Source: a virus. Taken from it: a stretch of DNA of 64,000 bases. The notes under the pieces are model-generated. The model was not told the origin of the DNA, did not search any database, and saw nothing but the letters and a program-made list of their open reading frames with translations. The translations under genes were made by a program, and so were the position numbers. Within the stretch, counting starts at the first letter, position 1. Each line of letters starts with the position of its first letter. The stretch is from positions 1 through 64,000 of the IMG/VR virus record IMGVR_UViG_3300043353_000042; one strand, given 5' to 3'. Positions 1 to 64,000 of this stretch are shown piece by piece.

Positions 1-38
1 GGATCAACCCCCGCACCGGTCTGCCCGAATACGATCGC

Positions 39-2132
39 ATGGTCGAGGGCATCGGCGTGCAAGCGGCACCCGATGAAGTGTTGTCGATCGACCCCTCAAC
101 GATCACGTTTCGTGTCGATGCCCTGTTCGAGCAAGGCGGCAGCCTTGGCGATCACACCGGGCGCCAAGTGCGAATATTCATGATCACTCCGGCTGACGCT
201 GGCAACACGGCGGATGTCGCGATCGAGATCTGCGACGTCGTCTTCAGCAGCGGACAAAACCAGATCACGACCGCGGGCCTCTTGGGCCAGACGGACCCGT
301 TTAGCGACCCAAGCTTCTATGTTACGCAGCTGATCGGCCTGACAGTGCTTCGAGACACGGCGACCAACAAGCCGAGCTTGAATCCCGAAAGCGTCTTTTT
401 CCTTGGCACAGTCGAGGGCAACGGCGGCACTCCTGTCACGTTCGACATCACGGGGCAGGGTGTCATTCAGGCGCAGTCGGCCGACGAAGTTACGGTCGAC
501 GCGCTCGGAGATTGGGCAGACAGCACGTCGAACCCGGGCGGGACGGCGCAACAGGTCTTCGAGAAGATCGTCGCGGATCTAACCTCGACGTCGGGCGGTC
601 GGGGCGCAGCGAAGCTCACAGCGCCTGCGCTGCCCAATTGGGCCGACGGCACAACGAACCCGGCCGACATCTTGAGCGACGCTTTGACGAAAGTGGTCGA
701 CGATCTGACCTCGACGACGGGTGATCGCGGTGCGGGCAAGCTGACGGCGGCAGCGCTCGCCGACTGGGCCGACGGCACAACGAATCCAGCTGACACAACA
801 CAGCTGGTCGTCGGCGGCATCGTCGACGCGCTGACTTCGACGTCGGGCGGTCGAGGCGCAGCGAAGCTCACAGCGCCTGCGCTGCCCAATTGGGCCGACG
901 GCACAACGAACCCGGCTACCAGCGTGGCAGCACAGCTCACAAAGATCGTTCACGATCTGGCGAGCGCGGGCGGCGCATCGAAGGTTGAGGCCGACGCAGT
1001 CGCCGGCTACCCGATCAACGTCACCGCCGACAACCTTCAGAATTTCTTGAGCGGGATCCTGCTACGCCTCAATCAGTCGCTTGTTGGGGCCAAGCAGACA
1101 GCCGAAGGCGTGGGCCTGCAGACGCTGAAACAGGTGTACGTCAACCCGACCTATCCGATCTATTCGCTCGCGCACTCGACCAACTCGCTCGGCTCTACGG
1201 CGATTCTAATTGCAGTCGGTGACGGCGGAACGATTCTCGTGCGTAATCAGGGCGCGCAATGGATACAGCGCTTCCCGGACTTCGGCTACACGTCCGGCTT
1301 TAGACAGGTCGTGAACGGCACACTTGGATGGGTGGCCGTCGGCGACGGCGGCTATATTCAGACGAGCTCGGACACCGTCAATTGGACGGCGCGGAAGTTC
1401 ATCGGCAACAACCTGGTGGCCGTAACCTACAAGGCGAATGGGACCGCGACCTACTGCGCAGTGGGCTTAGGCGGCGACATTTGGACGTCGACGAATCTGA
1501 CGACGTGGACACAGCAGACGCTTCCGGGCGGTGCGAGCGACGACGTCGTCGCTGTCTGCGCTGGCATCGTGAAGGGCACGAACTCGTTTTCAACACAGAT
1601 CTTCGTCGCAACGACCGCAACCGGCAAAGTGTATTCGAGTCCGGACGGGGTCACGTGGACGCTGCGCGCCACCATCACAGGCACGACGCCGAAGTTTTTG
1701 GACCGCATGCTGCAGAACAGCAGTCGGTTCGGTTACGTCGCGCTCTTCACGCGCGCCAGCGACACTGAGATCGGTGTCGCGTATTCGGACGACGGGATCA
1801 CTTGGACGTTCTCGACATCGGGCGTAACGAGCGCCTTCGACGAGCCCAGCATCCGGCTTGCCATGCTCGACGAAAGCATCGCGTACCTGTCGACTGAAGA
1901 CAGCGTGGCGACGCCGTATGTGCTGAACGCGGTTCAGGTCGGCGGCAACTCAATCCGTCCGGGCGTTGCGAGTAGCGGGCAAAATATCTACGGGATCGGC
2001 GAGTGCTTGCCCTTCGGAGCGACGAACGTCAACGGCACTCTGTTCGTAGTCGGGTGCGTCGACAGCGGTGACGGCGTGATCTTGAGCGGCGCACCGTTCA
2101 GGCCGACATACAACACGCTGCCCACGACCTGA
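39..2132 (+). CDS. tail fibre / receptor-binding protein with 4 x ~42-aa tandem repeats and an Asp-box propeller-like C-terminal region
   Basis: 697-aa ORF. Repeats WADGTTNPA...LTSTSGGRGAAKLTAPAL. Asp-box-like motifs SSDTVNWT, SSPDGVTWT, YSDDGITWT, TSTNLTTWT. Confidence 0.55.
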   Translation: MVEGIGVQAAPDEVLSIDPSTITFRVDALFEQGGSLGDHTGRQVRIFMITPADAGNTADVAIEICDVVFSSGQNQITTAGLLGQTDPFSDPSFYVTQLIGLTVLRDTATNKPSLNPESVFFLGTVEGNGGTPVTFDITGQGVIQAQSADEVTVDALGDWADSTSNPGGTAQQVFEKIVADLTSTSGGRGAAKLTAPALPNWADGTTNPADILSDALTKVVDDLTSTTGDRGAGKLTAAALADWADGTTNPADTTQLVVGGIVDALTSTSGGRGAAKLTAPALPNWADGTTNPATSVAAQLTKIVHDLASAGGASKVEADAVAGYPINVTADNLQNFLSGILLRLNQSLVGAKQTAEGVGLQTLKQVYVNPTYPIYSLAHSTNSLGSTAILIAVGDGGTILVRNQGAQWIQRFPDFGYTSGFRQVVNGTLGWVAVGDGGYIQTSSDTVNWTARKFIGNNLVAVTYKANGTATYCAVGLGGDIWTSTNLTTWTQQTLPGGASDDVVAVCAGIVKGTNSFSTQIFVATTATGKVYSSPDGVTWTLRATITGTTPKFLDRMLQNSSRFGYVALFTRASDTEIGVAYSDDGITWTFSTSGVTSAFDEPSIRLAMLDESIAYLSTEDSVATPYVLNAVQVGGNSIRPGVASSGQNIYGIGECLPFGATNVNGTLFVVGCVDSGDGVILSGAPFRPTYNTLPTT
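585..916 (+). repeat. 80-bp near-perfect direct repeat (585-664 and 837-916) inside the fibre gene
   Basis: TCGACGTCGGGCGGTCG(G/A)GGCGCAGCGAAGCTCACAGCGCCTGCGCTGCCCAATTGGGCCGACGGCACAACGAACCCGGC occurs twice, 252 bp apart, with 1 mismatch. Confidence 0.9.
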
Positions 2133-2161
2133 CCTGAACTCTTGAAAGGAGCTTTCGGACC

Positions 2162-2647
2162 ATGACCCTGTATGAATCGATCCAGGACATCAACGAGCGG
2201 CTAACCGCCGCTTCGCGGCAGCGGATCGCCAATGCGCGTGATCCGTCGAAGGCTGTCGCGGTCGACGATAAGGCGATCGACGCCGACACCAAGCAGCGCG
2301 TCACGCATTATCGCGACGTCGCAAAGCAGTTTCTGACGGTGTACTTCGATCCGTCGCTCGTGAAGGACGGCGAGTCCGTGCTCGTCGCGCTGTATCGGCT
2401 CGTCGGCGGCGAGCCGCCGTATCAACGGGTCAAGTGCGGGCCGATCATGGACGGGCTCTTAGAGTACGAGATCGCGTTCAGCGACGAAGGCGATCTGATT
2501 CTCATGCGCGACGAGTCGATCGCGTGGGCGTGCAAGGCGCTCGGCTTCACGTCGGAGGTCGTGCCCGGATGGGAAGTGACGACGCTGCCGACCGGTCACC
2601 ACATGCTGTGCAAGAAGCAACAGTCCGCGGAGGTACCCCATGGATGA
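2162..2647 (+). CDS. hypothetical protein
   Basis: 161-aa ORF with GC-rich third positions, starting 30 nt after the fibre stop. No motif recognised. Confidence 0.5.
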   Translation: MTLYESIQDINERLTAASRQRIANARDPSKAVAVDDKAIDADTKQRVTHYRDVAKQFLTVYFDPSLVKDGESVLVALYRLVGGEPPYQRVKCGPIMDGLLEYEIAFSDEGDLILMRDESIAWACKALGFTSEVVPGWEVTTLPTGHHMLCKKQQSAEVPHG

Positions 2648-3065
2648 CGGCGTGTTCGATATGTTGCAAAAGTACGTGCTTCCGCACTGGCCGTTCGTGT
2701 TCATGTCGTTCGCGCTCGGCACGATTGGGCAGTTTTTCAAGAAGCAGGTTTGGACGCTCGACCGTGCGATCAAAGACGGCAAGTTTTGGGCGTTCATGCA
2801 CAGCACGCTCGGCATTCACGCGCCTGTTGTCGGCGCGCTCGCGGGCGCGCTCGGGATGCCAGCGTCGCCGGGCGTGAATGGCTGGCTTGCCCGGGCCCTG
2901 TATCACTTCGTCGCGGGCGCCATGGCGGCGTGGACGGTCGCAGCGTTCAAGCACTTCATGGCGTCGCGCGGCATCGTGCTTGCCGAGTCGATGGTGCCGC
3001 CGCCAAGGATCGATATCGACGAAAAGGCGCTGCCCGTTCCGCCGCCCCCTGCAGGTCGGCCATGA
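2640..3065 (+). CDS. membrane protein, holin candidate
   Basis: 141 aa with three hydrophobic helices (WPFVFMSFALGTIGQFF, APVVGALAGALGM, FVAGAMAAWTVAAF). Start overlaps the previous stop. Confidence 0.4.
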   Translation: MDDGVFDMLQKYVLPHWPFVFMSFALGTIGQFFKKQVWTLDRAIKDGKFWAFMHSTLGIHAPVVGALAGALGMPASPGVNGWLARALYHFVAGAMAAWTVAAFKHFMASRGIVLAESMVPPPRIDIDEKALPVPPPPAGRP

Positions 3066-3451
3066 TGACGACCGTTGTGCTCGCGTGGTTGTCGCGCGCA
3101 TGGGGCGTGATCGTGGCCGCTGCAAAGTGGCTTTGGTCGCATCCCGTCGCGCTCGCGGGTGCAGTCGGCACGGTCGTCGGCGCCGTGCTGATGGTGCGCT
3201 CGAAGAAGAACCAGATCGATCGGCTGTCCGACGCGCTCGAAGTGCAGCGCATACGGGCGAATGTCGCAGGCAACGAGGCCAAGGCCGAAGCGCTCACGGC
3301 GCAGGCAGACCACAGTGCGCAGGAAGTCGCAGCCATACGCACCGACATCGCAGCGAGCAAACGGCGTGCCGCCGAACTCGCTCATGCTACGAACTTAGAG
3401 GGCAAGACCGATGCAGAAGTCGCGAAGTTGTTTTCGGACGCTGGTCTGTGA
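3062..3451 (+). CDS. membrane-anchored coiled-coil protein (spanin-like candidate)
   Basis: Internal ATG of ORF 2750..3451, forming an ATGA overlap with the stop at 3065. N-terminal TM segment followed by an Ala/Glu-rich coiled coil. Confidence 0.4.
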   Translation: MMTTVVLAWLSRAWGVIVAAAKWLWSHPVALAGAVGTVVGAVLMVRSKKNQIDRLSDALEVQRIRANVAGNEAKAEALTAQADHSAQEVAAIRTDIAASKRRAAELAHATNLEGKTDAEVAKLFSDAGL

Positions 3452-3902
3452 ATGCACGATCGTGCTCGTCGTAGGCGCTGTCAGCTCGCCACGGGCGCGC
3501 GCGTGCGAGACGACGACGACTGCACGTCCCGATTCCACCTGCGTCGTGCTCGACCGACAGGGCGCCAAAGGCGTGTGGTTTCAGCTCGCCCTTGCGGACG
3601 AATTGCGCACATCGCATCAGTTGATCCCAGAGCTTCGCTTGCAGCTGGAAAAATACAGCGAAGCCGACAGGAAACAGACCGATGAAGTCGCAGCGTTGCG
3701 AGGGGCGCTGACGTTACGTCAGCTTGCGACCGACCAACTGAAGGCCGAAGTCGACGCGGCGACCAAAGAGGCGCGCGCCGCGCAGGACGACGCTACAGCG
3801 GCCCGACAGGAGCTCGACCGATGGTGGCGCTCGCCGTTCCTGTGGCTAAGCGTAGGCGCGCTCGCAGGCGCGCTCGTAGGCATAGCCATCGCAAATCACT
3901 GA
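3411..3902 (+). CDS. coiled-coil protein with C-terminal TM segment
   Basis: 163-aa ORF overlapping the 3' end of the previous gene. C-terminal FLWLSVGALAGALVGIAIA. Start uncertain. Confidence 0.35.
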   Translation: MQKSRSCFRTLVCECTIVLVVGAVSSPRARACETTTTARPDSTCVVLDRQGAKGVWFQLALADELRTSHQLIPELRLQLEKYSEADRKQTDEVAALRGALTLRQLATDQLKAEVDAATKEARAAQDDATAARQELDRWWRSPFLWLSVGALAGALVGIAIANH

Positions 3903-3996
3903 ACGAATGATCGACGGAGTACTCGACCGCGTAGCTGTATTTTTCTGACTAGCAGCGAGCCGTGAAGCGCGGATGCACAGGGCACCGGGTAGCTAG

Positions 3997-5475
3997 TTGC
4001 CTGTGGCCGTCAAGCTGACCATCTCGAACCGGTTCGTGCACGTGGACGGCGTCGACCTAAAGACGCTGCGCGCGCTCGACGCGGCGTGCTCCTACCGCGT
4101 GGCGGGCTACTGGTTTTCCCCCGCCTACAAGTCGCGGCGATGGGACGGCAAAGAGCACCTTTTCAAGTTCACGCAGAAGAAGGGCTATCACGCGCCGGCT
4201 GGCATGGCCGAAGACATCGCGCGCGTGCTCAAGAAGCGCGGCGTCGACTACCGCGTGAAGTTCGAGACGGGCTTCCACAGCGAGCGCCAGCGCTTCACGT
4301 GGTCGAAGTCGGTCGAGCTCCGGGACTACCAGCGCGAAGCCGTGCGCGGGCTCCTGACCGGTGTCGTGCCCGGGCGTGGCGTGCTGAAGATGCCGATCCG
4401 TTCAGGGAAGACCAAGGTGGTCGCGCGCGCTTTGTACGAGATCGGACGACGCGCGCTCTTCGTCGTGCCGTCTCGGTGGCTTCTGCATCAGACGATCGCG
4501 AGCTTGCACGAGTGCATGCCTGACGCACCGATCGGTCAGATCGGTGACGGCGTGTACGACGTGCAGTTCTTCACGGTCGCGACGATCCAGACGCTCGCGA
4601 CGATGGCGCCTGTGCGTAAGACGGCGCGCAAAGCAGGGCGCGAAGCGCATCCCGACTACGCGACGCTGATGACGAGCTTCGACGTCGGCGTGTTCGACGA
4701 AGCGCATCACGTGCGCGGTGAAGGCGATTGGTATCGCGTCTTCGTCGACCTCGACGCGCGCTTCAAGATTGGCGTGTCGGCAACGGTGTTCTTCGACAAC
4801 ACCAAAGAGCAAGAGTCAGGGATCATCTGGCTGCGCGGTACGTGCGGCGGCATTCGCTACGAGGTGTCGGCCTCGCGGCTGATCAAGGCGGGCTACTTGC
4901 TTCCGCAGCACGTGAAGATGTTCCGCGTGCACGAACCTGACGACGTGCGCAGCGCGCGCTACAGCGCGACGCTCAAGAAGAAGTGCATCACGGAGAACGC
5001 GCATCGCAACGTCATGATCGCGCGCATCGTGCGCGACTACGCGCCGCGTAAGACCATCATCATCGCGCGCGAGCACGCGCACATCAAAGCGATCTGCGAC
5101 GCGCTCGAAGAGCTCGACGTGCGCTTCAGGGTGCTGACTGGCAAGACGCCACACGATCAGCGCATGGACTACGTCGACGAGTTCACGGGCAAGGGCGACC
5201 TGCACGTGCTCGTCGGCAACGTGCTCGGTGAAGGCGTCGACATCCCGGACGTCGAGATCGTCGTGAACGCGGAAGGCGGCAAGGACGAAAAGCAGACGTG
5301 GCAGCGCCAGCGCAATCTGACAATCGTCGAAGGCAGCACGAAGGTTCCCGAGCTCGTCGACTTCTACGACTGCATGTCGAGCGTCTTCGAGAAGCACAGC
5401 AAGGCCCGGCTGAAGGTGTACCGGTCGGAGTCGGAGTTCAGCGCAGAGGTGCTCGAATGTTCCGCCGACGATTAG
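3997..5475 (+). CDS. superfamily-2 DEAD/DEAH-type helicase (type III restriction Res-like)
   Basis: Walker A PIRSGKTKV, motif II FDEAHH, motif III SAT, C-terminal helicase block VLVGNVLGEGVDIPDVEIVV. TTG start. Confidence 0.85.
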   Translation: MPVAVKLTISNRFVHVDGVDLKTLRALDAACSYRVAGYWFSPAYKSRRWDGKEHLFKFTQKKGYHAPAGMAEDIARVLKKRGVDYRVKFETGFHSERQRFTWSKSVELRDYQREAVRGLLTGVVPGRGVLKMPIRSGKTKVVARALYEIGRRALFVVPSRWLLHQTIASLHECMPDAPIGQIGDGVYDVQFFTVATIQTLATMAPVRKTARKAGREAHPDYATLMTSFDVGVFDEAHHVRGEGDWYRVFVDLDARFKIGVSATVFFDNTKEQESGIIWLRGTCGGIRYEVSASRLIKAGYLLPQHVKMFRVHEPDDVRSARYSATLKKKCITENAHRNVMIARIVRDYAPRKTIIIAREHAHIKAICDALEELDVRFRVLTGKTPHDQRMDYVDEFTGKGDLHVLVGNVLGEGVDIPDVEIVVNAEGGKDEKQTWQRQRNLTIVEGSTKVPELVDFYDCMSSVFEKHSKARLKVYRSESEFSAEVLECSADD

Positions 5476-6947
5476 GCAAGAAGGTCGACCGCAAAGAGCG
5501 CAAGAAGGCCGCGCCGGAGCAATACCCGGACGAAGGCCCGTGCCCGCTCGCCGAAGCTTACGGGCAGCTGTCACGGCCTGCGTTCGCTATTTGGATCCGC
5601 ATGTCGGTCGCGCCACGGGCCGAGCTACGCATCGGCCGGGCGAAGCTGTCGCGCTTGCTCGGCTACTCGCGCCGTCAAGGTGACGAGCTCTTGCGCGAGC
5701 TCGAACGCAAGGGCTTCGTGACGTTCATTGCACACGGTCCGTACCGTCGCACGGTGGTCGTGATCACCCGCAAGCCGCTCTTGGAACAGGGTCACAGTTT
5801 CACACGGTTTTCCGCGCTTCTGTTCTCGCCCATTTCAGAGATGCATTTTCGAGAACTGGGATCGCGGAAATCCATGTCGGTGGATCCTCCTAACAGCCAT
5901 GGTTTTATACGTGGGTTCACATCGTTACCCAAAAAAGTCAGTCAGTTACCAGAAAAGTTCACACAGTTACCCGTTTCGCCACGCACTTACCAATGCCCGA
6001 TCGAGTCACTTCATAAATCCATGGCTCCTGACGCTGCGCGCAGAACAGAAACCGGGGTGAAAATGGTCGCTTCAACGCCACGTGTAAAGCGCCGCAAGTT
6101 TGTAGCCGAAGACCGCTATTTCGACGAATCACTTGCGTATAGAGATCTAATTGGATCTATAAGATCTGAAGAATTAGAGAGAAGACGATTACTACGAAGT
6201 AGTAATCGCGCAAGACGCGATGTCCGCAACGCGGCGAACCGTGCCCGGGGAATCGAAGTGCTCGATTGGAACGACCTCGATGTCGTGACGTTCGATCCTC
6301 GACGCTCGAAGCATCGGCTCATGTGCACCTTGCTCGCTCGCAAGCCCCGGGATCCGGAACGGGCGGCGCTCGTGAAGCGACTCGAAACAGAGTTCTGCAG
6401 GCTGTACACGCGCTACCGACGTGCGGCCGAGCGAGCGAGCGGGCGCCCGGTGGTCACTTACGAGGTGACGAAGAAAGAGCGCAAGTATGCGGCGGCGGCC
6501 GGGGCCCTGTGCGTGCAGCGAGGCGTCACACCGCGTCAGCTCATGGAGTTTTGGCATGCGAACCTGAAGCACTTCAGGCGCGCGGCGAACATGCAGGTGC
6601 CGACGCTTTCGTTTTTGTCGGGCCCTGCGAACATCGACACCGTTGCGTGCGGGCTCGTGCTTGACGAGACTGCGCCCGGTGGAGCTCGCATCGGGACGAG
6701 TGATCCGGAAGACAACGGCGCGCGACCAAAGGCCGGCAACAGCTTCAGCGACACGACTCGGCTGGACGCTCGTTTGCGAAAAGGACTCGAAGGGGCCGGA
6801 TTTTCCACGCGCGAGCTGAATGATCGGTACCTGCTGACCGTGCAGAAGAACGCGCTCGGGATTGCCAACGGTCGGGACATATTCATCGGCAAGGGGTCCT
6901 TGCGCGATATGTCTCTGTGGGCAGCGAGAACCCTGTATGCGAAGTGA
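5457..6947 (+). CDS. replication initiator candidate with winged-helix N-terminal domain
   Basis: ATG at 5457 inside ORF 5298..6947. MarR-like LGYSRRQGDELLRELERKGFVTFI. Contains three direct iterons and an AT-rich patch. Lies between helicase and loader genes. Confidence 0.5.
   Translation: MFRRRLGKKVDRKERKKAAPEQYPDEGPCPLAEAYGQLSRPAFAIWIRMSVAPRAELRIGRAKLSRLLGYSRRQGDELLRELERKGFVTFIAHGPYRRTVVVITRKPLLEQGHSFTRFSALLFSPISEMHFRELGSRKSMSVDPPNSHGFIRGFTSLPKKVSQLPEKFTQLPVSPRTYQCPIESLHKSMAPDAARRTETGVKMVASTPRVKRRKFVAEDRYFDESLAYRDLIGSIRSEELERRRLLRSSNRARRDVRNAANRARGIEVLDWNDLDVVTFDPRRSKHRLMCTLLARKPRDPERAALVKRLETEFCRLYTRYRRAAERASGRPVVTYEVTKKERKYAAAAGALCVQRGVTPRQLMEFWHANLKHFRRAANMQVPTLSFLSGPANIDTVACGLVLDETAPGGARIGTSDPEDNGARPKAGNSFSDTTRLDARLRKGLEGAGFSTRELNDRYLLTVQKNALGIANGRDIFIGKGSLRDMSLWAARTLYAK
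5915..5972 (+). repeat. three direct iteron copies inside the initiator gene
   Basis: GTTCACATCGTTACCC (5915), GTCAGTCAGTTACC (5937), GTTCACACAGTTACCC (5957), spaced 20-22 bp. Degenerate copy AGTTTCACACGGTTTTCC near 5800. Confidence 0.75.
6120..6215. other. AT-rich patch with AGATCT repeats, a DNA-unwinding element candidate
   Basis: TATAGAGATCTAATTGGATCTATAAGATCTGAAGAATTAGAGAGAAG stands out from GC-rich surroundings, ~150 bp downstream of the intragenic iterons. Confidence 0.4.
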
Positions 6948-7635
6948 GGTCGAGTGCGATGCGTTTGCGACAGTCACGATCGAACAGCTTGGCGAGGATG
7001 ATCCGCGCTGTCTCTATCGCGTGGCTTGCTACGAGGCGTGCGTGCCGCGCACGTTTTGGGGCGTGGTCGGCAACGATGTCACGTACAACGAAAGTGTCTT
7101 CCGCTCGATCGTGGTGCGCTACAGGCGCCGGCTCAAGCGTGCATTGCGAAGCGGCTACTCGCTTCTGTTCGTCGGCGACAACGGCGTCGGCAAGACGATG
7201 TTCATGTCGTACCTGCTCACGCAAGCGCTCAAGCGCGGATTCACCGCGTACTACACCACGCTTACGCAGCTCGACGCGGACATCAAGCGCGGGTTTCGCG
7301 ATCGCGAGGCAGACCTTCGCTTGCAAGCCATGCTCGAAAGCGACTTCGTTGCGATCGACGAAGTCGGCAAAGAGAGATTCAAGCCCGACAGCTTCACGAC
7401 GTCGCAGTTTGAGTCGTTTCTCAAGAGGCGCTACGACGACGGCGAGCCTGTGCTTCTTGGCTCGAACGCGGCGCATGACGACCTATGCAAGATGTATGGC
7501 GCCACGATCGAGAGCATGATCGACGGGCGCTATCAGGTCGTGTCGCTCGAACCGGGCGACTGCAGGCGCGACCACAAGCGACAGATGAAGCAGGCCATGC
7601 GCTTCGGGGGCAAAATGACCAATGACCGAGCCTAG
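6937..7635 (+). CDS. DnaC/IstB-like AAA+ helicase loader
   Basis: Walker A GDNGVGKT and Walker B FVAIDEVG. ATG at 6937 overlaps the upstream stop. Confidence 0.7.
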   Translation: MRSEVECDAFATVTIEQLGEDDPRCLYRVACYEACVPRTFWGVVGNDVTYNESVFRSIVVRYRRRLKRALRSGYSLLFVGDNGVGKTMFMSYLLTQALKRGFTAYYTTLTQLDADIKRGFRDREADLRLQAMLESDFVAIDEVGKERFKPDSFTTSQFESFLKRRYDDGEPVLLGSNAAHDDLCKMYGATIESMIDGRYQVVSLEPGDCRRDHKRQMKQAMRFGGKMTNDRA

Positions 7636-7849
7636 CGAAACTATAGATCATCCAGCGCACTATGGCGGCGACACAGTCTATGAAGCGATCAAGGTCATTG
7701 AGGCGTGGTCGCTCGGTTTCTGTTTGGGAAACGCCGTCAAGTACATCTGTCGGAATGGCGAGAAGAATGGCACGCGCGCGCTTGATGATCTGAGAAAAGC
7801 ACGTTGGTATCTCGACCGCGAGATCCGAAAATTGGAAGCGGGAAAGTAA
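7622..7849 (+). CDS. DUF3310-like small phage protein
   Basis: HPAHYGG...EAIKVIEAW...GNAVKYICR...DLRKARWYL pattern typical of that family. Confidence 0.6.
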   Translation: MTEPSETIDHPAHYGGDTVYEAIKVIEAWSLGFCLGNAVKYICRNGEKNGTRALDDLRKARWYLDREIRKLEAGK

Positions 7850-7855
7850 CCGCAC

Positions 7856-9295
7856 TTGGACTTCGATGCAGCCTACGAAGACGCCGTACTTGCGGAATCG
7901 CTGCGCGACGAAGCCTTCCTGAAGCGGGCGGCGCGTGTGTGCTCCGAGCACCATTTCGCGACCAAGGAACGTGCGTGGCTGTGGGGCGTCATTCACGCGA
8001 ACTGGACGAAGTACCACGAACGCACGTCGGGGAAGATCGTCGCGTCACGTGCGCGCCGGGACTTCGACAAGGCAGAGAAGCGCAAGCCCTACTTGCTACT
8101 GGCGCGCAAGGTGTTCCGGACGCGCTCGAAGAATCCGCAAGCCGTGCTCGAAGAGCTCGAACGCTTCGTGCGCCACGTGAATGTGCAGCTTGCGATCGAA
8201 GAGTCGGCGACGCTCTTAGAGAAGGGCAAGATCGACGACGCCGAACTGGCCATAGCAAAGGCCTCGCGTTCGGTCGCGCGTACGCGCGCGTACACGCACA
8301 TTCGGTGGATCGAAGAGTTCCCGGAGCGACAGGCGCAGCGCAAGTACGAGCGCGAACATCCTGACGAGTTCACCACGATCCCGCTCGGGTTCCCTCGGAT
8401 CGATAAGACGCTTTCAGGCGGCGGGCGCAAGGGCGAGCTCGCGCTTATCATGGGCACGACGGGCCGGGGCAAGTCGATCTTCCTGACGAACAGCGCACAG
8501 GCGTGTGTCGCGCGTGGCTACAAGGCGATCTATTTCGGCTTCGAGATGCCGGCACGACAGATCGCAGCGCGTCAAGACTCACGTTGGACGGGCCTGCAAT
8601 ACTCGAAGTTCAAGGGTTACGACTTCAAGCCGAGCGAGCTGCGCACCGTGCGCAGGCGCCTGAAGAAGGCTCGAAAGCAGTTTCGTAACCGGCTGCACAT
8701 CGTGTCGATGCCCGTGCGCAGCGCGACGATTCAGGACGTGCGCAACGCGATCGAAGACCTGCGACAGGATCACGGGTTCGAGGCCGATGCGATCTTCTTG
8801 GACAGCGCCGATCACCTGCGCGCGCTCGACACCTACGGTGGCAACTTTCGATTGCAGCAAGCCGAAGTGTATTGGGCCGCGAAGGAGCTCGCCGAAGAAG
8901 ACGGCTACTTCGTCATGAGCTCGACACACGCCGGGCGTGAATGGGCGACCAAGGTGGCGACGGCAGAAGCGTCGAGCGAGGCATACGACAAGAGCCGAAT
9001 CGCGGACATGGTCATGTCGATCAACGACCCGGCCGAGATGAAGCGCAAGGGCCGCAAGACGGTACTTGCAGACGATGACGACGACTTCGAAGACGACGGC
9101 GACGAGATCGGCGAGCCCACCGTCAAGGAAGGCGCGAGGCTGATGGAGCTGTATCTAGGAAAATATCGCGACGGCGACTCGCGTTTCAAAGTGAACGTCG
9201 AGTGCGACTTCGCCTGCATGACGATGAAAGAAGTCAAGGAAGGCGACGCCCATGATGACGACAGCGACGACAGCGACGGCAAAGACGAGAAGTGA
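7856..9295 (+). CDS. DnaB-like replicative helicase with acidic C-terminal tail
   Basis: Walker A GELALIMGTTGRGKS and Walker B-like AIFLDSADHL. DnaB-N-like N-terminus. C-terminus DDDDDFEDDGDE...DDSDDSDGKDEK. Confidence 0.75.
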   Translation: MDFDAAYEDAVLAESLRDEAFLKRAARVCSEHHFATKERAWLWGVIHANWTKYHERTSGKIVASRARRDFDKAEKRKPYLLLARKVFRTRSKNPQAVLEELERFVRHVNVQLAIEESATLLEKGKIDDAELAIAKASRSVARTRAYTHIRWIEEFPERQAQRKYEREHPDEFTTIPLGFPRIDKTLSGGGRKGELALIMGTTGRGKSIFLTNSAQACVARGYKAIYFGFEMPARQIAARQDSRWTGLQYSKFKGYDFKPSELRTVRRRLKKARKQFRNRLHIVSMPVRSATIQDVRNAIEDLRQDHGFEADAIFLDSADHLRALDTYGGNFRLQQAEVYWAAKELAEEDGYFVMSSTHAGREWATKVATAEASSEAYDKSRIADMVMSINDPAEMKRKGRKTVLADDDDDFEDDGDEIGEPTVKEGARLMELYLGKYRDGDSRFKVNVECDFACMTMKEVKEGDAHDDDSDDSDGKDEK

Positions 9296-10097
9296 CATTG
9301 GTGACAGATGGGCATGCGCTTCTGATTGGCTCGCGACAAGCGGGTCGCCTTGGCTCGTGTTTCTGTGCGACGCGTTCGAGGCGATGAAGCTCATGCCTGA
9401 CGGCGTGGTCGACCTCGTCGTGACCGACCCGCCCTATGCCTCGCTCGAAAAGTACCGAGACAGCAAGGCGCGCATTCGCAAGTACGAGCGAGAGAAGGCC
9501 GCGGGCACGCTCACGGGCACGCGCATACCGCGCCTGCGCGAGTGGTTCCCCATCATGCCGAATGAACGCTTCCCGGAGCTCTTAGCCGAGCTCTATCGCG
9601 TGATGGCGCCGGACTCTCACTGCTACATTTTCTGCGACGACGAAACGAGCGACGTGATCAAGGCCGCATGCGTCGCGATGGCGGCCGAGCGTGGCGACAA
9701 AGGCGCTTTCACATGGTGGAAGCGCATCGTGTGGGACAAGCTTCACCGCGGGCAGGGCTACCACTATCCGAATCAACACGAGTTCGTCGTGTTCCTCGAA
9801 AAGGGCAAGCGCAAGCTCACTGGCCACAGTCACACGTCGGTGCTCGCGTGCAAGCGCGTGTCGAAGGGCTCGCTCGGTGGTCGCTTGCCGGGCCCGACCG
9901 AGAAGCCGGTCAGTCTGATCGCGAAGCTGATCGAAAACAGCTCGAAGCCCGACGAGCTCGTCTTCGATCCGTTCTGTGGTCGAGGTGCCACGGGTGTCGC
10001 GGCGCTCTTCGCCAAGCGACAGTTTCTAGGGCTCGACGTGCAGCGCAAGGCCGTGCGGATCTCGCGTGGGCGCCTACGCCACGTCGAAGCCGCGTAA
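9252..10097 (+). CDS. DNA N6-adenine/N4-cytosine methyltransferase (beta class)
   Basis: Motif IV VVTDPPYAS precedes motif I FDPFCGRGATG. Start ambiguous (ATG 9252 or in-frame GTG 9357). Confidence 0.85.
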   Translation: MMTTATTATAKTRSDIGDRWACASDWLATSGSPWLVFLCDAFEAMKLMPDGVVDLVVTDPPYASLEKYRDSKARIRKYEREKAAGTLTGTRIPRLREWFPIMPNERFPELLAELYRVMAPDSHCYIFCDDETSDVIKAACVAMAAERGDKGAFTWWKRIVWDKLHRGQGYHYPNQHEFVVFLEKGKRKLTGHSHTSVLACKRVSKGSLGGRLPGPTEKPVSLIAKLIENSSKPDELVFDPFCGRGATGVAALFAKRQFLGLDVQRKAVRISRGRLRHVEAA

Positions 10098-10116
10098 GCG
10101 AGAGGGCGAGGGCAGA

Positions 10117-10269
10117 ATGAGCACAGACCAACTACCCGAGATTCTTCCGCGAGAACGGCGCCGCCGAACGCGTACGCCGCTCGACGCTGTCGCAGCTCGA
10201 AAGCGCAAGGTGAAGTCTCGAGAGGCAGCGAAGGCCGCGCACGCCTCGCGCAAGAAGCAGCGGCGCTGA
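10117..10269 (+). CDS. small highly basic protein
   Basis: 50 aa, Arg/Lys-rich. GAGGGCGAGGG Shine-Dalgarno-like stretch precedes the ATG at 10117. Confidence 0.4.
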   Translation: MSTDQLPEILPRERRRRTRTPLDAVAARKRKVKSREAAKAAHASRKKQRR

Positions 10270-10270
10270 A

Positions 10271-11317
10271 GTGCGCTTCGACATCGAAGACTATGTGAAC
10301 GCGAATCTAACGAACGCGAAAGCCGTTCAAGCGGGCAACGGCAACGAGATGACCGCTGTGTGCCCGGCTTGCGACCGATACGGCGGATTCTACATCAACA
10401 CCGAAACGGGCGCCTTCGTGTGTTGGAAGTGCGACTTTCGTGCGCACACGGTCGTAGGGCTCGTCGCGCAGGTCGAGGATATTTCGTGGTCCGAGGCGCG
10501 CGGATTCATCTTCACGCGCTCGGTCAAGCTCCGGCGCAAGCAAGACGTGTTCTCGCTGGCCGATCGCGTGCGCGCGCTTCGGCCACACGCGATCGTCGAA
10601 GATGAAGACGAGCCCAATGTCAATGTGGAGCTGCCCGAATACTACGTGCAGATCTACGACCCGAAGCGCGACCCGGAGTGGCAGCTTCCCCGGTACCTGA
10701 AAGAACGTGGCGTGAAGCCGCGCACGGCGCGCGCGTGGGGCCTTGGGTACTGCCGCAAGGGCAGGTATGGCGACCGGCTGGTCATCCCCATCGACTGCCC
10801 GGCTGGCGTCTCCTGGACGGCGCGCGCCATGTCCGACGACGTCTTCGGGCCGAAGTACCTCAATCCGCCCGGGGCCGACCATCGGCGCTTGCTGATCGGC
10901 TGGCACGTGTCGCGCGTGACGGGCGACATCGTGCTGTGCGAAGGGCCGCTCGACGCGGTGCGCCTGTACCAGCACGACCTGCCTGCGCTGGCGCTCGGTG
11001 GCAAGGAACTGCACGACGAACAGCTGTCGATGCTCCGGGCGCTACCTGCCAAGGCCGCGGTGACGATCATGCTCGACCCCGAAGAAGAAGTCGCGCCCTA
11101 TAAACTGGCCGAGCGGCTGTCGTTGCACTTCGAAAGCATCTACATCGCCAAGCTTCCGAAGAAGACCGCCGACGGCAAGAAGCTCGACCCCGGGGAGTCG
11201 ACGCGCGCGCAAGCCCACACGGCCGTGGACGACGCAGTTCAGTGGAGGTCTTCGCGCGGCTCGCGAGTTGCGGCGATTGTCCGACAAGCCGGAAAAACTT
11301 GGCGAAAAAGGCTGTGA
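10271..11317 (+). CDS. DNA primase (zinc ribbon plus TOPRIM)
   Basis: CPACDRYGGFYINTETGAFVCWKCDF zinc ribbon. TOPRIM-like IVLCEGPLDAVRL and IMLDPEEE. Confidence 0.75.
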   Translation: MRFDIEDYVNANLTNAKAVQAGNGNEMTAVCPACDRYGGFYINTETGAFVCWKCDFRAHTVVGLVAQVEDISWSEARGFIFTRSVKLRRKQDVFSLADRVRALRPHAIVEDEDEPNVNVELPEYYVQIYDPKRDPEWQLPRYLKERGVKPRTARAWGLGYCRKGRYGDRLVIPIDCPAGVSWTARAMSDDVFGPKYLNPPGADHRRLLIGWHVSRVTGDIVLCEGPLDAVRLYQHDLPALALGGKELHDEQLSMLRALPAKAAVTIMLDPEEEVAPYKLAERLSLHFESIYIAKLPKKTADGKKLDPGESTRAQAHTAVDDAVQWRSSRGSRVAAIVRQAGKTWRKRL

Positions 11318-11326
11318 GTTGAAGGA

Positions 11327-11346
11327 CTATCGGCGGTTTCCGATAG
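11327..11346 (+). terminator. hairpin after the primase gene
   Basis: CTATCGG-CGGTTT-CCGATAG: 7-bp stem, 6-nt loop, no clear T-tract. Confidence 0.3.
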
Positions 11347-11410
11347 ATGACCTCACGCGCGTACACGATTCAAGACATAGTGAAAATGCCTATGCGTGTA
11401 TCTTGCATTT

Positions 11411-11450
11411 CAGCACGTGTTGAAGCGACTAGGTATTCTCCTATATTGTA
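11411..11450 (+). promoter_or_regulatory. partial promoter-cassette motif (P0) ahead of the AAA+/VWA/sigma operon
   Basis: CAGCACGTGTTGAAGCGACTAGGTATTCTCCTATATT shares the GTTGAAGCGA core (11419-11428). -10 register unclear. Sits in an AT-richer 210-bp gap. Confidence 0.3.
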
Positions 11451-11529
11451 GGGGAAGCACCCAGACGCTTGACCCTCATGTGGCGATTGCGTTATCACGC
11501 GGCCCCCTCTTGAGAGATCGGCCGACACC

Positions 11530-12639
11530 ATGGGAAGCGCAAGGCAGCGTCACGACGATCGTGGTCGCGAGAAAGTGCAGTGCCGCGATTGCTCGCTTTG
11601 GTACCACCGACTCGATCTGCACGTCGCTTCGAGGCACGACGGGATCGATGCATATGCGTTGCGACACGTGGGCGCGCCATTGCTGTCAGAGAGTGCACGA
11701 CGAAAGGTAACGTCGGCGTCCGATGACCGCTCGTTCAAGTTTGGGATCGCGCGCATGGGCATGCGCGACAACGACGAATACTCGGCCCGCTATGTGCCGA
11801 CGCACGACGAAGACTGGACGCTAGGGGAGGTCGAACGCGAAGCGCTCGACGCGCTGGCGCTCGCGATCGAAGACGACGAAAACGTCCTAATTGTGGGACC
11901 ACCGGGGGTCGGCAAGTCGACGCTGGTCAAGGAGCTCGGGGCCATCACGAATACGCCCGTGCGCCGGCTTCCGTTCCGTGGAGACATGCGGGTTAGCGAC
12001 CTGATCGGCGCGAAGTCACTTTCGGTCGACGAGGCAAGCGGACAGTCGGTGACGAAGTACGAGCCCGGAGTGCTGCCCGATGCAGCGAGTCGTGGTCATT
12101 GGCTTCTGATTGACGAGATTGACGCGGGCCCGGCTGAAGTCATGTTCACGCTCTTTCCCGTCTTGGAGGCGAACCGCTCGCTCGTGTTGACGGCGGACAG
12201 GGGCGGTCAAGAAGTTGCTTTTGACCCGCGCTTTCGTTTCATCGGCACAGCCAACACGCTCGGATGGGGCGACGAGTCGGGTTTGTACGCTGGCACGTCG
12301 CCTATGAACGAAGCATTGCTCGACCGCTTCCACACGGTGATTATGCTCGGCTATCCTGATCCGTCGAGCGAAGTGCGTCGGCTCGTTCAGGTGTCGAGCA
12401 TCGCGGGCGGTATCGCTGAGAAGATGGTGGCGGCGGCGACCAAGATTCGCGAGGCGCAGCAACGCGACGCGATGGCGGCGAGCTTCTCACCTCGCCGGCT
12501 AATCATGTGGGCGCGCAAGGCTGTGCGGATGGGCGACCCGGTTCGGGCTGCGCGCTACACGGTGACGAACCGGCTGCCTCGTGACGAAAGCGTCTTTGTG
12601 AACGGGATCATTCAGCGCCACTTCGGAGGCGCGCTCTAG
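11530..12639 (+). CDS. AAA+ ATPase, MoxR/CobS-like
   Basis: Walker A LIVGPPGVGKST, Walker B WLLIDEIDAG. N-terminal Cys/His cluster CRDCSLWYHRLDLHVASRH. Confidence 0.7.
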   Translation: MGSARQRHDDRGREKVQCRDCSLWYHRLDLHVASRHDGIDAYALRHVGAPLLSESARRKVTSASDDRSFKFGIARMGMRDNDEYSARYVPTHDEDWTLGEVEREALDALALAIEDDENVLIVGPPGVGKSTLVKELGAITNTPVRRLPFRGDMRVSDLIGAKSLSVDEASGQSVTKYEPGVLPDAASRGHWLLIDEIDAGPAEVMFTLFPVLEANRSLVLTADRGGQEVAFDPRFRFIGTANTLGWGDESGLYAGTSPMNEALLDRFHTVIMLGYPDPSSEVRRLVQVSSIAGGIAEKMVAAATKIREAQQRDAMAASFSPRRLIMWARKAVRMGDPVRAARYTVTNRLPRDESVFVNGIIQRHFGGAL

Positions 12640-12640
12640 C

Positions 12641-14389
12641 ATGGCCAAAGTCTGTTCCGAGCTCGTCGGGTTGGCTGGTCCGTTCACGCGCATCGCGCGC
12701 GCGATGTCGGCTGAATGGGGCGTGCGCATCGTGCCATCGGGCTCGCGCTGCGACACCGACGGCGAGATGATTCGTATCCCGTTCACGGCCGACTTCTTGC
12801 CGCGCGAAATGCGACAGGCGCTGCACGGCATGCTCGATCACGAAGTGTGTCACGTGGCCGAAGAGCGACGACACCGGAAGATGTCGCGCGCCACACCGGT
12901 CGAGATGCTTCGCGCGGAAACCGACAAGCGTCTTCAGCTGCTATTCAACGTCGTCGAAGACGTGCGGATCGAGAAGCGCTACAGCAGAGAGTACGTCGGC
13001 GTGGCGCAGAATTTGGCCGTGCTGAACCTGCAGGCCGCGGGCGACTGGGCAGCGAAGAACCACGGCGCAGGATGGTGGAAGAAGTTTTCGGCTGCACTGA
13101 TCTTGATTGCGCATGGGCTTGACGCGACGTGGGCCGAAGACGAGTTCGGTGCCTACTTGCGCTTGGTCGGTGACGAGCTCGACCAAATGCGTAGAGGTGT
13201 CGGCGAGTGGGGCGATGCGTCGCTCGACGTGGCGCGACGCATCTTCGACAAGGTGAAGCAGAAGCACGAAGACGCGAAGCCGAAGCCGCCGAAGAGCGAC
13301 GAGAAGAATGACGACGAAGGCGAGGGGGGCGACGGCGACGAAGGCGAAGAGAGTGACGGCAAAGGCGACGAAGAGAACCCCGACGACGAGCCTGATAGCG
13401 CCGACATGCTCGAAGCGATCCGCAAAGGAATCGAAGATTACGTCGTACACGACGCGGTCGCGAATCACCGCTATGTGCCGCACCCGAAGGCTCAAGCGCT
13501 CGACGCAGTCGGTCAGGCCGAATCGAACTTGGGGGTATACACGAGCGCGCGCGCAGAGGTGTTACCGCAGATCCGCGTGCTGCGTCAGAAGCAACGCGCG
13601 CTCGTGTCGGCATGGGCTCGCAGGCGCGTGCGCCCGGGGCTCGACCGTGGCGATATCGACGAGCACGTGCTCGCGGGCGTGCGCACGGGCGAAACCGACC
13701 TATTCTCAGAGTTGACGCGAAAGCGTGTTTTGAACACGGCGATCACGGGGCTCGTCGACTTCTCCGGATCGATGGGCGCCGATAACCGGATGCCGGACAA
13801 CGGCTCCTACTACGCGCTGCGCACGGCGGTCGCGCTGGCGGAGTCGTGGTCGGCGCTGGGAATCGCGAACGAGTGGTTAGGCTTCACAGTGCAAGATCCG
13901 GTGTTGACCGGCATCACGATCGAAGACCTCGCCTCGCATTACTTCTGCAGGCCGCCGCTGCAGCACATCGTGATCAAGGCGTTCGGCGATACGATGCGCG
14001 AGGCGTGCGCGCGCTTCGGCGGCATCAAGGGCAGTGGTAGCAACGTCGACGGCGAAGCTGTGATTTGGGCATGGCGACGGTTGATCGCGCGACGCGAGGC
14101 GCGCAAGATACTCGTCGTCATCAGCGACGGTCAGCCTGCGTCGTGGAATGGCTGCGTGGACAAGCAAGAGTTCGCGGACGATGTCGCCTTGCAAACGCAC
14201 TTGCGCGACGCGGTTCGCATGGTGACCAAGTCGGGTGTCGAGGTCATTGGCATCGGCGCAGGAACCGACTGCCCGCGCGCGTTCTACAACTCCGACACCG
14301 GGGCGAAGTTCGTTTACGTGCGCAGCATCGCGACGCTTGCGATGGACGTCTTCAGGGTCATGAAGCAGCGTGTAACAGATCTGGCATAA
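12641..14389 (+). CDS. VWA-domain protein, CobT-like partner of the AAA+ ATPase
   Basis: MIDAS motif VDFSGSMG, central acidic stretch, C-terminal VWA-like VVISDGQP. Confidence 0.65.
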   Translation: MAKVCSELVGLAGPFTRIARAMSAEWGVRIVPSGSRCDTDGEMIRIPFTADFLPREMRQALHGMLDHEVCHVAEERRHRKMSRATPVEMLRAETDKRLQLLFNVVEDVRIEKRYSREYVGVAQNLAVLNLQAAGDWAAKNHGAGWWKKFSAALILIAHGLDATWAEDEFGAYLRLVGDELDQMRRGVGEWGDASLDVARRIFDKVKQKHEDAKPKPPKSDEKNDDEGEGGDGDEGEESDGKGDEENPDDEPDSADMLEAIRKGIEDYVVHDAVANHRYVPHPKAQALDAVGQAESNLGVYTSARAEVLPQIRVLRQKQRALVSAWARRRVRPGLDRGDIDEHVLAGVRTGETDLFSELTRKRVLNTAITGLVDFSGSMGADNRMPDNGSYYALRTAVALAESWSALGIANEWLGFTVQDPVLTGITIEDLASHYFCRPPLQHIVIKAFGDTMREACARFGGIKGSGSNVDGEAVIWAWRRLIARREARKILVVISDGQPASWNGCVDKQEFADDVALQTHLRDAVRMVTKSGVEVIGIGAGTDCPRAFYNSDTGAKFVYVRSIATLAMDVFRVMKQRVTDLA

Positions 14390-14405
14390 AGGGCCTTTGC
14401 ATTGC

Positions 14406-15137
14406 ATGGACTACCAAGACGCGATCTATCGGAAGGCTGAAGCGATGGTCAGGCCGATCTTGGAGTCGAATGCGAAGCGCTTCGCGCGACAACTCGACAT
14501 GACCTACGCCGAGTCCCTGCAGGAGGCGCGCTACGGGCTCGTGCTCGCGCTGCGCGAATACGACTACAACGCCTCGAAGGGCGGGATCTTCAACTTCGTG
14601 AAGGTGGCCGTGCGTCGCCACTTCTTGAAGGCATGGGCAGTGCATCGGACACAGGCGCGACGTCCGCACGTGCAGGTGACGGCGGAAGATGGCAAGCGCG
14701 TGTCGCTTCCGGTGCCGTTCGTCACGGACAGCGTGCAGGGCCGCGACGTTTTCCGGAGCACGGGCGCAGGCGCGTCTGACTTCATGGACTCGTTCGAGTC
14801 GGCTCTTTCAGCGCCCGATTCGATGCTCATAGAGATCGACGAAAACACAACCACGTCGGCATTCCAGGCCGCGCTTGAAAACGCATTGAGCGAGCGTGAC
14901 AGGCAGGTATTGCTGTGCAAGCACGACCCGCCCCGGGGCTTGCGCATGCTCATGCTGGACGACCTGACCGACGAGCCGACGATTCCGCTGATCGGGCGCT
15001 ACTTAGGTCTGTCGAAGAACGAAGTCGATTGGGCTCTTCGGCGCATTCGTGAGGCCGCACTCTCGCTCATGGGGCGAGATTTCAGCGACCTGACCGACCT
15101 GTCGATAGTTCGGGCCTATGTCGAAAGAAGGCCGTGA
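14406..15137 (+). CDS. sigma-70-family (ECF-like) sigma factor candidate
   Basis: Region-2-like EARYGLVLALREYDYNASKGGIFNFVKVAVRRHF. Region-4-like HTH IPLIGRYLGLSKNEVDWALRRIREAA. Confidence 0.6.
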   Translation: MDYQDAIYRKAEAMVRPILESNAKRFARQLDMTYAESLQEARYGLVLALREYDYNASKGGIFNFVKVAVRRHFLKAWAVHRTQARRPHVQVTAEDGKRVSLPVPFVTDSVQGRDVFRSTGAGASDFMDSFESALSAPDSMLIEIDENTTTSAFQAALENALSERDRQVLLCKHDPPRGLRMLMLDDLTDEPTIPLIGRYLGLSKNEVDWALRRIREAALSLMGRDFSDLTDLSIVRAYVERRP

Positions 15138-16063
15138 CTGACGCGACGACGGTAGATTTCGGGCGAAAGCTGCCCGTGTGCCTGCGCAAGTACGACCGGG
15201 GCAATCCGGAGTGCGACGGGCGCGCGCGTGCGCGGACGCCCGAAGAGCGCATGCCCTGCGTCTACCGTGACCGGTGCGTGGCGCTACAGCGCTTGGTTCG
15301 CGTCAAGGGGCACAAGGCCCGCGACTTGCTCAAGCTCCGGAAGGTGCGCGACACGGACGGCAAGCGCCGGGTGTACGCATTCGCCGTCGGCGAGAGTGAG
15401 GCCTTTCAGTCGTGGCTCGTGCGCGCGATCGATCGGTACGGGATCCGAAACGGGCGAATCACGATTCGTCATCCCGACGAAGACACGCCACGCAAGCCGC
15501 GCAAGATCCGCAACCGGAGCGAAGAGAGCAAGGAAAAGAGCACCCGCGCGCTCGTGAAGGCGCGACAGTTTGCGACGCGTGCGCTCCGAGAAAAAGCGCG
15601 CGAAGATCTCGGCGCAACGCGCACGCTCTTGCAGTGGTTCGTGTCACGCTTGCAGCGTGCGACGCGACGCGCGCTTGCGACTGATCAGGCGAGCGCGGAG
15701 GTTGGTCAGATGTTTTTGATCGATCGGGTCGAGTCGTCTCGTTACGTGACGCTGTACGCCAAGGTGATCAAGCGGGGGCCGAACGGTAGTCGCAAGCGCC
15801 TTTCGAGGCGCCCGATCGCGTGCATCGTGCTCGCTGTGCGCACGCACAGCTTGCAGTTTCGCTTTCCGTTCGACCGTGAATCATTCGAGGCGCTCTTGCC
15901 TGCGCAGGCGATCAAGAAGGTTGTTCCCGCGGAATTCATCGAAGGGAGGTTCCGATCGCGTACGTGTCAGGTGGGCAAGGAAGGAGCTTCGCTTGCCGCG
16001 GAGGTGATTGCGCGTGCACTCAACAAAGGTATTATCCGGCTGCCGAAGGCCCTCGCGCCATAG
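15134..16063 (+). CDS. hypothetical basic protein
   Basis: 309-aa ORF. GTGA overlap with the sigma-like gene. N-terminal Cys cluster. Confidence 0.5.
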   Translation: MTDATTVDFGRKLPVCLRKYDRGNPECDGRARARTPEERMPCVYRDRCVALQRLVRVKGHKARDLLKLRKVRDTDGKRRVYAFAVGESEAFQSWLVRAIDRYGIRNGRITIRHPDEDTPRKPRKIRNRSEESKEKSTRALVKARQFATRALREKAREDLGATRTLLQWFVSRLQRATRRALATDQASAEVGQMFLIDRVESSRYVTLYAKVIKRGPNGSRKRLSRRPIACIVLAVRTHSLQFRFPFDRESFEALLPAQAIKKVVPAEFIEGRFRSRTCQVGKEGASLAAEVIARALNKGIIRLPKALAP

Positions 16064-16149
16064 GCGCTGGTCGTCGTGCCGGCTGCGCGTAGGGCTCTTG
16101 GCCGATCTCGCGTGTCAGCTCGGCACGGCGATTCATTTCGAAGGGCACG

Positions 16150-17049
16150 ATGCGCGTCTGCATTAGCGGAGGCGACGTTGTCGGCCTGATTGCGGCTCAC
16201 CTGTGCCGCGCGCGTGGCCATTCGGTCGTGCTTGTCGAGCGTTCATTGACGCTCGGTCAGTGCGCTTATCTGCCGACGTTCAAATTTCTCGAACGCTCGC
16301 ACGAAGTGCTGACGTTGCTCGATGGGCTCGGAGTCGTCTACGGGGAATACACGCTTGCTGTGGGCTTACTCGAAAAGGGCAAGGTCGAGACGTGCCCGCG
16401 CAAGGTGTCCGACGCCGTGCATCACGCGCACTGGCGCAAGACGCGTCTGACGGCAATGCCCGTGGGCGCGGTCGGGCTCGCCGATCCGGAAGTAGCTTCG
16501 AAGCGCTATGCGGTGTCGTTCGACTGGCACGATCTGGTCAAGCGCCTGTCGGCCGGGCTCACAGTCGCGCGCGAGCTCGGTGCGCTGGCGACTTCGGCGG
16601 ATCTAGTGTTGGAAACATTGCCGCTGTGGGAATCGCGCTTGGTGAGGCAGGAAGGCGCGTGCGACGCCATGGCTGTCGCACTGAATCTATTGCCTGTGCG
16701 CGCTAGCAAGGATCGCTATCTGCGATGGGACGTCATCTACACGCCACACACTCCGGGCAACGCGATCCATCGGCTGTACCACGGCGAAGAAAGCGGCTAC
16801 GTGTGCGAGTTCAGCGGGGTCGTTTCCGAAGACGCGGTGACTTCTGACTTGAACTATCTCTTCCCCGATGGGTGGCACGCAGAAGGCGCCATGGCGACGA
16901 CGTACGGTAAACTTGTCGCCTTGCAAGAGCGCCCGGCATGGGCGCCCAGAGTGCGTCCGGTTGGTCGCATGGCCCAATGGGACGAAACGGTGTCGGCGAC
17001 ACGCGTGATCCGGGAAGTGGTCGAGGGGATCGGCCATGCCCACGCTTGA
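16150..17049 (+). CDS. hypothetical protein with degenerate N-terminal dinucleotide-binding-like motif
   Basis: MRVCISGGDVVGLIAAHLCRARGHSVVLVE resembles a beta-alpha-beta Rossmann start, but GxGxxG is imperfect. Confidence 0.35.
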   Translation: MRVCISGGDVVGLIAAHLCRARGHSVVLVERSLTLGQCAYLPTFKFLERSHEVLTLLDGLGVVYGEYTLAVGLLEKGKVETCPRKVSDAVHHAHWRKTRLTAMPVGAVGLADPEVASKRYAVSFDWHDLVKRLSAGLTVARELGALATSADLVLETLPLWESRLVRQEGACDAMAVALNLLPVRASKDRYLRWDVIYTPHTPGNAIHRLYHGEESGYVCEFSGVVSEDAVTSDLNYLFPDGWHAEGAMATTYGKLVALQERPAWAPRVRPVGRMAQWDETVSATRVIREVVEGIGHAHA

Positions 17050-17350
17050 CGAGCTGCGTCGATGGGCGCGCGGTGAGACGGTTGAGGGGCTTCCACCGAT
17101 CGCGCCGCGTAAGGAGGTCGAGCGCCCGAAGCTCGACCCTACGGGCCGGCTAAGCCGCAAGTACAAGCTGAATGCGGACGCGACCGACGCGCTCTTGCAG
17201 TTCGGCGCGTTTCGCGGGCAAGCGCTGTCGGTGCTCGTTGCCACGGCGCGCGGGCGCAAGTACCTCGCTTGGATCCTCGATAGGGATTTCGACGACGACC
17301 TGAAGTCAGTGTGTCGGTACCAAATGGAGCTACACAAGCGTGTCACATAA
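17036..17350 (+). CDS. hypothetical protein
   Basis: 104-aa ORF overlapping both neighbours. FGAFRGQALS...GRKYLAWIL weakly resembles small domains found near exonuclease/polymerase genes. Confidence 0.4.
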   Translation: MPTLDELRRWARGETVEGLPPIAPRKEVERPKLDPTGRLSRKYKLNADATDALLQFGAFRGQALSVLVATARGRKYLAWILDRDFDDDLKSVCRYQMELHKRVT

Positions 17351-20300
17351 GACCGAAGACTTCGTTCACCTGCACACGCACTCGGACATGTCACAGCTCG
17401 ACGGCTGCGGACGAATCGGCGACTACGTGAAGGTGGCCAAGGCGCGCGGGAATCCGGCGCTTGCGTTCACCGAACACGGGTCGATGCGCGGCTACTTGCA
17501 GCTGCGCAAGGAGGCCGAGAAGCACGAGATCAAACCGATCTACGGAATCGAGTTCTACGTTAGTCGCGACATGCACCGAAAGGGCCTGACCGACGACGAG
17601 AAAAAGACGCTTCTGACAGGGGTGAAGAAGAACGATCGGCGCACGACGCAGCGCGCGTACGAAGAGCGCGAGGGCATTCGCGATCGCTGGCACACGACGT
17701 GTTGGGCGCTCACGCAAGAAGGCATGCTGAACCTGCAGCGGCTGTCGAGCGCAGCCTATGTCGAAGGGTTCTACTACAAGCCGCGGGTCGACCTCGACGC
17801 GCTGTGTCGCTACAACGAGGGGCTTGCGATATCGACCGGCTGTCTGAACGGACCGGCGCACGACGGCTTCTTGCAGGGTCGAAGGCGCGACGCGATCAAC
17901 TTCGTCGACCGCTTGCGCGAAGCCTACGGCGACCGCCTCTATCACGAGATTCAGCCGCACGCGATCGCCGATCAGGCGCGCGTGAACGAGTTCGAGCTGA
18001 CGCTTCGTGAGCGCACGGGCGGCAAGCTTCTCGCCACGCAAGACGCGCACTATGTGAACCCCGAAGACGCCGACGCACACGACCTGCTTTTGTGTATCGG
18101 CACGGGCGCGAAGGTGAGCGACGTCGACCGCTTCCGGTTTGACGGCGACGAATTCTATTTTCGAACACGGGCGCAAATGCGCGACGCCTTCATCCGACAC
18201 CACGGCTACCTGCGAAAGTCGCACATCAGGGAAGCGCTCGACTCGACGATCGAGCTCGCTGAACGCAGCGACGTCAAGATCGAGATCGACTACATGCGGG
18301 CGCTTCTGCCAACGCCCGGCATGCCGAAGAAGTACGACGGGGACGAGTTCGCCTTCTTGAAAGACATTTGCCTCGATGGCTGGACGTGGCGCGGCATCCC
18401 TGCACGCGCTCGCTCATACGCGTACAAGCACGGCATCGGCGCGGGCGATGCGCTCGGACGCTATGCGACGCGGCTGAAGACCGAGCTCACGGCACTGAAG
18501 CGCCAGCGCTTGATTCTGTATTTTCTCGTCGTGCGCGACCTGTACGCGTTCGCGCGCAAAGAACAGATCTTCTGTGGGCCGGGTCGCGGAAGCGCGGGCG
18601 GGTCGCTCGTCGCTTACTTGCTCGGCATCACATCGATCGATCCGATCGAGCATGGCCTTCTGTTCGAGCGCTTCATCAATCCGGATCGCCACGACCTGCC
18701 CGACATCGATATGGACTTCGAAGACTCGCGACGTCGCGAGGTGATCGACTACCTCGTCGGCAAATACGGCAAGGACAAGGTGTGTCAGATCGCGACGGTC
18801 GGCCGGCTGTCCGGCAAGAGCGTCTTGCGCGACGTGTCGCGCGTGCTCGGTGTGCCGTTGCCCGAAGTGAATGCGATCAGCCCATCGATCCTCGAACGGC
18901 CGGACGGGCACCCGCGCGAATACAACACGCTCGAAGACTCGTTCAACGAGTTCGACGCATGCAAAGCGTTCGACAAGCGCTTCCCGAAGGTCCGCAAGTT
19001 CGCCTCGAAGCTCGAAGGCATGGCGAAGACGCTCGGTATCCATGCCGCGGGCGTCGTCGTCAGTCCGACAACGTTGACCGATTTGATCCCGCTCGAAATC
19101 CGTAAGCACAAGGGCGAAGACATCATCGTCAGCGCGATCGACATGAACGAGATCGCATCGGTCGGGCTCGTGAAGCTCGACGTGCTCGGCTTGCGCACGC
19201 TGACCGTGATCCGCGATTGCGTCAACGCAGTGAAGGAACGACACGAAGTCGCGCTCGACATGGAGCGGATCGAGATGAACGATCCGAAGGTGCTCGAACG
19301 TTTCACGGGGCACGACTTCGCGGGCGTGTTTCAGTACGACACCCCATCGGCGTACAAAATATGTGCCGACGTGATCTTCGAAGACTTCGAAGACATCGCA
19401 GCCATGACAGCGCTGAACCGCCCGGGCGCGACGCGGTCTGGCTTGGCCGAGCGCTACCTCGTTCGCAAGAAGGACGCGAGCAAGCGCGACGAGGTCGACT
19501 TTCACCCGATCATCAACGCGATCTGTGCCGACACGCTCGGTGTCATTGTCTATCAGGAGCACGTGATCAAGATCTTCACGGAGCTCGCCGGCTTCTCGCC
19601 CGGTGTCGCTGACGGGCTGCGTAAGGCCATCGGCAAGAAGAAGGCAGAAGAGCTCAAGGCCGCGCGTGTCGACTTCGTAGCGGGCTGCGAGAAGCTGCAC
19701 GGCATAGCGCCGAAGGTCGCGAACAAGATCTTCGGAGCGATCGAAGCGTTCGGCGCATACGGCTTCAACAAGAGCCATGCCACGGCGTACGCGACGATCG
19801 CGTATTGGTGCCAGTTCTTGAAGGTCTACTATCCGACCGAATTTTACTGGGCGCTCCTGCGCAACGAACCCGATCGCGCGCACCTGAAGGCGCTCGCTAA
19901 AGAGGCCAAGCGGGCAGGCATGCAGATCCTGAACCCGCACGTATCGTTCAGCCGTGACGTGTTCTCAATCGATCCGGACGGCAACATTCGCGGGTCGCTC
20001 GTCGACATCAAGGGCGTCGGCAAGGGCGCCGCTGCGACGGTCATGCAGTGTCAGCCGTTCAAGAGCTTTCTCGACTTCGCGCAACGGGTCGATCGGCGCC
20101 GCTGCAATCGCGGCGTGGTCGTCGTGCTGATCAAGGCGGGCGCGTTCGAGGGCTTGATCCCGAATCAGAAGTTTTTCGAAGAACACCTCGACGAGCTGTG
20201 GCGCTCGCTCACCAAGAAGCGCGCACGACGCGAAGCGATCTACGACTTTTGGGCGCGCGCGAAGGAGGCCGAAGACTACACGGCCGAAGAGCGCATGCTC

Positions 20301-21155
20301 GTCGCGGCGAAGGTCAATCCGCTCGCGTTCGGCGAGCACCCGCTCGACGCGTACCGCGAGTTCATGGCCGACCATGTCGGCGTCGAGCTGACGCGCATCG
20401 ACGCGCAGTCGATGGCAGAGCTCGACGGGGAATCGGTGTACGTGGCCGGGCTACTACTCGACGCGCGCGTGCAACAGATCGGTGACTTCCACACGGGTGA
20501 CTTGCCGACCGAGCTCGAACGCAAGCGCATGTTTTGGGGCGCGCGCTATGCCAACGTGAACTTGGAGTGTGACAGCGGCGAGAACTTTCGCGTGCGCTTC
20601 GACTTCGACATCTTCGAGGCGCATCGCGAGCTGATCGAAGCCGACTCGGGTACGCCAATCATCGTGCACGCGACGGTCGACGCGAAGTACAACCGGCTGA
20701 AAGCGCACTTCGCGATTGACCTCGAACGCTACCGCGTGGCTGCGCGCGCTGGCGAGCAAAGCGACTTCTGGAATCGCATCGTCGCGGGCGAGCATCCTGC
20801 GCGCGACTACCCGTGGCCGACACCCGAGCTCGCCAAGAAGCGCCGTTTCAATGGCCGGCTACTGCGCTCCGGAACGGGCATGTTCACGGGCATCGTGACG
20901 CACGTGCGGCGCAAGTTTGACGTGCGCGGTGAAGAGATGGCTTTTTTCGGCCTTTTGGGCGAGCGGGGATTCGTCAACGTGATCTCGTTTGCCTCGCAGT
21001 GGCATGCGATCCGCAAGATCGTGAAGCGAGGTCGCATGCTTACGATGCCGCTTGATAAGTCGACGGATTCCGAAAGAGGAATAGCGTTTTTCTTCAACGG
21101 CGGAAAAGTTCGGCACTTGAAAAAACATTCAGCGGACTGGGCGCCAAGCCCGTAG
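17340..21155 (+). CDS. dnaE: DNA polymerase III alpha subunit
   Basis: 1271 aa. PHP domain FVHLHTHSDMSQLDG. Palm/fingers blocks GPGRGSAGGSLVAYLLGIT, PDIDMDF, LVKLDVLGLRTL, YGFNKSHATAYA. Confidence 0.95.
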   Translation: MSHKTEDFVHLHTHSDMSQLDGCGRIGDYVKVAKARGNPALAFTEHGSMRGYLQLRKEAEKHEIKPIYGIEFYVSRDMHRKGLTDDEKKTLLTGVKKNDRRTTQRAYEEREGIRDRWHTTCWALTQEGMLNLQRLSSAAYVEGFYYKPRVDLDALCRYNEGLAISTGCLNGPAHDGFLQGRRRDAINFVDRLREAYGDRLYHEIQPHAIADQARVNEFELTLRERTGGKLLATQDAHYVNPEDADAHDLLLCIGTGAKVSDVDRFRFDGDEFYFRTRAQMRDAFIRHHGYLRKSHIREALDSTIELAERSDVKIEIDYMRALLPTPGMPKKYDGDEFAFLKDICLDGWTWRGIPARARSYAYKHGIGAGDALGRYATRLKTELTALKRQRLILYFLVVRDLYAFARKEQIFCGPGRGSAGGSLVAYLLGITSIDPIEHGLLFERFINPDRHDLPDIDMDFEDSRRREVIDYLVGKYGKDKVCQIATVGRLSGKSVLRDVSRVLGVPLPEVNAISPSILERPDGHPREYNTLEDSFNEFDACKAFDKRFPKVRKFASKLEGMAKTLGIHAAGVVVSPTTLTDLIPLEIRKHKGEDIIVSAIDMNEIASVGLVKLDVLGLRTLTVIRDCVNAVKERHEVALDMERIEMNDPKVLERFTGHDFAGVFQYDTPSAYKICADVIFEDFEDIAAMTALNRPGATRSGLAERYLVRKKDASKRDEVDFHPIINAICADTLGVIVYQEHVIKIFTELAGFSPGVADGLRKAIGKKKAEELKAARVDFVAGCEKLHGIAPKVANKIFGAIEAFGAYGFNKSHATAYATIAYWCQFLKVYYPTEFYWALLRNEPDRAHLKALAKEAKRAGMQILNPHVSFSRDVFSIDPDGNIRGSLVDIKGVGKGAAATVMQCQPFKSFLDFAQRVDRRRCNRGVVVVLIKAGAFEGLIPNQKFFEEHLDELWRSLTKKRARREAIYDFWARAKEAEDYTAEERMLVAAKVNPLAFGEHPLDAYREFMADHVGVELTRIDAQSMAELDGESVYVAGLLLDARVQQIGDFHTGDLPTELERKRMFWGARYANVNLECDSGENFRVRFDFDIFEAHRELIEADSGTPIIVHATVDAKYNRLKAHFAIDLERYRVAARAGEQSDFWNRIVAGEHPARDYPWPTPELAKKRRFNGRLLRSGTGMFTGIVTHVRRKFDVRGEEMAFFGLLGERGFVNVISFASQWHAIRKIVKRGRMLTMPLDKSTDSERGIAFFFNGGKVRHLKKHSADWAPSP

Positions 21156-21175
21156 TTAGGCAGGGAGACAGGCAA

Positions 21176-21529
21176 ATGGCAGGTATTCATGAAATCGCAA
21201 AAGCAGCCGGACTGAAAGCCGACGTAGTCACAGACGTGTTCGAGGCTGTGTTTCAGCTCGTCCGCTCCGGTGAGTCGGTTCGCGTGTCGGGCTTTGGGTC
21301 GTTCGACAAGAAGACGTTTCCGGGCCGCACGGTGAAATCCCCTGTGATCAACGAGGGTGCGCCGATCACGTTCGGCGAGTCGTATCGCATTGCCTTTCGG
21401 CAAAGCGATCAGGCCAAGCGTCGGCTGAACATGTCGCGCAAGAAGCGCGAGGCGAAGCGGGCCGCGGCGGCGGAAGCGGTCGAGCAAACAAAGCGGAAAA
21501 AGAAGAAGGTCAAGAAGGGTCGCAAATGA
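21176..21529 (+). CDS. HU/IHF-family DNA-binding protein with Lys-rich C-terminal tail
   Basis: VRVSGFGSFDKKTFPGRTVKSPVINEGAPITFGESYRIAFRQS arm motif. Tail KKREAKR...KRKKKKVKKGRK. Confidence 0.8.
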   Translation: MAGIHEIAKAAGLKADVVTDVFEAVFQLVRSGESVRVSGFGSFDKKTFPGRTVKSPVINEGAPITFGESYRIAFRQSDQAKRRLNMSRKKREAKRAAAAEAVEQTKRKKKKVKKGRK

Positions 21530-22176
21530 GCGAACAGACCGAATACGTCGAACGCTTCGCGCGCCAGCGGATCAAGGTGCAAGGCACGGTCGTCGATGTG
21601 TACATCATCGGCGACGGGGCCGAGCTTCCGATCGGTGCCGACCTGTCGGAAGAGATGGATCGCGTGTCGGCACAGCTCGCGTATTGGGGTTCGGTCGCAG
21701 CCGATGCACAGGCCGAGCTGACGCAGGTCGACGCGTGGTATCGGCGTTTTCGCGCGCAGACCTCGACCGAGATGCTGACCAGAGATCCGAAGGCGTCCGA
21801 GTGGAAGGTGCGCAACGCTGTCGAGGGCTCGGACGGCTTCATCAAGCACAAGGACGCTATCGCGCTGGCCGAGAAGAATCTCGGCGTGTGCGAGGCCATG
21901 GTGCGCGCGTTCGAGAAGAAAGCGAATCAGCTGCAGAGCAGGGGCGCGCGCGTGCGCTCGGAACTGAACTCGCAAGGCATGACGACGCCCGAGACGCCGC
22001 GCGAGGTCCGCGGCTGGAATCTCTCGGCGCGTGGCAGCGAGAAGGACGACGACGGGTATGTGTCAGCACCATCGGACGGGGTTCGGCGGCCGTCCACTGC
22101 AGACAAGATTCGCCGCATGGAAGAAATCAACGGTGCGCGCCCCAAAGGCAAGGCATCACGCAGCAAGGAGAGGTGA
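21526..22176 (+). CDS. hypothetical coiled-coil protein
   Basis: 216-aa ORF, ATGA-coupled to the HU-like gene. Sits between HU and SSB-like genes. Confidence 0.5.
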   Translation: MSEQTEYVERFARQRIKVQGTVVDVYIIGDGAELPIGADLSEEMDRVSAQLAYWGSVAADAQAELTQVDAWYRRFRAQTSTEMLTRDPKASEWKVRNAVEGSDGFIKHKDAIALAEKNLGVCEAMVRAFEKKANQLQSRGARVRSELNSQGMTTPETPREVRGWNLSARGSEKDDDGYVSAPSDGVRRPSTADKIRRMEEINGARPKGKASRSKER

Positions 22177-22181
22177 CTAGC

Positions 22182-23918
22182 ATGGGCGTCAACATGGATG
22201 CGATGCGCAAGGGCTACGACGAGCAACAGCGCAGCGGCGGCGACTATCTGAACTTCGAGGCAGGCGAAACGCTCTTGTACGTGCACCCGCCCTGTCGCGA
22301 CAACGACAAGAGCGCGCTGACCAAGGGCAAGAACTACGTCCCGGTCACGGTGCACTACGGCGTCGGCAAGAACAATCGCATGGTGATCGGGCTCGATCCC
22401 GAGACGAACCCGGTCGTCGAACACCCGTTCGTCGTGAAGGTGCTCGAAAAGCGTAAGGTGCAGCTCACGGGCAAGTGCCCGATGAAGAAAGCGCTCGACT
22501 CCGGAAAGACGTTTTCGGACGAAGAAGCCGACGAGTCGCGACCACAGACAAAGTATCTTTGGGGCGTGACGCCGATGGGCTTCCGCAAGAAGTCATCAAG
22601 CGATTGGCAGGAGCACGAGAAGCAGGGCGAGCCCACTGTCGCGATGGTCGGCAAGCAGATCTTCGACGGCATCATGGAGTGCTTTTTCGACAACGGCGAC
22701 ATCAGCGATCCGCGTGCCGCAGTGCTGATCCGTGTCGTCAAGACGGGCAAGAAGCGGCAGACGAAGTACGAAGTCAAAGTCGATCCTGAAACGGCGAAGG
22801 CGCCGCGCAAGCTGCCGAAGGCGGTGCGCGCTGCGATCGCGAAGGCGATGACAGAAGGCGGCGACTGCGATCTGTTTCGGGTCGTTGGAAACATGATCAA
22901 GTCGCCCGACGAGGTGACGGCGATCATCAAGGGCGTCGAGGTTGACGAAGACGGCGACGACGACACGGGAAAGGGCAAGAGCATGGGCAAGAGCGCCAAG
23001 AGCAAGGGCAAGAGCAAGGTCGACGACGACGAAGACGAGGTCGACGACGAAGAAGAGCTCGACGACGAAGACGAACTCGACGACGAAGACGACGACGAAG
23101 ACGACGACGAGCCGAAGGCCAAATCGAAAGACAAGGCCAAGGGCAAGAAGTCGGACGACGAAGACGACGACGAAGACGACGAAGACGACCTCGACGAAGA
23201 CGACGAAGACGACGACGAAGACGACGAGCCGAAGGCCAAATCGAAAGACAAGGCCAAGGGCAAGAAGTCGAAGTCGGATGAAGACGACGACGACGAAGAC
23301 GACGACGAAGAGGCCGACGACGACGACGAAGACGAAGACGACGAAGACGACGACGAAGAACCGAAGGCCAAGTCGAAAGACAAGGCCAAGGGCAAGAAGT
23401 CGAAGTCGGATGAAGACGACGACGAAGACGACGAAGACGAAGAGGCCGACGACGACGAAGACGACGAAGACGACGAGCCGAAAGCCAAGTCGAAGAAGAG
23501 CGACAAGGACAAGGCCGCCGCCAAGGGCAAAAAGTCGAAGTCGGATGAAGACGACGAAGACGAAGACGAAGAGGCCGACGAAGACGACGAAGACGACGAC
23601 GACGAAGACGACGACGAGCCCCCTGCGAAAGCGAAGAAGGGCGGCAAAGACAAAGCCGCTGCGAAGAAGGCCAAGGGCAAGAAGTCGGACGACGACGACG
23701 ATCTGGGCCTCGACGACCTCGATGAAGCACTCGCCGGGCTCGATGGCGACGACGAAGATGATGAAGAAACGCCCGCCCCGAAAAAGGGCGACAAGGGCAA
23801 GAAGAGCGAGGCCAAAGTGAAAGACAAAGGCAAAGCCGAGAAGGTCGAGGCCAAGTCGAAAGACAAGGGCAAGGCCAAGGCGAAAGACACGAAGCCCGCG
23901 AAGAAGGGCAAGAAGTAG
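22182..23918 (+). CDS. gp32-like ssDNA-binding protein candidate with ~330-aa poly-acidic/Lys-rich repeat tail
   Basis: ATG 22182 inside ORF 21684..23918, preceded by AGGAGAGG. N-terminal ~250 aa resemble an OB-fold SSB pattern. Tail has 5 units of D/E runs plus PKAKSKDKAKGKKSKS. Confidence 0.5.
   Translation: MGVNMDAMRKGYDEQQRSGGDYLNFEAGETLLYVHPPCRDNDKSALTKGKNYVPVTVHYGVGKNNRMVIGLDPETNPVVEHPFVVKVLEKRKVQLTGKCPMKKALDSGKTFSDEEADESRPQTKYLWGVTPMGFRKKSSSDWQEHEKQGEPTVAMVGKQIFDGIMECFFDNGDISDPRAAVLIRVVKTGKKRQTKYEVKVDPETAKAPRKLPKAVRAAIAKAMTEGGDCDLFRVVGNMIKSPDEVTAIIKGVEVDEDGDDDTGKGKSMGKSAKSKGKSKVDDDEDEVDDEEELDDEDELDDEDDDEDDDEPKAKSKDKAKGKKSDDEDDDEDDEDDLDEDDEDDDEDDEPKAKSKDKAKGKKSKSDEDDDDEDDDEEADDDDEDEDDEDDDEEPKAKSKDKAKGKKSKSDEDDDEDDEDEEADDDEDDEDDEPKAKSKKSDKDKAAAKGKKSKSDEDDEDEDEEADEDDEDDDDEDDDEPPAKAKKGGKDKAAAKKAKGKKSDDDDDLGLDDLDEALAGLDGDDEDDEETPAPKKGDKGKKSEAKVKDKGKAEKVEAKSKDKGKAKAKDTKPAKKGKK
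23095..23700 (+). repeat. coding tandem repeat, period ~117-141 bp, 5 units
   Basis: GAGCCGAAGGCCAA(A/G)TCGAAAGACAAGGCCAAGGGCAAGAAGTCG recurs at 23109, 23226, 23358; diverged copies at 23475 and 23616. Units separated by GAC/GAA runs. Confidence 0.9.
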
Positions 23919-24000
23919 TAGGTAGTTCCGCAGTGCTCTGTTGACCCTCGAACGATGTCGGGAACCGGGGCCGAGCCAGTACGGGCGGCCCCTTTCTTTT

Positions 24001-25077
24001 ATGGCCAAGAAGACCGCGAAGACCGCGAAGCGCAAGGCTCGACTCGACTCGCCGTCGGACGTGATTGCGGACTACCTCGCCGGCATGAAGGCCGACAAGG
24101 CCGTGACGAGTCCGGTGCGTGTGTTGAGCGATGTCGCGTATCGCAAGCGCGTGCGCGGCGTGTTGTCGACTCACTCGGCTACGCTCGACGCAGCGATCGG
24201 CCGCGGCGGGTTTCCGCTGTCGCGCGTGTCGATCCTGCACGGCAAGGAAGGGTCGGGCAAAACGACGATCGCGCTTCACCTGTGCGTCGAAGCGCAGCGG
24301 CGCGGCGGTGTGGCCGTGTTCCTCGACAAAGAACACAAGATGGATCCCGACTACGCGGCGAAGCTCGGTGTCGACCTGTCGCGGCTCGTGATGCCGCCGA
24401 CGCCGACCCTCGAAGACGTGATCACGTACATCAAGGCCACCATCAGGCGTGCGCGAGAGATTCGGAAGAAGACGAAGCGGGCCGTTCCATTCGTGATCAT
24501 CGTCGACAGCCTGAACGCCTGCAAGGCGTTCGAAACGCTGGAAACGCCGACGGGCAAGAAGCGCTACCCGACCGAGGCGCGCATATGGTCCGAAGAGCTG
24601 CCCGGGATCTGTGAAGCGCTTTCGAGTGAACACGTGGCGCTTGTGTTCGTGTCACAGGTGCGCAAGAAGATGAACGTCATGTTTGGCAGCGATGAAGAGA
24701 TGGCGGGGGGCAACGCGCCCCGGTTCTTCGCATCGCTGATCGTGTACGTGACGCGTGTTGGCACCGAGAAGGACGGCGAGAAAACGAAGGTTGGAAGCTC
24801 GATTGAAACCGAGTGCAAGAAGAATCAGATCGGGCCGCCGTTCCGCAAGGCGCGCTTCGCGATCTACTGGAATCGCGGCGTCGACTACGAGCACAGTCTC
24901 GTGCTGCAGCTCGAAGTGATGGGGCTCGTCAAAAAGGGAAAGCACAGCGCGCTGACCGTAGGCGGCATTGATCTCGGTCAGGGCCACACCGCGGCGGCGA
25001 AGACGATTCGCGAGCGGCCGAAGCTGCGCGCGAAGCTCGTCGAAGTGTTCTACAAGCGCATGGGTTGGGACACATGA
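24001..25077 (+). CDS. recA: RecA recombinase
   Basis: GGFPLSRVSILHGKEGSGKTTIALH (Walker A), AVFLDKEHKMDPDYAAKLGVD, Walker B VIIVDSLNA. ATG 24001 chosen. Confidence 0.85.
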   Translation: MAKKTAKTAKRKARLDSPSDVIADYLAGMKADKAVTSPVRVLSDVAYRKRVRGVLSTHSATLDAAIGRGGFPLSRVSILHGKEGSGKTTIALHLCVEAQRRGGVAVFLDKEHKMDPDYAAKLGVDLSRLVMPPTPTLEDVITYIKATIRRAREIRKKTKRAVPFVIIVDSLNACKAFETLETPTGKKRYPTEARIWSEELPGICEALSSEHVALVFVSQVRKKMNVMFGSDEEMAGGNAPRFFASLIVYVTRVGTEKDGEKTKVGSSIETECKKNQIGPPFRKARFAIYWNRGVDYEHSLVLQLEVMGLVKKGKHSALTVGGIDLGQGHTAAAKTIRERPKLRAKLVEVFYKRMGWDT

Positions 25078-25271
25078 CCAATGGGTCCTGGACATGTCAC
25101 GCAAGGCCGCCCGTTCTGAACGGTAAGCCTTGCGGACACGTCAACAGGTTCCGCAAGGGTCCGCGCGCGAACATTGAGTGTTGTGCAGCGTGTGGCTGCA
25201 CAAAGATCGCATCGGATTTCCGAGCCAGCACGAAGGGCCGCAACACGCGTGCCAAGGCGGCTAGATCGTGA
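25074..25271 (+). CDS. small Cys-rich protein
   Basis: 65 aa, ATGA overlap with the recA stop. Cys at WTCH...PCGH...ECCAACGC. Confidence 0.35.
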   Translation: MTNGSWTCHARPPVLNGKPCGHVNRFRKGPRANIECCAACGCTKIASDFRASTKGRNTRAKAARS

Positions 25272-26392
25272 GCGCCGAAAGCTATCGGTCGTTGCACATC
25301 AGCGACATCCACATGAGTAACTCGCTGCCGCATGCGCGGCAGACCGACAAGCGCGGTGTGACCGACAGGCTTGCCGATCAGATCGGGTTGTGGGATCGCG
25401 TGTTCCGCACGGCCGAGCGCGCGCGCTGCGAGCACATCTTCATTCAGGGCGATCTGTTCGATCACTCGCGCACCGACGCGATCACGCTGACTGAGACGTT
25501 TCGCGCGATTGGTCGAGCTCCGGTGCCGGTGTTCGTCGTGCCGGGCAACCATGACGGCGTGAACACGCGCGGCGAGCGCTTCACGGTCGAGGCGCTGTCG
25601 GAGATCAAGGGCTGCAGCTACATGGAAACGGGCGCGACATTCAGCCCGCGACCATGGCTGACGTTTTGGCCGTTGGAGTTCAGCCCGATCGAGCGGACGC
25701 GCGAGGCGCTGAAGGCGATGGAGCTGAAGCGCGATGTGACGAACGTGCTACTGATGCACAACTCGATCGTTGGCTGCACGCATAGCGGATGGACATGCGA
25801 AGAAGGCCAGGGGCTCGAAGCGTCCGAGCTGACCGACCACTTCGATCACGTGTTGTCCGGACACTTTCACGACCCGCAAGAGTTTGGACGCAACGGGCGT
25901 TATTTGGGCGCACCGATGCATCACCGGTTCGACGACGTCGGGCGACCGGCTGGCTTTTGGGTCATGGAGTGGCGTCGATCTGGTGTGCGTAAAGAAGTGT
26001 TCGTCGACGGCGGGTGCCCGCGCTTCCACACGGTGCGCTTCGCGGACAAGGACGCGCTGACAGGGCTCAAGGCGCGCGCGGGCGACTACGTGCGCGTGGT
26101 CGTTCGGTGCACGCACACGAAGCTCGTGAAGCGTCAGATCGCAGCGGCGCGCTACGTCGACGAGCTCGCTGCGAAGGGGCTTCGCGCCAGCTGGGTTCAC
26201 GATCCTGTCTATCATCACGTGTCGCGCTTGCCGACGAGCAAAGACGGCAAGGTCGAAGTGCTGACGCCTCGCAAGATGGTGCCGAGCTACGTCGAAGCGG
26301 TCGAGGTCGATACGAGTGGGCTCGATCGCAAAGCACTGAAGCGAATCGGTCGCGAAATCTTCGTTGCAGTCGAGGGCGAATGGCGCGGCTAG
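25268..26392 (+). CDS. sbcD: SbcD/Mre11-family nuclease
   Basis: Calcineurin-like phosphoesterase motifs LHISDIHMS, QGDLFD, VPGNHD, LMHNS, SGHFH. Confidence 0.85.
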   Translation: MSAESYRSLHISDIHMSNSLPHARQTDKRGVTDRLADQIGLWDRVFRTAERARCEHIFIQGDLFDHSRTDAITLTETFRAIGRAPVPVFVVPGNHDGVNTRGERFTVEALSEIKGCSYMETGATFSPRPWLTFWPLEFSPIERTREALKAMELKRDVTNVLLMHNSIVGCTHSGWTCEEGQGLEASELTDHFDHVLSGHFHDPQEFGRNGRYLGAPMHHRFDDVGRPAGFWVMEWRRSGVRKEVFVDGGCPRFHTVRFADKDALTGLKARAGDYVRVVVRCTHTKLVKRQIAAARYVDELAAKGLRASWVHDPVYHHVSRLPTSKDGKVEVLTPRKMVPSYVEAVEVDTSGLDRKALKRIGREIFVAVEGEWRG

Positions 26393-28251
26393 TCAGCATG
26401 CAGGCCGAGAACTTCGCGGGCTTCGAGGCGTTCGATATGACGCTCGGCAAGCAGGGGCTCGTGTTCGTGATCGGCGACAACCGCGACACCGAAGCTGCGA
26501 CGTCGAACGGCGCGTGCAAGTCGGGCCTGTTCAAGGCGCTCGGATGGGGCCTGTATGGCGAAGCCATCGACGGCGAGGCGGGCGATCGCGTCATTCGCCG
26601 GGGCACGAAGAGCGCGCGTGTGGTCGTGAACATCATCGACGGCACGGACGCGTACAGCGTCGTGCGTGAGCGATGGAAGCAAAGCCCGAAGCTGTACCTC
26701 GAAAAGAATGGCGAGAACGTGTCGGCGTCGAAGGGCGACTTGCAGCGCGAGGTCAATGCGCTGATCGGCGTCGACTGGGAAGGCTTCCGCAACACGGTGC
26801 TGTACGGGCAGGGCGACCGTGACCGGTTCGTGTATCCGACCACGAAGGACAGTGACCGCAAGCGGATCTTGCATCGCATCCTTGGCACGGGCGTGTTCGA
26901 GTTGTGCCATGCCGAAGCGAAACAGCGACGCCTCGCGATCGAGAAGGAACGCGACGGCGCGCTTGCCGACGTCGAGCGCCTGACGCAGCGCATCGGCGAT
27001 CACGATTTGGTCGCGCTGTGCGCGCGCAAGGACGGCTACATCGACGAAGTTGCAGTGCGCGTGCGCGAGCTCACGGAGGCCGCGCGCGAGCTCGGCGAGA
27101 AGGCCAAGACGGTCGGCGCGACCATCGACGCGCAAGCGCTTCGGGACGAGCTCGACGTGCTCGACAACAAGCTCACGGCCGGGCGCACGGCCATTGCGGA
27201 CGCGAACGACGCCAAGCGAAGGGCCCGGGGAGAGTCACGAGAATGGTCGCAGGTCAAGGCCAATCTGAATGCAGAGCTACGGGCCCAAACGTCGGCGCTG
27301 TCGCAGCTCAAGGGCGAGCGGTGTCCGGTCTGCACGGGCGAGCTGACGAAGGGTCATGCTGCCACGCACAGGGCCGGGCTCTTGGCCCGGGGCGATCAGC
27401 TGATGGCCGAGCTTCGGGCGTCCGAGACGAGCGAACAGGAGGCCGCCAAAGCCGAGCGAGCGATCGAACGTCGCGTCGGTGAGCTCGAAGACGCGCAAGG
27501 GCGCCTGACCGAGCGTCGTGCGCGCGCGAGCGCCGAACTGGACTCGCTCGACGGGGCCAAGGCGCGCGTGCGTGAGCTCGTCGCGCGCTCGACCGAAAAG
27601 GCCAGTGAAGCGCGTGTGCTCCGAGATGCGCCGAACCCCTACCTCGCGCCTTATCTGACGGCGCGAAAGAAGGTTCGCGCGCTGAAGGCCGAGCGACGGG
27701 CCGCGCGCGCGACGGCCGAAGCGAAGACGACCGAGCTTGAACTTCTGACATTTTGGGTGCGCGGGTTCGGACCGACGGGTATACCGTCCTTTGCGCTCGA
27801 CACCGTCATGCCGCTTCTGACTGATCGGGCGAATCACTACTTGCAGACGCTGTCGTGTGGCGACATCGCGATCCACTTCAGTACGCAACGCGAGCTGAAG
27901 GGCGGCGACCTGCGCGACGAGATTGGCATCACGTGGACGATCGAAGGGATCGAAGGCTACCCGCCAAGCGGCGGACAGTGGAAGAAGATGGAGATCGCCA
28001 CGAACTTTGCGCTGATGGATCTCGTGCGGACACGCGAGGGCTCGCACGTGAATATCTTGTGCCTCGACGAGTGTCTTGACGGGCTCGACGCGGAGGGCCG
28101 GCAACGGGTTGTCGAGCTCTTGCAGGCGATGCGCAAGGAGCGGGAAAGCGTCTTCCTGATCTCGCATGACCCCGACCTCGCAGAAGCGTTCGAGCGCACG
28201 CTTATCGTCATCAAGGAAAACGGCGTGTCTCGCTTGGAGCGCGCGATGTGA
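26380..28251 (+). CDS. sbcC: SbcC/Rad50-family ATPase
   Basis: N-terminal P-loop region, long coiled coil with zinc hook CPVC, Walker B/D-loop ILCLDECLDGLD. Start 26380 or 26398. Confidence 0.8.
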   Translation: MARLVSMQAENFAGFEAFDMTLGKQGLVFVIGDNRDTEAATSNGACKSGLFKALGWGLYGEAIDGEAGDRVIRRGTKSARVVVNIIDGTDAYSVVRERWKQSPKLYLEKNGENVSASKGDLQREVNALIGVDWEGFRNTVLYGQGDRDRFVYPTTKDSDRKRILHRILGTGVFELCHAEAKQRRLAIEKERDGALADVERLTQRIGDHDLVALCARKDGYIDEVAVRVRELTEAARELGEKAKTVGATIDAQALRDELDVLDNKLTAGRTAIADANDAKRRARGESREWSQVKANLNAELRAQTSALSQLKGERCPVCTGELTKGHAATHRAGLLARGDQLMAELRASETSEQEAAKAERAIERRVGELEDAQGRLTERRARASAELDSLDGAKARVRELVARSTEKASEARVLRDAPNPYLAPYLTARKKVRALKAERRAARATAEAKTTELELLTFWVRGFGPTGIPSFALDTVMPLLTDRANHYLQTLSCGDIAIHFSTQRELKGGDLRDEIGITWTIEGIEGYPPSGGQWKKMEIATNFALMDLVRTREGSHVNILCLDECLDGLDAEGRQRVVELLQAMRKERESVFLISHDPDLAEAFERTLIVIKENGVSRLERAM

Positions 28252-28257
28252 GGCACG

Positions 28258-29094
28258 GTGAAACGCAAGGACGCGACATCGAAGCGACGCGACGTGCTCG
28301 TGCAGGGTTGGGATATCAGCCTGAACCACGGGGCCGTTGTGCAGTTGCGCGACGGCGAGCTTGATCAGTATTGGTTCTACAGCGACAAGGCAGGCAGCGT
28401 CGCGCGTGGCAAGAAGCACGGATCACGGGTTGAGCTGCCGACGCCGACACGCCAGCCTGACAGGCATATCCGGTCGATCATCCGGCTCGATTGGGTGAGC
28501 CGTTGGATTGAACGCGTGGCGCTCGCGACGGCGCCCGGTTACATCGCGCTCGAAGACTACGCCATCGGCGCAGATCAGGGCGCGCACTATCTTGGCGAGA
28601 TCGGCGGGCAAGCGCGACGGCTCATGTGGGCGCACGGCGTGCGTTACCGTTTGCACGACCCTATAGCCGTCAAGTTGTTTGTCGCACACGACGCCACTGC
28701 ACAGAAAGACTTGGTCGAGACGTGCGTGCACGATCGATGGGGCGTCGACTTCGGCGACTGCAACGCAGTGAGCTCCGGTCGCGGTAAGCCATCGCGCCAG
28801 ACGTCCGAAGATCTCGCCGATGCATTCGGACTAGCCCAAATGGCTTGGACTGAGTATCGGTTGCGTAAGGGCTTGTTGCACCTGTCGTCGCTGCACACGA
28901 AAGAGATCCAGGTGTTCAATCGTGCAACGAAGGCGTTTCCGATCAACGTACTCGGACGAGAGTGGATTCGTAATGCGAGCGAGCATGGCCGGACGAGGTT
29001 GTGTGGCAATGGACGTTGCGCAGTATCTTTGCTCGAAGATCGAAAACTCATAAGCGAACGTACGGTGGTTGCGCTATCTAGAGCGACCCGCTGA
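28258..29094 (+). CDS. RuvC-like Holliday-junction resolvase candidate
   Basis: Acidic residues in RuvC-like context: GWDISLNHG, YIALEDYAIG, SEDLADAFGLAQ. Confidence 0.55.
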   Translation: MKRKDATSKRRDVLVQGWDISLNHGAVVQLRDGELDQYWFYSDKAGSVARGKKHGSRVELPTPTRQPDRHIRSIIRLDWVSRWIERVALATAPGYIALEDYAIGADQGAHYLGEIGGQARRLMWAHGVRYRLHDPIAVKLFVAHDATAQKDLVETCVHDRWGVDFGDCNAVSSGRGKPSRQTSEDLADAFGLAQMAWTEYRLRKGLLHLSSLHTKEIQVFNRATKAFPINVLGREWIRNASEHGRTRLCGNGRCAVSLLEDRKLISERTVVALSRATR

Positions 29095-29135
29095 AGCGAA
29101 CGGGCAAAGAAGATGCTTTTCGGAGGCGCGAGCAA

Positions 29136-29330
29136 ATGAGTGACGAGGTCAAGAGCAAACATCAGCAGTGGGTCGACGACATCCGATCGGCCGAAGGCGC
29201 AGTCGGCGGCATCAAACTATCGCAATGGGAAGAAGAGTTCGTCGAGTCGATCGAAGACCGACTCGGCAAGATGCTTTCACTCACGCCCGATCAGTCGGCC
29301 AAGCTCGAAGAGATTTGGGATCGGATCTAG
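29136..29330 (+). CDS. hypothetical protein
   Basis: 64-aa acidic ORF, preceded by GGAGG. Confidence 0.45.
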   Translation: MSDEVKSKHQQWVDDIRSAEGAVGGIKLSQWEEEFVESIEDRLGKMLSLTPDQSAKLEEIWDRI

Positions 29331-29336
29331 GACGCG

Positions 29337-30263
29337 ATGAAGGTCACGATCATCGACGGCAAGAACTTGCTTTGGCGCAACGCGGACGCGTTTAGCGAGC
29401 TGACTGCGCACGTCGACGGCGAAGAGCTTCGCACGGGCGGCATGTACGGCTTCATGGCCGGGCTCCTGCGCGTTCGATCGAAGTATCGCGCGCCCGTGAT
29501 CGTGGCATGGGAAGGCACCGACAATTTCCGCATGAAGCTGTGGCCCGATTACAAGCGTAAGCGCGTTGAAGACGCGACACCGGCGCAAGCAGAGCTGTCG
29601 CGCGAGGTCACGGCGAGTGAGTTTCGGCTGAACGAGCTCCTGTCGCACGCGGGCGTGCGTCAATACTACGGCGTCGAGTGCGAGGCCGATGACGTGATCG
29701 CAACGCTGGCGACGACGCTGCGACGTAAGAGCTTCGAGGTCACGATCTATACGGGCGACTCGGACTTGCGTCAGCTCGTCGGGCCGGGCGTCACGGTCGC
29801 ATCGCCGGGCTTTCGCAGTGGCGGTGATACACTGTATGACTTCCAAGCCGTGGTCGAGCGCTACGGCGTGCGACCGCGACAGCTGCCCGACCTGAAGGCG
29901 CTCGCGGGCGATAGTAGTGACGGCATCCCGGGCTTACCCGGCATCGGTGAAAAGACGGCGTCGGCGCTGATTGCGACGCTTGGCGGCTTGAAGGGCGTGA
30001 TCGACTGCGCGGGCGCGTTGCCGACTTCGAAGCACGGCGAGCGCTGGCCTGTGGCCGAGCGATTCCGTGGCGTCGTGACGCGCGACGCGAGCAAGGCCGA
30101 ACTCTTCTTGCAGCTGACCCGGGTAAAGACCGACGTGGGCGTGCGCCCGGTTCCGGTGGCGCTCGATCGCGAACAGGTGATTCGACTCTTGCGTGCGTAC
30201 AAGTTTCGCACCCTGTCGAGTGCTGCCGAGCTCTTGGAGATCTTGAGGTTGGGCCGTGATTGA
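29337..30263 (+). CDS. 5'-3' exonuclease / flap endonuclease
   Basis: IIDGKNLLWR, YKRKR, TGDSDLRQL and H3TH LAGDSSDGIPGLPGIGEKTA. Confidence 0.85.
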   Translation: MKVTIIDGKNLLWRNADAFSELTAHVDGEELRTGGMYGFMAGLLRVRSKYRAPVIVAWEGTDNFRMKLWPDYKRKRVEDATPAQAELSREVTASEFRLNELLSHAGVRQYYGVECEADDVIATLATTLRRKSFEVTIYTGDSDLRQLVGPGVTVASPGFRSGGDTLYDFQAVVERYGVRPRQLPDLKALAGDSSDGIPGLPGIGEKTASALIATLGGLKGVIDCAGALPTSKHGERWPVAERFRGVVTRDASKAELFLQLTRVKTDVGVRPVPVALDREQVIRLLRAYKFRTLSSAAELLEILRLGRD

Positions 30264-30855
30264 CGCTGCCGCCAAGGGAAGGCGCCTCGAACAGCTCGCC
30301 CTGTCGTGGCGCAGCTGCACCGATTGCGCGCTGTCAGGTTCGCGTCAGCGCGTTGTGTTCTACCGTGGCAATCCGAGCGCATCGATCGCGATCGTAGGCG
30401 AGGCGCCCGGACACGAAGAAGACGTGCGGGGTATTCCGTTCGTCGGCCCGGCCGGCAAGGTGATCGACGGGCTCTTGCGCGAGGCGAAAGTGTCTTTCGA
30501 CGACGTGTGCTTCGTGAACATGGTCGGCTGTCGACCTCCTGGCAATCGCGCGCCGAAGCGGGCCGAGCTCGTCGCGTGTGAACCGCGCACACTCGACATG
30601 CTCCGCACGGTCGATCCGGCTGTCGTGCTCATGCTCGGTCTGACCGCGGCGAAGCTCGCGGGCGTCACGTCGATCGGGCCATGGCGAGGCATGCCGGTTC
30701 GGGTCGAGCTCGGCAAGCAGCGGTCGTGCAGGGGCGTCGTTACCTATCATCCATCGTTCCTGTTGAGGCAGGGCAATAGCGCGCGCGTGCGACGACACAT
30801 GCTGTCGGACATCAAGGTCGCAAGGGCGATCGCGCGAAAGGATCGAAGCCAGTGA
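30256..30855 (+). CDS. family-4 uracil-DNA glycosylase
   Basis: CTDCAL...IVGEAPGHEEDVRGIPFVGPAGK...NMVGCRPPGNR...HPSFLLR. Confidence 0.85.
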   Translation: MIDAAAKGRRLEQLALSWRSCTDCALSGSRQRVVFYRGNPSASIAIVGEAPGHEEDVRGIPFVGPAGKVIDGLLREAKVSFDDVCFVNMVGCRPPGNRAPKRAELVACEPRTLDMLRTVDPAVVLMLGLTAAKLAGVTSIGPWRGMPVRVELGKQRSCRGVVTYHPSFLLRQGNSARVRRHMLSDIKVARAIARKDRSQ

Positions 30856-31460
30856 CCTACTCTGACGCCGACATCGCTTCCGCACTTGCTCGCGGGCATC
30901 GTGAACAGCAAGCTTGTGATGACGAGGCCGCGCGCGCGTTCGGCGGCAAAGGCGGCAACTGGATCCGTGTCGGACCGATCTACAAGGAACAGCTGCAGCC
31001 TGCCTCGATCGATCTGCGACTCGGGAACGAGTTCGTGCGCTTCAGCGCGTGCGAATGGGTCGACATGCGTGACCGGGCCGTGCCGACGCATCCGGTCAGC
31101 GTGGACATGGGTGGCGACGCGTACTTCGAGCTGAAGCCGAAAGAGCTCGTTCTCGGTACGACGATCGAGCGGGTCGAACTTGGGCCGCGCGTGTGCGCGA
31201 GCATCGAAGGCAAGTCGAGCCTAGGACGCATGGGCCTTGCTGTGCACGTGACGGCGGGCTTCGTTGATCCGGGCTTCAGGGGCCAGATCACACTTGAACT
31301 CTTCAACCTGTCGCCAAGCACGATCCGACTGCGTCCGGGCATGGCGGTGTGTCAGGTAGCGTTTTCGGAGTGCATCACGTGCGCTGCGCGGCCCTACGGT
31401 TCGCCCGGGCTCGGCAGTCGCTACCAGGATCAGACCGGCGCTGTGCCGGTGAAGCCGTGA
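30852..31460 (+). CDS. dcd: dCTP deaminase
   Basis: LQPASIDLRLG and EGKSSLGRMGLAVHVTAGFVDPGFRGQITLELFN. Confidence 0.85.
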   Translation: MTYSDADIASALARGHREQQACDDEAARAFGGKGGNWIRVGPIYKEQLQPASIDLRLGNEFVRFSACEWVDMRDRAVPTHPVSVDMGGDAYFELKPKELVLGTTIERVELGPRVCASIEGKSSLGRMGLAVHVTAGFVDPGFRGQITLELFNLSPSTIRLRPGMAVCQVAFSECITCAARPYGSPGLGSRYQDQTGAVPVKP

Positions 31461-31708
31461 CGACGGGTCGCGTTGGCTGGCTGCGCTTCAACGACAAGCC
31501 CTACATGACGGCGCCCGAACGGGGCGAGTTCAAGCGCCTGCGAGACGGCGGCGCGGTGACGGTCTTCGGAGTCCAAATCTGTGCGGCTGACGGCTGCGAG
31601 AACGAAGTGCCGCGGGACGTGAAGCTGTACTGCAGTCAAGCGTGTTGGCAGAAGGAAGAAGGCCGGACAGATGAAAAAGAAGAAGAAGCGAGCGGGTCAA
31701 TGGATTGA
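31457..31708 (+). CDS. hypothetical Cys-containing protein
   Basis: GTGA overlap with the dcd stop. 83 aa with CAADGCEN...YCSQAC. Confidence 0.35.
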   Translation: MTTGRVGWLRFNDKPYMTAPERGEFKRLRDGGAVTVFGVQICAADGCENEVPRDVKLYCSQACWQKEEGRTDEKEEEASGSMD

Positions 31709-31910
31709 CGACGTGTTGGGCGCGATAGGCCGAAACGTGCAGCTCGAAACGGGCGACGGCTCGTTTCGCGAGGGCCGCTTCACCGGCCTTGCCATGCGCG
31801 AGATCACGATCAACGGCGAGACGCGCGAAGTACCTGCCCGGGTCGAGCTCAATGGCGACCCGAGTGACTACGTCGATTTCGGGCTTATCACGCGCATGAT
31901 CATCGATTGA
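31671..31910 (+). CDS. hypothetical protein
   Basis: 79-aa ORF starting MKKKKKR. Confidence 0.4.
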   Translation: MKKKKKRAGQWIDDVLGAIGRNVQLETGDGSFREGRFTGLAMREITINGETREVPARVELNGDPSDYVDFGLITRMIID

Positions 31911-31930
31911 ATGCATGAAGGGGGCTCGGT

Positions 31931-32326
31931 TTGTCGAAGCTACGCGAAGCAGTTTCAAAGACCCACCTGAAGCGGCTCGCACAGGATGTTGTCGAGCCGA
32001 CGACGGAAGAGCGACGCACGATCCGACGGCACAGGCGCCGGGCGCGTGTCGCTGACGAACCGGTCAAGCTCGGCTCGCACCTGCCCGCCAACGGCAACGG
32101 AGGCGCACAGCATGCCACCGACGAGCCTGACGCCATACGTGAGGCGCGGACGCGCCTGCGCGCCATGATCGCGGCGGCGACCAAGGACGCGCCGAAGCCG
32201 TCAGTCGGGATCGTGCTGGCGATCGTGAACCAAGAGACAGGCAACCACGCGGCGGCGAACGCCCTGATCGACGAGTACGGGCTCGAACGGCTATTCGGTA
32301 TCAAGAAGTTCTGCCCAAATGCTTGA
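31931..32326 (+). CDS. hypothetical protein
   Basis: 131-aa ORF with TTG start. No motif recognised. Confidence 0.4.
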   Translation: MSKLREAVSKTHLKRLAQDVVEPTTEERRTIRRHRRRARVADEPVKLGSHLPANGNGGAQHATDEPDAIREARTRLRAMIAAATKDAPKPSVGIVLAIVNQETGNHAAANALIDEYGLERLFGIKKFCPNA

Positions 32327-32367
32327 CGCGTTGAAGCGAAGTGCTAGAGTTGAAGCGAAGGTAAGGT
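32321..32367 (+). promoter_or_regulatory. degenerate tandem copy of the promoter-cassette core (P1)
   Basis: GCGTTGAAGCGAAGTGCTAGAGTTGAAGCGAAGGTAAGGT then ATG 32368. GTTGAAGCGA occurs at 32330 and 32349. Spacing is atypical. Confidence 0.3.
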
Positions 32368-33321
32368 ATGCGGATTCAACATAGCTATCTGATGTGGGTG
32401 GGCGCAGACAACTACGAGACGATCTCGGAATATATCGACGAGGTGCGCAGACTCGGTGTGTCGAAGCGCCTTCCGGGCTTCGGCATGGCGAACGCCCTGC
32501 AAGCGCAGGGCGCGCTCGTCTACGTCGCACACGACGACGGCGAGGCGTACAGCTGCGACGCGTGCATGGGACAGGTCGAATGCAGCGAGTGCCGCACGTG
32601 GTCGCAGAAGATCGCCAAGTGGCAGGGCGAGGCCGACGCCGTGCGCAATCGGTACGAAGACGATGAAGAGACTCCGCGGGGCAAAGCGAGGATCATCGAG
32701 ATCCGGGAAGCTCGGATCGCGAACGCGCGCGCAGCCATGGCGAAGTGCGAGCTGTGCGAAGGCGAAGGCGCTTTCGAGTGTGGGACGGGCGGCTATGTCG
32801 TGCGCTCCGACCGGTCGCGCATGGACTATCGGACATACAATTATTGGATGCGACAGCCGCACAAGTTCGATGTCGCTCGTGAGGTCACCGAGAAGCACAT
32901 GTGTGAAGAGTGCGGCGGTACAGGCAAGCGTCCGGCTGCGCTCGTGTTCGGTGCGTTCGTTCCTGAAATCGAGGTCGTGGTCAGTGGTCGCGAGCACGAG
33001 ATCGTGCGGGAACAGATCGAGAAATTCGCGAAACGCGTCAGCTTGGCCGCTGTCGCGAAGGAACCCGAGCGCAAGGGCGGTCGACGCGAACCCGGCTACT
33101 ACGCGGTTGCGAAGTCCGGCAAGCCGAGCAAGGGCGCCATCGCAGTCGCAAGGGAACTCGTGACGCTGCGCGCCGTGAAGGGCGAGCCTGAAGTGCTGGG
33201 CGATTTCGTACTGTTCGGAAAGCCAGTCAAGGTCGACGCGCTGAAGCGGTTTCGCGGTGTGAAGCGATTTAGCCTCGTCAAGGTCGACGCCGAAGGCTTT
33301 CGCGCGGAATTGGGCGCCTGA
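32368..33321 (+). CDS. protein with DnaJ-type CxxCxGxG zinc-finger-like repeats
   Basis: CDACMGQVECSEC, CELCEGEGAFEC, CEECGGTGKR. Confidence 0.5.
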   Translation: MRIQHSYLMWVGADNYETISEYIDEVRRLGVSKRLPGFGMANALQAQGALVYVAHDDGEAYSCDACMGQVECSECRTWSQKIAKWQGEADAVRNRYEDDEETPRGKARIIEIREARIANARAAMAKCELCEGEGAFECGTGGYVVRSDRSRMDYRTYNYWMRQPHKFDVAREVTEKHMCEECGGTGKRPAALVFGAFVPEIEVVVSGREHEIVREQIEKFAKRVSLAAVAKEPERKGGRREPGYYAVAKSGKPSKGAIAVARELVTLRAVKGEPEVLGDFVLFGKPVKVDALKRFRGVKRFSLVKVDAEGFRAELGA

Positions 33322-33337
33322 AGGCCGCCAAGATGGT

Positions 33338-33355
33338 CGGGTAAGTGTGTGAACG
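33338..33355 (-). repeat. isolated iteron copy upstream of parB-like gene 1
   Basis: CGGGTAAGTGTGTGAACG, same variant as 47750-47766. Half-site CGTTCACACACTG at about 33524. Confidence 0.6.
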
Positions 33356-33450
33356 AATGCGGCTAGTCCGTATTCGTGCCGTCCTACTTCGCTACGTCGT
33401 GCGGTGAATCACCACGGGTGATTTGCTACGTTCCCAGTCGGCTACTGCGC

Positions 33451-33545
33451 GCAGACTTTGCGAAACACGCAGACTTTGCAGACTCAATGTGTCGAACGTG
33501 TCGTGTCCCCATGACATGGCTCCGCGTTCACACACTGTAGTCTGC
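33451..33545. promoter_or_regulatory. GCAGACT repeats, operator-like (3 direct, 1 inverted)
   Basis: GCAGACTTTGC at 33451 and 33469, GCAGACTC at 33478, inverted AGTCTGC at 33539. Lies in a 459-bp non-coding gap before parB-like 1. Confidence 0.4.
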
Positions 33546-33780
33546 GCAACATTTTATTGCCTTCATGCGAGTTCTGGGTAATCTCTGGACTCTCGTTATT
33601 GAAGGCTCGTGCGTGCGATAGTTGCGAGGGGGCGCAGGACTCTGCGTTCGATCGATGCACACGAACGGTTGACCTCACGGGACTTCAGGGACACGGCAAG
33701 CTATTTGCACTGCGTGACCCTTTCTGCCGAAAAGAGCTTTCGGCAACGCCCGGCTAAACGACCTGGAAAGGCGAAATGAT

Positions 33781-34623
33781 ATGTCTGTGAAGCGTGGGAC
33801 CTTGTTTAGGTTCGATCCGGACGAGCTTATCGTCATCGGACTCGATACAAAGGACGGCCCGGAGCACGAATTGTGGGATGAACGGATTCATCTTCCGCTT
33901 GAAGAGTCGATGGTGATGAACATCATGACGTTTGGCGTGAAAGAGACGGTCACACTCCGTAAGGGGTCAAAGGGATACGAGGTCGTCAATGGTCGGCGTC
34001 GTGTTCTTCACGCTCGCGAGGCGAATAAGCGCCTCAAGAAGACGGGCGAACCACGTGTGCGCGTCCCTGCGACCGTCGAGTCGGGCGACGAAATGCACAT
34101 GGAAAAGCTCACAATTTCGCTAAATGAGATTCGGCGCGACGACGACACGCTCACAAAGGCCGAGAAGTGCATGCGACTGCTTCATCGCAACGGCGGAGAC
34201 TACAAGGACGCAGCCCTCGTCTTCGGAGTGTCGGTCGCGGCGATCAAGAATTGGGCCAAGGTCGCCGAGCTAACTCCGAAGGTGAAGAAGGCCGTAGCGG
34301 CGGGCGAGATAAGTGCTTCGGCGGCGGCGGAGCTTCACGGGCTCGATAAGGACGACCAGATCGCCAAGCTTGACAAGCTCGTCGGCAACGCCAAGGCAAG
34401 CGGACGGAAGAAGACCACGGTATCGAAGGTCAAAAAGGAGACGGGCCATCGGGTCACCGTGTCGAAGCGCGTGCTGTTGAAGATTGTCACCGATCAACAG
34501 CTGGCGACGAGCGTTCATGCAGAGATGCTCTCTGGGATAAAGCTCGCGCTGGGCGTGTACGTCCCGCCCGAGACAACGAAGCTCGGAAAGCTCCTGATAC
34601 AGGCGGGATTCAAGTACGACTGA
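33781..34623 (+). CDS. ParB/KorB-like DNA-binding protein, paralog 1
   Basis: ParB N-terminal arginine patch VVNGRRRVLHAREA. HTH-like VFGVSVAAIKNWAK. Confidence 0.75.
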   Translation: MSVKRGTLFRFDPDELIVIGLDTKDGPEHELWDERIHLPLEESMVMNIMTFGVKETVTLRKGSKGYEVVNGRRRVLHAREANKRLKKTGEPRVRVPATVESGDEMHMEKLTISLNEIRRDDDTLTKAEKCMRLLHRNGGDYKDAALVFGVSVAAIKNWAKVAELTPKVKKAVAAGEISASAAAELHGLDKDDQIAKLDKLVGNAKASGRKKTTVSKVKKETGHRVTVSKRVLLKIVTDQQLATSVHAEMLSGIKLALGVYVPPETTKLGKLLIQAGFKYD

Positions 34624-34716
34624 CCCCTACGGGCGAGGTGAGCAGGCAAAGAAGAAAGAAGCTTTCGTCGCGAAAGCCTCTTTCGGCCGACATCGTCTCA
34701 CCTATGCCTACATCGC

Positions 34717-34751
34717 AAAGGCGTTGCGTTGAAGCGAACCCCTGCTAGTGT
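34717..34751 (+). promoter_or_regulatory. promoter cassette class I (P2)
   Basis: AAAGGCGTTGCGTTGAAGCGAACCCCTGCTAGTGT, 9 nt before GTG 34761. Confidence 0.55.
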
Positions 34752-34760
34752 CTGAGAGCC

Positions 34761-35243
34761 GTGTCAGTCAGCTTCATCGTTGACGTTGAAGTCCCGCGCA
34801 TACCGCGCCTCGAGCCATGTTTGTGCGCACAGATGGCTCCGCTGTGGAGTGCGATCTTTCAGGGCGACAGCGACGATTGGGACTCGTTGCGCGAGCATGC
34901 CAGTCCGGGCTGTGCGAGCTGCAAGGGAACAGGCGCCGAGAGGGTTGAGCACGACGAGCGCCCGCAAGTGAACTTCGCGAACGAGAACGCACACATCGTC
35001 GCGCTCGCGCTTGGAATCGACCTCGACGGCGGGCATGGAAGCATGGAGCTCGCCACCTTGCGCCGTGGACTGATTCGGGCCCGCAACGTGACTACCCCGG
35101 ACGAACTACGGGCTTACGAGTCGACCGGCCGAGTCTTTGTCCGAGGCTATGACCGGGCCGACCTCGACGCGGCGCTGACGCGCTTGCAAGGGCTCGTCGA
35201 AGCGGCGCAGCGAATCGGGGCGACTCGTATTCTGTGGCAGTAG
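34761..35243 (+). CDS. hypothetical protein
   Basis: 160-aa ORF directly behind P2. CASCKGTG motif. Confidence 0.5.
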   Translation: MSVSFIVDVEVPRIPRLEPCLCAQMAPLWSAIFQGDSDDWDSLREHASPGCASCKGTGAERVEHDERPQVNFANENAHIVALALGIDLDGGHGSMELATLRRGLIRARNVTTPDELRAYESTGRVFVRGYDRADLDAALTRLQGLVEAAQRIGATRILWQ

Positions 35244-35280
35244 GGCCGCGGCGCTCGCTGATGGGCGTTACTTGGCCGGC

Positions 35281-35601
35281 ATGCTCAGGACGCTATCTAG
35301 TGCGACATGTCGGATTGTGCACGGGCTGTGGGGCGCGGGCATGGCCGTGCGGCACGACGGCGGCACGTTGAAAGATGCTTTGGCGACATACCGCCTACTC
35401 GTCTCGGAGCACACCGAGGGTTTGACCGTCGCGGAAGCGTTCGCGATCGCGAGCAAGGCGCATGTGTACAAGATCGATCCGTTCGATCTGTGGATGGTGC
35501 TCGACGGCTATCACTGCGACGACCTTGACCATGCGGTGCTGAAGACACTCGAAATGAAGGCGCTGTACGACGCGCCGCCGACGATCGGGTCGGTGAACTG
35601 A
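35281..35601 (+). CDS. hypothetical protein
   Basis: ATG 35281 within ORF 35272..35601. Confidence 0.45.
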   Translation: MLRTLSSATCRIVHGLWGAGMAVRHDGGTLKDALATYRLLVSEHTEGLTVAEAFAIASKAHVYKIDPFDLWMVLDGYHCDDLDHAVLKTLEMKALYDAPPTIGSVN

Positions 35602-35637
35602 AAAAGTTGTTGCGTTGAAGCGCGCGCCTGCTAATCT
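35601..35637 (+). promoter_or_regulatory. promoter cassette class I (P3)
   Basis: AAAAAGTTGTTGCGTTGAAGCGCGCGCCTGCTAATCT. Leader begins GTACCTTGTCAGCAGCAAGG. Confidence 0.6.
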
Positions 35638-35672
35638 GTACCTTGTCAGCAGCAAGGAACGGGTAGCCAAGA

Positions 35673-35999
35673 ATGTCGATACGTATAGCCGATATGATTA
35701 GTGCGCAAATTGGACAGCGCGCGTTCGTGATGATGGGCGCGACGAATTTGCTCGGTGGCGAGAGTCACTTGCAGTTCAAGATCGGCTCAAACGGCAAGAA
35801 GGTTACCCACGTGACGGTGACGCTGACCGGCGACGATCTCTACACCGTGCGCTTCGATCGGGTCACGAAAATAGGCTTCAACGCGAAGACAGGCGCGACG
35901 ACGGGCGGAGTGAAGATGCTTCGCGAGGTCGAGTCAGTGTCAGTGGATCAACTGCGCAACGTGATCTCGGACAATACGGGCATGTACCTGTCGCTGTGA
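35673..35999 (+). CDS. hypothetical protein
   Basis: 108-aa ORF behind P3. Confidence 0.55.
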   Translation: MSIRIADMISAQIGQRAFVMMGATNLLGGESHLQFKIGSNGKKVTHVTVTLTGDDLYTVRFDRVTKIGFNAKTGATTGGVKMLREVESVSVDQLRNVISDNTGMYLSL

Positions 36000-36133
36000 A
36001 CCAAAGCAGACCAACCGCGGAAAGTTTCTTCCGAGTCTGGCTTGCGAAATCTCGATCTTCGGGCCATCGATAAGCCTTGTGGCGCGTAACCTAGCCCGCA
36101 CACACGATGGAAGAACCCGAGGAGTCGGTAATC

Positions 36134-36994
36134 ATGGCAGCTGCAATTATGCCGGTAAAACGTGGAAATCTGTATCAGTTCGATCCCAACGAGCCAGTGA
36201 TTGTCGGACTCGACACAAAGGACGGGCCCGAACACGAGCTTTGGGACGAGCGGATCCGGCTGCCGCTCGAAGAATCCATGGTGCTAAACATCATGGCGGT
36301 CGGCGTCAAAGAGACTGTGATCTTGCGCCTCAACAAGGGGGCCTCGCGTTACGAGGTCGTCGACGGCCGTGGTCGCATTCGCCACGCTCGCGAGGCGAAT
36401 AAGCGCCTAAAGAAGCTAGGCGAAGAGCTCGTGTATGTGCCGGCGCTTCTCGAACAGGGCGACGAAACGCACATGGCCGGGCTCGCGATCTCGCTGAATG
36501 AGATTCGACGCGACGACGACACGCTCACAAAGGCCGAGAAGTGCATGCGGCTCTTGCAGCGCAATGGCGGCGATCACAAGGCCGCGGCGATCGTCTTCGG
36601 CGTGTCGGTCGCGGCGATCAAGAATTGGGCCAAGGTTGCCGAGCTGACGCCGAAGGTCAAGCGAGCGGTCGCGAACGGCGAGATCAGCGCGTCAGCGGCG
36701 GCCGAGCTGCACGGACTCGAAAAGGAGGCGCAGATCGCCAAGCTCGATAAGCTCGTCGGGCACGCCAAGGCGAACGGGCGCAAGAAGGCGACCACGGCGA
36801 GCGCGAAGAAGGAGACGGGCAAGCGTACCGCGGTGCCGAAGCGCGTCTTGCTGAAGCTCGTAGGCGACGAAGAGCTGTCTTCGGGCGTGCCGCCTGAAGT
36901 CATTTTCGGGATCAAGCTCGCGCTCGGCTCACACCTGCCCGGGGAAACGTCGAAACTTGGAAAGTTGCTTGTGCAGGCGGGTTTCAAATACTAG
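36134..36994 (+). CDS. ParB/KorB-like DNA-binding protein, paralog 2
   Basis: Largely collinear with paralog 1, with long identical DNA stretches. Arginine patch altered to VVDGRGRIRHAREA. GGAG lies 8 nt before ATG 36134. Confidence 0.75.
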   Translation: MAAAIMPVKRGNLYQFDPNEPVIVGLDTKDGPEHELWDERIRLPLEESMVLNIMAVGVKETVILRLNKGASRYEVVDGRGRIRHAREANKRLKKLGEELVYVPALLEQGDETHMAGLAISLNEIRRDDDTLTKAEKCMRLLQRNGGDHKAAAIVFGVSVAAIKNWAKVAELTPKVKRAVANGEISASAAAELHGLEKEAQIAKLDKLVGHAKANGRKKATTASAKKETGKRTAVPKRVLLKLVGDEELSSGVPPEVIFGIKLALGSHLPGETSKLGKLLVQAGFKY

Positions 36995-37006
36995 AACGGT
37001 TCGCGC

Positions 37007-37063
37007 CTCGCGAGGATAGCGGCGTCTTGCTGCCCCCCTGCAGGTGGTCGCTATCCTCGCGGG
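37007..37063 (+). terminator. 13-bp perfect-stem hairpin after parB-like 2
   Basis: CGCGAGGATAGCG (37009-37021) pairs with CGCTATCCTCGCG (37049-37061), 27-nt loop. Confidence 0.45.
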
Positions 37064-37081
37064 GCACGAATCAGGAAAGGG

Positions 37082-37113
37082 TAGGGCGAGGTGCTTTGCG
37101 GCATCTCGCCCTA
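37082..37113 (+). terminator. 9-bp perfect-stem hairpin before the ligase gene
   Basis: TAGGGCGAG (37082-37090) pairs with CTCGCCCTA (37105-37113). Confidence 0.35.
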
Positions 37114-37136
37114 GCCATTTGTGAGGGGCCCGAACG

Positions 37137-38060
37137 ATGACGACCACAACGCGCTTTCGCCCCATGCTCGCGCCGTCCAAGTCGATCGATCCGGCCACGC
37201 TGACCTACCCCGTTTTCGCGAGTCCCAAGTACGACGGGATCCGCTGCGTCATACGCGACGGGCGCGCCATGTCCCGGTCGCTCAAGCCGATCCCGAACAA
37301 GCACATACGTGGCGCGCTCGAAGCCCTCGGACCGGACGCGGAGGGCCTCGACGGGGAAATCATGCTGCCGTATCCGGCGAAGTTCCCCGCGGTCAGTAGC
37401 GCGGTCATGGCGTTCGACATGCCGCCCCCTGCAGACTGGTTTTTCGTCGTGTTCGATCGCGTGCCTTTGCTCGCGACCGAGCCGTTTTCGTCGCGCTCGA
37501 ACGACGTCAAGCGCACCGTCGAAAAGCACGCATGGCCGCACATCGTCGTGTGTGAACAGCTATGGATCGACGCGCGCGAAACGCTCGACGACTACGAGGC
37601 GAAGGCGGTCGAGGCCGGGCACGAAGGGGTCATGTTGCGCGCGTTCAATGGCCCCTACAAGTTCGGGCGGGCCACGGAGCGGGAAGGGTACCTGTTCAAG
37701 CTGAAGCGCTTCACAGACAGCGAGGCAGAGATCGTCGGTGTGCTCGAAATGCAGCACAACAACAACGTGGCCTTCGTCGGCGAGCTCGGACAGACGAAGC
37801 GGCGCACGCTGAAGGAAGGCAAGGTCGACGGCGGCGTGATGGGCAAGCTCGTCGTGCGCGACCTGAAGAGCGGCGTCGAGTTCAAGATCGGCACGGGCTT
37901 CGACGCGAAGCAGCGCGCGCTCTGGTGGCGCTGTCGCGACATCCTAATCGGCCGGGTCGTGCGCTACCGCTATCAGGAGCACGGCCAGAAGGACAAGCCG
38001 AGGATCGCGAGCTTCCAAGGCTTCCGAGATCGGCGCGACATGGGTCCGGTCGGCGAGTGA
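37137..38060 (+). CDS. ATP-dependent DNA ligase
   Basis: Adenylation motif I SPKYDGIRC (KxDG), motif IV EGVMLR, motif V LFKLKRF. OB-fold C-terminus. Confidence 0.85.
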   Translation: MTTTTRFRPMLAPSKSIDPATLTYPVFASPKYDGIRCVIRDGRAMSRSLKPIPNKHIRGALEALGPDAEGLDGEIMLPYPAKFPAVSSAVMAFDMPPPADWFFVVFDRVPLLATEPFSSRSNDVKRTVEKHAWPHIVVCEQLWIDARETLDDYEAKAVEAGHEGVMLRAFNGPYKFGRATEREGYLFKLKRFTDSEAEIVGVLEMQHNNNVAFVGELGQTKRRTLKEGKVDGGVMGKLVVRDLKSGVEFKIGTGFDAKQRALWWRCRDILIGRVVRYRYQEHGQKDKPRIASFQGFRDRRDMGPVGE

Positions 38061-38226
38061 CTTGGCACGATTCTCCGGCCCCGGGCTGCCCGGTAGGGAC
38101 GCCCAGATAGCTAGCGTTTGGCGCGTACGCTGGACGCGTACATTCGCGCTAAATAATGCTCGAAAAGTTGTTGCGTTGAAGCGAAACGATGCTAATCTAT
38201 ATCTTGTCAGCAACGAACAACGGAGC
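38058..38226 (+). repeat. long repeat LR1 (stop codon, hairpin, GCGTAC palindromes, A/T patch, promoter, leader)
   Basis: About 169 bp, near-identical to 39652-39820. First ~130 bp also match 41625-41754. Begins at the TGA of the ligase gene. Confidence 0.9.
38162..38198 (+). promoter_or_regulatory. promoter cassette class I (P4)
   Basis: GAAAAGTTGTTGCGTTGAAGCGAAACGATGCTAATCT. Leader ATATCTTGTCAGCAACGAACAACGGAGC. Confidence 0.6.
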
Positions 38227-38232
38227 AATCGG

Positions 38233-38412
38233 GTGAACACAAGCGCGCATCGGTACTGGCTACTAACTGCTGACAACAAGGTCTTTTTGACCGCAAGCAC
38301 GCTCGAATGGGCTCGCCGCAAGGTGGCCGCGTTCGCCTTCTGCGCAGCGCTCCGGATCGAAGATCGCGACTGCACAGAACGCCTTGAAGAACGCGGAATC
38401 GTCGTAGTCTGA
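38233..38412 (+). CDS. hypothetical small protein
   Basis: GTG 38233, 8 nt after GGAGC in the conserved leader. 59 aa. Confidence 0.4.
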   Translation: MNTSAHRYWLLTADNKVFLTASTLEWARRKVAAFAFCAALRIEDRDCTERLEERGIVVV

Positions 38413-38432
38413 ACGGCGAACGGAAGTCGCTT

Positions 38433-38738
38433 TCAGAACCAGATGTATTCCTTTTCAGGGTCGCCGCCCGGTCGGCGGCGGCCCGACCCGATGTGCTTAT
38501 GCCAGCCTTCGTGCGGATCGCCTTTGCCGTCCCACAGCACAGCGGCACACAGACAGATGGCCAAATTGGGGTAGCAGTAGGCGTCGTGATAGTCGTCGGC
38601 GCCCACGTTGCCGATGCACAGGCGCACATTGAACATCTGTGGGACGACGGTCACTTCGTAGCCGTCTTCAAGTTCGCGGGCATACAAGATGCCAGGTCGT
38701 GGATTCAACGTACCGGGGTTCGTGTCGGTGTCGCTCAT
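38433..38738 (-). CDS. hypothetical protein (lone minus-strand gene in a plus-strand block)
   Basis: 101-aa ORF of normal composition, convergent with 38233..38412. Confidence 0.5.
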   Translation of the reverse strand: MSDTDTNPGTLNPRPGILYARELEDGYEVTVVPQMFNVRLCIGNVGADDYHDAYCYPNLAICLCAAVLWDGKGDPHEGWHKHIGSGRRRPGGDPEKEYIWF

Positions 38739-38779
38739 GGCGCCGCACGATAGCCGGCAAGGGTAGGATAGGGGAAGTC

Positions 38780-38974
38780 ATGAAGCAGGTTCGTAAGTTC
38801 GTTTCGCTCACAGTGGTTCGCGTCAGGCTCCGATTGGCCGATCTCTTGCTCGACGGCCTAGTTGCGGCCTTCGGTGAGTCGTGGCCGACGGTCATGCAAC
38901 GCGCGTTTATCGAGATGGAACGCAAAAATGCGGGCCTATCCGATGGCTTGAGCGTGGCGCCCGAGGCCAACTAA
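38780..38974 (+). CDS. hypothetical small protein
   Basis: ATG 38780 within ORF 38639..38974. 64 aa. Confidence 0.4.
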   Translation: MKQVRKFVSLTVVRVRLRLADLLLDGLVAAFGESWPTVMQRAFIEMERKNAGLSDGLSVAPEAN

Positions 38975-38975
38975 A

Positions 38976-39011
38976 GAAAGTTGTTGCGTTGAAGCGAACG
39001 CCTGCTAGTCT
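38976..39011 (+). promoter_or_regulatory. promoter cassette class I (P5)
   Basis: GAAAGTTGTTGCGTTGAAGCGAACGCCTGCTAGTCT. Followed by a ~150-nt leader carrying two structured elements. Confidence 0.6.
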
Positions 39012-39017
39012 GTCAGT

Positions 39018-39080
39018 TGTCGGAAGCGAAATGGCAGCGGCGGCCCGCACAGGAGCCCAATGCATGCAGCGCTTCCGACA
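39018..39080 (+). promoter_or_regulatory. 5'-leader RNA element copy A (11-bp closing stem, 38-nt invariant core)
   Basis: TGTCGGAAGCG (39018-39028) pairs with CGCTTCCGACA (39070-39080). Core AATGGCAGCGGCGGCCCGCACAGGAGCCCAATGCATGC at 39030-39067. Confidence 0.6.
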
Positions 39081-39137
39081 GCGACCGGGAATGGCAGCGG
39101 CGGCCCGCACAGGAGCCCAATGCATGCGCCCGGTCGC
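39081..39137 (+). promoter_or_regulatory. 5'-leader RNA element copy B (9-bp closing stem, same core)
   Basis: GCGACCGGG (39081-39089) pairs with CCCGGTCGC (39129-39137). Identical core at 39090-39127. Confidence 0.6.
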
Positions 39138-39169
39138 CTCGCGGCTGCACGACAGGAGAACAGACGAAG

Positions 39170-39457
39170 ATGACGCTCGAAGCACAAGCGACGGCCTTCT
39201 GTGAGGCGCTCAATGCGCGCTCGAACGCGCTCGCGGTCAAGCTCGGTCGCAAGCCGACCTACCGTAACTTTGGGTTCGAGCTCGGTCGCAAGTACGCGCG
39301 GATCTTTTGGTCGACCGACAGTGGTCAGAGGTCAGCGCTCGCGTTCGTCGACGCCGACGGCGTCGTGCGTCGTTCGGATAGCTGGAAAGCGGCCGGGCGC
39401 ATCCTAGGCCAACGTGACGCCGAAGCGGTCATCGCGCTCGTAGTCGGCCCGGTATGA
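39170..39457 (+). CDS. hypothetical protein
   Basis: ATG 39170 preceded by AGGAG. 95 aa. Confidence 0.5.
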   Translation: MTLEAQATAFCEALNARSNALAVKLGRKPTYRNFGFELGRKYARIFWSTDSGQRSALAFVDADGVVRRSDSWKAAGRILGQRDAEAVIALVVGPV

Positions 39458-39464
39458 TCCGGGC

Positions 39465-39653
39465 ATGGCCTGGAAGATCATCGAGATCGGGCTCGCGCGG
39501 GCGATGCTAGGGCTCGGGTGCCTCGGAAGCGTCGCGACGGTAGTCTGGGTCGTTGAGCGCGAGCTTCGGCGTCGTGCGCGCCTACGTCGCGATCGCGAGT
39601 GGTATCGCGCGCCCCCGAAAAGGCTGCCCAATCCCAAGAAGTGGCTGAACTGA
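39465..39653 (+). CDS. small membrane protein
   Basis: 62 aa. Hydrophobic LGLGCLGSVATVVWVV followed by an Arg-rich tail. Confidence 0.45.
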   Translation: MAWKIIEIGLARAMLGLGCLGSVATVVWVVERELRRRARLRRDREWYRAPPKRLPNPKKWLN

Positions 39654-39820
39654 CTTGGCACGATTCTCCGGGCCCGGGCTGCCCGGGGACGATGCCCAGA
39701 TAGCTAGCGTTTGGCGCGTACGCTGGATGCGTACATTCGCGCTAAATAATGCTCGAAAAGTTGTTGCGTTGAAGCGAAACGGTGCTAATCTATATCTTGT
39801 CAGCAACGAACAACGGAGCA
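39652..39820 (+). repeat. long repeat LR2
   Basis: Starts at the TGA of 39465..39653. Differs from LR1 at a few positions, e.g. CCCGGGCTGCCCGGGG versus CCGGGCTGCCCGGTAGGG. Confidence 0.9.
39755..39791 (+). promoter_or_regulatory. promoter cassette class I (P6)
   Basis: GAAAAGTTGTTGCGTTGAAGCGAAACGGTGCTAATCT. Confidence 0.6.
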
Positions 39821-39825
39821 CGGAA

Positions 39826-40080
39826 ATGGCGAGCGCGGTCGAGGCAATGGGCGAAGTGTACGGTTACTTGAACGATGGCAACGTCGCGGGCGCGCAAGCC
39901 GCGGTGTGCGCAATCGAGTCCGAAAGCAGCGCGCTTCCGAGCTGCGTATTCGAGCGCGTGCTTCGGGACGCGGTCAAGGCGGGTTGCCTCCTGCCCTTCT
40001 ATGCCGACTTCTGCGAGCGCGCTTACGGTCGCAAGGCGTTCGCGGGCATGCTCGCCGGGCTGACCGCACAAGCGGCCTGA
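39826..40080 (+). CDS. hypothetical protein
   Basis: ATG 39826 after leader GGAGCACGGAA. 84 aa. Confidence 0.5.
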   Translation: MASAVEAMGEVYGYLNDGNVAGAQAAVCAIESESSALPSCVFERVLRDAVKAGCLLPFYADFCERAYGRKAFAGMLAGLTAQAA

Positions 40081-40158
40081 AACAGGCGCACAGGCGCGAG
40101 CCAACGGGCCCGGGATCGCCTACACAGCGTCCGGGCTTTTCTGCATGTGCGACCGCTA

Positions 40159-40194
40159 GAAAGTTGTTGCGTTGAAGCGAACGGCTGCTAGTAT
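40159..40194 (+). promoter_or_regulatory. promoter cassette class I (P7), leaderless type
   Basis: GAAAGTTGTTGCGTTGAAGCGAACGGCTGCTAGTAT, then ATGGGT, then ATG 40201. Confidence 0.6.
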
Positions 40195-40200
40195 ATGGGT

Positions 40201-40440
40201 ATGGCAATCGACAAGACGACGCCCTACACGGTTCACGGCGTGCTCGCAGGCGCCTACGCGCGCGACATCAGCGCGACCAAGCTGCTGACGCATGCCTCGC
40301 AGGATGAAAGCGCGACGGCGGTGTGCAAGAAGGTCAAACAGTACAATCTGTGCGACATGGTCGAAGACGGCCCGGTCACGTGCCCGGTATGCCTACAGCG
40401 GATCGCGGCCCGTGGCCTGACGCGCAAAGTGTGCGAGTAA
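40201..40440 (+). CDS. hypothetical protein with CPVC motif
   Basis: ATG lies 6 nt after the -10-like hexamer. An in-frame ATG at 40195 is also possible. Confidence 0.5.
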   Translation: MAIDKTTPYTVHGVLAGAYARDISATKLLTHASQDESATAVCKKVKQYNLCDMVEDGPVTCPVCLQRIAARGLTRKVCE

Positions 40441-40449
40441 AGTACGGTC

Positions 40450-40486
40450 GAAAAGTTGTTGCGTTGAAGCGAAACCGCGTTAGAGT
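40450..40486 (+). promoter_or_regulatory. promoter cassette class I (P8), leaderless type
   Basis: GAAAAGTTGTTGCGTTGAAGCGAAACCGCGTTAGAGT, then ATACAC, then ATG 40493. Confidence 0.6.
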
Positions 40487-40492
40487 ATACAC

Positions 40493-40858
40493 ATGACGAC
40501 GACGAACAAAGTAGGCGACAGCGTAGTGTGCAACGGCCACCTTGGCACGATCAGTGCCGTGACCGATTACGGCATGGTCGAAGTGCAGCTCGAAGGCGGC
40601 ACGGTGTGCGTTGACCCGAGCGACTTGCAGCCGGGCAGCGTGTGGGACGTGATGGTCAAGTGCGCGCGTTCGGACATGCGGCTTGCGCGCAAGGAGGGCT
40701 CGATCCTGATTGCGCAGACACGTCGCGGCACGGTCGAGCTCACCTACAGCGAACGCGCCTACGAGATCAACGTCGACGGTCGTGGCGTCGGTCGTGCGTC
40801 GACGGTGAAAGCCGCTGAAGCCATGATCGCGCCCCTGTACCAGGTCGAGATCGGCTGA
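40493..40858 (+). CDS. hypothetical protein
   Basis: 121-aa ORF starting 6 nt after the P8 hexamer. Confidence 0.55.
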   Translation: MTTTNKVGDSVVCNGHLGTISAVTDYGMVEVQLEGGTVCVDPSDLQPGSVWDVMVKCARSDMRLARKEGSILIAQTRRGTVELTYSERAYEINVDGRGVGRASTVKAAEAMIAPLYQVEIG

Positions 40859-40905
40859 TACCGTCCCGCCAAGTCGGCGGAACGATTGAGCAAAGGGTGA
40901 TCGAT

Positions 40906-40942
40906 AAAAAGTTGTTGCGTTGAAGCGAAAGGCTGCTAGTCT
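40906..40942 (+). promoter_or_regulatory. promoter cassette class I (P9)
   Basis: AAAAAGTTGTTGCGTTGAAGCGAAAGGCTGCTAGTCT. Leader carries RNA element copy C. Confidence 0.6.
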
Positions 40943-40950
40943 GTGATGTG

Positions 40951-41009
40951 TCGGACGGGGAATGGCAGCGGCGGCCCGCACAGGAGCCCAATGCATGCGC
41001 CCCGTCGGA
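40951..41009 (+). promoter_or_regulatory. 5'-leader RNA element copy C (7+2-bp closing stem, same core)
   Basis: GACGGGG (40954-40960) pairs with CCCCGTC (41000-41006). Identical core at 40961-40998. Confidence 0.55.
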
Positions 41010-41038
41010 GCGAGCGGAAAGCAACTTCAGGGTAGAAG

Positions 41039-41398
41039 ATGGCATCGAAGAAGAAAGAAACCACAGACCTAAGCGTGAAGATCCTTGCCGGGATCCGCGC
41101 TGACCTGAACGCCACACGTGACGAACTCAAGCGCACAGGCGATGCGCTTCGCGCGGAGGTCGCACAGGTGAGTGAGCGGTTCGAACGGAGCGAGCATCGT
41201 CAGACAGACGCCGATGTGCGCGTCGCAACCGAGCTGACCGAGCTTGCAGGCGCGACGCACACTCTGATCGATGCGATCAAGTCGCTCGGCGCGGACATGC
41301 GCGAAGTCAAAGCGATCGTGTCGGACATTCGCGACGATCGTGCGCGCATGAACGCGCTCGAAGCTCGCATACAGCGCCTCGAAGCGAAGGCATCGTGA
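41039..41398 (+). CDS. coiled-coil protein
   Basis: 119-aa ORF with heptad-like Leu/Ala/Arg/Glu composition. Confidence 0.5.
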   Translation: MASKKKETTDLSVKILAGIRADLNATRDELKRTGDALRAEVAQVSERFERSEHRQTDADVRVATELTELAGATHTLIDAIKSLGADMREVKAIVSDIRDDRARMNALEARIQRLEAKAS

Positions 41399-41429
41399 CC
41401 GAGCGTGTGCCACGGAGTAGGGTGTCGGG

Positions 41430-41627
41430 ATGAAAGACGACAGGCAAGGCATCCGTGTGCCCGGTACGGACTTGGTGACCTACGGCTTTTCAGAGGCAGA
41501 GGTCTTATCGTGGCGTGCATGGACGTGCGAAAAGCACCGCGCTCACGGCTTCGATGCGAATCCAAATTCGCTCGGCTGTCCGTTCTGCGCACAGGAGGCG
41601 CGTACGCCGCCGCTGATCGGCGAGTGA
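41430..41627 (+). CDS. small protein with CPFC motif
   Basis: 65-aa ORF. Its stop TGA is the first base triplet of LR3. Confidence 0.45.
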   Translation: MKDDRQGIRVPGTDLVTYGFSEAEVLSWRAWTCEKHRAHGFDANPNSLGCPFCAQEARTPPLIGE

Positions 41628-41765
41628 CTTGGCACGATTCTCCGGCCCCGGGCTGCCCGGTAGGGACGCCCAGATAGCTAGCGTTTGGCGCGTACGCTGG
41701 ACGCGTACATTCGCGCTAAATAATGCTCGAAAAGTTGTTGCGTTGAAGCGAAACCCTGCTATTGT
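41625..41765 (+). repeat. long repeat LR3
   Basis: Identical to LR1 through GAAGCGAAAC, then diverges into a leaderless-type -10 region. Confidence 0.9.
41729..41765 (+). promoter_or_regulatory. promoter cassette class I (P10), leaderless type
   Basis: GAAAAGTTGTTGCGTTGAAGCGAAACCCTGCTATTGT, then ATGGGT, then ATG 41772. Confidence 0.6.
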
Positions 41766-41771
41766 ATGGGT

Positions 41772-42005
41772 ATGACGACGACGAGCACGGTTGACGCGAT
41801 TCGCAACAGCTACAAGGCGCTCATGACCGCGTGCCTGAAGAACCACAGCGACAAGCCCGCGGACTTCAACCGGAAAGTAGAAGGCCTGATGCATGAACTT
41901 GCGGACGGCGAACCGTACGAGATGACTGCGAAGTTCTACCTCCGCGCCGCTCAAGAAGTCGCCTACTACCAATATAACGTGAACTTCCGCAACGTTAGCT
42001 TGTGA
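41772..42005 (+). CDS. hypothetical protein
   Basis: ATG 6 nt after the hexamer. Alternative in-frame ATG at 41766. Confidence 0.5.
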   Translation: MTTTSTVDAIRNSYKALMTACLKNHSDKPADFNRKVEGLMHELADGEPYEMTAKFYLRAAQEVAYYQYNVNFRNVSL

Positions 42006-42034
42006 CCGGGGCCGTGCCAAACAGAGGAACGAAG

Positions 42035-42322
42035 ATGACGAACGCAGCTAAGACCATGAAACCGACCGAGATTTTCTACCTGTGCCGCAAGGGCGCGCCG
42101 GGTAGCGCTATGAAGCTCGATCGCGAGCCTACGGCGGCCGACCTTGAGTGCCTCGCGACGGCCGGGTTAGAGCTCGCAACCATCGGAGATTGCTTCAAAA
42201 AGACGATACGGTGCCCGGTCAATGGGGACGGCTACTGGTATACGCGCCGTGAGTTGCTCGACAGCGCTGGCGAGTGCGTAGGCTCGTTCGAGGTCGAGCA
42301 AGGCCCGCGCGGCGAGCTGTGA
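42035..42322 (+). CDS. hypothetical protein
   Basis: ATG 42035 preceded by GAGGAACGAAG. 95 aa. Confidence 0.5.
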   Translation: MTNAAKTMKPTEIFYLCRKGAPGSAMKLDREPTAADLECLATAGLELATIGDCFKKTIRCPVNGDGYWYTRRELLDSAGECVGSFEVEQGPRGEL

Positions 42323-42540
42323 TGCCCGCTGGCGCTCGCTGGCGCCCCTAGCCGGGCCGCTGACGCTCCTGCCCCTGCGCGCGCCCTGTGGTGTCCTGCG
42401 CACGGGCCCTGCGAGCGCTGGCGACCCTCGCCGATCGGCCCTCGCCGATCTGGCCCGCGCCGCTCGAACCCCGCGCCGTTCGACCCGCGCCGATACATGT
42501 GGGCTGTGTGCGCCTGCAGTGCGACCCGAAAAGCGTGCTC
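42323..42540. repeat. very GC-rich non-coding patch made of short tandem duplications
   Basis: GCTGGCGCTC/GCTGGCGCCC; CCCTCGCCGATCGG/CCCTCGCCGATCTGG; CCGCGCCGCTCGAA/CCCCGCGCCGTTCGA/CCCGCGCCGAT. Confidence 0.7.
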
Positions 42541-42577
42541 GAAAAGTTGTTGCGTTGAAGCGAAACGGCGCTAGGAT
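42541..42577 (+). promoter_or_regulatory. promoter cassette class I (P11), leaderless type
   Basis: GAAAAGTTGTTGCGTTGAAGCGAAACGGCGCTAGGAT, then ATGCCC, then ATG 42584. Confidence 0.6.
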
Positions 42578-42583
42578 ATGCCC

Positions 42584-42961
42584 ATGCACAACGGTTACCG
42601 ATTCGCGCAACTAAGCATCGGCGAGAGTCTGACGAGCCCTACCGTGTGCGAGTGCTGCGAGCGCGAGGATCTCAAGCGCACCGTCAAGCTCGTGAGCCCC
42701 GAAGGTCGTGCCGTGTGGTTCGGTACCGGTTGTGCGGCGCGCGCCATGGGCATCGCGCCGAAGCTCGTGCGCGCCGCTAAGCGGGACGCCGAAGCGACCG
42801 CGGTAGCCGAGCAAGATGCGATCGTGCGCGCGCAACGTGCGAGCGTTGACGCGGCTTGGCAAGCGTTCCTCGACGCAACGGCCGGAGTAGGCGAGCGGTT
42901 CAGCCAAATCGAGCGACTAGGCGGCTACAAGGTCGCGCGCGCACTGTTCGAAAAACGCTGA
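42584..42961 (+). CDS. hypothetical protein (CECC motif; C-terminal WQAFLD...GERF.QIERLGG module)
   Basis: ATG 6 nt after the hexamer. C-terminus resembles the product of 58159..58335 (-). Confidence 0.55.
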   Translation: MHNGYRFAQLSIGESLTSPTVCECCEREDLKRTVKLVSPEGRAVWFGTGCAARAMGIAPKLVRAAKRDAEATAVAEQDAIVRAQRASVDAAWQAFLDATAGVGERFSQIERLGGYKVARALFEKR

Positions 42962-42996
42962 TCTGAGTGCATCCGGAACTCTTACGCACGACTAGC

Positions 42997-43034
42997 GAAA
43001 AAGCTGTTGCGTTGAAGCGAAACGCTGCTAGTCT
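42997..43034 (+). promoter_or_regulatory. promoter cassette class I (P12)
   Basis: GAAAAAGCTGTTGCGTTGAAGCGAAACGCTGCTAGTCT. Leader GTGAGTTGTCAGCAACGC...CCGGAGCAAACGAAC then ATG. Confidence 0.6.
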
Positions 43035-43075
43035 GTGAGTTGTCAGCAACGCATCGCACTCCGGAGCAAACGAAC

Positions 43076-43444
43076 ATGACCAACCTCGCAGCCATCATCG
43101 TCGAAACCTTCACCATGGGCACGCTCACAGGCGATGTGTTCGTCGAACTACAAAACATCTTTCAGAACGTCGCGTCCGACATGGGCGCTACCTCAATCTC
43201 GCACATCAGCGTGCGCGCCCTGCAGATCCTCACGGATCGGGGCTTCGTGCAGACCTCGTACGACTACAAGGGCCATGCCAACGGCGTCATTCCGAGCGAG
43301 CGCGCGCAGGCGTACATGTATCTTGAGCTCGCGAGCGGCGGTCGCTGCATGGAGCCGCGCGACGCTTTCGACGCTCGCTTAGTCGTGCGTCGCCCGATGT
43401 GGTGCGAAGGAGCGAGCGGCCTAGGCGTGTCGGCGAGCGCCTGA
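43076..43444 (+). CDS. hypothetical protein
   Basis: ATG 43076 after GGAGCAAACGAAC. 122 aa. Confidence 0.55.
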   Translation: MTNLAAIIVETFTMGTLTGDVFVELQNIFQNVASDMGATSISHISVRALQILTDRGFVQTSYDYKGHANGVIPSERAQAYMYLELASGGRCMEPRDAFDARLVVRRPMWCEGASGLGVSASA

Positions 43445-43458
43445 TCGGCGAGTGAAAC

Positions 43459-43476
43459 CGGGCCCTTCGGGGCCCG
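43459..43476 (+). terminator. GC hairpin with TTCG loop
   Basis: CGGGCCC-TTCG-GGGCCCG, 7-bp stem, 15 nt after the stop at 43444. No T-tract. Confidence 0.45.
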
Positions 43477-43489
43477 CATCACGTCTAGT

Positions 43490-43527
43490 GAAAAAGTTGT
43501 TGCGTTGAAGCGAACCGGTGCTAGTCT
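43490..43527 (+). promoter_or_regulatory. promoter cassette class I (P13)
   Basis: GAAAAAGTTGTTGCGTTGAAGCGAACCGGTGCTAGTCT. Leader GTGAGTTGTCGGAAGCGAAACACGGAGCAAACGAAG then ATG. Confidence 0.6.
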
Positions 43528-43563
43528 GTGAGTTGTCGGAAGCGAAACACGGAGCAAACGAAG

Positions 43564-43800
43564 ATGACCTCGAACAACACCGCGACGAACGCACAGAGCA
43601 ACCTTCGCGCACCCTTCGCGGTGAGCGAGTCCGGCCGCTGGCACACGGCCGACGGTATCGAGGTGTGCGAGGGCCCGGCATGGCACGGCCGCTCGCCTGC
43701 GCGCCGCTACGTGGCGCAGCGTCTGATCGGTGGCCGCTGCGCATGGGGCGCGACCCGCGAAGCCGCTGCCGACGCTGTGCGCGCCTTGGCGGCCGAGTGA
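43564..43800 (+). CDS. hypothetical protein
   Basis: ATG 43564 after GGAGCAAACGAAG. 78 aa. Confidence 0.5.
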   Translation: MTSNNTATNAQSNLRAPFAVSESGRWHTADGIEVCEGPAWHGRSPARRYVAQRLIGGRCAWGATREAAADAVRALAAE

Positions 43801-43841
43801 AGCGCGCTTACCATGCGCGCTAACTGTGGAGGCGGAGCCCG

Positions 43842-44114
43842 ATGAAGACCGACATTGAAGAAGCAATTGCTACCGTACGCGATTGGCAATACGACGACGA
43901 CATCATGGTCGGTGACGCAGCCGTAGTGCTGTCAGCGGAGGTTGTCGCCTGTCATGCCGTCATGGCGCAGCTCTCGGCGTCCCTCACGAACTTGTGTGCG
44001 GCGGCCGAGAACTACCGCGATAGTGATTGTTCGCGCCAGCCTACAAGGGAGCTGAACGCCGCGCTTGCGGCGAGCCGGGCGATCGTGCCTGTGGCGCGCC
44101 CCTTGGTCGAATGA
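43842..44114 (+). CDS. hypothetical protein
   Basis: 90-aa ORF preceded by GGAGGCGGAG. Confidence 0.5.
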   Translation: MKTDIEEAIATVRDWQYDDDIMVGDAAVVLSAEVVACHAVMAQLSASLTNLCAAAENYRDSDCSRQPTRELNAALAASRAIVPVARPLVE

Positions 44115-44159
44115 TCGAGCGAGTTCAAGGAAGTACCGCGCATCGGCAAGAAAGTTGTT

Positions 44160-44195
44160 GCGTTGAAGCGAAACGCTGCTAGTCTTTACTTTGTC
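44160..44195 (+). promoter_or_regulatory. promoter cassette class I (P14)
   Basis: GAAAGTTGTTGCGTTGAAGCGAAACGCTGCTAGTCT. Leader TTACTTTGTCAGCAACGCAGCCCCGGAG. Confidence 0.6.
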
Positions 44196-44222
44196 AGCAA
44201 CGCAGCCCCGGAGTAACCGACC

Positions 44223-44603
44223 ATGACCATGAAGACCGACATCGCGATTACGGACATCATCAGCAAGACCGCCAAGCTTATCGCGAGCTTGCCGAACCAT
44301 GTGACGATGTCGGACTCGCGCGCGATGGCCTTCGGCGACACGTCGAGCGCTCTTACGCTGTGCGCGCTGTATCTCGCGGACTTCGTGACCACGAACGACA
44401 AAGCAGCGGCGCGCAAGTATCTTGCGATGGCGGTCAAGGTTTCGGACGCTGTGAGCTCGCTTGCGGCCTTCCGTGGCCGTGAATCGAAGGTCGTAGGCGA
44501 CACGCTCGTGATGGCGCAGCGCTCGCTTGTCGAGGCGCACAAGCTCTTTCAGGCGCATATCGACGCGCTCTTGAGCGCTTCGCGCGCGACGGTTCAGGCC
44601 TGA
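44223..44603 (+). CDS. hypothetical protein
   Basis: 126-aa ORF. GGAG lies 9 nt upstream of the ATG. Confidence 0.5.
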   Translation: MTMKTDIAITDIISKTAKLIASLPNHVTMSDSRAMAFGDTSSALTLCALYLADFVTTNDKAAARKYLAMAVKVSDAVSSLAAFRGRESKVVGDTLVMAQRSLVEAHKLFQAHIDALLSASRATVQA

Positions 44604-45062
44604 TCAATCGTCCCGATCGGGACGCCAGACTTTCAGGCGCGCCAGCGTAAGTGCGGTGATCACATCGTTCGGATGCTCGGTTTGCTGGCGAGCGTATTCG
44701 GCGGCATAGAACTTGCGCGCGCGATCGACGTACTCAGGCAAGCGCTTCGAACCGGGGTAGGCGCGCATGACCTCGGTTTGCGCGAACAGGTCGATCGACT
44801 CGTTCGCGATCAGCAACACGGTATTTTGCAGCGACAGGATCTGCGCGTGTTGCGTTTTCGTCTGGTCCTGCGCGTCTTTGGCGATGGTCGTACAGTCCGC
44901 GGTTATCTTCGTGACTTCGTCGGTGCTAGGTCGCGTCCGAAACCAAGTCGCGGTCGTCGTCCATGCTGTCGCCGCTGCGATCGTGATCACGGGCACGAAC
45001 AGTTTCGCGAGTGCTTTCCAGCGTTTGACCGTGTCGCTTGGGACGTGAATCGACTCCGACAT
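44604..45062 (-). CDS. membrane-anchored protein
   Basis: ATG at 45062 within ORF 44604..45182. TM segment LFVPVITIAAATAWTTTATWF. Convergent with 44223..44603 with zero spacing. Confidence 0.5.
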   Translation of the reverse strand: MSESIHVPSDTVKRWKALAKLFVPVITIAAATAWTTTATWFRTRPSTDEVTKITADCTTIAKDAQDQTKTQHAQILSLQNTVLLIANESIDLFAQTEVMRAYPGSKRLPEYVDRARKFYAAEYARQQTEHPNDVITALTLARLKVWRPDRDD

Positions 45063-45300
45063 GTGCGCCTCGTCGTGAAGCTCGCAAAAGTGACTTTCAG
45101 ACGTACCCCGGCGCACACGGCTTCGCTGACGCGCACTGACGGCTTCAGGCCGGTCGAGCCCGACGGATCGGCGCCTTCGCACGGGCCCTAGTGAGTGCAG
45201 GCGCTACGCAGGCGCCCGGGCGCGCGCATGGGCCTTCGCGGTCGATTGGGCGTCGCGTTTTCGTTGCTCGTCGCGACGATTCGGGCGAAAAGCATCTTTG

Positions 45301-45552
45301 ATGAAGCTGGACGACCTACGCGCGCGCCTCCGCGCGGACAAGCGCGCGATCACGAAGCCCAAAGAGCGGCCGAAGCCGAAGCGCCGTTACCGGTGCAGCA
45401 AGTGTCGCAAGCCGCGCGAGCCTGCGAACCTGACCGATCCCGATGTCGCGGAAATCATCAGGGAATCGAGCGGCACGCGTCCGACGCATGCCTACCGGTG
45501 TCGCGAGTGTCGGATCATTTGGCTCGCTTGTCCGGTGGTCGGTGCGAAATGA
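45301..45552 (+). CDS. MKL(D/E)(D/E)LR zinc-ribbon paralog 1
   Basis: MKLDDLRARL..., CSKC...CREC. Confidence 0.5.
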   Translation: MKLDDLRARLRADKRAITKPKERPKPKRRYRCSKCRKPREPANLTDPDVAEIIRESSGTRPTHAYRCRECRIIWLACPVVGAK

Positions 45553-45833
45553 AGCTCGAAGAACTTCGCCAGCGCCTGCGAGAACCGAAGCGCCGGAAGC
45601 CGGTCCCGAAGCTACGCAAGCGCCGGAAGCGCGCCGCTGCGAGTCCCCCGCAGCCGCCAATGCACCAAAACTGCCGATCGAGCGCTACGCCGCTCACTGC
45701 GAGCAAGAATCCGCGCGATTGGCTTACGAAAACGCTCGTCGCGCTGTGCGACAAGTGCGGCAAGTCGTTCACGCCCGATCTCAAGGTCGGCTACGTGCCC
45801 TCGACGTGCGCGAAGTGCGCGTCGTATCTGTGA
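45549..45833 (+). CDS. MKLEELR zinc-ribbon paralog 2
   Basis: ATGA overlap with paralog 1. CDKC...CAKC. Confidence 0.5.
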   Translation: MKLEELRQRLREPKRRKPVPKLRKRRKRAAASPPQPPMHQNCRSSATPLTASKNPRDWLTKTLVALCDKCGKSFTPDLKVGYVPSTCAKCASYL

Positions 45834-45841
45834 GGTGCGAA

Positions 45842-46210
45842 ATGAAGCTCGAAGACCTCCGCAAGCTGTACGAAGCGCCCGAACTGCCGAAACAGCCGAA
45901 AATGGAGGCGATCACAGGAACCGACCTCGCACATGGCCCGGACAGTGCCGCAATGATGCTTCGGTGCATAGAGTGCGACCTCGTGATGACGATCACGGAT
46001 CCTGCGAGCCCGACGCTTGTCCGCGCCCACTGTCCTAGATGCGACACAGGCTGCAGCATGTGCAAGCGGCTACGCGACGCTGACGGCAACACGCTCCGGA
46101 TACGCGCAACAGGCACCGAGAAGCGTAGGGTGTGTGACCAGTGTAGCTACGACTACTACGACATCCTAGCTGACCGTTTCACGTCGGTGAAAATCGGCGA
46201 TGAAGCTTGA
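45842..46210 (+). CDS. MKLEDLR zinc-ribbon paralog 3
   Basis: CIEC...CPRC...CSMC...CDQCSYDYYDILADRF. Confidence 0.5.
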   Translation: MKLEDLRKLYEAPELPKQPKMEAITGTDLAHGPDSAAMMLRCIECDLVMTITDPASPTLVRAHCPRCDTGCSMCKRLRDADGNTLRIRATGTEKRRVCDQCSYDYYDILADRFTSVKIGDEA

Positions 46211-46640
46211 AGACCTTCGCGCGCTGTTTTTCGACCACGATCTAGACGACGACCCGCAAGTGGAGGGGCAGGGGCCGCTTTGCGTGTGCTGTCGGCGGAC
46301 CACGACCGACATGCTCGAACATCCGAGGCACGGAGCGACATGCCTGCCTTGTCGCGAGCACTGCTACGACATCCTTGCTGACCGCTTCGATCACGTCGAG
46401 GTCACCGAAGCGCTCATATCCGCTTCGACGTGCGAGCGCTGTGGGCACAGCCTACGCCTACGCATGCGCAAAAGCTCCGGGTTCCGACATCGTTGTGGTC
46501 GAGCCGTGTGCGTGTTTCACAACGTAGGCAAAATCTCGCCCATATCACACGCGCTGCGGAAGTCGTTTTCGGTCACGCACTTTCCCGCATGGAATACTAG
46601 CGGTTCACGTACTTACCCGCGGCCCCAAACCACACCCTAA
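46200..46640 (+). CDS. MKLEDLR zinc-ribbon paralog 4
   Basis: CVCC...CLPCREHCYDILADRF...CERC. The 3' end runs into the first iteron (46602), so the true stop or function of the tail is uncertain. Confidence 0.4.
   Translation: MKLEDLRALFFDHDLDDDPQVEGQGPLCVCCRRTTTDMLEHPRHGATCLPCREHCYDILADRFDHVEVTEALISASTCERCGHSLRLRMRKSSGFRHRCGRAVCVFHNVGKISPISHALRKSFSVTHFPAWNTSGSRTYPRPQTTP
46602..46619 (+). repeat. iteron copy (variant)
   Basis: GGTTCACGTACTTACCCG. Confidence 0.6.
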
Positions 46641-47227
46641 AGAGCGGACCTCACCGAATGCATGTCAGCATGCGGAAAGGCAAAGATGCTTAGGCGCTTC
46701 CCCGCAAGTGGAGGGGATTGGCCCAACACAGGTCAGAACGTACCCCCTAGCAACACAGCCAAATCATGTCCCACACACGTACAGTATGCATAAGAGCCAT
46801 TTCGGAAACGCACACGCAAGCGCACCCATGAAGGCCCTAATCCGCCAGAACAACCCTATCAAGCAGATTCCCGAGCACCACATACAGTAAGAGGGTAAGC
46901 GTGCTCGTCTGTCCCCCTGTACATGCACACGCGCTAGCGTATGCAACGCCATGCATCTATGGGCAATGCGTCAGCGCTATCAGCCCGGTTGCGATAGTGT
47001 ATCCGTGCCTGCATGCGTGGGCGTGCGCGCGCGCGTATGTATAGGGGCCATGCTGAACTGTTTGAGTGTGCACACCGAGCAATGGCCACGGATTCGCGAA
47101 CGTGCACACGCCCGGTCACTGCGCCTTCACTTCGCCCGCCTCGCCCCCCGCGGCACCGGCCTCTTGCCCCGCCCTGCCTTCCCCGCCACAGACCGATGGC
47201 TCCGGACAGCAGGGCTGACCTGCCCAT

Positions 47228-47384
47228 CGGTCAGGTAGTTACCCTACCTCGTTCACATAGTTACCCGGTGCTGGGTAACTGTTAGAACGATAGCGGGTAA
47301 GTGTTAGACTAACAGTCAGGTAGTTACCCGGCCATGGTATGCACACGGGTAACTGTGTGAATGATGTCGGGTAACTGTATGACG
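47228..47384. repeat. iteron cluster A: 7 copies in mixed orientation
   Basis: Forward copies at 47228-44, 47250-68, 47314-31. Reverse copies at 47271-90, 47294-310, 47346-63, 47368-84. Copies 47250-68 and 47271-90 form a 41-bp imperfect palindrome. Confidence 0.85.
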
Positions 47385-47578
47385 CCCCTACCCCCCACCC
47401 CACTGGTGAGGGCTCCCTATGACATCTGGCGACCTGTCGGCGAGTGATGGCGGACCCAACAAGCGGACGCTTCTGTCAGCATGGTCATATGGGCGGAATG
47501 TCGCCCGCCATAGACATCGGTCGAAAGCGTGTTGCATCACTTCGCCGCCCTGTCGCTGCGACCGGATTGCCGAACTGT

Positions 47579-47594
47579 CGGGTAACTGTTTGAC
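47579..47594 (-). repeat. iteron copy
   Basis: CGGGTAACTGTTTGAC. Confidence 0.7.
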
Positions 47595-47749
47595 ACCCGA
47601 AAGCGCTCACCGCTGCATGGTCCGCTTGTCCGCGCTACCGCGCGATAGCTTGACCATGCCCCCGGTTATTTCCCGGGCCCCCGGGGCCGTGTTCGGAAAT
47701 CCGAAGGGCAAGGGCCGGGAAGTAAAATATTCGGGCCCGAAGCGATGAC

Positions 47750-47766
47750 CGGGTAAGTGTGTGAAC
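47750..47766 (-). repeat. iteron copy (variant)
   Basis: CGGGTAAGTGTGTGAAC. Confidence 0.65.
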
Positions 47767-47824
47767 CCTTCCGGACGCAATACCCTGGACAGCTCGGCAC
47801 GTCGACGGTTCGGTCAAGCAGGAC

Positions 47825-47967
47825 CGTTCAGACAGTTACCCGTGTACCGTCCCCGGGTTCGTTCAAGTAGTTACCCGGGCGACCGTTCAGACAGTTACCC
47901 GGTCAATACCCGGGACAGCTTCGTAGCGACGAGGTTCGGGCGGGCGGTCGTTCACGTAGTTACCCGG
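47825..47967 (+). repeat. iteron cluster B: 4 direct copies
   Basis: CGTTCAGACAGTTACCCG (47825), CGTTCAAGTAGTTACCCGG (47860), CGTTCAGACAGTTACCCGG (47884), CGTTCACGTAGTTACCCGG (47949). Confidence 0.9.
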
Positions 47968-48089
47968 TGATGGGCATCGCTCTTTCGCCTTTCTACTCGT
48001 CGTCGTCTTCGTCGTCTCGGTCTTCGAAGGGCTCGCTCGCGAGGTCGCGGGCAACGAGCCAAAGCAGGAACGCATACAGGAGCAAGCGG

Positions 48090-48500
48090 TCAATTGACAT
48101 CGGTCGGCGATGGCACTTCGTCGGTGATGTAGTCTTCTTCGAAAATCGTTCGTAGGCCCGTCGCGCGTTCGAGGTCAGTCGCTATCGTGGCGAACTGGTC
48201 ACGGATCTCGCCAGCCGTGCGACTCAGCGAGTGAAGAAAGGCGAGCGTCATCTTCACGCGGTCGAGGTTGTTGAGGTTCAGCGCCACGACCACCTTGCCG
48301 GTGTCCGAATCAAACTCCATGCCCGACCAGTCAGGGAACACGGGAAACCAAGCGGTTTGTTCCCGTTCGATGACGAGCGCGAGCCCTCCTGCGTTGAGCT
48401 TTGCGAAGATGCGCTTGATCGCTTCGCTCATGTTTGCATCGCATTCGGCAACGTGCGGCGCGTGTCGTCTCTTTCGCTTGCGTCGTTTCTTCTTACTCAT
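48090..48500 (-). CDS. hypothetical protein with poly-basic N-terminus
   Basis: ATG at 48500 (MSKKKRRKRKRRH...). An iteron sits 15 nt upstream. Confidence 0.5.
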   Translation of the reverse strand: MSKKKRRKRKRRHAPHVAECDANMSEAIKRIFAKLNAGGLALVIEREQTAWFPVFPDWSGMEFDSDTGKVVVALNLNNLDRVKMTLAFLHSLSRTAGEIRDQFATIATDLERATGLRTIFEEDYITDEVPSPTDVN

Positions 48501-48514
48501 GGTCGCCCCCTGTG

Positions 48515-48532
48515 CGTTCAAACAGTTACCCG
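48515..48532 (+). repeat. iteron copy immediately upstream of minus-strand gene 48090..48500
   Basis: CGTTCAAACAGTTACCCG. Confidence 0.75.
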
Positions 48533-48853
48533 ATTGTTGCGGCGCGCGAGAAAGATCACGCCCGCGAGAATCCAGCCGAGCCCGAAGCCTTGTAAGTTGC
48601 TCGCGGTCGGCCAGACGTAGTGAAAGAACAACGGCGAGCCCGTCAGCGCGACGAACACGGCCCGCCATCGAACCGCGCCCCATATGCGGCGAGGCACGAC
48701 GACGATTGCGCCGTCAGGTGTTTCGCTTAGCTCGGTCACGTGTCCGAAGCGTGAGGCGACAAGCACTGCGACGTCGCGCACGATGTTGTAAGGCGCGGTC
48801 GAGTACAGCGTGTACAGCTTCATTTTGTCGTCGTCGTTTGTTGGTTCATTCAT
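48518..48853 (-). CDS. membrane protein
   Basis: ATG at 48853. C-terminal hydrophobic segments AVFVALTGSPLFF and GFGLGWILAGVIFLA. Confidence 0.45.
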   Translation of the reverse strand: MNEPTNDDDKMKLYTLYSTAPYNIVRDVAVLVASRFGHVTELSETPDGAIVVVPRRIWGAVRWRAVFVALTGSPLFFHYVWPTASNLQGFGLGWILAGVIFLARRNNRVTV

Positions 48854-49157
48854 CTTCGTCGGGCTTTCGGCGTCCATGCGCGGGATCGCGGGTGGCAAGC
48901 AACAGCAGGAAGGGCAGGGGCGGCTGTCGCTCGGTCACTCGATAGCGCGACCCGTCCGGCCGTTCGATGAACACGCGATCCTGAATCCCGTTGTCGGCCT
49001 GGCCGCCCGATGAAGCGGACGGCTGTACGACTTCGAGATCGCAAAGGCGATCGCGCGCAGCGCGCAAGGCGTCTTCTTCGCTGTCGTGCTCGGTCAGTGG
49101 GTAGTCAGCGCCTTCGAAGGTGTCGTGCCCGATCAGCTTCCATCGGCCGGTGCTCAT
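48846..49157 (-). CDS. hypothetical protein
   Basis: 103-aa ORF overlapping its neighbours by a few nt. Confidence 0.5.
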   Translation of the reverse strand: MSTGRWKLIGHDTFEGADYPLTEHDSEEDALRAARDRLCDLEVVQPSASSGGQADNGIQDRVFIERPDGSRYRVTERQPPLPFLLLLATRDPAHGRRKPDEDE

Positions 49158-49492
49158 GATTTAGGCCCATCGCTCGCGAGCCATGCTTCAACATATTCTG
49201 CCGCGGCCTTCATGAAAGCGGCTTTGAATGGCGCGCACAGGTCGTGCGGAAGCGCTGCGCCGAACGTCTTCACATAGGTCGCTTGTGTCGATTCGAAGAA
49301 TCGGTCGGTGACCGTTTCCATTCCTTGATCGCGTAGCGTCCTTCGAGTCGCATCGCGCATGCCGGGCAGTTCGAGCACGAAGCCGATTTGTGTGCTCGCG
49401 ATCTCGTTCGCGAGCTGATCGAGAAGTCCGACGCGCATCGCTTCATGCATCACTGCGGCGTCCATTTGGGTTCGCTGTTTGGGCATGACCAC
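49154..49492 (-). CDS. hypothetical protein
   Basis: 112-aa ORF, ATGA-coupled to the downstream gene. Confidence 0.5.
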   Translation of the reverse strand: MVMPKQRTQMDAAVMHEAMRVGLLDQLANEIASTQIGFVLELPGMRDATRRTLRDQGMETVTDRFFESTQATYVKTFGAALPHDLCAPFKAAFMKAAAEYVEAWLASDGPKS

Positions 49493-49559
49493 TTAGATTT
49501 CCTTTCGTTCAGTCGTGCGGCGCATGGTAGATACGCGGTTTCAAGGAGGCCAAGAGCCA

Positions 49560-49898
49560 ATGAAAAACCGCATGGGAAACGGGAAGACGTCTCGGAGTGC
49601 ATTTATCCGATCGCAGCCTGCGTCGCTGTCTGCGGACGATGTGGTGTCGGCTGGCAAGGAGGCGGGACTCGAATTCAAGCGCGACATGGTGCACAAGGTT
49701 CGGTGGCAACAGAGGCAGCATGAGAAGGTCCACGGCAAGTCGAAGACGGTGAAGCCGAAGATAGTGCGCGCGTTGAAGGGCGGCGGCCTTCAGGAGCTTG
49801 ACGGCCTCGTCGAGGCCTTGCGACAAGTCGTGCGCGCGGAGGTACGAAACGAAGTGCGGCGCATCATGAGCGTGGGCGCTATCGCTGCGACCGCGTGA
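49560..49898 (+). CDS. small basic protein, possible DNA-binding regulator
   Basis: ATG 49560 preceded by AAGGAGG. Divergent from 49492(-). Lys/Arg-rich. Confidence 0.45.
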   Translation: MKNRMGNGKTSRSAFIRSQPASLSADDVVSAGKEAGLEFKRDMVHKVRWQQRQHEKVHGKSKTVKPKIVRALKGGGLQELDGLVEALRQVVRAEVRNEVRRIMSVGAIAATA

Positions 49899-49942
49899 GC
49901 AAAGTTGCTTCGGACCGGACAGGTGGCCCTGTCCGGTCGTTG

Positions 49943-50401
49943 CTACTCGCGGCCGTCACGCTTTGTCGTCGCAGGATCGTTGGGGTCCCACTCGACGAAG
50001 CGCGGTCTGATGACGCCGTCGGGCCATGCGACGAGCTCGGTGAATATTGTCCACGGCCGAACCCAGATCTGTTGCGTCACGTGGGACACGTATACAGCGA
50101 AGAGCTCGTCGCGCTCTTCTGAACCGCGACCGACCATCAGAAGCGTGTACGTGCCGCCCTTGTAGTGCCGAAACGACTTCATCGTCGTGTGTCCACCGAG
50201 CGATTTCGTCGCGCCCATCAGCGCGAACGCTTCCGAGCGCATTCGCTGCACACGCATGGGCAGGAGAGCGAGCCCGGTCATGTCGATGCGTCCGTTTTCT
50301 GCGTCGATGGCGTGGTGATAGCCGGCTTGTTCGAGTCGGGTTCGGATGTCTTCGTGTGTTGAGGGCAGCACTTCGAGCATTGCGAGTGTGTGTGTCGTCA
50401 T
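49943..50401 (-). CDS. protein with DUF1653-like C-terminal domain
   Basis: FRHYKGGTYTLLMVG...LFAVYVSHVTQQIWVRPWTIF. Confidence 0.55.
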   Translation of the reverse strand: MTTHTLAMLEVLPSTHEDIRTRLEQAGYHHAIDAENGRIDMTGLALLPMRVQRMRSEAFALMGATKSLGGHTTMKSFRHYKGGTYTLLMVGRGSEERDELFAVYVSHVTQQIWVRPWTIFTELVAWPDGVIRPRFVEWDPNDPATTKRDGRE

Positions 50402-50904
50402 GGTTTTGTCTCTTCTTCGTCGGCTTTCTGCAGCACGACGCGTGCGCAGGTCAGGATCAGCTGTGACCACTCTTCCGGGCCGACGATTTGGCCGCCGTGA
50501 GCCATGAGCATCTCGATCATTTCTCGTTCGTAGTGGCTGATCGCGCGGTGAAGTTGCGAACGTTCTTCCATGGTCAGAAAGACGCGGCACGCCGCAACCA
50601 TCAGCGTGATCTCTTCAGGCGTCGTTGTGCGTGGACCTATCGTGTCGTCCACGATCCGCACGCATGAATCGCACTGGTGTTGCGGGTGGCCTGTCACGGT
50701 CTGCGGGCAGTGCCATGAAAGCCCGTCGTTGTCGATCCACGAAAAGCCCGACGGCAGCGATCCGAACGTCGGGCCGAGCTCGTAGCCGCTGGCGTCATCG
50801 TGGAATCGATGGCAGCGCCCGCAATACTTCTGATCGGCGTCCTTCGGGTTGTGACTCGTGAGTCCGCACGTTTTGCAGCGAATGAAAGTTGCTTTGTCCA
50901 ACAT
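50398..50904 (-). CDS. Cys-rich hypothetical protein
   Basis: CKTCG...CGRCH zinc-ribbon-like. Alternative start at 50952. Confidence 0.5.
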   Translation of the reverse strand: MLDKATFIRCKTCGLTSHNPKDADQKYCGRCHRFHDDASGYELGPTFGSLPSGFSWIDNDGLSWHCPQTVTGHPQHQCDSCVRIVDDTIGPRTTTPEEITLMVAACRVFLTMEERSQLHRAISHYEREMIEMLMAHGGQIVGPEEWSQLILTCARVVLQKADEEETKP

Positions 50905-50950
50905 GGCTAGTTGCTTGTCCTTTGCCGACGGCGTCCCGTACCCTTGATGC

Positions 50951-51214
50951 ATGCGGCGAATTCTCTTCTTCCTCGTCTCGAAGGACGGTCGTCGTCGCTT
51001 CGCGGTCGAGCACTGGCGCGACTACGGCGTCGTGTGCACAGACTTGGTTACGACGAACGGATCCGCCCGGACACTCGCTGATTTCGTGTGGTCGCACTTG
51101 CACGCCGAGAAGTTCTCGGTCGAGGCAGTCCAGGCGGTCGGGCCGCCCGACATGCGCTCAGAAGCAACTTTGCGAGATTGGCTCGTCTTGCAGGCCGTAG
51201 GCAAGACGTCGTGA
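50951..51214 (+). CDS. hypothetical protein
   Basis: 87-aa ORF with GC-rich third positions. Competing minus-strand ORFs are Arg-rich artefacts. Confidence 0.45.
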   Translation: MRRILFFLVSKDGRRRFAVEHWRDYGVVCTDLVTTNGSARTLADFVWSHLHAEKFSVEAVQAVGPPDMRSEATLRDWLVLQAVGKTS

Positions 51215-51690
51215 CGAAATGGAAGAAGGGCGTGTCTGATCTCTTGGAGATCAGGGTGTATCCCTTCACACAAGCCTTCAACATTGACATGTTTTCGTCG
51301 CATGTCTTGCATCGCACGTCGCGTCTGTTCATCCAACGAGGGACGATCGGTGAAAGATGTTTCATCGCGGTGACTGCGCTCGACCCCGAAACGAAGGCGC
51401 CCGGTACGGCGCTGGCGATCCTCGTGCCTATGTGGCAGCTCGGGACGCGCGACGCCATTTATGCGGAGGTGCGCGAGTTCCTTGCGTACAGCCAAGGGAT
51501 CGCGGTGAGTTCGGCCACGGAGACGGAACATGGCCTGACCGTCAGCGTCGAGTGGAACGGACAAAGGACCGCCTTTGCTGCGATGAAGATCCGCGGTGTC
51601 GCGGGTCGGTTTGTGCTCGCGCAATGGGAACGGGTCGGCGCGGGCGTTGCGCTGCCGCTCTTGCCGACAGTGCCGGGGAATCTGCAGTAG
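51211..51690 (+). CDS. hypothetical protein
   Basis: GTGA overlap with the previous gene. 159 aa. Confidence 0.45.
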   Translation: MTKWKKGVSDLLEIRVYPFTQAFNIDMFSSHVLHRTSRLFIQRGTIGERCFIAVTALDPETKAPGTALAILVPMWQLGTRDAIYAEVREFLAYSQGIAVSSATETEHGLTVSVEWNGQRTAFAAMKIRGVAGRFVLAQWERVGAGVALPLLPTVPGNLQ

Positions 51691-51693
51691 CGG

Positions 51694-51972
51694 TCAGGTG
51701 TCGGGCGTCGTCGTCGTCGTCGTCGTCGTGACCCTGTTGCTTTGCTTGATCAGGTCTTCGAGGCTGCCGACCTTCGACGGCTTGCCACAGACGATCGTGA
51801 CCTGGATCGTAAACGCGTTGTCGTCGACGACCATCAGGGCACTGTGTCGGCTCGACGTGCCGGCGAGCTTCGCGACGTCCGCTTCACCGACGAGCCTTTT
51901 CAGCTTCCGAAGGTAGGCGGCTTGTGCGAACCGGAACGCGATGTCTTGAGCGTCTTCGAACGTTGTTGTCAT
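51694..51972 (-). CDS. hypothetical protein ending in Thr8
   Basis: ATG at 51972. The C-terminal TTTTTTTT is encoded by a (GTC)8 run on the plus strand. Confidence 0.4.
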   Translation of the reverse strand: MTTTFEDAQDIAFRFAQAAYLRKLKRLVGEADVAKLAGTSSRHSALMVVDDNAFTIQVTIVCGKPSKVGSLEDLIKQSNRVTTTTTTTTPDT

Positions 51973-52061
51973 CTCTTGGCCTGCGCCCGGTATCGCATGG
52001 GTCGCAGCCGGGTCGCAAGTATCTTTCAGCCGTTGAGCAGGGTCCGCGGTAGCTAGGTGAC

Positions 52062-52457
52062 ATGACATGGAAGCCACCGAAAAAGCGACCGCTGAAGGGC
52101 CTGAAGATTGCCGCCAACGACCAGCATGGCAGCGACCTCGAAGAACTGCAGGCAGCGGTCAGCGAAGCCGATCTCAAGAATTGGTTTGTCTACCATGCGC
52201 CGCGTGAAGGCCAGGCCGGACGCTACGAGCTTCTGCGCGCGCAGGGGCATGTGCTCGCCACATTGATCTACGAGCTAACGCCGCCCGGGCCCGATCAGTC
52301 CGTGGCAATTCGAAAAGTGCGAGAAGCGATCATGACGGCGAATGCAGCGATCGCATGCGAGCACGAAGTGCAGACCTCGCATTACCATCGTAAGGTCGAA
52401 GCAGCGAAGGTCGATCGCATGACGAAACAGATCTTCGGTGAGGATCCGAAGAAGTGA
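52062..52457 (+). CDS. hypothetical protein (motif ...YHAP...TANAAIACE)
   Basis: 131-aa ORF. Pattern resembles a widespread small phage protein family that I cannot name with confidence. Confidence 0.5.
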   Translation: MTWKPPKKRPLKGLKIAANDQHGSDLEELQAAVSEADLKNWFVYHAPREGQAGRYELLRAQGHVLATLIYELTPPGPDQSVAIRKVREAIMTANAAIACEHEVQTSHYHRKVEAAKVDRMTKQIFGEDPKK

Positions 52458-53212
52458 CTTTGCGCGCACTCGCAGCGGACGTCGTCGCGACCTACGACCG
52501 GCGCCTATTCGACGAAGTCTGCATGCTCGCGTTCGGTCGCGCCGTCGAGAAGATGCGCAAGGCGCTTGGGATGTCCGAAGCGTTCGTGCCCGTGGCCCCG
52601 TCCGAAGTCGACGCCTTGCCTCTTGAGTTACAGGCGATGCAGCACATCACATCGGTGCTCGGTGTGCTTCCGACTGGCGCCGCTCGTCACCGCGTGCTTG
52701 TCGTCGTGGCGCTGGCGCTCGCGCCTGACTGCTTTTCAGAGCGCGAATACGGCGAGCTTCTGCGTCGAGCGAAGGGGCGCGTGATGGTCAGCGTTCGGCG
52801 GCTGTGCTCGGTAGCTTCGAGCATGACCTCGCCGAAAGCAGACGCCGTGATCAACTGGATTTCCGAAGGCATGGTGCGCGTGCATTTTGATGCGTCGAGC
52901 CCTTTCGCCAACGTGCCGAAGCATCTTCGCAAGCGAACCAATTGCGTTTTCGAACTCGCTTACAACATGCCGTTGCCGATCAGCGATCTGAAGATCGATC
53001 AGGAGGGGATCAGCGGCACGCTGTCGTTTGGCGGTTACGGCTGGCTGTTCTGCAAGGTCCAGTGGCCCGCGGTCTTTTGCGTCACGCAAGGGGATCGCGT
53101 TGGCGTGTGGCTCAACGATGCGCCCGAAGATATGCAGCGCGAGATACTGCGCGTGGCGGGCGAAGAAGCGAACAAGAAGCTCGCGAGGTCGCGGCTTCGT
53201 CTCGTCAAATGA
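52454..53212 (+). CDS. hypothetical protein
   Basis: 252-aa ORF, GTGA-coupled to the previous gene. Confidence 0.5.
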   Translation: MTLRALAADVVATYDRRLFDEVCMLAFGRAVEKMRKALGMSEAFVPVAPSEVDALPLELQAMQHITSVLGVLPTGAARHRVLVVVALALAPDCFSEREYGELLRRAKGRVMVSVRRLCSVASSMTSPKADAVINWISEGMVRVHFDASSPFANVPKHLRKRTNCVFELAYNMPLPISDLKIDQEGISGTLSFGGYGWLFCKVQWPAVFCVTQGDRVGVWLNDAPEDMQREILRVAGEEANKKLARSRLRLVK

Positions 53213-53224
53213 AAGGGACGCACC

Positions 53225-53509
53225 ATGGCAGACAACACGGTTTTTCAAGAAGTGCAGGCCGCGCTACTGAATAGCGAGTGCGACCCGTTCGAAGCAGGTG
53301 AGCAGGGCCTGTGCGCGCTCTATTCATTCGTCGGCACCGAACTCCAAGGTTCGCCCCTTTCCGCTGCGCTCGAACGCGCGTTGCGCGATATGCATTTGCC
53401 GCTGACGTGTGGCGCTGACGGCGGCGAGACGAACGAGCACGTTCGAAAAGATGTTCGCAAGCGTGCGCTTCGCGTTGGCGTCGACGAGAGCGAACGGAAG
53501 CGAAAATGA
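53225..53509 (+). CDS. hypothetical protein
   Basis: 94-aa ORF. Confidence 0.45.
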   Translation: MADNTVFQEVQAALLNSECDPFEAGEQGLCALYSFVGTELQGSPLSAALERALRDMHLPLTCGADGGETNEHVRKDVRKRALRVGVDESERKRK

Positions 53510-53913
53510 AGGTCGATCTTTCTGGTCGGCGTCAATGCGCCTATCTCGCTTGCAGTAGACTGTTTGAGCCGCACGATCCTCGCCAGCGCTTCTGCGACGG
53601 CAAATGTCGGCGTCGCGACCGAACGGTTAGAGAAGGCGGGATTCCTGCATATCTGCGACCCGATCCCGTGACCTGCGCCCGACGGAGTTGCGGGATCCAG
53701 TTTCGGCCCCGCGGGCCGGGGACTGAGCTCTGCTCACAGTGTCGACAAGACGTGAATCCGCGACACGTGACGGTGTACCTCGATGCGCGCGAGCGCGATC
53801 GCTTACTGCAGGAGTCATCTCGGCTCGGACGCAGCGTGTCATGGTGCACGAGGCAGTACATCAAGCACGGTTTGGCCGTGCTGCACTCGGAAGACAAGGT
53901 CGTGGCGGCGTGA
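53506..53913 (+). CDS. zinc-ribbon plus ribbon-helix-helix-like protein
   Basis: C..C...QRFCDGKC and C..C...CSQC. C-terminal VTVYLDARERDRLLQESSRLGRSVSWCTRQYI is RHH-like. Confidence 0.5.
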   Translation: MKVDLSGRRQCAYLACSRLFEPHDPRQRFCDGKCRRRDRTVREGGIPAYLRPDPVTCARRSCGIQFRPRGPGTELCSQCRQDVNPRHVTVYLDARERDRLLQESSRLGRSVSWCTRQYIKHGLAVLHSEDKVVAA

Positions 53914-54536
53914 ATGATCGGGACATATACGCGGGCAATTTGAAGCTCACAACCGATGAAGGCGATCATCGTTTTGCGGGCGAGCTCCGGCCCGGCGCCG
54001 TTGTCATCTACACGGGCAAAGCGCTTCGTGCGATGGGGTTGCGAACCGGCGACGCCGGGCAAGCGCGATTCGTGATTTCAGCCTGTTCGTGCGAGCTGTG
54101 TCAGCTTGGTCGTCACGTTTGCGTTGAGCGGCCCAATGGTCGCCATGTTGCTCGTGCAGCCGTGCGCGTGTTGGCAGCTGGCGAGCACTACCTCGACGAA
54201 GGCGCGCCGGATCAAACCTCGAAGGACATGGGCGACATTGGCAAGGGGCTACGGCGCGCGATCAAGCGCAACACGAAGATCAGTGTCGCGAAGCCCTCGC
54301 ACGTCGCCAAGAACTGGCGCGACTGTCGTGCGTTCGTGCGCGCGCTGCGAGCTCGTGAATACCTCGTCGACGATCGCCCTGTGATGTCCGAGGGGATATA
54401 CTGGTATCTGTACGAGCTTTGGCAGGACGGCACGCGCGCGGGCGCACTCGCCTACAAGAATCATGTCGCCCAACACGGTCAAGCAAAAGGCACTTCGTCG
54501 CATCGAAAAGGCCGTCGGCGCCACGATGCCGCGTGA
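53910..54536 (+). CDS. hypothetical protein
   Basis: GTGA overlap with the previous gene. 208 aa. Confidence 0.45.
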   Translation: MNDRDIYAGNLKLTTDEGDHRFAGELRPGAVVIYTGKALRAMGLRTGDAGQARFVISACSCELCQLGRHVCVERPNGRHVARAAVRVLAAGEHYLDEGAPDQTSKDMGDIGKGLRRAIKRNTKISVAKPSHVAKNWRDCRAFVRALRAREYLVDDRPVMSEGIYWYLYELWQDGTRAGALAYKNHVAQHGQAKGTSSHRKGRRRHDAA

Positions 54537-54660
54537 GGTCTATACGTCCATGAGTTTGCTTCGGTCGGTCGATATCGACGAACTGGCCGACTGGCTCGAA
54601 GCTGTGGCCAGCGGCAAGCCGCGCGATTCGGTATTGCCTATGGATGACTTCGAAGCCTGA
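54463..54660 (+). CDS. hypothetical protein
   Basis: 65-aa ORF. Confidence 0.4.
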   Translation: MSPNTVKQKALRRIEKAVGATMPREVYTSMSLLRSVDIDELADWLEAVASGKPRDSVLPMDDFEA

Positions 54661-55117
54661 TCCGCGAACCGTGACCGTGTTGCGCGTGCGACGCGCAATC
54701 GCGAAGCGCGTGCTCGGTGGCGGAAGTGTCTTGTGCCCATGCTGTCGCCGATGGGCGCGCATGCGCCGGGGCACGATCTCGCCGTCGATGGCGCGCACCA
54801 TCTTGAAGGCGTACGAAGCGAGCCCTCGTGAGCCGTTCCAATGCCGACAGGTCGACGCGCGCGATCACAACGGCGACTACGCCAAGCTCCGGTATTGGGG
54901 CCTCCTGAAGCGCGCCGAGAAGACCGGATGGTGGCAGCTGACGCGCCTAGGACGAGCATTCGCCCGGGGCGAGGTCGAGGTGCCTGCGAATGCACTGACG
55001 TACAAGGCGAAGCTCTTCGCGCTCGTCGGTGACCCGGTTTCGATCGCGGACTGTTTGGGCCGGTCGCGCGACTTCGAAGAGATGGTCGCGGGGTCCAAGC
55101 TGTCTGCAAAAGCCTGA
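54644..55117 (+). CDS. hypothetical protein (CPCC motif)
   Basis: 157-aa ORF. Confidence 0.5.
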   Translation: MTSKPDPRTVTVLRVRRAIAKRVLGGGSVLCPCCRRWARMRRGTISPSMARTILKAYEASPREPFQCRQVDARDHNGDYAKLRYWGLLKRAEKTGWWQLTRLGRAFARGEVEVPANALTYKAKLFALVGDPVSIADCLGRSRDFEEMVAGSKLSAKA

Positions 55118-55271
55118 TCACCGAGAACAGATTCGCAGGAGTATCGAGTCGGCGCGCCGCTGAAATATATGGGAATGTCCGTCAAAGTATGTCGACCGTG
55201 AGTGAGATCGCATCGGTTGGGGCAGCCCCGCTCACCTGTGCAAGTGATCCGGTCGGCTAAGCTCGGAACGC

Positions 55272-55640
55272 GTGTCGCGTCGCACGAATCTGAATGGTGA
55301 CATTACGCTCGCGGTCGCAGCGATTGCGGCCGAGTTCGGCGTCGACGCCGACACTGCGCCGCCTTCGGTTGCGGGCATCCTGCGAGCCTTCAGTGCGGCC
55401 CACTACAATGCGGGCGTGCGCGACACGATGGTGCGGTTCGCCAAGAACAAGGCTCACAGGCTGAACGAGCCCGTGCCTTCGTCGACTGATCCGACTCCGT
55501 CGGTCGGGATTCATGGTCGGCGCGCGCGGTCGAGCCGACCACCGGCGGCCGACACCGTGCCATTGAGCAAGCGTCCGACACCGCTTGTTCCGCCGCCGCA
55601 CGGCGTCAGCGACGACGAAGCCGACAAGCGCAAGCGTTAG
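55272..55640 (+). CDS. hypothetical protein
   Basis: 122-aa ORF with GTG start. Pro/Ser-rich C-terminal half. Confidence 0.35.
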   Translation: MSRRTNLNGDITLAVAAIAAEFGVDADTAPPSVAGILRAFSAAHYNAGVRDTMVRFAKNKAHRLNEPVPSSTDPTPSVGIHGRRARSSRPPAADTVPLSKRPTPLVPPPHGVSDDEADKRKR

Positions 55641-55887
55641 ATTCAGCGACGGGCCGCGGCTCGCGGTATTCCTGATCGTGATCGACATCGAACGTCAGTT
55701 CCGCTTGTACGAGCGGAGGTGCGGCGAGTGCGGGCGCTTTTGGGCCTGCGAATTTGAACACGTCGGCGTTTGCCCGATGTGCGCGCAACGCTTGGTCAAC
55801 GAGGCCAATCGCGAGCGCGCAAAATTGCAAAGGGCCGTGAACGCGCTTCGTGGCGCGCGCACACGGAAGAAGAACCATGTCAGTTAG
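55585..55887 (+). CDS. zinc-ribbon protein (start uncertain)
   Basis: CGECGRFWACEFEHVGVCPMC. Possible GTG start near 55678. Confidence 0.35.
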   Translation: MFRRRTASATTKPTSASVRFSDGPRLAVFLIVIDIERQFRLYERRCGECGRFWACEFEHVGVCPMCAQRLVNEANRERAKLQRAVNALRGARTRKKNHVS

Positions 55888-56089
55888 AAAACCAAGCTGT
55901 GAGTGTTGCGGCCGAGTGCGTCGTGACTTCGTGACCGTCGCGAAGTGCGAGCACTGCCGAAAGCATGTTTGCGCCGAAGCGTATTGTCGGATTCCGCATG
56001 ATGCGAAGACGTGCGGCGACGCGCTTCGGAACTTCAGCGAGCGACGAAAAGCGGTCGAGGTTGTCGAGTGCTCGCCCAACGCTTCGTAG
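55877..56089 (+). CDS. Cys-rich small protein
   Basis: ATG 55877. CECCG...CEHC...C...C. Confidence 0.4.
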   Translation: MSVRKPSCECCGRVRRDFVTVAKCEHCRKHVCAEAYCRIPHDAKTCGDALRNFSERRKAVEVVECSPNAS

Positions 56090-56280
56090 CGCTGTGCGAT
56101 GCGCCCGGCTGCAAGGCGAAGACGCGCGCGCTCGTGATCTTCCGCATGAAGCCGGCGCTTGCCGGCTTACAACATCCGATCGCGCTTGAGCCGTTGAAAG
56201 TTGTTTTGCCTGATGGGTGGTCGTGGGGATGGGTGAGCGAGAAGTCAGCGACGCAAATCTTCTGTAGGCGCCACGGGTGA
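56068..56280 (+). CDS. hypothetical small protein
   Basis: GTG 56068 in ORF 56011..56280. Confidence 0.35.
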   Translation: MLAQRFVALCDAPGCKAKTRALVIFRMKPALAGLQHPIALEPLKVVLPDGWSWGWVSEKSATQIFCRRHG

Positions 56281-56286
56281 AAGGAA

Positions 56287-56586
56287 ATGACCATGTCAAC
56301 AAGAAACGAAGAACTCTTTCAGGTGCAGCTCGGCTTACTGGTCGAGGCAGGCGGCCGAGTGCAAACGGCGGTCGGCAAGGTGTTTCATTGGGGCCTAAGC
56401 GCCACCGACGTCGCAAGCGGTCAGTCGAACCGTGAGGCCCTCTTGCACGACCTCGACGACCTGAAGGTCGCGGTCAGGCGCATCGAAACCGTGCTTGCTC
56501 CGACCAGCGTGACGTTCAACCCGGCGAGCGGGCTTCCGACGCCCGAAGCCACGGCCGTCGAAGTGGCGCCCGCCAATGGGCAGTAG
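56287..56586 (+). CDS. hypothetical protein
   Basis: 99-aa ORF preceded by GAAAGGAA. Confidence 0.45.
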   Translation: MTMSTRNEELFQVQLGLLVEAGGRVQTAVGKVFHWGLSATDVASGQSNREALLHDLDDLKVAVRRIETVLAPTSVTFNPASGLPTPEATAVEVAPANGQ

Positions 56587-56821
56587 GCGCCCGCAAAGCG
56601 CCTCCGAACAGGACACGCGGACTGTGGCCGAATTGACGGGCGACACCGAACCGCCACAGGTCGACGAGACTGCGCGTCAGCGGGTCGCCTTGCTGACGGG
56701 CAAGGCCGCACTCGACGCGCGCGAAGCCAAATATCGGCAGCTCGTCGTGCTGTACGGTGGCAACCGGCGAGCCAAGCGCCGGGCCCGTGCCGAAGTACGA
56801 AAACGCGGCACAGCGGGTTAG
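56576..56821 (+). CDS. hypothetical protein
   Basis: 81-aa ORF. Confidence 0.4.
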   Translation: MGSRRPQSASEQDTRTVAELTGDTEPPQVDETARQRVALLTGKAALDAREAKYRQLVVLYGGNRRAKRRARAEVRKRGTAG

Positions 56822-56926
56822 CGGCCCGCTGCCGTGCGGTCGTCGTGCGAGATCTGAGTCACAAGCCATCAGGCGCAACGCCGACGGTCGACAGCATACA
56901 CTGAAGGCAACAAGGAGGCGCATCAC

Positions 56927-57094
56927 ATGCACATCGATACGACCGTGGCCGGAACCTGCATCGTTGCACTCGCGATCGTCGCGCACGCTTGGCACGGGCG
57001 CATGCTCGGCAGTCCGCGCGTATTGAGCGTGATCGGATGGGTCGTCAACGTTCTCGCGTTGCTGGCGCTCGCAGCTTGTTGGATTCGGCACTAG
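56927..57094 (+). CDS. 55-aa two-TM membrane protein (below the ORF-track cutoff)
   Basis: AAGGAGG 7 nt upstream of the ATG. Sequence MHIDTTVAGTCIVALAIVAHAWHGRMLGSPRVLSVIGWVVNVLALLALAACWIRH. Confidence 0.4.
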   Translation: MHIDTTVAGTCIVALAIVAHAWHGRMLGSPRVLSVIGWVVNVLALLALAACWIRH

Positions 57095-57218
57095 AGTTTC
57101 TCATATCGCCCCGGGGCTTGAGACTTTCGGCGGTGTCGTGCGCGTTCCTTCCGACGCGCGGCGATCACAACCGAAGCGACAACGCCCCGGACTGTCTCGT
57201 CCCGGGGCGCCTGTTGTT

Positions 57219-57620
57219 TCAGCCTGCGTTCTCGCACTCGGGTCCGAGTCCGAGCTCGATAGACCGAGGCACGGTCAGCTTGCGGCCACAGCGCCCGCAA
57301 CGACCTTCGTGATGCACGCTGGCGTTGGTGAGCGTGTCAGCGAGGATCCGGCCGAAGGCCCATGCGAAGGCGCGCGCGCTCGGTGCTTCTTCGCCGATGT
57401 GCGACTTCGCGCTGTGCTTGAAGCGCGTGCCACCGAAGACGGTACCCAAGAAGGTGAAGTCGTTCTCGTTGTCCGAGCCGGTCAGCACCGACACGAAGTG
57501 CAGGGTCGAGCCGCCGTCGACTTCCTTCGCGCGGATCTTGTAAGTGAACCGCGTGCCCGTCTTGGCGGACACGATTGTGAAGGTGGCGTTTCCTGCGAGA
57601 ATGAATCGGCGTACATCCAT
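57219..57620 (-). CDS. DUF6011-like protein
   Basis: C-terminal GRCGRCGRKLTVPRSIELGLGPEC. Leaderless start 6 nt after the M1 hexamer. Confidence 0.6.
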   Translation of the reverse strand: MDVRRFILAGNATFTIVSAKTGTRFTYKIRAKEVDGGSTLHFVSVLTGSDNENDFTFLGTVFGGTRFKHSAKSHIGEEAPSARAFAWAFGRILADTLTNASVHHEGRCGRCGRKLTVPRSIELGLGPECENAG

Positions 57621-57626
57621 GCTAAT

Positions 57627-57664
57627 AAACTAGCATGCGTTCGCTTCAACGCAACAACTTTTTG
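57627..57664 (-). promoter_or_regulatory. promoter cassette class I on minus strand (M1), leaderless type
   Basis: Minus-strand reading: AAAAAGTTGTTGCGTTGAAGCGAACGCATGCTAGTTT, then ATTAGC, then ATG. Confidence 0.6.
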
Positions 57665-57665
57665 C

Positions 57666-57959
57666 CTAGTCTTCCATGCGGCACAGGTCGAACCAAATTC
57701 CGATGGAGATCCAAGGGCGACCTTCGGGCGGCGCAGTCCACAGGCCAGCCTTGTCGGCGCGAACGAGGATCGTTTCTCGGTCGAGGTGCGGATAGTGTCG
57801 GGCGCAGTGCTTCGCCACAAAGGCGGCCGGGTCGACTGGTGGCACGGTCGTGTCGGCGGGGGCGAAGCCATCGCGCGACAGCCATTCGGTCAGGGCTTCG
57901 GCGTGGTCGGAGATCAGGTAACCGCGAAGGATGCACTCAAGGGCGACGTTCGGATCCAT
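57666..57959 (-). CDS. hypothetical protein
   Basis: 97-aa ORF. Confidence 0.5.
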   Translation of the reverse strand: MDPNVALECILRGYLISDHAEALTEWLSRDGFAPADTTVPPVDPAAFVAKHCARHYPHLDRETILVRADKAGLWTAPPEGRPWISIGIWFDLCRMED

Positions 57960-57980
57960 GGGCGCGCTTCTTACCAGGTT

Positions 57981-58145
57981 TCACGCGCCGGATGATAGAT
58001 GGCCTCGTGTCGTCAGCTCGTTCCGGATGTCGGCAATCAGCCCGGTATAGTACCGACGCAAGTTCGGGTGATCGAAAAACTCCAAAAGAACAAGAAGCTT
58101 CTCGGTCGGCGTGTCGCGAATGTGGGCGTACAGCTTTGCAGGCAC
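57981..58145 (-). CDS. possible 54-aa ORF (below the track cutoff)
   Basis: GTG start. Sequence VPAKLYAHIRDTPTEKLLVLLEFFDHPNLRRYYTGLIADIRNELTTRGHLSSGA. Fills an otherwise empty gap. No clear Shine-Dalgarno sequence. Confidence 0.25.
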   Translation of the reverse strand: MPAKLYAHIRDTPTEKLLVLLEFFDHPNLRRYYTGLIADIRNELTTRGHLSSGA

Positions 58146-58158
58146 AGGATCAAGACTT

Positions 58159-58335
58159 CTACGACGAGGTCGTTTGTTCTTCGCGCTTCCAACGCTCGCG
58201 GGCTTTCGCCATGCCGCCGAGCGCGCGGATTTGGTCGTATCGTTCGCCCGGACCTACTGCGCGGTCGAGAAAGGCTTGCCACTCCGAGTCGAGCGTTCCG
58301 TGTGCGGCGTGCATCGGGACGGTCGGCTTTTCCAT
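58159..58335 (-). CDS. small protein with WQAFLD...GERY.QIRALGG module
   Basis: ATG 58335 downstream of M2. Resembles the C-terminus of the 42584..42961 product. Confidence 0.45.
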   Translation of the reverse strand: MEKPTVPMHAAHGTLDSEWQAFLDRAVGPGERYDQIRALGGMAKARERWKREEQTTSS

Positions 58336-58343
58336 GGGAAGCG

Positions 58344-58375
58344 ACCTTATCCGGTTCGCTTCAACGTGCAAAAGA
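58344..58375 (-). promoter_or_regulatory. promoter cassette class II (M2)
   Basis: Minus-strand reading: CTTTTGCACGTTGAAGCGAACCGGATAAGGT, then 8 nt, then ATG. Confidence 0.45.
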
Positions 58376-58398
58376 TATGAGTGAAGCAACTTCGCGAA

Positions 58399-58872
58399 TT
58401 ACTCGCCGAAGTCGGGCGTCACGGCTCGATGGTGCTCGTACTTTACGCCGTCGATGTCGAGCGTAAGGTGTGGATCTGTTAGGCCGTTTCCACCAGTGAA
58501 CGTGAAGCCGAGATCCTTTGTCTCACCTTTCGCGATATCGACGAAGTGATCGACAAAAGCGGGGCCTGGATCTTCGTCTTCGAAGATCGTGTCGAGGTTG
58601 TCGGAGTCGCGATCAGGCCTGTACTTCTGATCATCTGTATTCAACAGGTATACATCAGCGGCCTTCAGCCGAACTGACTTCGGGCCGTTGTTGTGACAGC
58701 TCAAGCGGACGGCGATCACGATCGCGACGCTATCTTCGTCAGGCGCTTCCCACTGCTTCAGCTCGACGATCGTACATGCGAAAGCATCTTTCGCGGTCTT
58801 CGGTGGCTTGGCGTGCGCGGCGCTCGCGGTCAGGAGTAGAGCGGCGACCAGCGTGGCGAAAATCGGCTTCAT
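58399..58872 (-). CDS. secreted protein (cleavable signal peptide)
   Basis: MKPIFATLVAALLLTASAAHA followed by a beta-rich sequence. Confidence 0.6.
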   Translation of the reverse strand: MKPIFATLVAALLLTASAAHAKPPKTAKDAFACTIVELKQWEAPDEDSVAIVIAVRLSCHNNGPKSVRLKAADVYLLNTDDQKYRPDRDSDNLDTIFEDEDPGPAFVDHFVDIAKGETKDLGFTFTGGNGLTDPHLTLDIDGVKYEHHRAVTPDFGE

Positions 58873-59231
58873 TTGAGCCAGACTTGTGACGACGTCGTCT
58901 CGCCGCCGCTGTCGATTTGCTCGAACGTGGTCGACCCATCGGTCTTAGGCGTCCAGGTCTGTGTGGTCGAGCCGCACTTGCCGTCACACGGCTCGCACAC
59001 GACGACGAGTTGTCCGTCTTCGCACATGACCTGCACTTGCTCACGGCTGCAATCGGCGTTTCGCCAATCCCACAGCGCGACCGGGGACACGGCGTCGGCG
59101 CTGTCTGTGCGCACTTCGTAGAGTGCGTCGATGTCGTAGGGGCATTTCGCGTTGCTCTGGGCGTCGTTAGTGCCCGGACATCCAGAGAGACACGCCACCA
59201 AGAGAACCAACGTTGCTAACTTCGTTTTCAT
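58869..59231 (-). CDS. lipoprotein
   Basis: MKTKLATLVLLVACLSGC lipobox. Several paired Cys residues. Confidence 0.65.
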   Translation of the reverse strand: MKTKLATLVLLVACLSGCPGTNDAQSNAKCPYDIDALYEVRTDSADAVSPVALWDWRNADCSREQVQVMCEDGQLVVVCEPCDGKCGSTTQTWTPKTDGSTTFEQIDSGGETTSSQVWLK

Positions 59232-59256
59232 ACTGCTTTCGTCACGCCTTTCATTA

Positions 59257-59292
59257 TCAAGTATCGGTGCTTCGCTTCAACTTCTCAAGTTG
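59257..59292 (-). promoter_or_regulatory. divergent promoter-cassette copy (M3)
   Basis: Minus-strand reading: CTTGAGAAGTTGAAGCGAAGCACCGATACTTG. Leader with GAAAGG precedes ATG 59231. Confidence 0.35.
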
Positions 59293-59310
59293 ACCGTTAT
59301 CGATTCGTGG

Positions 59311-59547
59311 TCAGATGTAGTCGCGTTCCGTGCGGAGTGATGCCGCACTGTCGGCGCGGCCCTCGTACTCTTCATCACGAAGCCATGCGTCGATCAGATT
59401 GCTCGCTTCGTCGCGTAATGCTTCGATCATTTGGTCCGACGGTTCGAGCGTGCCGGTTTCAACGAGGATTGTGCGTGTCTGCGTCAGTGTAGGGCGCTTG
59501 GGGTACACGCGGTCACACAGGGCCGCGACCGTCTGGCTGAAAGTCAC
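59311..59547 (-). CDS. hypothetical protein
   Basis: GTGA overlap with the upstream gene. 78 aa. Confidence 0.45.
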   Translation of the reverse strand: MTFSQTVAALCDRVYPKRPTLTQTRTILVETGTLEPSDQMIEALRDEASNLIDAWLRDEEYEGRADSAASLRTERDYI

Positions 59548-59789
59548 GACTTCACCTCGACGAGGTAGGCGCCGATTCCCGCGCGCTGGCTCGGGACGCA
59601 GTAGCCGCCGCGGTCTTCGGCTGTGCCCACGTAGCCGCCGATATGCTCGGTGCCGTCTTCGTCGAGCGCGACTTCCCACGTGCGGCCGAAGTCGCTGTCG
59701 CGCATTGCGATCACGGTGCCGACGCGGTCGGCCGAGCAAATGGGATTCCAAAATATCACGCGGTCACCAATGTTTGGTTTCGTTTTCAT
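59544..59789 (-). CDS. hypothetical protein
   Basis: 81-aa ORF. ATG lies 6 nt after the M4 hexamer. Confidence 0.55.
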   Translation of the reverse strand: MKTKPNIGDRVIFWNPICSADRVGTVIAMRDSDFGRTWEVALDEDGTEHIGGYVGTAEDRGGYCVPSQRAGIGAYLVEVKS

Positions 59790-60060
59790 GCAGTGAATCT
59801 AGCTGAATCGCTTCAACGTGCAAGTTTTTTGTGCAAACTTCTTCGAGTTCTCGTAACTGTTCGAAATCTGCCGGGTCGGCGTCGGCGCGCAGCGTCGGGC
59901 CTTCGTCGAGCGAAGGGCCCGGGCCGACGCGCCAATGCGTTCGGGTGCCGTCTTCGTTCGGACCCCAACCCAAGAGACACGCGCCCGATACGGGGGCGCT
60001 GGCGCGAACACAAGTCATCTCTCGCAAGCGTGCCCGGATTCGTTCGCGCCGTTCGTTCAT
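59764..60060 (-). CDS. hypothetical protein (5' extent uncertain; 3' end overlaps M4)
   Basis: ATG 60060 within ORF 59764..60468. Reads through the M4 cassette. Confidence 0.35.
   Translation of the reverse strand: MNERRERIRARLREMTCVRASAPVSGACLLGWGPNEDGTRTHWRVGPGPSLDEGPTLRADADPADFEQLRELEEVCTKNLHVEAIQLDSLHENETKHW
59796..59830 (-). promoter_or_regulatory. promoter cassette class II (M4), leaderless type
   Basis: Minus-strand reading: AAAAAACTTGCACGTTGAAGCGATTCAGCTAGATT, then CACTGC, then ATG. Confidence 0.55.
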
Positions 60061-60269
60061 CAGGTGTAGGCCTTCTTCGCGAATCGCAGTCGCGCGCGGA
60101 AAGCCGCGGCGCACTGCGAGAACCAACTTCACGCGTGATCGACGTCTTTCCCCAGGTACCGAGACGTCGACCGGTGCGCCTAGCGCATCTCGATTGTATC
60201 GGTCCGACGCCGTAAGCCGCGATGGGTTCCGTTCGCCCGCTCGCAACGGCACACGTGTCGTTGGCGCGA

Positions 60270-60518
60270 CTACCGAAAAAAGTCGAGCAAATCGCCATGG
60301 CCCGGCGCCTGCACGACGCAGTACGGAGTGCGGCGATTGCCACATTGGCAGGGCGGGGCGAGCAAACCTCGCAACATTCGGTACGCGAACGGAAGGGAAG
60401 TCGTGAGCACCGCTCCGCAGAACCTGCACGGATGGCTGAATGGCTCGATGTCGTAGCGAGTCGCCCATCGCGCGGCGTCCATGCCGACAACGACTAGAAA
60501 GTGCTCGCGGTCCAACAT
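60270..60518 (-). CDS. Cys-containing hypothetical protein
   Basis: ATG 60518 within ORF 60270..60560. CRFCG...CQCG. Confidence 0.4.
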   Translation of the reverse strand: MLDREHFLVVVGMDAARWATRYDIEPFSHPCRFCGAVLTTSLPFAYRMLRGLLAPPCQCGNRRTPYCVVQAPGHGDLLDFFR

Positions 60519-60522
60519 TGCT

Positions 60523-60732
60523 TTAGCGTAGCCGGTAAGCAACTTCGTGAGCGAGCACAACCGAGTGAGCGCCGGTCTGCAAGTTGACGCAAGCGAAGAC
60601 GAATCCGGCGACGTTCTCGTCCACGTGCTGCACGCGGTGAGTCGCGCATGCGCCGCCGTTGACGGCGATGACTTGGCCGGCCTTGATCGGGCCGAAGTTT
60701 GGGTCGAGCGGATAGAATCGGAGTTGTTCCAT
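60523..60732 (-). CDS. hypothetical protein
   Basis: 69-aa ORF. ATG lies 6 nt after the M5 hexamer. Confidence 0.55.
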   Translation of the reverse strand: MEQLRFYPLDPNFGPIKAGQVIAVNGGACATHRVQHVDENVAGFVFACVNLQTGAHSVVLAHEVAYRLR

Positions 60733-60738
60733 GCATTG

Positions 60739-60773
60739 AATCTAGCTCGTTCGCTTCAACGTGCAATGTTTTT
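60739..60773 (-). promoter_or_regulatory. promoter cassette class II (M5), leaderless type
   Basis: Minus-strand reading: AAAAACATTGCACGTTGAAGCGAACGAGCTAGATT, then CAATGC, then ATG. Confidence 0.55.
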
Positions 60774-60841
60774 CGATATAGAGTTATCCGACGATGGCGG
60801 ATCGCCAGCGATGGTCAGCGCATCCGGCTACCTACCAAAGC

Positions 60842-61171
60842 ATGAGCAACGGGCCAAAGTTCGCCATCGTCGAAGCGCGCATCAATGCGCGAAACCGGTC
60901 AGCGGTCGAAGACTTCGCCAGATTGGCGGGCATCTCGACCGAGCGGAAACTCAAACCGGCCGAGTCGAAGCGCTTCGCCCGGCTACAGACGCAGCTCATG
61001 CGCACCGGTGTGGTCGTACCGCTGACAAAGCAGGTCGTCACCCAACACGCGCGCGTTCTGTATCACTCGCTGCCATGGTGGAAGAAGCTTTCGCTTCGGG
61101 CGCGCTACTACCTGCGTTCGGTGCGCAACCGGGTTGAGGTGCTTCGGCTTCGTATCCGGTTGCGCTCATGA
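60842..61171 (+). CDS. hypothetical protein, possible regulator
   Basis: ATG 60842, divergent from M5. 109 aa, basic C-terminus. Confidence 0.45.
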   Translation: MSNGPKFAIVEARINARNRSAVEDFARLAGISTERKLKPAESKRFARLQTQLMRTGVVVPLTKQVVTQHARVLYHSLPWWKKLSLRARYYLRSVRNRVEVLRLRIRLRS

Positions 61172-61461
61172 ACGACGAGCATGACGAGCCACTTGGCCGG
61201 CGCTTGCTCGGTTTCCTCCTGCATCGGCCTCGACGAACGCTCGTACTTGCGATCGCGACGGGCATGGCGGTCGCACAGGGGCTTGTCGACCGGAAGCGGA
61301 AGGACGTTCTGTTGACGCTGTCGCGCGAGCACGCGCTTTGCGATCGCGCGGCGACCGTCATTCTTGAACATTGGGCGCGCTACTCGAAGATCGGCGGCGT
61401 CGACGAGGCCGACTTCGCTCAAATGCTCGACCAGATCACCGCGATCGCGAGAGAACAATGA
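61168..61461 (+). CDS. hypothetical protein
   Basis: 97 aa, ATGA-coupled. One hydrophobic segment LVLAIATGMAVAQGL. Confidence 0.45.
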   Translation: MNDEHDEPLGRRLLGFLLHRPRRTLVLAIATGMAVAQGLVDRKRKDVLLTLSREHALCDRAATVILEHWARYSKIGGVDEADFAQMLDQITAIAREQ

Positions 61462-61985
61462 TTCGGCAAGCACACATCGAAGGCGAGAATCGCTTTTGGC
61501 TCCTGCGCGATTGGACCCATGGCGACCGGTGTGCGAAAACGCTTACTTTCGTGATGCTGAACCCGTCCACAGCCGACGGCAAACTAGACGATCCCACGAT
61601 CAGAAAGTGCGTTGGTTTTGCCACGAAGCTCGGATATGGGCGCATGTACGTCGTGAACCTGTTTTCGAAGCGCGCGACTGACCCGATCGAGCTTCGCTTC
61701 GGCGTCGGTCGGTGGATGACGAACCTGATGTGCCTCCGCACGCGCCTGCTGACCTCCGAGCGGGTCGTATTCGCATGGGGAGCATCGGTCATGCAGGCGC
61801 AACCTGACCCGCGTGGCCGGGCGCTGCGAGGCCTTGCCGACATCGTCGGCGAGAACAAGATCGCTCCGATGTGTTTGGGCATCTCGAAGAGCGGGCATCC
61901 GCGGCACCCGCTGATGCTGCCCTACAGCACGCGCCTCGAACTGTGGAAGGGCTACAACGAGCCCGAGTGGGCCTTCTTGAAATAG
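61458..61985 (+). CDS. DUF1643-like protein
   Basis: FVMLNPSTADGKLDDPTIRKCVGFA...GYGRMYVVNLF...VVFAWGA...GHPRHPLMLP. Confidence 0.6.
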   Translation: MIRQAHIEGENRFWLLRDWTHGDRCAKTLTFVMLNPSTADGKLDDPTIRKCVGFATKLGYGRMYVVNLFSKRATDPIELRFGVGRWMTNLMCLRTRLLTSERVVFAWGASVMQAQPDPRGRALRGLADIVGENKIAPMCLGISKSGHPRHPLMLPYSTRLELWKGYNEPEWAFLK

Positions 61986-61995
61986 CCTAAGGGGC

Positions 61996-62595
61996 ATGAC
62001 GCCTACACAGATTTGGGTGCTCGTCGCGACGATCGCAGGGTTTGTCGCGATCGGCGTGATTGGCGTTTGGCAAGCCGTGCACATCCCGTGGCCATCAGGC
62101 GCGCGCGCAACGCGCAAGTCTGCGCTCGGTTGCGAAGTGACGGTGATCGACGCGCCGGGCGATGACGGTCAGCGCCTCTTGCTACTCGACGCATGCACCA
62201 CGGCGACAGTCGCGATCTTCACCGCGTGGCATGTGTGGCGGCCGAACGACACCGCCGCTGCGCAAGTCTTCCCAACGATCGGCGTGCACTTCATCGACGA
62301 CACGATGATGGACGATATCGAGCACTCGCTTTTTGGTGGCGAGAAAATCGCTTCGTACTTGAGCGATGCGTCGTCGAAGTTCAAGAAGATTCCCCTCGCG
62401 GTCATTCGCAAGTCGCTCGCAGCCGAGATGATCGGGACGGGACAGCCGCTCATGCACGAGATGCTTCACGCGCTCCTGAACAACTTCATGCCTGGTGCTC
62501 CGGGGATCCACGACCACACAAACGTTGCGTGGGACGTCGTCCAGAATGCAGCGCTCACGACGTACCGTGATCTCTACGCGCCGAAGAACAGCTGA
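61996..62595 (+). CDS. membrane-anchored HExxH metallopeptidase-like protein
   Basis: N-terminal TM IWVLVATIAGFVAIGVIGVW. PLMHEMLHAL contains HExxH. Confidence 0.5.
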   Translation: MTPTQIWVLVATIAGFVAIGVIGVWQAVHIPWPSGARATRKSALGCEVTVIDAPGDDGQRLLLLDACTTATVAIFTAWHVWRPNDTAAAQVFPTIGVHFIDDTMMDDIEHSLFGGEKIASYLSDASSKFKKIPLAVIRKSLAAEMIGTGQPLMHEMLHALLNNFMPGAPGIHDHTNVAWDVVQNAALTTYRDLYAPKNS

Positions 62596-62706
62596 CCCAC
62601 GCGGACGGCTCGTGTAGTCTTGGCCTCGCACCGATCCAAGGGCGCCGTTCGCGAATGGTTCGCGGGCGGCGTTTCTCTTTCAGCGGTTCGGCTGTCGCCT
62701 GCGTAC

Positions 62707-62976
62707 ATGATCGGCATGAACGCGGCGCGCAAAGAAAAGCCGATTCCCGACTACCTTCGCGAGCTGTCGGAACAGCTGCCGATCACGCTCGACCTGAAGG
62801 AAACAGCCGAGGTGATGAAAATGCACGAGCGCTCGGTGCAGCGCCTGATCGCATCGGGTGAGTTGAAAGCGACCCGCTCGCGGCTAAGCGGCGGGTCACG
62901 TTTGATCATCACTCGCAGCGAGGTCGTGCGCTGGTTCATGTCGCGCGATTCGCGCGGGGCAGCGAACAGCAACTGA
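62707..62976 (+). CDS. excisionase-type HTH DNA-binding protein
   Basis: LDLKETAEVMKMHERSVQRLIASGELKA...IITRSEVVRWF. Lies adjacent to the integrase. Confidence 0.55.
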   Translation: MIGMNAARKEKPIPDYLRELSEQLPITLDLKETAEVMKMHERSVQRLIASGELKATRSRLSGGSRLIITRSEVVRWFMSRDSRGAANSN

Positions 62977-63981
62977 TCACTTCCTGGCCTTCACGAGATC
63001 GATGATCTTCTGCACTTGCTCTTCGATCTGCATTGCAGCTTCGATCGATTTCACTTCGGGCTTGATGCCCTTGACGAGGCCTGCATAGTGCTTCTCTTGC
63101 ACGGCTTGCGAGTGACCGAGTTGTTTTGCCGAATGGAACGACGCAGCGGCGCCATAGATGCCCGGGGCATTCGTCAGGTAGGTCGAGCACGTTGAGCGCG
63201 CCATCTGGTATGTGAACTTAGCCGGCGCTCGGAACTGCTTGTCGTCGTCAGTGTCGTCGTCGCCGAAGCCATCTCGCAGGCGCTGGTTCGCCGCTTGCGC
63301 TTCGTCGTAGGTAACGCCAAAGACCGACCCCTTGCCGTTTGCTTTGCGGTGTAGCGTGAGCATCAGTTCACGCAACATCGGCGACACTTCGAAGCTGACG
63401 AAGCGCGCACGCTTCGTCTTCGTGTTTTCGGCCTGCAGTTTAATTTGGCCGACGACGACGCCGTCGAAGTCTTCATGGTCGAGGTCGACGTGCGTGCGCC
63501 ACTCGACTAGGCACAGCTCGTCGAGCCGCATGCCGGTCAGAAACGCGGCTGCGACGAATGGGGCGATCGCTACATAGCGCGCAGTCGAGCCCCCTGTTTC
63601 GTTTCGCGTCTTCTCGTTGCGGGTCAGCGCATAGACGAGTGAGTCGTGATGCATAGCGCATTCGAGCGTGTGCGCGATCTCTTTGCGCGACATGAACTCG
63701 GGATACTCGAAGGGCACTTCGTACTTCTTCAACGCGACGATCAGATCGTCGAGGTGCAACTTCGGCAAACGTTCGGCTGAGATCAGCCACGTCAACAAGG
63801 TTCCTGCGACGCGTAGGTCGCTGTTGACGGTGATGGTCGCACGACGTTTTGGCAGCTCAACGACCTCGCCTCGCTTCTTGCCCGGTGCGCATTGCTTCTT
63901 CGGCAGCTTCATTGCCCATGCTCGAAACGAGAGAAGCTCGGCTCGGGTGATCTTGTCGGGCGTGACGCGCTCCTCCTTCAC
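62977..63981 (-). CDS. int: tyrosine recombinase / phage integrase
   Basis: Box I LTGMRLDELCLVEW. C-terminal MARSTCSTYL...LGHSQAVQEKHY with the catalytic Tyr context. The 5' end is close to the window edge. Confidence 0.85.
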   Translation of the reverse strand: MKEERVTPDKITRAELLSFRAWAMKLPKKQCAPGKKRGEVVELPKRRATITVNSDLRVAGTLLTWLISAERLPKLHLDDLIVALKKYEVPFEYPEFMSRKEIAHTLECAMHHDSLVYALTRNEKTRNETGGSTARYVAIAPFVAAAFLTGMRLDELCLVEWRTHVDLDHEDFDGVVVGQIKLQAENTKTKRARFVSFEVSPMLRELMLTLHRKANGKGSVFGVTYDEAQAANQRLRDGFGDDDTDDDKQFRAPAKFTYQMARSTCSTYLTNAPGIYGAAASFHSAKQLGHSQAVQEKHYAGLVKGIKPEVKSIEAAMQIEEQVQKIIDLVKARK

Positions 63982-64000
63982 CCATCGGTTGAAGTTGCGC

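Follow-up and report, generated by a model that had tools for sequence, protein, structure and literature searches.

A structured RNA with a covarying closing helix in the early-transcript leaders of uncultured soil phages

The phage DNA analysed here (positions 1 to 64,000 of IMG/VR record IMGVR_UViG_3300043353_000042, hereafter the window) carries three copies of a genuine structured RNA, in which the closing stem (P1) is variable yet paired and the top of 40 bases is almost invariant. Its RNA-level structure and strand are established, as are its position, modularity and phyletic range, the last being a narrow clade of uncultured soil phages; slightly more distant phages lack the element. 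We consider it to be a previously undescribed, new RNA family, and we propose below a putative function for it in the fate of early mRNAs.

The first-pass annotation had described an invariant 38-nt core in three copies, each bracketed by a different inverted repeat. The 38-mer AATGGCAGCGGCGGCCCGCACAGGAGCCCAATGCATGC indeed has exactly three matches in the whole window, all on the + strand (39030-39067, 39090-39127 and 40961-40998), and all three repeats named in that annotation are present. No fourth copy was found in the window even at three mismatches (shuffles expect 0), and a covariance-model scan of the entire window with filters off yielded nothing beyond the three known copies. The first copy (W1, 39016-39082, + strand; MFE -37.1 kcal/mol, z = -5.0; covariance model 63.6 bits) has a 13-bp P1, the inverted repeat GTTGTCGGAAGCG/CGCTTCCGACAGC forming its 5' arm (39016-28) and 3' arm (39070-82) around an apical core at 39029-69. 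It is abutted by the second copy (W2, 39081-39137, + strand; 75.2 bits), with a 9-bp P1 (GCGACCGGG/CCCGGTCGC, 5' arm 39081-89 and 3' arm 39129-37) around a core at 39090-39128; the W2 stem GACCGGG is unchanged in the orthologous copies L105, L106_2 and L111_2. The third copy (W3, 40951-41009, + strand; 76.5 bits) has a core P1 of 7 bp (GACGGGG/CCCCGTC, 40954-60 and 41000-06) around an apical core at 40961-40999, and this P1 can be extended to 40951 and 41009 with one G.G mismatch. W1 has one additional A per side, and the length of the conserved unit is 39-41 nt.

Both loci directly follow copies of a promoter block and lie upstream of the ORFs starting at 39170 and 41039, in agreement with the first-pass annotation. 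The early promoter copy for the tandem elements (38978-39011, + strand) comprises the block AAGTTGTTGCGTTGAAGCGAA at 38978-98 and the -10 hexamer TAGTCT at 39006-11, with an inferred transcription start site (TSS) near 39016-39019; that for W3 (40909-40942, + strand) has the block at 40909-29, TAGTCT at 40937-42 and an inferred TSS near 40948-50. The block is present in 13 + strand copies within 34.7-44.2 kb (9.5 kb). TSSs were set at the seventh nucleotide after the -10 hexamer, on the basis of four leaderless genes with the ATG exactly 6 nt past the hexamer; many genes of this phage are leaderless. P1 starts 3-11 nt past the -10 hexamer in all promoter-proximal copies, and the single-stranded 5' tail is therefore predicted to be 0-5 nt long, with a median of about 1 (about 17 leaders). 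The -10 hexamer of L068 differs, yet its P1 is likewise near the inferred 5' end. With the TSSs so placed, the 5' end would be sequestered in every element-bearing leader; in tandem pairs the second copy is internal, not 5'-terminal. P1 ends 10-48 nt before the AUG, and the element never overlaps the Shine-Dalgarno (SD) sequence or the start codon. In the W3 leader, a second small motif, CGGAAAGCAACTTCA (41015-41029, + strand), is located between the element and the SD sequence, and its consensus, CGAAA(A)CAACUUUCA, also occurs 3' of the element in L002a/b, L005, L053, L068b and L106_3. Intergenic hairpins, co-directional with the elements and including a canonical terminator at about 40105-40145, are found downstream. 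A simple scan of 38000-42700 with sigma-70 and terminator consensus sequences gave no match, U-tailed terminators included, and is uninformative on the terminator context.

Covariation is only weakly evidenced by three copies from a single genome; the case rests on about 20 distinct further copies in related uncultured soil-phage contigs (the structural statistics are for 19-22 distinct copies). P1 is 7-17 bp long and free in sequence, and it is 97-99% paired across copies. With pairing at 99.2%, compensatory changes were observed at 7/7 inner P1 pairs, and the P1 covariation score of 0.971 compares with 0.285 in shuffles (none of 500 reached it) and with at most 0.14 in slid controls; the result was unchanged with 22 copies. 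Selection on P1 is purely structural, and the covarying closing helix proposed in the first pass is borne out. In the + sense, P1 contains 13 G.U wobbles versus one A.C, so the folding molecule is the + strand RNA. In the 22-copy alignment, G17.U39 is invariant and column 35 is G.U in seven copies. All 30 covariance-model matches (30/30) share the orientation of the promoter, and this orientation, together with the + strand wobble bias, upholds the earlier assignment of the element to RNA in 5' leaders. P1 is G+C-rich, and the MFE of the whole element ranges from -23 to -42 kcal/mol.

The almost invariant apical part comprises 40 nt. The annotation had considered it an invariant loop, but the core folds as an apical hairpin of irregular shape, capped by a GC(A/U)CA pentaloop (GCUCA in four copies), with an asymmetric A-rich internal loop above P1 (AAAG opposite G). 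The apical 21-mer GGCAGCGGCGGCCCGCACAGG is identical in 17/22 copies, and the remaining five differ at 1-4 positions. Around it, the stems are swapped and the adjacent protein is merely 62-85% identical; the constancy of the 21-mer while stems and protein diverge therefore indicates sequence-specific selection, as for a recognition surface. Two apical pairing registers, A and D, fit the copies. Register A is the better-supported, with two compensatory pairs, both from one divergent copy and matched in 9 of 500 shuffles; in register D, the same changes are tolerated as wobbles. A first apical model, a GGCA/UGCC plus GCGG/CCGC hairpin, was discarded, as it is broken by the divergent copy L068c and shows zero compensatory changes. 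No covarying pseudoknot or multi-helix junction was detected in the core among the copies. Ten nucleotides of the core (GGCCCGCACA) are, we presume, identical to the 930 region of 16S rRNA, a resemblance that is within chance and has a different structural context.

The element belongs to no known family, and the first-pass annotation could likewise place it in none: the whole window has 0 matches at the gathering score in Rfam 15 (4227 models, among them riboswitches, ribozymes and phage motifs), and at E<=10 the region 38900-41100 gives only Cis52 (E = 1.4), a weak and unrelated match in ORF 39170-39457 on the opposite strand. The exact core has 0 matches in IMG/VR, to which a degenerate IMG/VR scan added nothing, and two core patterns have 0 matches in 185,579 species genomes. 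A third core pattern retrieved 94 stretches from 241 million metagenome records, of which those from L019, L051, L053 and L068 are genuine; the others match coding DNA by chance, and repeat arrays are absent. No close relative was found among cultured phages (megablast and blastn of the region, tblastn of the 697-aa ORF), the best DnaE match being 34%, and neither lambdoid nor any other phage records in INPHARED were similar. Genomes with the element have 2-3 loci. The unit is one self-contained hairpin of 52-72 nt, and most copies are single; tandem copies are duplicates separated by 0-1 nt. The module is portable, as it is found 5' of DUF7717, family B (both described below) and other genes in different phages and is missing from some orthologous leaders, and it looks like an insertion into a generic short leader.

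The first gene 3' of the tandem elements (39170-39457, + strand) encodes a DUF7717 protein (Pfam PF24835) of 95 aa with a pI of 10 and invariant Arg/Lys-rich blocks. In most related contigs the element also precedes the homologous gene, and DUF7717 is the commonest gene directly downstream (in the window, L004, L068a, L019/L102/L103, L104, L105, L106, L109 and L111); many loci were collected by way of DUF7717, however, so that ascertainment accounts for part of this association. DUF7717 genes without the element are those of L107/L108 and of all relatives at 47-51% identity, among them L114-L117, which have other promoters. A 15-bit match in L115 falls within zinc-finger-like coding sequence and was dismissed as chance. 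The AF2 model of DUF7717 is confident (pLDDT 91.5) and shows a folded alpha/beta protein, with no PDB sequence match and no Foldseek fold match (best E = 0.6), and thus no recognisable RNA-binding fold; this outcome is uninformative on DUF7717 as an RNA-binding protein. The gene 3' of W3 (41039-41398, + strand) encodes a 119-aa coiled-coil-like protein (family B), homologues of which follow the element in L005, L053/L107, L068b and L106_3, and do not in L101.

We tentatively favour a role as a cis-acting leader module in which P1 conceals the 5' end of the mRNA and an RNA-binding protein or RNase docks on the invariant top. On this reading, a subset of early mRNAs carries the structured RNA as a module of the 5' leader. 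P1 would make the 5' end double-stranded, shielding it against 5'-end-dependent decay (RppH, RNase E, RNase J), and the invariant apical module would provide a sequence-specific docking or cleavage site for a conserved trans-acting partner, candidates for which are RNase III-type enzymes and RNA-binding proteins. Acting on stability and processing, this partner may determine both output and timing for the small number of early genes with the module, and tandem copies may offer an additional docking site. The invariance of the apical module points to a partner encoded by the host; no candidate was found, and the adjacent DUF7717 protein has no fold recognised by Foldseek as RNA-binding.

Stem-loops at the 5' end stabilise mRNA because RppH and RNase E require single-stranded 5' ends, and the ompA/papA stabilisers protect from both enzymes in this way (PMC3997798). 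The element resembles these stabilisers in having few or no unpaired 5' nucleotides, given the inferred tail. However, they need no conserved sequence, whereas the 40 nt here are nearly invariant and internal second copies occur; for 5' protection alone, a short hairpin of any plain kind would be enough. Related hairpins also recur in phage early transcripts, leaders included, as RNase III processing signals (T7 R0.3/R1.1), and sites in SP82 early mRNA are further signals of this kind. Bacterial RNase III substrates have roughly two helical turns with internal loops (PMC1540722). This length is equalled here by the 7-17 bp of P1 together with some 11 pairs of the apical part, in a helix interrupted by internal loops and bulges. 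The asymmetric internal loop parting a free-sequence lower stem from the upper stem is another common feature, and in RNase III substrates an internal loop often limits cleavage to one strand (PMC1540722). Unlike such signals, the hairpin is at the predicted transcript 5' end rather than between cistrons, and its upper part is invariant across divergent phages, an invariance that RNase III recognition does not need. Since E. coli RNase III substrates have no positive sequence determinants (PMC1540722), neither 5' protection nor an RNase III role alone explains at least 21 invariant nucleotides.

The same anatomy is fitted about as well by a put/nut-like element. In this main rival, which we regard as rather unlikely, the nascent hairpin binds the transcribing RNAP, directly, in the manner of HK022 put, or through a small phage protein, in the manner of lambda N-boxB. 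We are similarly doubtful that the RNAP would thereby resist pauses and terminators, such that transcription from two or three early promoters passes the many intergenic hairpins and reaches downstream genes. In HK022, put RNA binds the zinc-binding domain of RNAP beta' and suppresses pausing and termination without protein factors. HK022 putL is just downstream of PL, in the RNA from transcript nt 3, and there are two put copies per genome behind early promoters (PMC9378689). The element matches put in position (about +1 to +5, downstream of early promoters, on the inferred TSS) and in number (2-3 loci per genome), and also in its long, irregular, bulged stem-loops, strong sequence conservation and the 0-1 nt spacing of its tandem form, which resembles the two adjacent put stems. 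An invariant apical sequence would suit RNAP or another highly conserved partner in the host. Also in favour of this rival are the indifference of the element to the identity of the next gene and to the distance from the SD sequence (about 10 to 48 nt), and the co-directional hairpins downstream, the canonical terminator among them. However, put combines two different stems and a triplex in a single unit of about 70 nt, whereas the majority of copies here are single hairpins; there is no sequence similarity to put, and the lineage, that of a large DnaE-encoding soil phage, is unrelated. The need for read-through is also questionable, as nearly all early genes are served by promoters of their own (13 in 9.5 kb), and the simple scan of the region showed no U-tailed terminators. 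The likeness to lambda nut lies in an early-leader hairpin with a small basic protein gene directly downstream (N after nutL), and the GCACA pentaloop fits the GNR(N)A pattern of boxB. However, the GCUCA variant violates that pattern, boxA (CGCUCUUA-like, at most one mismatch) is absent from 38000-44300 and its window-wide counts are below chance expectation, the element is four times larger than the 15-nt boxB hairpin, and DUF7717 is a folded alpha/beta protein, unlike the arginine-rich peptide N. It is unlikely that the element is a protein-independent put-like RNA reprogramming the host RNAP in a lineage and, probably, a host phylum unrelated to lambdoids. A variant of this last reading is a bistable "register-shift" hairpin, the switch of which may gate the fate of the early transcript: its GGC repeats would permit two mutually exclusive core pairings, both of which the one divergent copy keeps.

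The first-pass annotation had also raised a translational operator and a ligand-binding leader. Autogenous control, in which the basic DUF7717 protein binds the apical module in its own and a few other leaders and represses translation, is improbable. The frequent position of DUF7717 directly downstream, its small size and its basic blocks are in its favour, and there are precedents in T4, where several target mRNAs make a small regulon (PMC3014915); like the MS2/PP7 coat, T4 RegA and gp32 operators, the element would be a sequence-specifically recognised hairpin or leader site. However, phage translational operators overlap or abut the initiation region, and an operator of the classical type is unlikely because this element leaves the SD sequence and the start codon uncovered; the DUF7717 genes without the element, the confident model that matches no RNA-binding fold and the partial ascertainment of the association also count against it. 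A new class of small self-cleaving ribozyme, trimming the leader to a 5'-OH end or exposing the conserved AUG as a leaderless start, has the expected architecture in its favour: a variable helix closes a highly conserved core of about 40 nt, and the phage genome contains several copies. The leaderless genes of this phage and an AUG in frame 0 or -1 with the gene in 19/21 copies agree with such trimming, but the frame bias is not significant after allowing for shared ancestry and L068c reads AUG-UAA. Moreover, no Rfam ribozyme family matches at E<=10 and the fold is a single irregular hairpin without covarying pseudoknot or multi-helix junction, making this reading very unlikely. We hold it to be equally far-fetched that the element is a decoy or anti-defence mimic (a ToxI-like pseudo-antitoxin, a solitary CRISPR repeat or a host-RNA mimic titrating a host protein). 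Early expression, multiple or tandem copies, an invariant sequence and restriction to phages would be expected of a decoy, but the species genomes contained no host counterpart of the two core patterns and no host array was found, the third pattern hit only phage contigs and chance matches in the metagenomes, the stems differ so that copies are not identical direct repeats, and the element is always within an mRNA leader in one orientation. Action at the DNA level, with an operator or a cruciform lying within the initially transcribed region, or through a uORF translated from the conserved ATG is extremely unlikely. The conserved 21-mer is conceivable as a protein-binding DNA site at +15 to +55, and the core AGG-N7-AUG resembles a ribosome-binding site and start codon at which gene callers sometimes begin, but the covarying flanks, strand-specific wobbles and fixed orientation favour RNA. 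The uORF was rejected as a consistent feature: it would have 1 to 157 codons in frames distributed 10:2:9, with no conserved peptide and AUG-UAA in L068c, and register A pairs both AGG and AUG. Least probable of all is a riboswitch aptamer for a metabolite: a conserved core with variable P1, and a tandem arrangement known in some riboswitches, would fit, but ligand binding is unlikely because P1, with 7-17 perfect G+C-rich pairs, is far too stable to switch and the expression platform is absent, there being no alternative terminator/anti-terminator, with no terminator-like site in 38000-42700, and the SD sequence lying outside P1; Rfam gave no match. Riboswitch, known ribozyme, CRISPR/ToxI-type decoy, uORF and DNA site are thus all disfavoured.

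Among the classic models of gene control are the cis-acting RNAs of phage early transcripts, such as nut, put and RNase III sites. To our knowledge, such elements are known in very few phage groups, almost all of which infect enterobacteria or Bacillus. With the element described here, uncultured soil phages yield a new RNA family that is clean and has strong statistical support. The sharp contrast between a free stem and at least 21 invariant nucleotides points to a specific, probably host-encoded, partner, and the unit, being compact (52-72 nt) and portable, could be synthesised for direct testing. Should it be a stabiliser hairpin only, it would be of modest interest. If it is a true RNAP-binding or nuclease-directing module, it would extend these mechanisms to a new lineage and might provide a small leader "part" for expression control.

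The window contains exactly three copies of the 38-mer AATGGCAGCGGCGGCCCGCACAGGAGCCCAATGCATGC, all on the + strand (39030-67, 39090-127 and 40961-98); allowing up to three mismatches adds no other copy, and 100 shuffles contained none. A different inverted repeat encloses each core: 13 bp for copy 1 (39016-28/39070-82), 9 bp for copy 2 (39081-89/39129-37) and 7 bp for copy 3 (40954-60/41000-06, reaching 40951/41009 with one mismatch). The genes after the two element loci are ORFs 39170-39457 (DUF7717) and 41039-41398 ("family B"). A covariance-model scan of the entire window with filters off returned only the three known copies; together with the pattern search, it bears out the arrangement described in the first-pass annotation, three cores, each in a different inverted repeat, behind a promoter and before these ORFs.

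An IMG/VR scan with the promoter block yielded three related contigs, two of which carry variant copies. A 20-nt core pattern matched 94 stretches of metagenome contigs, leading to four further phage contigs, the remainder being chance matches in coding DNA, and another 11 contigs were reached through homologues of the protein encoded downstream (Pfam DUF7717). In total, 22 distinct copies were collected, including a clearly divergent one (L068c, 45 bits). Two core patterns had no match in 185,579 bacterial and archaeal species (one genome each), and phages with DUF7717 at only 47-51% identity had different promoters and no element. From these two absences we conclude that, within the sequences searched, only uncultured (soil) phages of a narrow clade carry the element.

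The closing helix, P1, is 7-17 bp long. In 19 distinct copies, its inner seven pairs were 99.2% paired, with two-sided changes in all seven, and the covariation score was 0.971, versus 0.285 +/- 0.046 for shuffles (reached by 0/500) and no more than 0.14 for slid partners. The whole stems contain 199 Watson-Crick pairs, 13 G.U, 1 A.C and 1 other; the ratio of 13 G.U to 1 A.C marks the + strand RNA as the folding species. The orientation of every copy is that of its promoter. This very strong covariation supports the earlier proposal of a functional structured RNA with a covarying closing helix; the invariant loop that the helix was said to enclose did not stand, as RNAalifold and single-sequence MFEs fold the centre into an irregular apical hairpin. 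The scan against Rfam 15 gave no match at the gathering score or at E<=10, in agreement with the statement that no known family fits, and the element is an RNA family new to Rfam.

One pairing of the apical hairpin, register A (columns of alignments A2/A6), has at its base an internal loop, AAAG opposite G, followed by the lower pairs G12-C46, C13-G45 and a weak A14-U44, a bulge, the middle pairs G15-C41, C16-G40 and G17.U39, an internal loop (GC opposite NNA), and the upper pairs G20-C35 (U35 in seven copies), G21-C34, C22-G33, C23-G31 and C24-G30, with a variable bulge at column 32 and a pentaloop GC(A/U)CA at the tip. As the core is nearly invariant, L068c is the sole informative copy for apical pairing: pairs 15-41 and 21-34 both change from G-C to A-U, two compensatory pairs that were equalled in 9 of 500 shuffles. 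The change C22G in L002 is accommodated by a shifted bulge. GGC repeats (GGCAGCGGCGGCC) in A6 columns 12-46 permit two mutually exclusive registers, the other of which, D, pairs 12-41, 13-40 and 14-39, and 17-35, 18-34, 19-33 and 20-32. Since register D is as well paired as A (96.8%) and is kept in L068c via wobble pairs, the register is not fixed, and the hairpin is settled only where the two agree, at C23-G31, C24-G30 and the pentaloop. Every substitution in the divergent copy (L068 8858-8909) preserves both registers, a compatibility that could reflect a bistable RNA or coincidence. Our own first alternative apical model was rejected. The apical 21-mer GGCAGCGGCGGCCCGCACAGG is identical in 17 of the 22 copies, with 1-4 differences in the remaining five, and it persists against a complete turnover of the stems and 62-85% identity in the neighbouring protein.

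The 107.7-kb contig to which the window belongs comes from a large virulent-type phage and encodes a DnaE-type polymerase, DnaB, primase, CobS/CobT-like proteins, SbcC, ligase and ParB-like proteins; no close relative was found among 50,697 phage records. In its early region, short promoter-gene units are arrayed one after another. The highly conserved promoter block AAGTTGTTGCGTTGAAGCGAA-N7-TANNNT, present in 13 + strand copies at 34.7-44.2 kb (34718-44172), precedes both element loci; one reverse copy lies at 57640-57660 (-). The stretch GCGTTGAAGCGAA is retained even in L068, a more distant contig with a different putative -35, and may therefore be a factor-binding site instead of a -35 element. 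In four early units, the ATG (40201, 40493, 41772 and 42584) lies precisely 6 nt past the -10 hexamer, so the mRNAs of these genes are apparently leaderless; this spacing also calibrates the transcription start, which we infer to be the 7th nt past the -10. Such genes hint at an Actinobacteria-like host that commonly translates leaderless mRNAs. The ORF list begins two of the four at an upstream in-frame ATG, which would lie before the transcription start. A canonical intrinsic terminator at 40105-40145 (GGGCCCGGG...CCCGGGC, then UUUUCU), behind the gene ending at 40080, shows that the units are at least partly insulated from one another; a simple terminator scan overlooked it, its loop exceeding 8 nt.

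A second conserved non-coding element, the intergenic repeat D3 (about 95 nt, 72-90% conserved across relatives), lies at 38058-38227, 39651-39820 and 41625-41794, and in L053, L068 (three copies), L103, L106, L107, L111 and L113 (two copies). It consists of a variable G+C-rich hairpin between the invariant motifs TTGGCACGATTCTCCGG and AGATAGCTAGC, is directly upstream of some early promoter copies and, in the window, follows both element-bearing units. Its TGGCAC is similar to the -24 box of sigma-54 promoters, though without the -12 GC. A 300-nt direct repeat (34004-34303 and 36378-36677, 80% identity) corresponds to two paralogous ParB-like genes (33781-34623 and 36107-36994). The AT skew is strong at 22001-24000 (0.515, versus about 0.0-0.15 elsewhere); this coding segment, inside ORF 21684-23918 (744 aa, weak SSB-like match), has an odd composition and may be repetitive.

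P1 (that of the first copy in tandem pairs) begins 3-11 nt past the -10 in all leaders with the element, leaving 0-5 unpaired nt (median about 1) at the inferred 5' end, L068 included despite its different -10. The 5' arm of copy 1 (GTTGTCGGAAGCGAAA) has the same sequence as the start of the element-free leader at 43531, so the module seems to have been either inserted into or deleted from a generic short leader TTGTC..CGAACAACGGAG..ATG. Tandem pairs, 0-1 nt apart, precede DUF7717 in three lineages (the window, L106 and L111). The genes behind the element vary by phage: DUF7717, family B or, in L068c, a third family, which has an element-free orthologue in the window at 39827. Orthologues without a preceding element also occur in L101 and L107. 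The distance from the P1 3' end to the start codon is 10-48 nt, and the Shine-Dalgarno sequence is never included. In one leader class, a small motif CGAAA(A)CAACUUUCA lies between the element and the Shine-Dalgarno sequence (window 41015-41029; L002 about 4296-4312 and 5297-5313; L005, L053, L068b and L106_3); it is similar to the CGAACAACGGAG stretch of the generic leader and could form a weak GAAA/UUUC hairpin. The public gene calls P0004, P0006 and P0014 (DUF7717 homologues at L004/L100 and L103) begin at an AUG inside the element; their N-terminal extensions (MRLAVDS..., MQCGSLS...) lack conservation and are probably artefacts that the element has introduced into the annotation.

The main rival to a role after transcription is a put- or nut-like action on RNA polymerase during elongation. 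The irregular stem-loop RNA putL binds RNAP directly, likewise starts at nt 3 of its transcript, and such elements occur twice per genome behind early promoters (PMC9378689), but nearly each gene here owns a promoter and the majority of copies are single hairpins; we consider this reading rather unlikely. A nut site proper is contradicted by the absence of boxA and the misfit of the loop variant GCUCA. An autoregulatory operator for DUF7717 is quite improbable: the element lies clear of the initiation region, and the confident AF2 model of the protein (pLDDT 91.5) has no structural match. A new ribozyme, decoy RNA, riboswitch, DNA site or uORF are unlikely even jointly. P1 is far too stable for a riboswitch (element MFE -23 to -42 kcal/mol), and an expression platform is lacking; a CRISPR or ToxI-type repeat mimic had no counterpart in the species-genome and metagenome collections scanned; strand-specific wobble pairs and fixed orientation speak against a DNA cruciform or operator. 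A conserved upstream ORF was rejected, with lengths of 1-157 codons, AUG-UAA in L068c, and AUG and AGG paired in register A.

We tentatively favour a leader module controlling mRNA fate after transcription. P1, a helix of any sequence, would capture the transcript 5' end as a clamp, such capture being the known way to protect a transcript from RppH, RNase E and RNase J (PMC3997798), and the apical part would be where an RNA-binding protein or an RNase III-type enzyme docks or cleaves. In overall helix length and internal loops, the element is like RNase III substrates, but RNase III requires no conserved sequence (PMC1540722). Because the apical sequence is frozen even in its helices, a sequence-specific partner would be called for, and its invariance suggests that this partner is probably a conserved host macromolecule. 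The kind of RNA is a familiar one: a structured leader acting in cis in the early mRNAs of phages.

Follow-up and report, generated by a model that had tools for sequence, protein, structure and literature searches.

A non-coding iteron field in the genome of an uncultivated phage of ~105 kb is, in our moderately confident reading, a conserved, enlarged array to which the initiator encoded by the phage itself would bind, and as such an accessory replication-control locus of the oriR, incA or crr kind rather than the site at which DNA is first opened. Within the window, by which is meant the whole 64,000-nucleotide stretch analysed (positions 1 to 64,000 of IMG/VR record IMGVR_UViG_3300043353_000042), the motif of the field is identical to that of four tandem copies at the gene of its candidate cognate initiator. 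The field is conserved among relatives, an origin-like anatomy is present in the gene and not in the field, and a distant lineage carries a matched pair of arrays. The phage encodes its own replisome.

The repeated element is asymmetric and reads GTTCA-NNN-AGTTACCCG(G), with 15-16 copies across 46571-48533. Its consensus, CGTTCASAYAGTTACCCGG, is matched 12 times in the 64-kb window at <=3 mismatches against 0.04 expected (0 of 100 shuffles reach 12), and the core AGTTACCC 13 times against 0.44 expected. A preliminary description of this DNA had listed 15 copies of an 18-19-bp element, and all were recovered by a repeat search together with a position-weighted scan, on the plus strand at 46603, 47229, 47251, 47314, 47826, 47861, 47885, 47950, and 48516 and on the minus strand at 47271, 47293, 47345, 47367, 47578, and 47749; a further, degenerate copy was found at 46571. 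The architecture it had outlined was likewise confirmed, namely a mixed-orientation cluster of seven copies with an imperfect palindrome of ~40 bp, which is a head-to-head iteron pair at 47250-47290, a group of four direct copies, and singletons at 46603, 47578, 47749, and 48516, the last of them placed 15 nt ahead of the start codon (ATG, 48500) of the minus-strand gene 48090-48500. Outside the field it had overlooked the four tandem copies within the initiator gene and one isolated copy at 33337. The field spans ~1.4-2 kb with irregular spacing and iterons in both orientations, and has the properties of an iteron array, that is, a 17-22-bp motif far above chance that is clustered and non-coding. 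The earlier remark that such a copy number and dual organisation are unusual for a phage stands.

Table. Coordinates of the iteron field, the candidate initiator gene, and associated elements in the window
Feature	Position	Strand	Description or basis
Presumed iteron-binding initiator gene, 496 aa	5457..6947	+	motif, fold, synteny
In-gene array, four tandem iterons	5915..5995	+	21-bp period; motif scan
Presumed DNA-unwinding element	6117..6176	+	most AT-rich 60-mer of the window, 32% GC vs 61.7%; three AGATCT
Isolated iteron	33337..33354	-	in 459-bp gap upstream of first ParB-HTH gene (33781-34623)
Left outpost	46571..46620	+	two direct iterons 32 bp apart: 46571-46587 (degenerate), 46603-46620
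Iteron-free spacer	46641..47228		~590 bp; composition and six-genome alignment
Core cluster, seven iterons	47229..47384		order + + - - + - -; direct neighbours 22 bp apart
Invariant non-iteron box CACTGGTGAGGGCTCCC	47401..47417	+	six-genome alignment
Single iteron	47578..47595	-	repeat search and position-weighted scan
Single iteron, ACTTACCC variant	47749..47766	-	consensus, repeat and position-weighted scans
Right-hand array, four direct iterons	47826..47967	+	copies at 47826, 47861, 47885, 47950
Outlying iteron	48516..48533	+	overlaps stop codon of gene 48518-48898(-)

The left outpost lies at or just beyond the 3' end of gene 46200-46640. The spacer that follows holds patchy conserved boxes (CCTATCAAGC..ATTCCCGA) and, at 47100-47200, a strongly skewed C-rich tract of 74-80% GC (core CTCGCCCCGCCCCC.TCGCCACAC) that adjoins the core cluster, itself the least GC-rich part of the field with 40-42% over 40-50 bp. 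Beyond the invariant box stands ~110 bp of conserved non-coding sequence that includes a GC hairpin, GGGCGGAATGTCGCCC (47491-47506); no convincing conserved RNA fold was found in this conserved non-iteron block. GATC is strongly avoided in the field. Scans of the field for promoters and terminators gave nothing above chance, and the phage's own repeated promoter-like element, of which 13 copies occur elsewhere, is missing from it. No Rfam families or tRNAs were found in the window, and GC skew, put forward earlier as a check, has no informative switch either at the field or at the in-gene site.

The genes on either side of the field in the window are convergent, their 3' ends facing it. The preliminary description had seen no credible open reading frame from 46640 to 48090, and the non-coding character of the region is borne out, given that its open reading frames show no coding-type GC1/GC2/GC3 pattern and that substitutions relative to five relatives fall evenly over the three codon positions. 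Its right limit has moved, however, since a conserved 35-aa open reading frame lies on the minus strand at 47993-48100 and the gene-free stretch therefore stops at 47992. A 109-aa frame at 47419-47748 that is called by some gene finders was rejected (GC1/2/3 of 0.55/0.62/0.66, mismatches even across codon positions). The proteins flanking the field match no Pfam or PHROG family. The field and its surroundings find no DNA match, close or distant, in 50,697 GenBank phage records, and DnaE reaches only 34% identity in its best match.

Relatives come from other samples. The possibility, raised earlier, that the region might be absent from otherwise collinear relatives is not borne out, as seven of them (L083/L109, L144, L145, L147, L148, L151, and L152), with 52 to 78% identity in the flanking proteins, carry the field. 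Its presence in all seven at the same position and with the same consensus indicates selection on the field. Across the six genomes that were aligned, the iterons keep largely the same order and orientation relative to the invariant box. The seven-iteron cluster, at -200 to -27 from the box, keeps its order and orientation in most of the aligned relatives; the counterpart of the single iteron at 47578 lies at +154 to +197 in all six, on the minus strand in five and on the plus strand in L147. The left outpost pair is kept in L109, L144, L145, L147, L148, and L152. The right-hand array varies from 2 to 6 direct copies, with small open reading frames interposed in some relatives, and in the right arm of L109 groups of 2-3 direct iterons stand ahead of inserted small same-strand frames. 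Other routes to relatives were less productive. A triple-core pattern scan of IMG/VR returned 104 loci with only one true relative (L083), a specific paired-iteron pattern found nothing in metagenome or genome collections, a single-protein search of IMG/VR with the 192-aa flank protein was unsuccessful, and homologs of the 103-aa right-flank protein were mostly on unrelated bacterial contigs. Locus L108 lacks the field, as do the more distant phages L110-L114, which were reached through a conserved 106-aa protein; the many repeats of L113 were rejected as iterons, being dispersed elements of terminator or promoter type.

The preliminary description had named the frame at 5457-6947 as an initiator candidate, and this is supported by the four iterons within it and by its neighbours, a DnaC/IstB-like AAA+ loader directly downstream (6862-7635; PF01695, 8e-11) and then a DnaB-like helicase (7856-9295). 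In the protein, an N-terminal winged helix (residues ~31-103) leads through a disordered linker (111-230) to a helical C-domain that is conserved. The linker is hypervariable and is encoded by the iteron repeats, with GTTCACATCGTTACCCAA, AGTCAGTCAGTTACCAGA, GTTCACACAGTTACCCGT, and GCCACGCACTTACCAATG encoding FTSLPKKVSQLPEKFTQLPVSPRTYQ. The N-domain was modelled as a winged helix (pLDDT 78, pTM 0.71) with its best PDB matches among the DNA-binding N-domains of staphylococcal RepA (4pql/4pt7/5kbj; E 2.7e-3, TM 0.50, 92-95 aligned columns); MarR-type winged helices rank next in Foldseek, a small margin behind 4pql_B, and matches in BFVD to GpO-type N-domains are weak (E about 0.3). No Foldseek match of the initiator has E <= 0.001, and it has no Pfam or PHROG family (nothing to Pfam RepA_N, PF06970, at E <= 0.001), no enzymatic domains, and no family-level similarity to any described initiator. 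No relative of it turned up among 185,579 species genomes, and hence nothing hints at a plasmid-prophage lifestyle. Co-location, synteny, and fold point to this protein as the presumed binder of the iterons.

The earlier interpretation of the field holds in part. The link to replication is upheld by the in-gene copies, by the synteny with loader and helicase, and by a comparable pair of arrays in the lineage L117. The field itself, however, is probably not the origin, because the anatomy of iterons plus AT-rich segment sits in the initiator gene and has no counterpart in the field. Among 30-, 40-, and 60-mers alike, those richest in AT across the window lie 120-180 bp downstream of the in-gene iterons, and the site at 5915-6176 thus combines phased direct iterons with an AT-rich unwinding segment, as in iteron-type origins. 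The field departs from such origins in its irregular spacing, its mixed orientation, and its minimum 60-mer GC of 0.45 against 0.32 in the gene (0.48 in the L109 counterpart, 0.45 in the array of L130). Given that the in-gene site matches the layout of lambda O/ori-lambda and of SPP1 gp38/oriL, the origin proper most likely resides inside the initiator gene.

The in-gene site is likewise a recurrent feature. L106 and L107 share the four-iteron arrangement. Elsewhere the repeat at this place in the gene differs from lineage to lineage, and a phased tandem array is present in every lineage, for example 4 x 22 bp of AGTCGGACTTTCCCAGG in L117 and 3 x 21 bp of CGTCACACACTTGCACG in L116; in the P0016 lineage the iteron motif itself persists, in degenerate form. 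The GC minimum of the whole locus falls at the equivalent position of the gene in L106, L107, L116, and L118. Further, the distantly related L117 genome carries its own repeat in a second array, again of four copies, which occupies an intergenic gap of 470 bp at a distance of 41.3 kb from the in-gene array. The flanks of the two L117 arrays are unrelated, but their spacers are shared too (89 bp at 94%), and for this reason the pair could reflect a recent duplication rather than long-term co-variation. The 16-mer of L116 has no second exact copy in an 84-kb partial contig.

Several known systems combine parts of this arrangement. In SPP1, the repeats that gp38 binds occur both in oriL, which lies within gene 38, and in oriR, which occupies a long intergenic region, and fork stalling at gp38-oriR has been proposed as the theta-to-sigma trigger (PMC6316719, PMC3485210). 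SPP1 oriR is organised like oriL, down to an AT-rich unwinding element, and small genes of the moron type are present in the distal segment as well (PMC6316719). The phage studied here is similar in having one array inside the gene of its presumed origin-binding protein and a second, far-off array in a gap that ranks among the genome's longest non-coding stretches, in the gene order of initiator, loader, and DnaB-type helicase (SPP1 38-39-40, also paralleling lambda O-P), and in the small-ORF insertions of L109, which recall the moron-type genes at the SPP1 distal segment. It differs in that its initiator has no detected sequence similarity to gp38 and in that oriR consists of few direct repeats, whereas the field spreads its 15-16 copies, in either orientation, over 1.4-2 kb and lacks an unwinding element. 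Of what characterises an SPP1-type oriR, the field shows the distal intergenic array of in-gene repeats and not an organisation like that of the in-gene origin, nor is the initiator a detected homologue of gp38. Lambda has four phased iterons followed by an AT-rich segment in the region of O coding for the linker that joins its DNA-binding N-domain to the loader-recruiting C-domain. The position of ori-lambda within gene O is documented (PMC6022878). Four phased iterons and an AT-rich segment in the linker-coding region of the initiator are thus shared with lambda, which has no distal iteron field and no detectable sequence relationship to this phage.

Plasmids and satellites provide other parallels. 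P1 incA, with nine iterons, is a second initiator-binding cluster without origin parts that acts by titration or handcuffing in cis or trans; F incC and the extra iterons of RK2 are comparable second clusters, and the P1 origin has GATC-bearing repeats in its AT-rich part. Handcuffing has been reviewed (PMC6090056, PMC5397158). Likeness to P1 lies in a second iteron cluster without an unwinding element and in the GATC-bearing repeats of the origin's AT-rich part, and the field resembles incA- and incC-type loci in being an iteron cluster on its own, with no unwinding element and neither DnaA boxes nor IHF consensus sites. Unlike the field, which is 41 kb away, incA lies directly downstream of repA; P1 is moreover a stable plasmid in need of copy control, nothing points to a plasmid lifestyle in this phage, and the initiators are not of the same protein family. 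In P4, the alpha protein, a primase-helicase fusion, binds the same short iteron at ori and at crr, the latter, 4.5 kb away from ori, being a pair of 120-bp direct repeats that is needed in cis for replication. Two separate clusters of one short iteron are common to P4 and this phage, but the initiator of this phage lacks enzymatic domains and its second cluster greatly exceeds crr in size. A last comparison is with the RepA_N plasmid initiators (pSK41 and pTZ2162 RepA, PLE RepA). Iterons of this family mostly have a semi-palindromic form centred on a poly-A tract, and in these plasmids they are sited inside the rep gene, as reportedly described by Weaver et al. (2009). RepA_N initiators, which include 4PT7 and 4PTA, bind iterons through the N-domain and have a lineage-specific C-domain (PMC7145576). 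They provide the best structural match of the N-domain here (4pql, 4pt7, 5kbj), although PF06970 is not matched at E <= 0.001, the TM is only about 0.5, and the iterons of this phage are not semi-palindromic around a poly-A tract.

If the field is an accessory initiator-binding array, the winged-helix N-domain would bind the 18-bp sites and the C-domain would bring the DnaC-like loader and DnaB-like helicase to the in-gene origin. As initiator accumulates, it would also occupy the 15-16 sites of the field, 41 kb off. The loaded field may then pair with the origin iterons and silence them by handcuffing or titration, as P1 incA does, or a tight nucleoprotein block may stall the fork, as proposed for gp38 at SPP1 oriR, or both may occur. 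Either action would presumably end origin-dependent theta replication in favour of a recombination-dependent, concatemer-forming mode, for which the RecA, SbcCD, UvsW-like helicase, 5'-3' exonuclease, and ligase that the phage also encodes could serve as tools. Several observations sit uneasily with this model. The invariant box and the GATC avoidance of the field are left without explanation, the fold matches of the initiator are weak, the analogy with SPP1 is incomplete in that oriR has an AT-rich unwinding element and the field does not, and negative copy control of the incA type answers no obvious need in a virulent-looking phage. A more specific version, which we regard as tentative at best, holds that the field is a programmed theta-to-sigma switch, a multi-site initiator trap that would stall or capture forks from the in-gene origin and turn them into the first substrates of recombination-dependent concatemer synthesis through RecA, SbcCD, and UvsW-like enzymes. 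The GATC-free series of outpost pair, C-rich tract, + + - - + - - cluster, invariant box, and direct array would be the architecture of the device, with the box bound by a second factor and serving as a processing or cleavage site.

Whether the field might fire as a second origin, a true oriR that acts in parallel to or later than the in-gene one and is opened by initiator crowding, supercoiling, or transcription instead of through an AT-rich element, deserves consideration, but we think it unlikely. Its iterons are identical in type to those of the in-gene array, SPP1 has been described with two origins sharing a repeat type (PMC6316719), the core cluster is the part of the field lowest in GC, and the adjoining skewed C-rich tract could, we infer, favour R-loop formation. 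Yet neither the field nor any of its counterparts has a segment like the in-gene AT-rich element, promoter-like sites do not exceed chance, and mixed orientation with irregular spacing is unlike the phased in-gene arrays of every lineage. Improbable too is an operator array with which the initiator or another winged-helix/HTH regulator would control neighbouring small genes, since the field lies between convergent 3' ends with no gene to regulate in the window, the promoter-like sites are again at chance level and the 13-copy promoter-like element is missing, and seven clustered sites go far beyond the needs of an operator. Head-to-head pairs do resemble the dimer operators of iteron-plasmid Rep proteins, and the copy at 48516 is close upstream of gene 48090-48500; that copy, however, is not found at the equivalent place in relatives (none was detected in L144 or L109). 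To judge from the copy ahead of the first ParB-HTH gene and from the iteron groups before small same-strand frames in L109, both of which an operator array would account for, iterons may still have a transcriptional role.

The two ParB-HTH proteins (33781-34623 and 36107-36994; PF17762, about 1e-6) underlie the earlier suggestion of a partition or centromere-like site, which would serve a plasmid prophage or the positioning of phage DNA. One iteron lies upstream of the first of them, and multi-copy sites in mixed orientation are known in some centromeres. This suggestion is not sustained and seems quite improbable, as no ParA was found among the proteins scanned, no match to a parS-like palindrome exists and the iteron is asymmetric, the 14 bits that ParB_N scores in one protein fall short of the cut-off, and a ParB site would not explain repeats inside the initiator gene in every lineage; the lack of initiator relatives among the species genomes searched also leaves the plasmid-prophage scenario without a sign in its favour. 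A packaging or recombination locus had been proposed too; the field would then be a pac/cos or site-specific recombination target of a small terminase or recombinase. The arms of attP, as well as cosB and pac, do contain recognition sites repeated in both orientations, and a large gene-free stretch would suit such a locus. No such function, however, can be assigned to any gene adjacent to the field, nine independent contigs were assembled through it with no contig ending there, and the in-gene copies would be left unexplained, making this explanation very improbable indeed.

An accessory array bound by the phage's own initiator, as favoured here, has implications beyond this one genome. In phages, the end of origin-dependent replication and the switch to concatemers have been argued mainly from SPP1 and T4. 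This clade provides a directly testable pair of elements, a probable origin within the initiator gene and, far from it, a large conserved array built from the same sites, together with an initiator that belongs to no described family. It also provides a rule for annotating origins in uncultivated phages, namely phased repeats followed by a local GC minimum in a winged-helix gene upstream of loader and helicase, and this rule, applied to the related lineages, picked out a probable origin in the majority of those examined. If the field does act as a fork trap or as a handcuffing partner, the control logic of plasmids would extend to large virulent phages; if it is a switch device, a large virulent phage would possess a genetically programmed transition from theta to sigma replication.

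The repetition noticed at 46400-48800 is far beyond chance: at three or fewer mismatches the originally proposed iteron consensus has 12 matches in the window against 0.04 expected, a count that no shuffled sequence attains, and the core AGTTACCC has 13 against 0.44. Repeat finding and a position-weighted scan recovered all 15 copies listed in the preliminary description, at the coordinates given there, together with a sixteenth, degenerate one, and likewise reproduced the mixed-orientation cluster of seven, the imperfect palindrome of about 40 bp within it (a head-to-head iteron pair), and the four direct copies on the right. The claim that the stretch is non-coding stands for the field itself, where ORFs lack the GC1>GC2<<GC3 pattern that genuine genes show at this genome's 62% GC and substitutions against five relatives fall evenly on the three codon positions; its extent was overstated, since a conserved 35-aa ORF slightly shortens the gene-free stretch. 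This ORF starts MSIDRLLLYAFLLWLVARD..., has an acidic tail, and has homologues in three related loci (L109, L147, and L148). Scans found no Rfam family and no tRNA, and terminator predictions did not exceed chance. Two paralogous Cys-rich (zinc-ribbon-like) proteins, both beginning MKLEDLR and paired likewise in the relative L083, adjoin the left edge of the field, and the 3' end of the second ORF traverses the two outpost iterons. Two isolated iterons, at 33337 and 48516, could mean that the initiator has a secondary part in transcription; the latter was not found at the matching place in relatives.

Positions of the iterons and associated features in the window
Feature	Position	Strand	Detail
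Recombination-dependent replication toolkit, T4-like	3997-5475, 23941-28251, 29337-30263		UvsW-like helicase, RecA, SbcCD, 5'-3' exonuclease; CobS/CobT-like proteins and DnaE polymerase alongside
Candidate initiator ORF	5457-6947		
In-gene iterons	5915-5995		four in tandem, 21-bp period; consensus matches at 5915 and 5957
AT-rich segment	6117-6176		120-180 bp downstream of in-gene iterons; 32% GC vs 61.7%
N6/N4 DNA methylase	9252-10097		
Isolated iteron	33337-33354	-	in 459-bp gap upstream of first ParB-HTH gene
Promoter-like repeat	near 34717, 38160, 38975, 39753, 40155, 40448, 40905, 41727, 42540, 42995, 43490, 44150	+	
Promoter-like repeat	57625-57669	-	
Cys-rich paralogues	45443-46210, 46200-46640		
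Sixteenth iteron	46571		degenerate
C-rich tract	47100-47200		74-80% GC
Cluster of seven	47229-47384	+ + - - + - -	direct neighbours spaced 22 bp
Invariant-box region	47401-47510		GC hairpin at 47491-47506
Direct iterons	47826-47967		four
35-aa ORF	47993-48100	-	overlaps stop codon of gene 48090-48500
Isolated iteron	48516-48533	+	15 nt upstream of gene 48090-48500

The field is conserved and has a fixed plan. A pattern scan of IMG/VR found one phage genome (L083/L109) that is collinear with the window, its genes 65-78% identical in DNA and the motif in the corresponding position. Homologues of the 192-aa flanking protein led to six further contigs (L144, L145, L147, L148, L151, and L152), which come from different sequencing runs, show flank-protein identities of 52 to 78%, and each carry 8-15 motif copies in unchanged position. 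Alignment of six fields yields a common plan: an outpost iteron pair about 750-800 bp leftward; a spacer that includes a C-rich stretch of very high GC; the cluster; the box CACT(G/A)GTGAGGGCTCCC, which is invariant and is accompanied by about 110 bp of conserved non-coding DNA; one or two lone iterons; and a direct-copy array on the right, with small ORFs inserted in some relatives. The strongly C-rich tract, whose core CTCGCCCCGCCCCC.TCGCCACAC is kept in relatives, abuts the cluster on its left. Conservation of the invariant-box region (CACTGGTGAGGGCTCCC, the non-coding DNA, and a GC hairpin) exceeds that of the iterons in six genomes, and a second factor may bind there. The right arm is an insertion hot spot for small iteron-flanked ORFs (L109, 16800-17900; L148, reverse complement, 3700-4330), which recall the moron genes adjoining SPP1 oriR, and an Acb2/Tad1-hairpin domain gene (PF24729, anti-CBASS/Thoeris sponge family) lies a few kb to the right of the field in L144 (1333-1593) and L151 (751-1074).

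The window carries more GATC than expected, at 8.5 sites per kb overall, 7.4 per kb in intergenic DNA elsewhere, and 532 outside the field against 222 expected; the field (46560-48000), where 12.3 would be expected, has none. The fields of L109, L144, L145, L147, and L148 hold 0-3 against 11-18 expected, and TCGA is likewise depleted. Among the phage's genes is one for an N6/N4 DNA methylase.

The ORF put forward earlier as an initiator candidate houses the four tandem iterons, and its neighbours and predicted fold suggest a link to replication. Within it CAGTTACCC translates to Q-L-P, giving the repetitive linker FTSLPKKVSQLPEKFTQLPVSP. The protein matches no Pfam or PHROG family; alignment with its 37 homologues shows conserved N- and C-domains around a hypervariable linker. 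AlphaFold predicts a winged-helix N-domain (pLDDT 78, pTM 0.71) joined by a disordered linker to a C-domain made of helices. In the PDB the N-domain is matched best, though weakly (E 2.7e-3, TM about 0.5), by the iteron-binding N-domains of RepA initiators from staphylococci, with MarR-type winged helices next, and weak BFVD matches recurrently carry the names replication initiator, replisome organiser, and GpO N-terminal. A DnaC/IstB-like loader and a DnaB-like helicase follow downstream, the gene order of lambda O-P and SPP1 38-39-40. Measured over 30, 40, or 60 bp, AT content in the window peaks in one segment beyond the in-gene iterons. This segment contains AGATCT three times inside 25 bp and codes for ordinary protein through rare AT-rich codons, a choice suggesting that selection acts on the DNA itself. 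In four loci with initiator-gene homologues (L106, L107, L116, and L118) the minimum-GC 60-mer of the whole locus (about 21 kb) falls at the same spot in that gene, reaching 8% GC in L118. Ori-lambda and SPP1 oriL likewise place iterons, and after them an unwinding element, within the initiator gene (PMC6022878, PMC6316719); 5915-6176 has this arrangement, with the AT-rich segment as the presumed unwinding element.

Two other loci bear on whether in-gene and distal sites belong together. At the equivalent place in the gene L117 carries 4 x 22 bp AGTCGGACTTTCCCAGG and L116 carries 3 x 21 bp CGTCACACACTTGCACG. Scanning the L117 genome (105,832 bp) for its own repeat revealed another array, also of four copies, 41.3 kb away from the initiator gene within an intergenic gap of 470 bp, in the same orientation and with unrelated flanks; since the repeat is present at both places, the distal site appears to track the in-gene specificity. 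The two arrays also share spacers (89 bp at 94%), which fits concerted evolution but also a recent duplication. The L116 repeat has no second exact copy in its 84-kb partial contig. Within the clade of the window, spacers and arrangement are not alike at the two sites, yet the core is the same across eight genomes, which argues for selection at both.

The left 38 kb is devoted to replication and recombination, encoding a UvsW-like helicase, the DnaC/IstB-like AAA+ protein, the DnaB-like helicase, the methylase, a primase-like protein, CobS/CobT-like proteins, DnaE, RecA, SbcCD, a 5'-3' exonuclease, UDG, dCTP deaminase, two ParB-HTH proteins, and ligase. No relative was found among GenBank phages and no initiator relative among 185,579 species genomes; IMG/VR relatives are contigs of 100-116 kb, and a JGI contig of 107,690 bp carries an identical initiator. 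From contig sizes, module content, and the species-genome result, the source is an uncultivated phage of about 105 kb with its own replisome, and probably virulent. A promoter-like repeat of about 40 bp, AAAAGTTGTTGCGTTGAAGCGAAACGCTGCTAGTCTATG, occurs in 13 copies, each upstream of small genes, and in L083 and the more distant L113; it is probably an early or middle promoter of the phage.

We give roughly even credence to the best-supported reading, in which the field serves as an accessory array of predicted initiator-binding sites and the origin proper lies inside the initiator gene. That the field is a true second origin seems unlikely, as it has no comparable AT-rich segment (minimum 60-mer GC 0.45, and 0.48 in the L109 field) and neither a DnaA box nor an IHF consensus site was found there. 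An operator hub is improbable: a promoter scan of the field gave no signal exceeding chance, and AAAAGTTGTTGCGTTGAAGCGAAACGCTGCTAGTCTATG has zero copies in it. Of the roles proposed in the preliminary description, a ParB centromere is rather less probable still, and a packaging or recombination site very improbable.

How such an accessory array would act is suggested by precedent. P1 incA and comparable plasmid loci consist of iteron clusters without origin parts and work through titration and handcuffing. Handcuffing has been described in PMC6090056 and PMC5397158. The in-gene half is similar to lambda O/ori-lambda and to RepA_N plasmids, the distal half to incA or P4 crr. By functional analogy the closest system is SPP1 oriL/oriR: there gp38 binds oriL within gene 38 as well as oriR in an extended intergenic stretch, and fork collision with oriR-bound gp38 has been proposed as the trigger of the theta-to-sigma switch (PMC6316719, PMC3485210). 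Membership in any of these families found no support at the protein level. Unlike SPP1 oriR, the distal site here has 15-16 copies in mixed orientation within a fixed multi-part architecture, and lacks an unwinding element. The recombination-dependent mode of replication would then be supplied by the phage's own RecA, SbcCD, UvsW-like helicase, and exonuclease.
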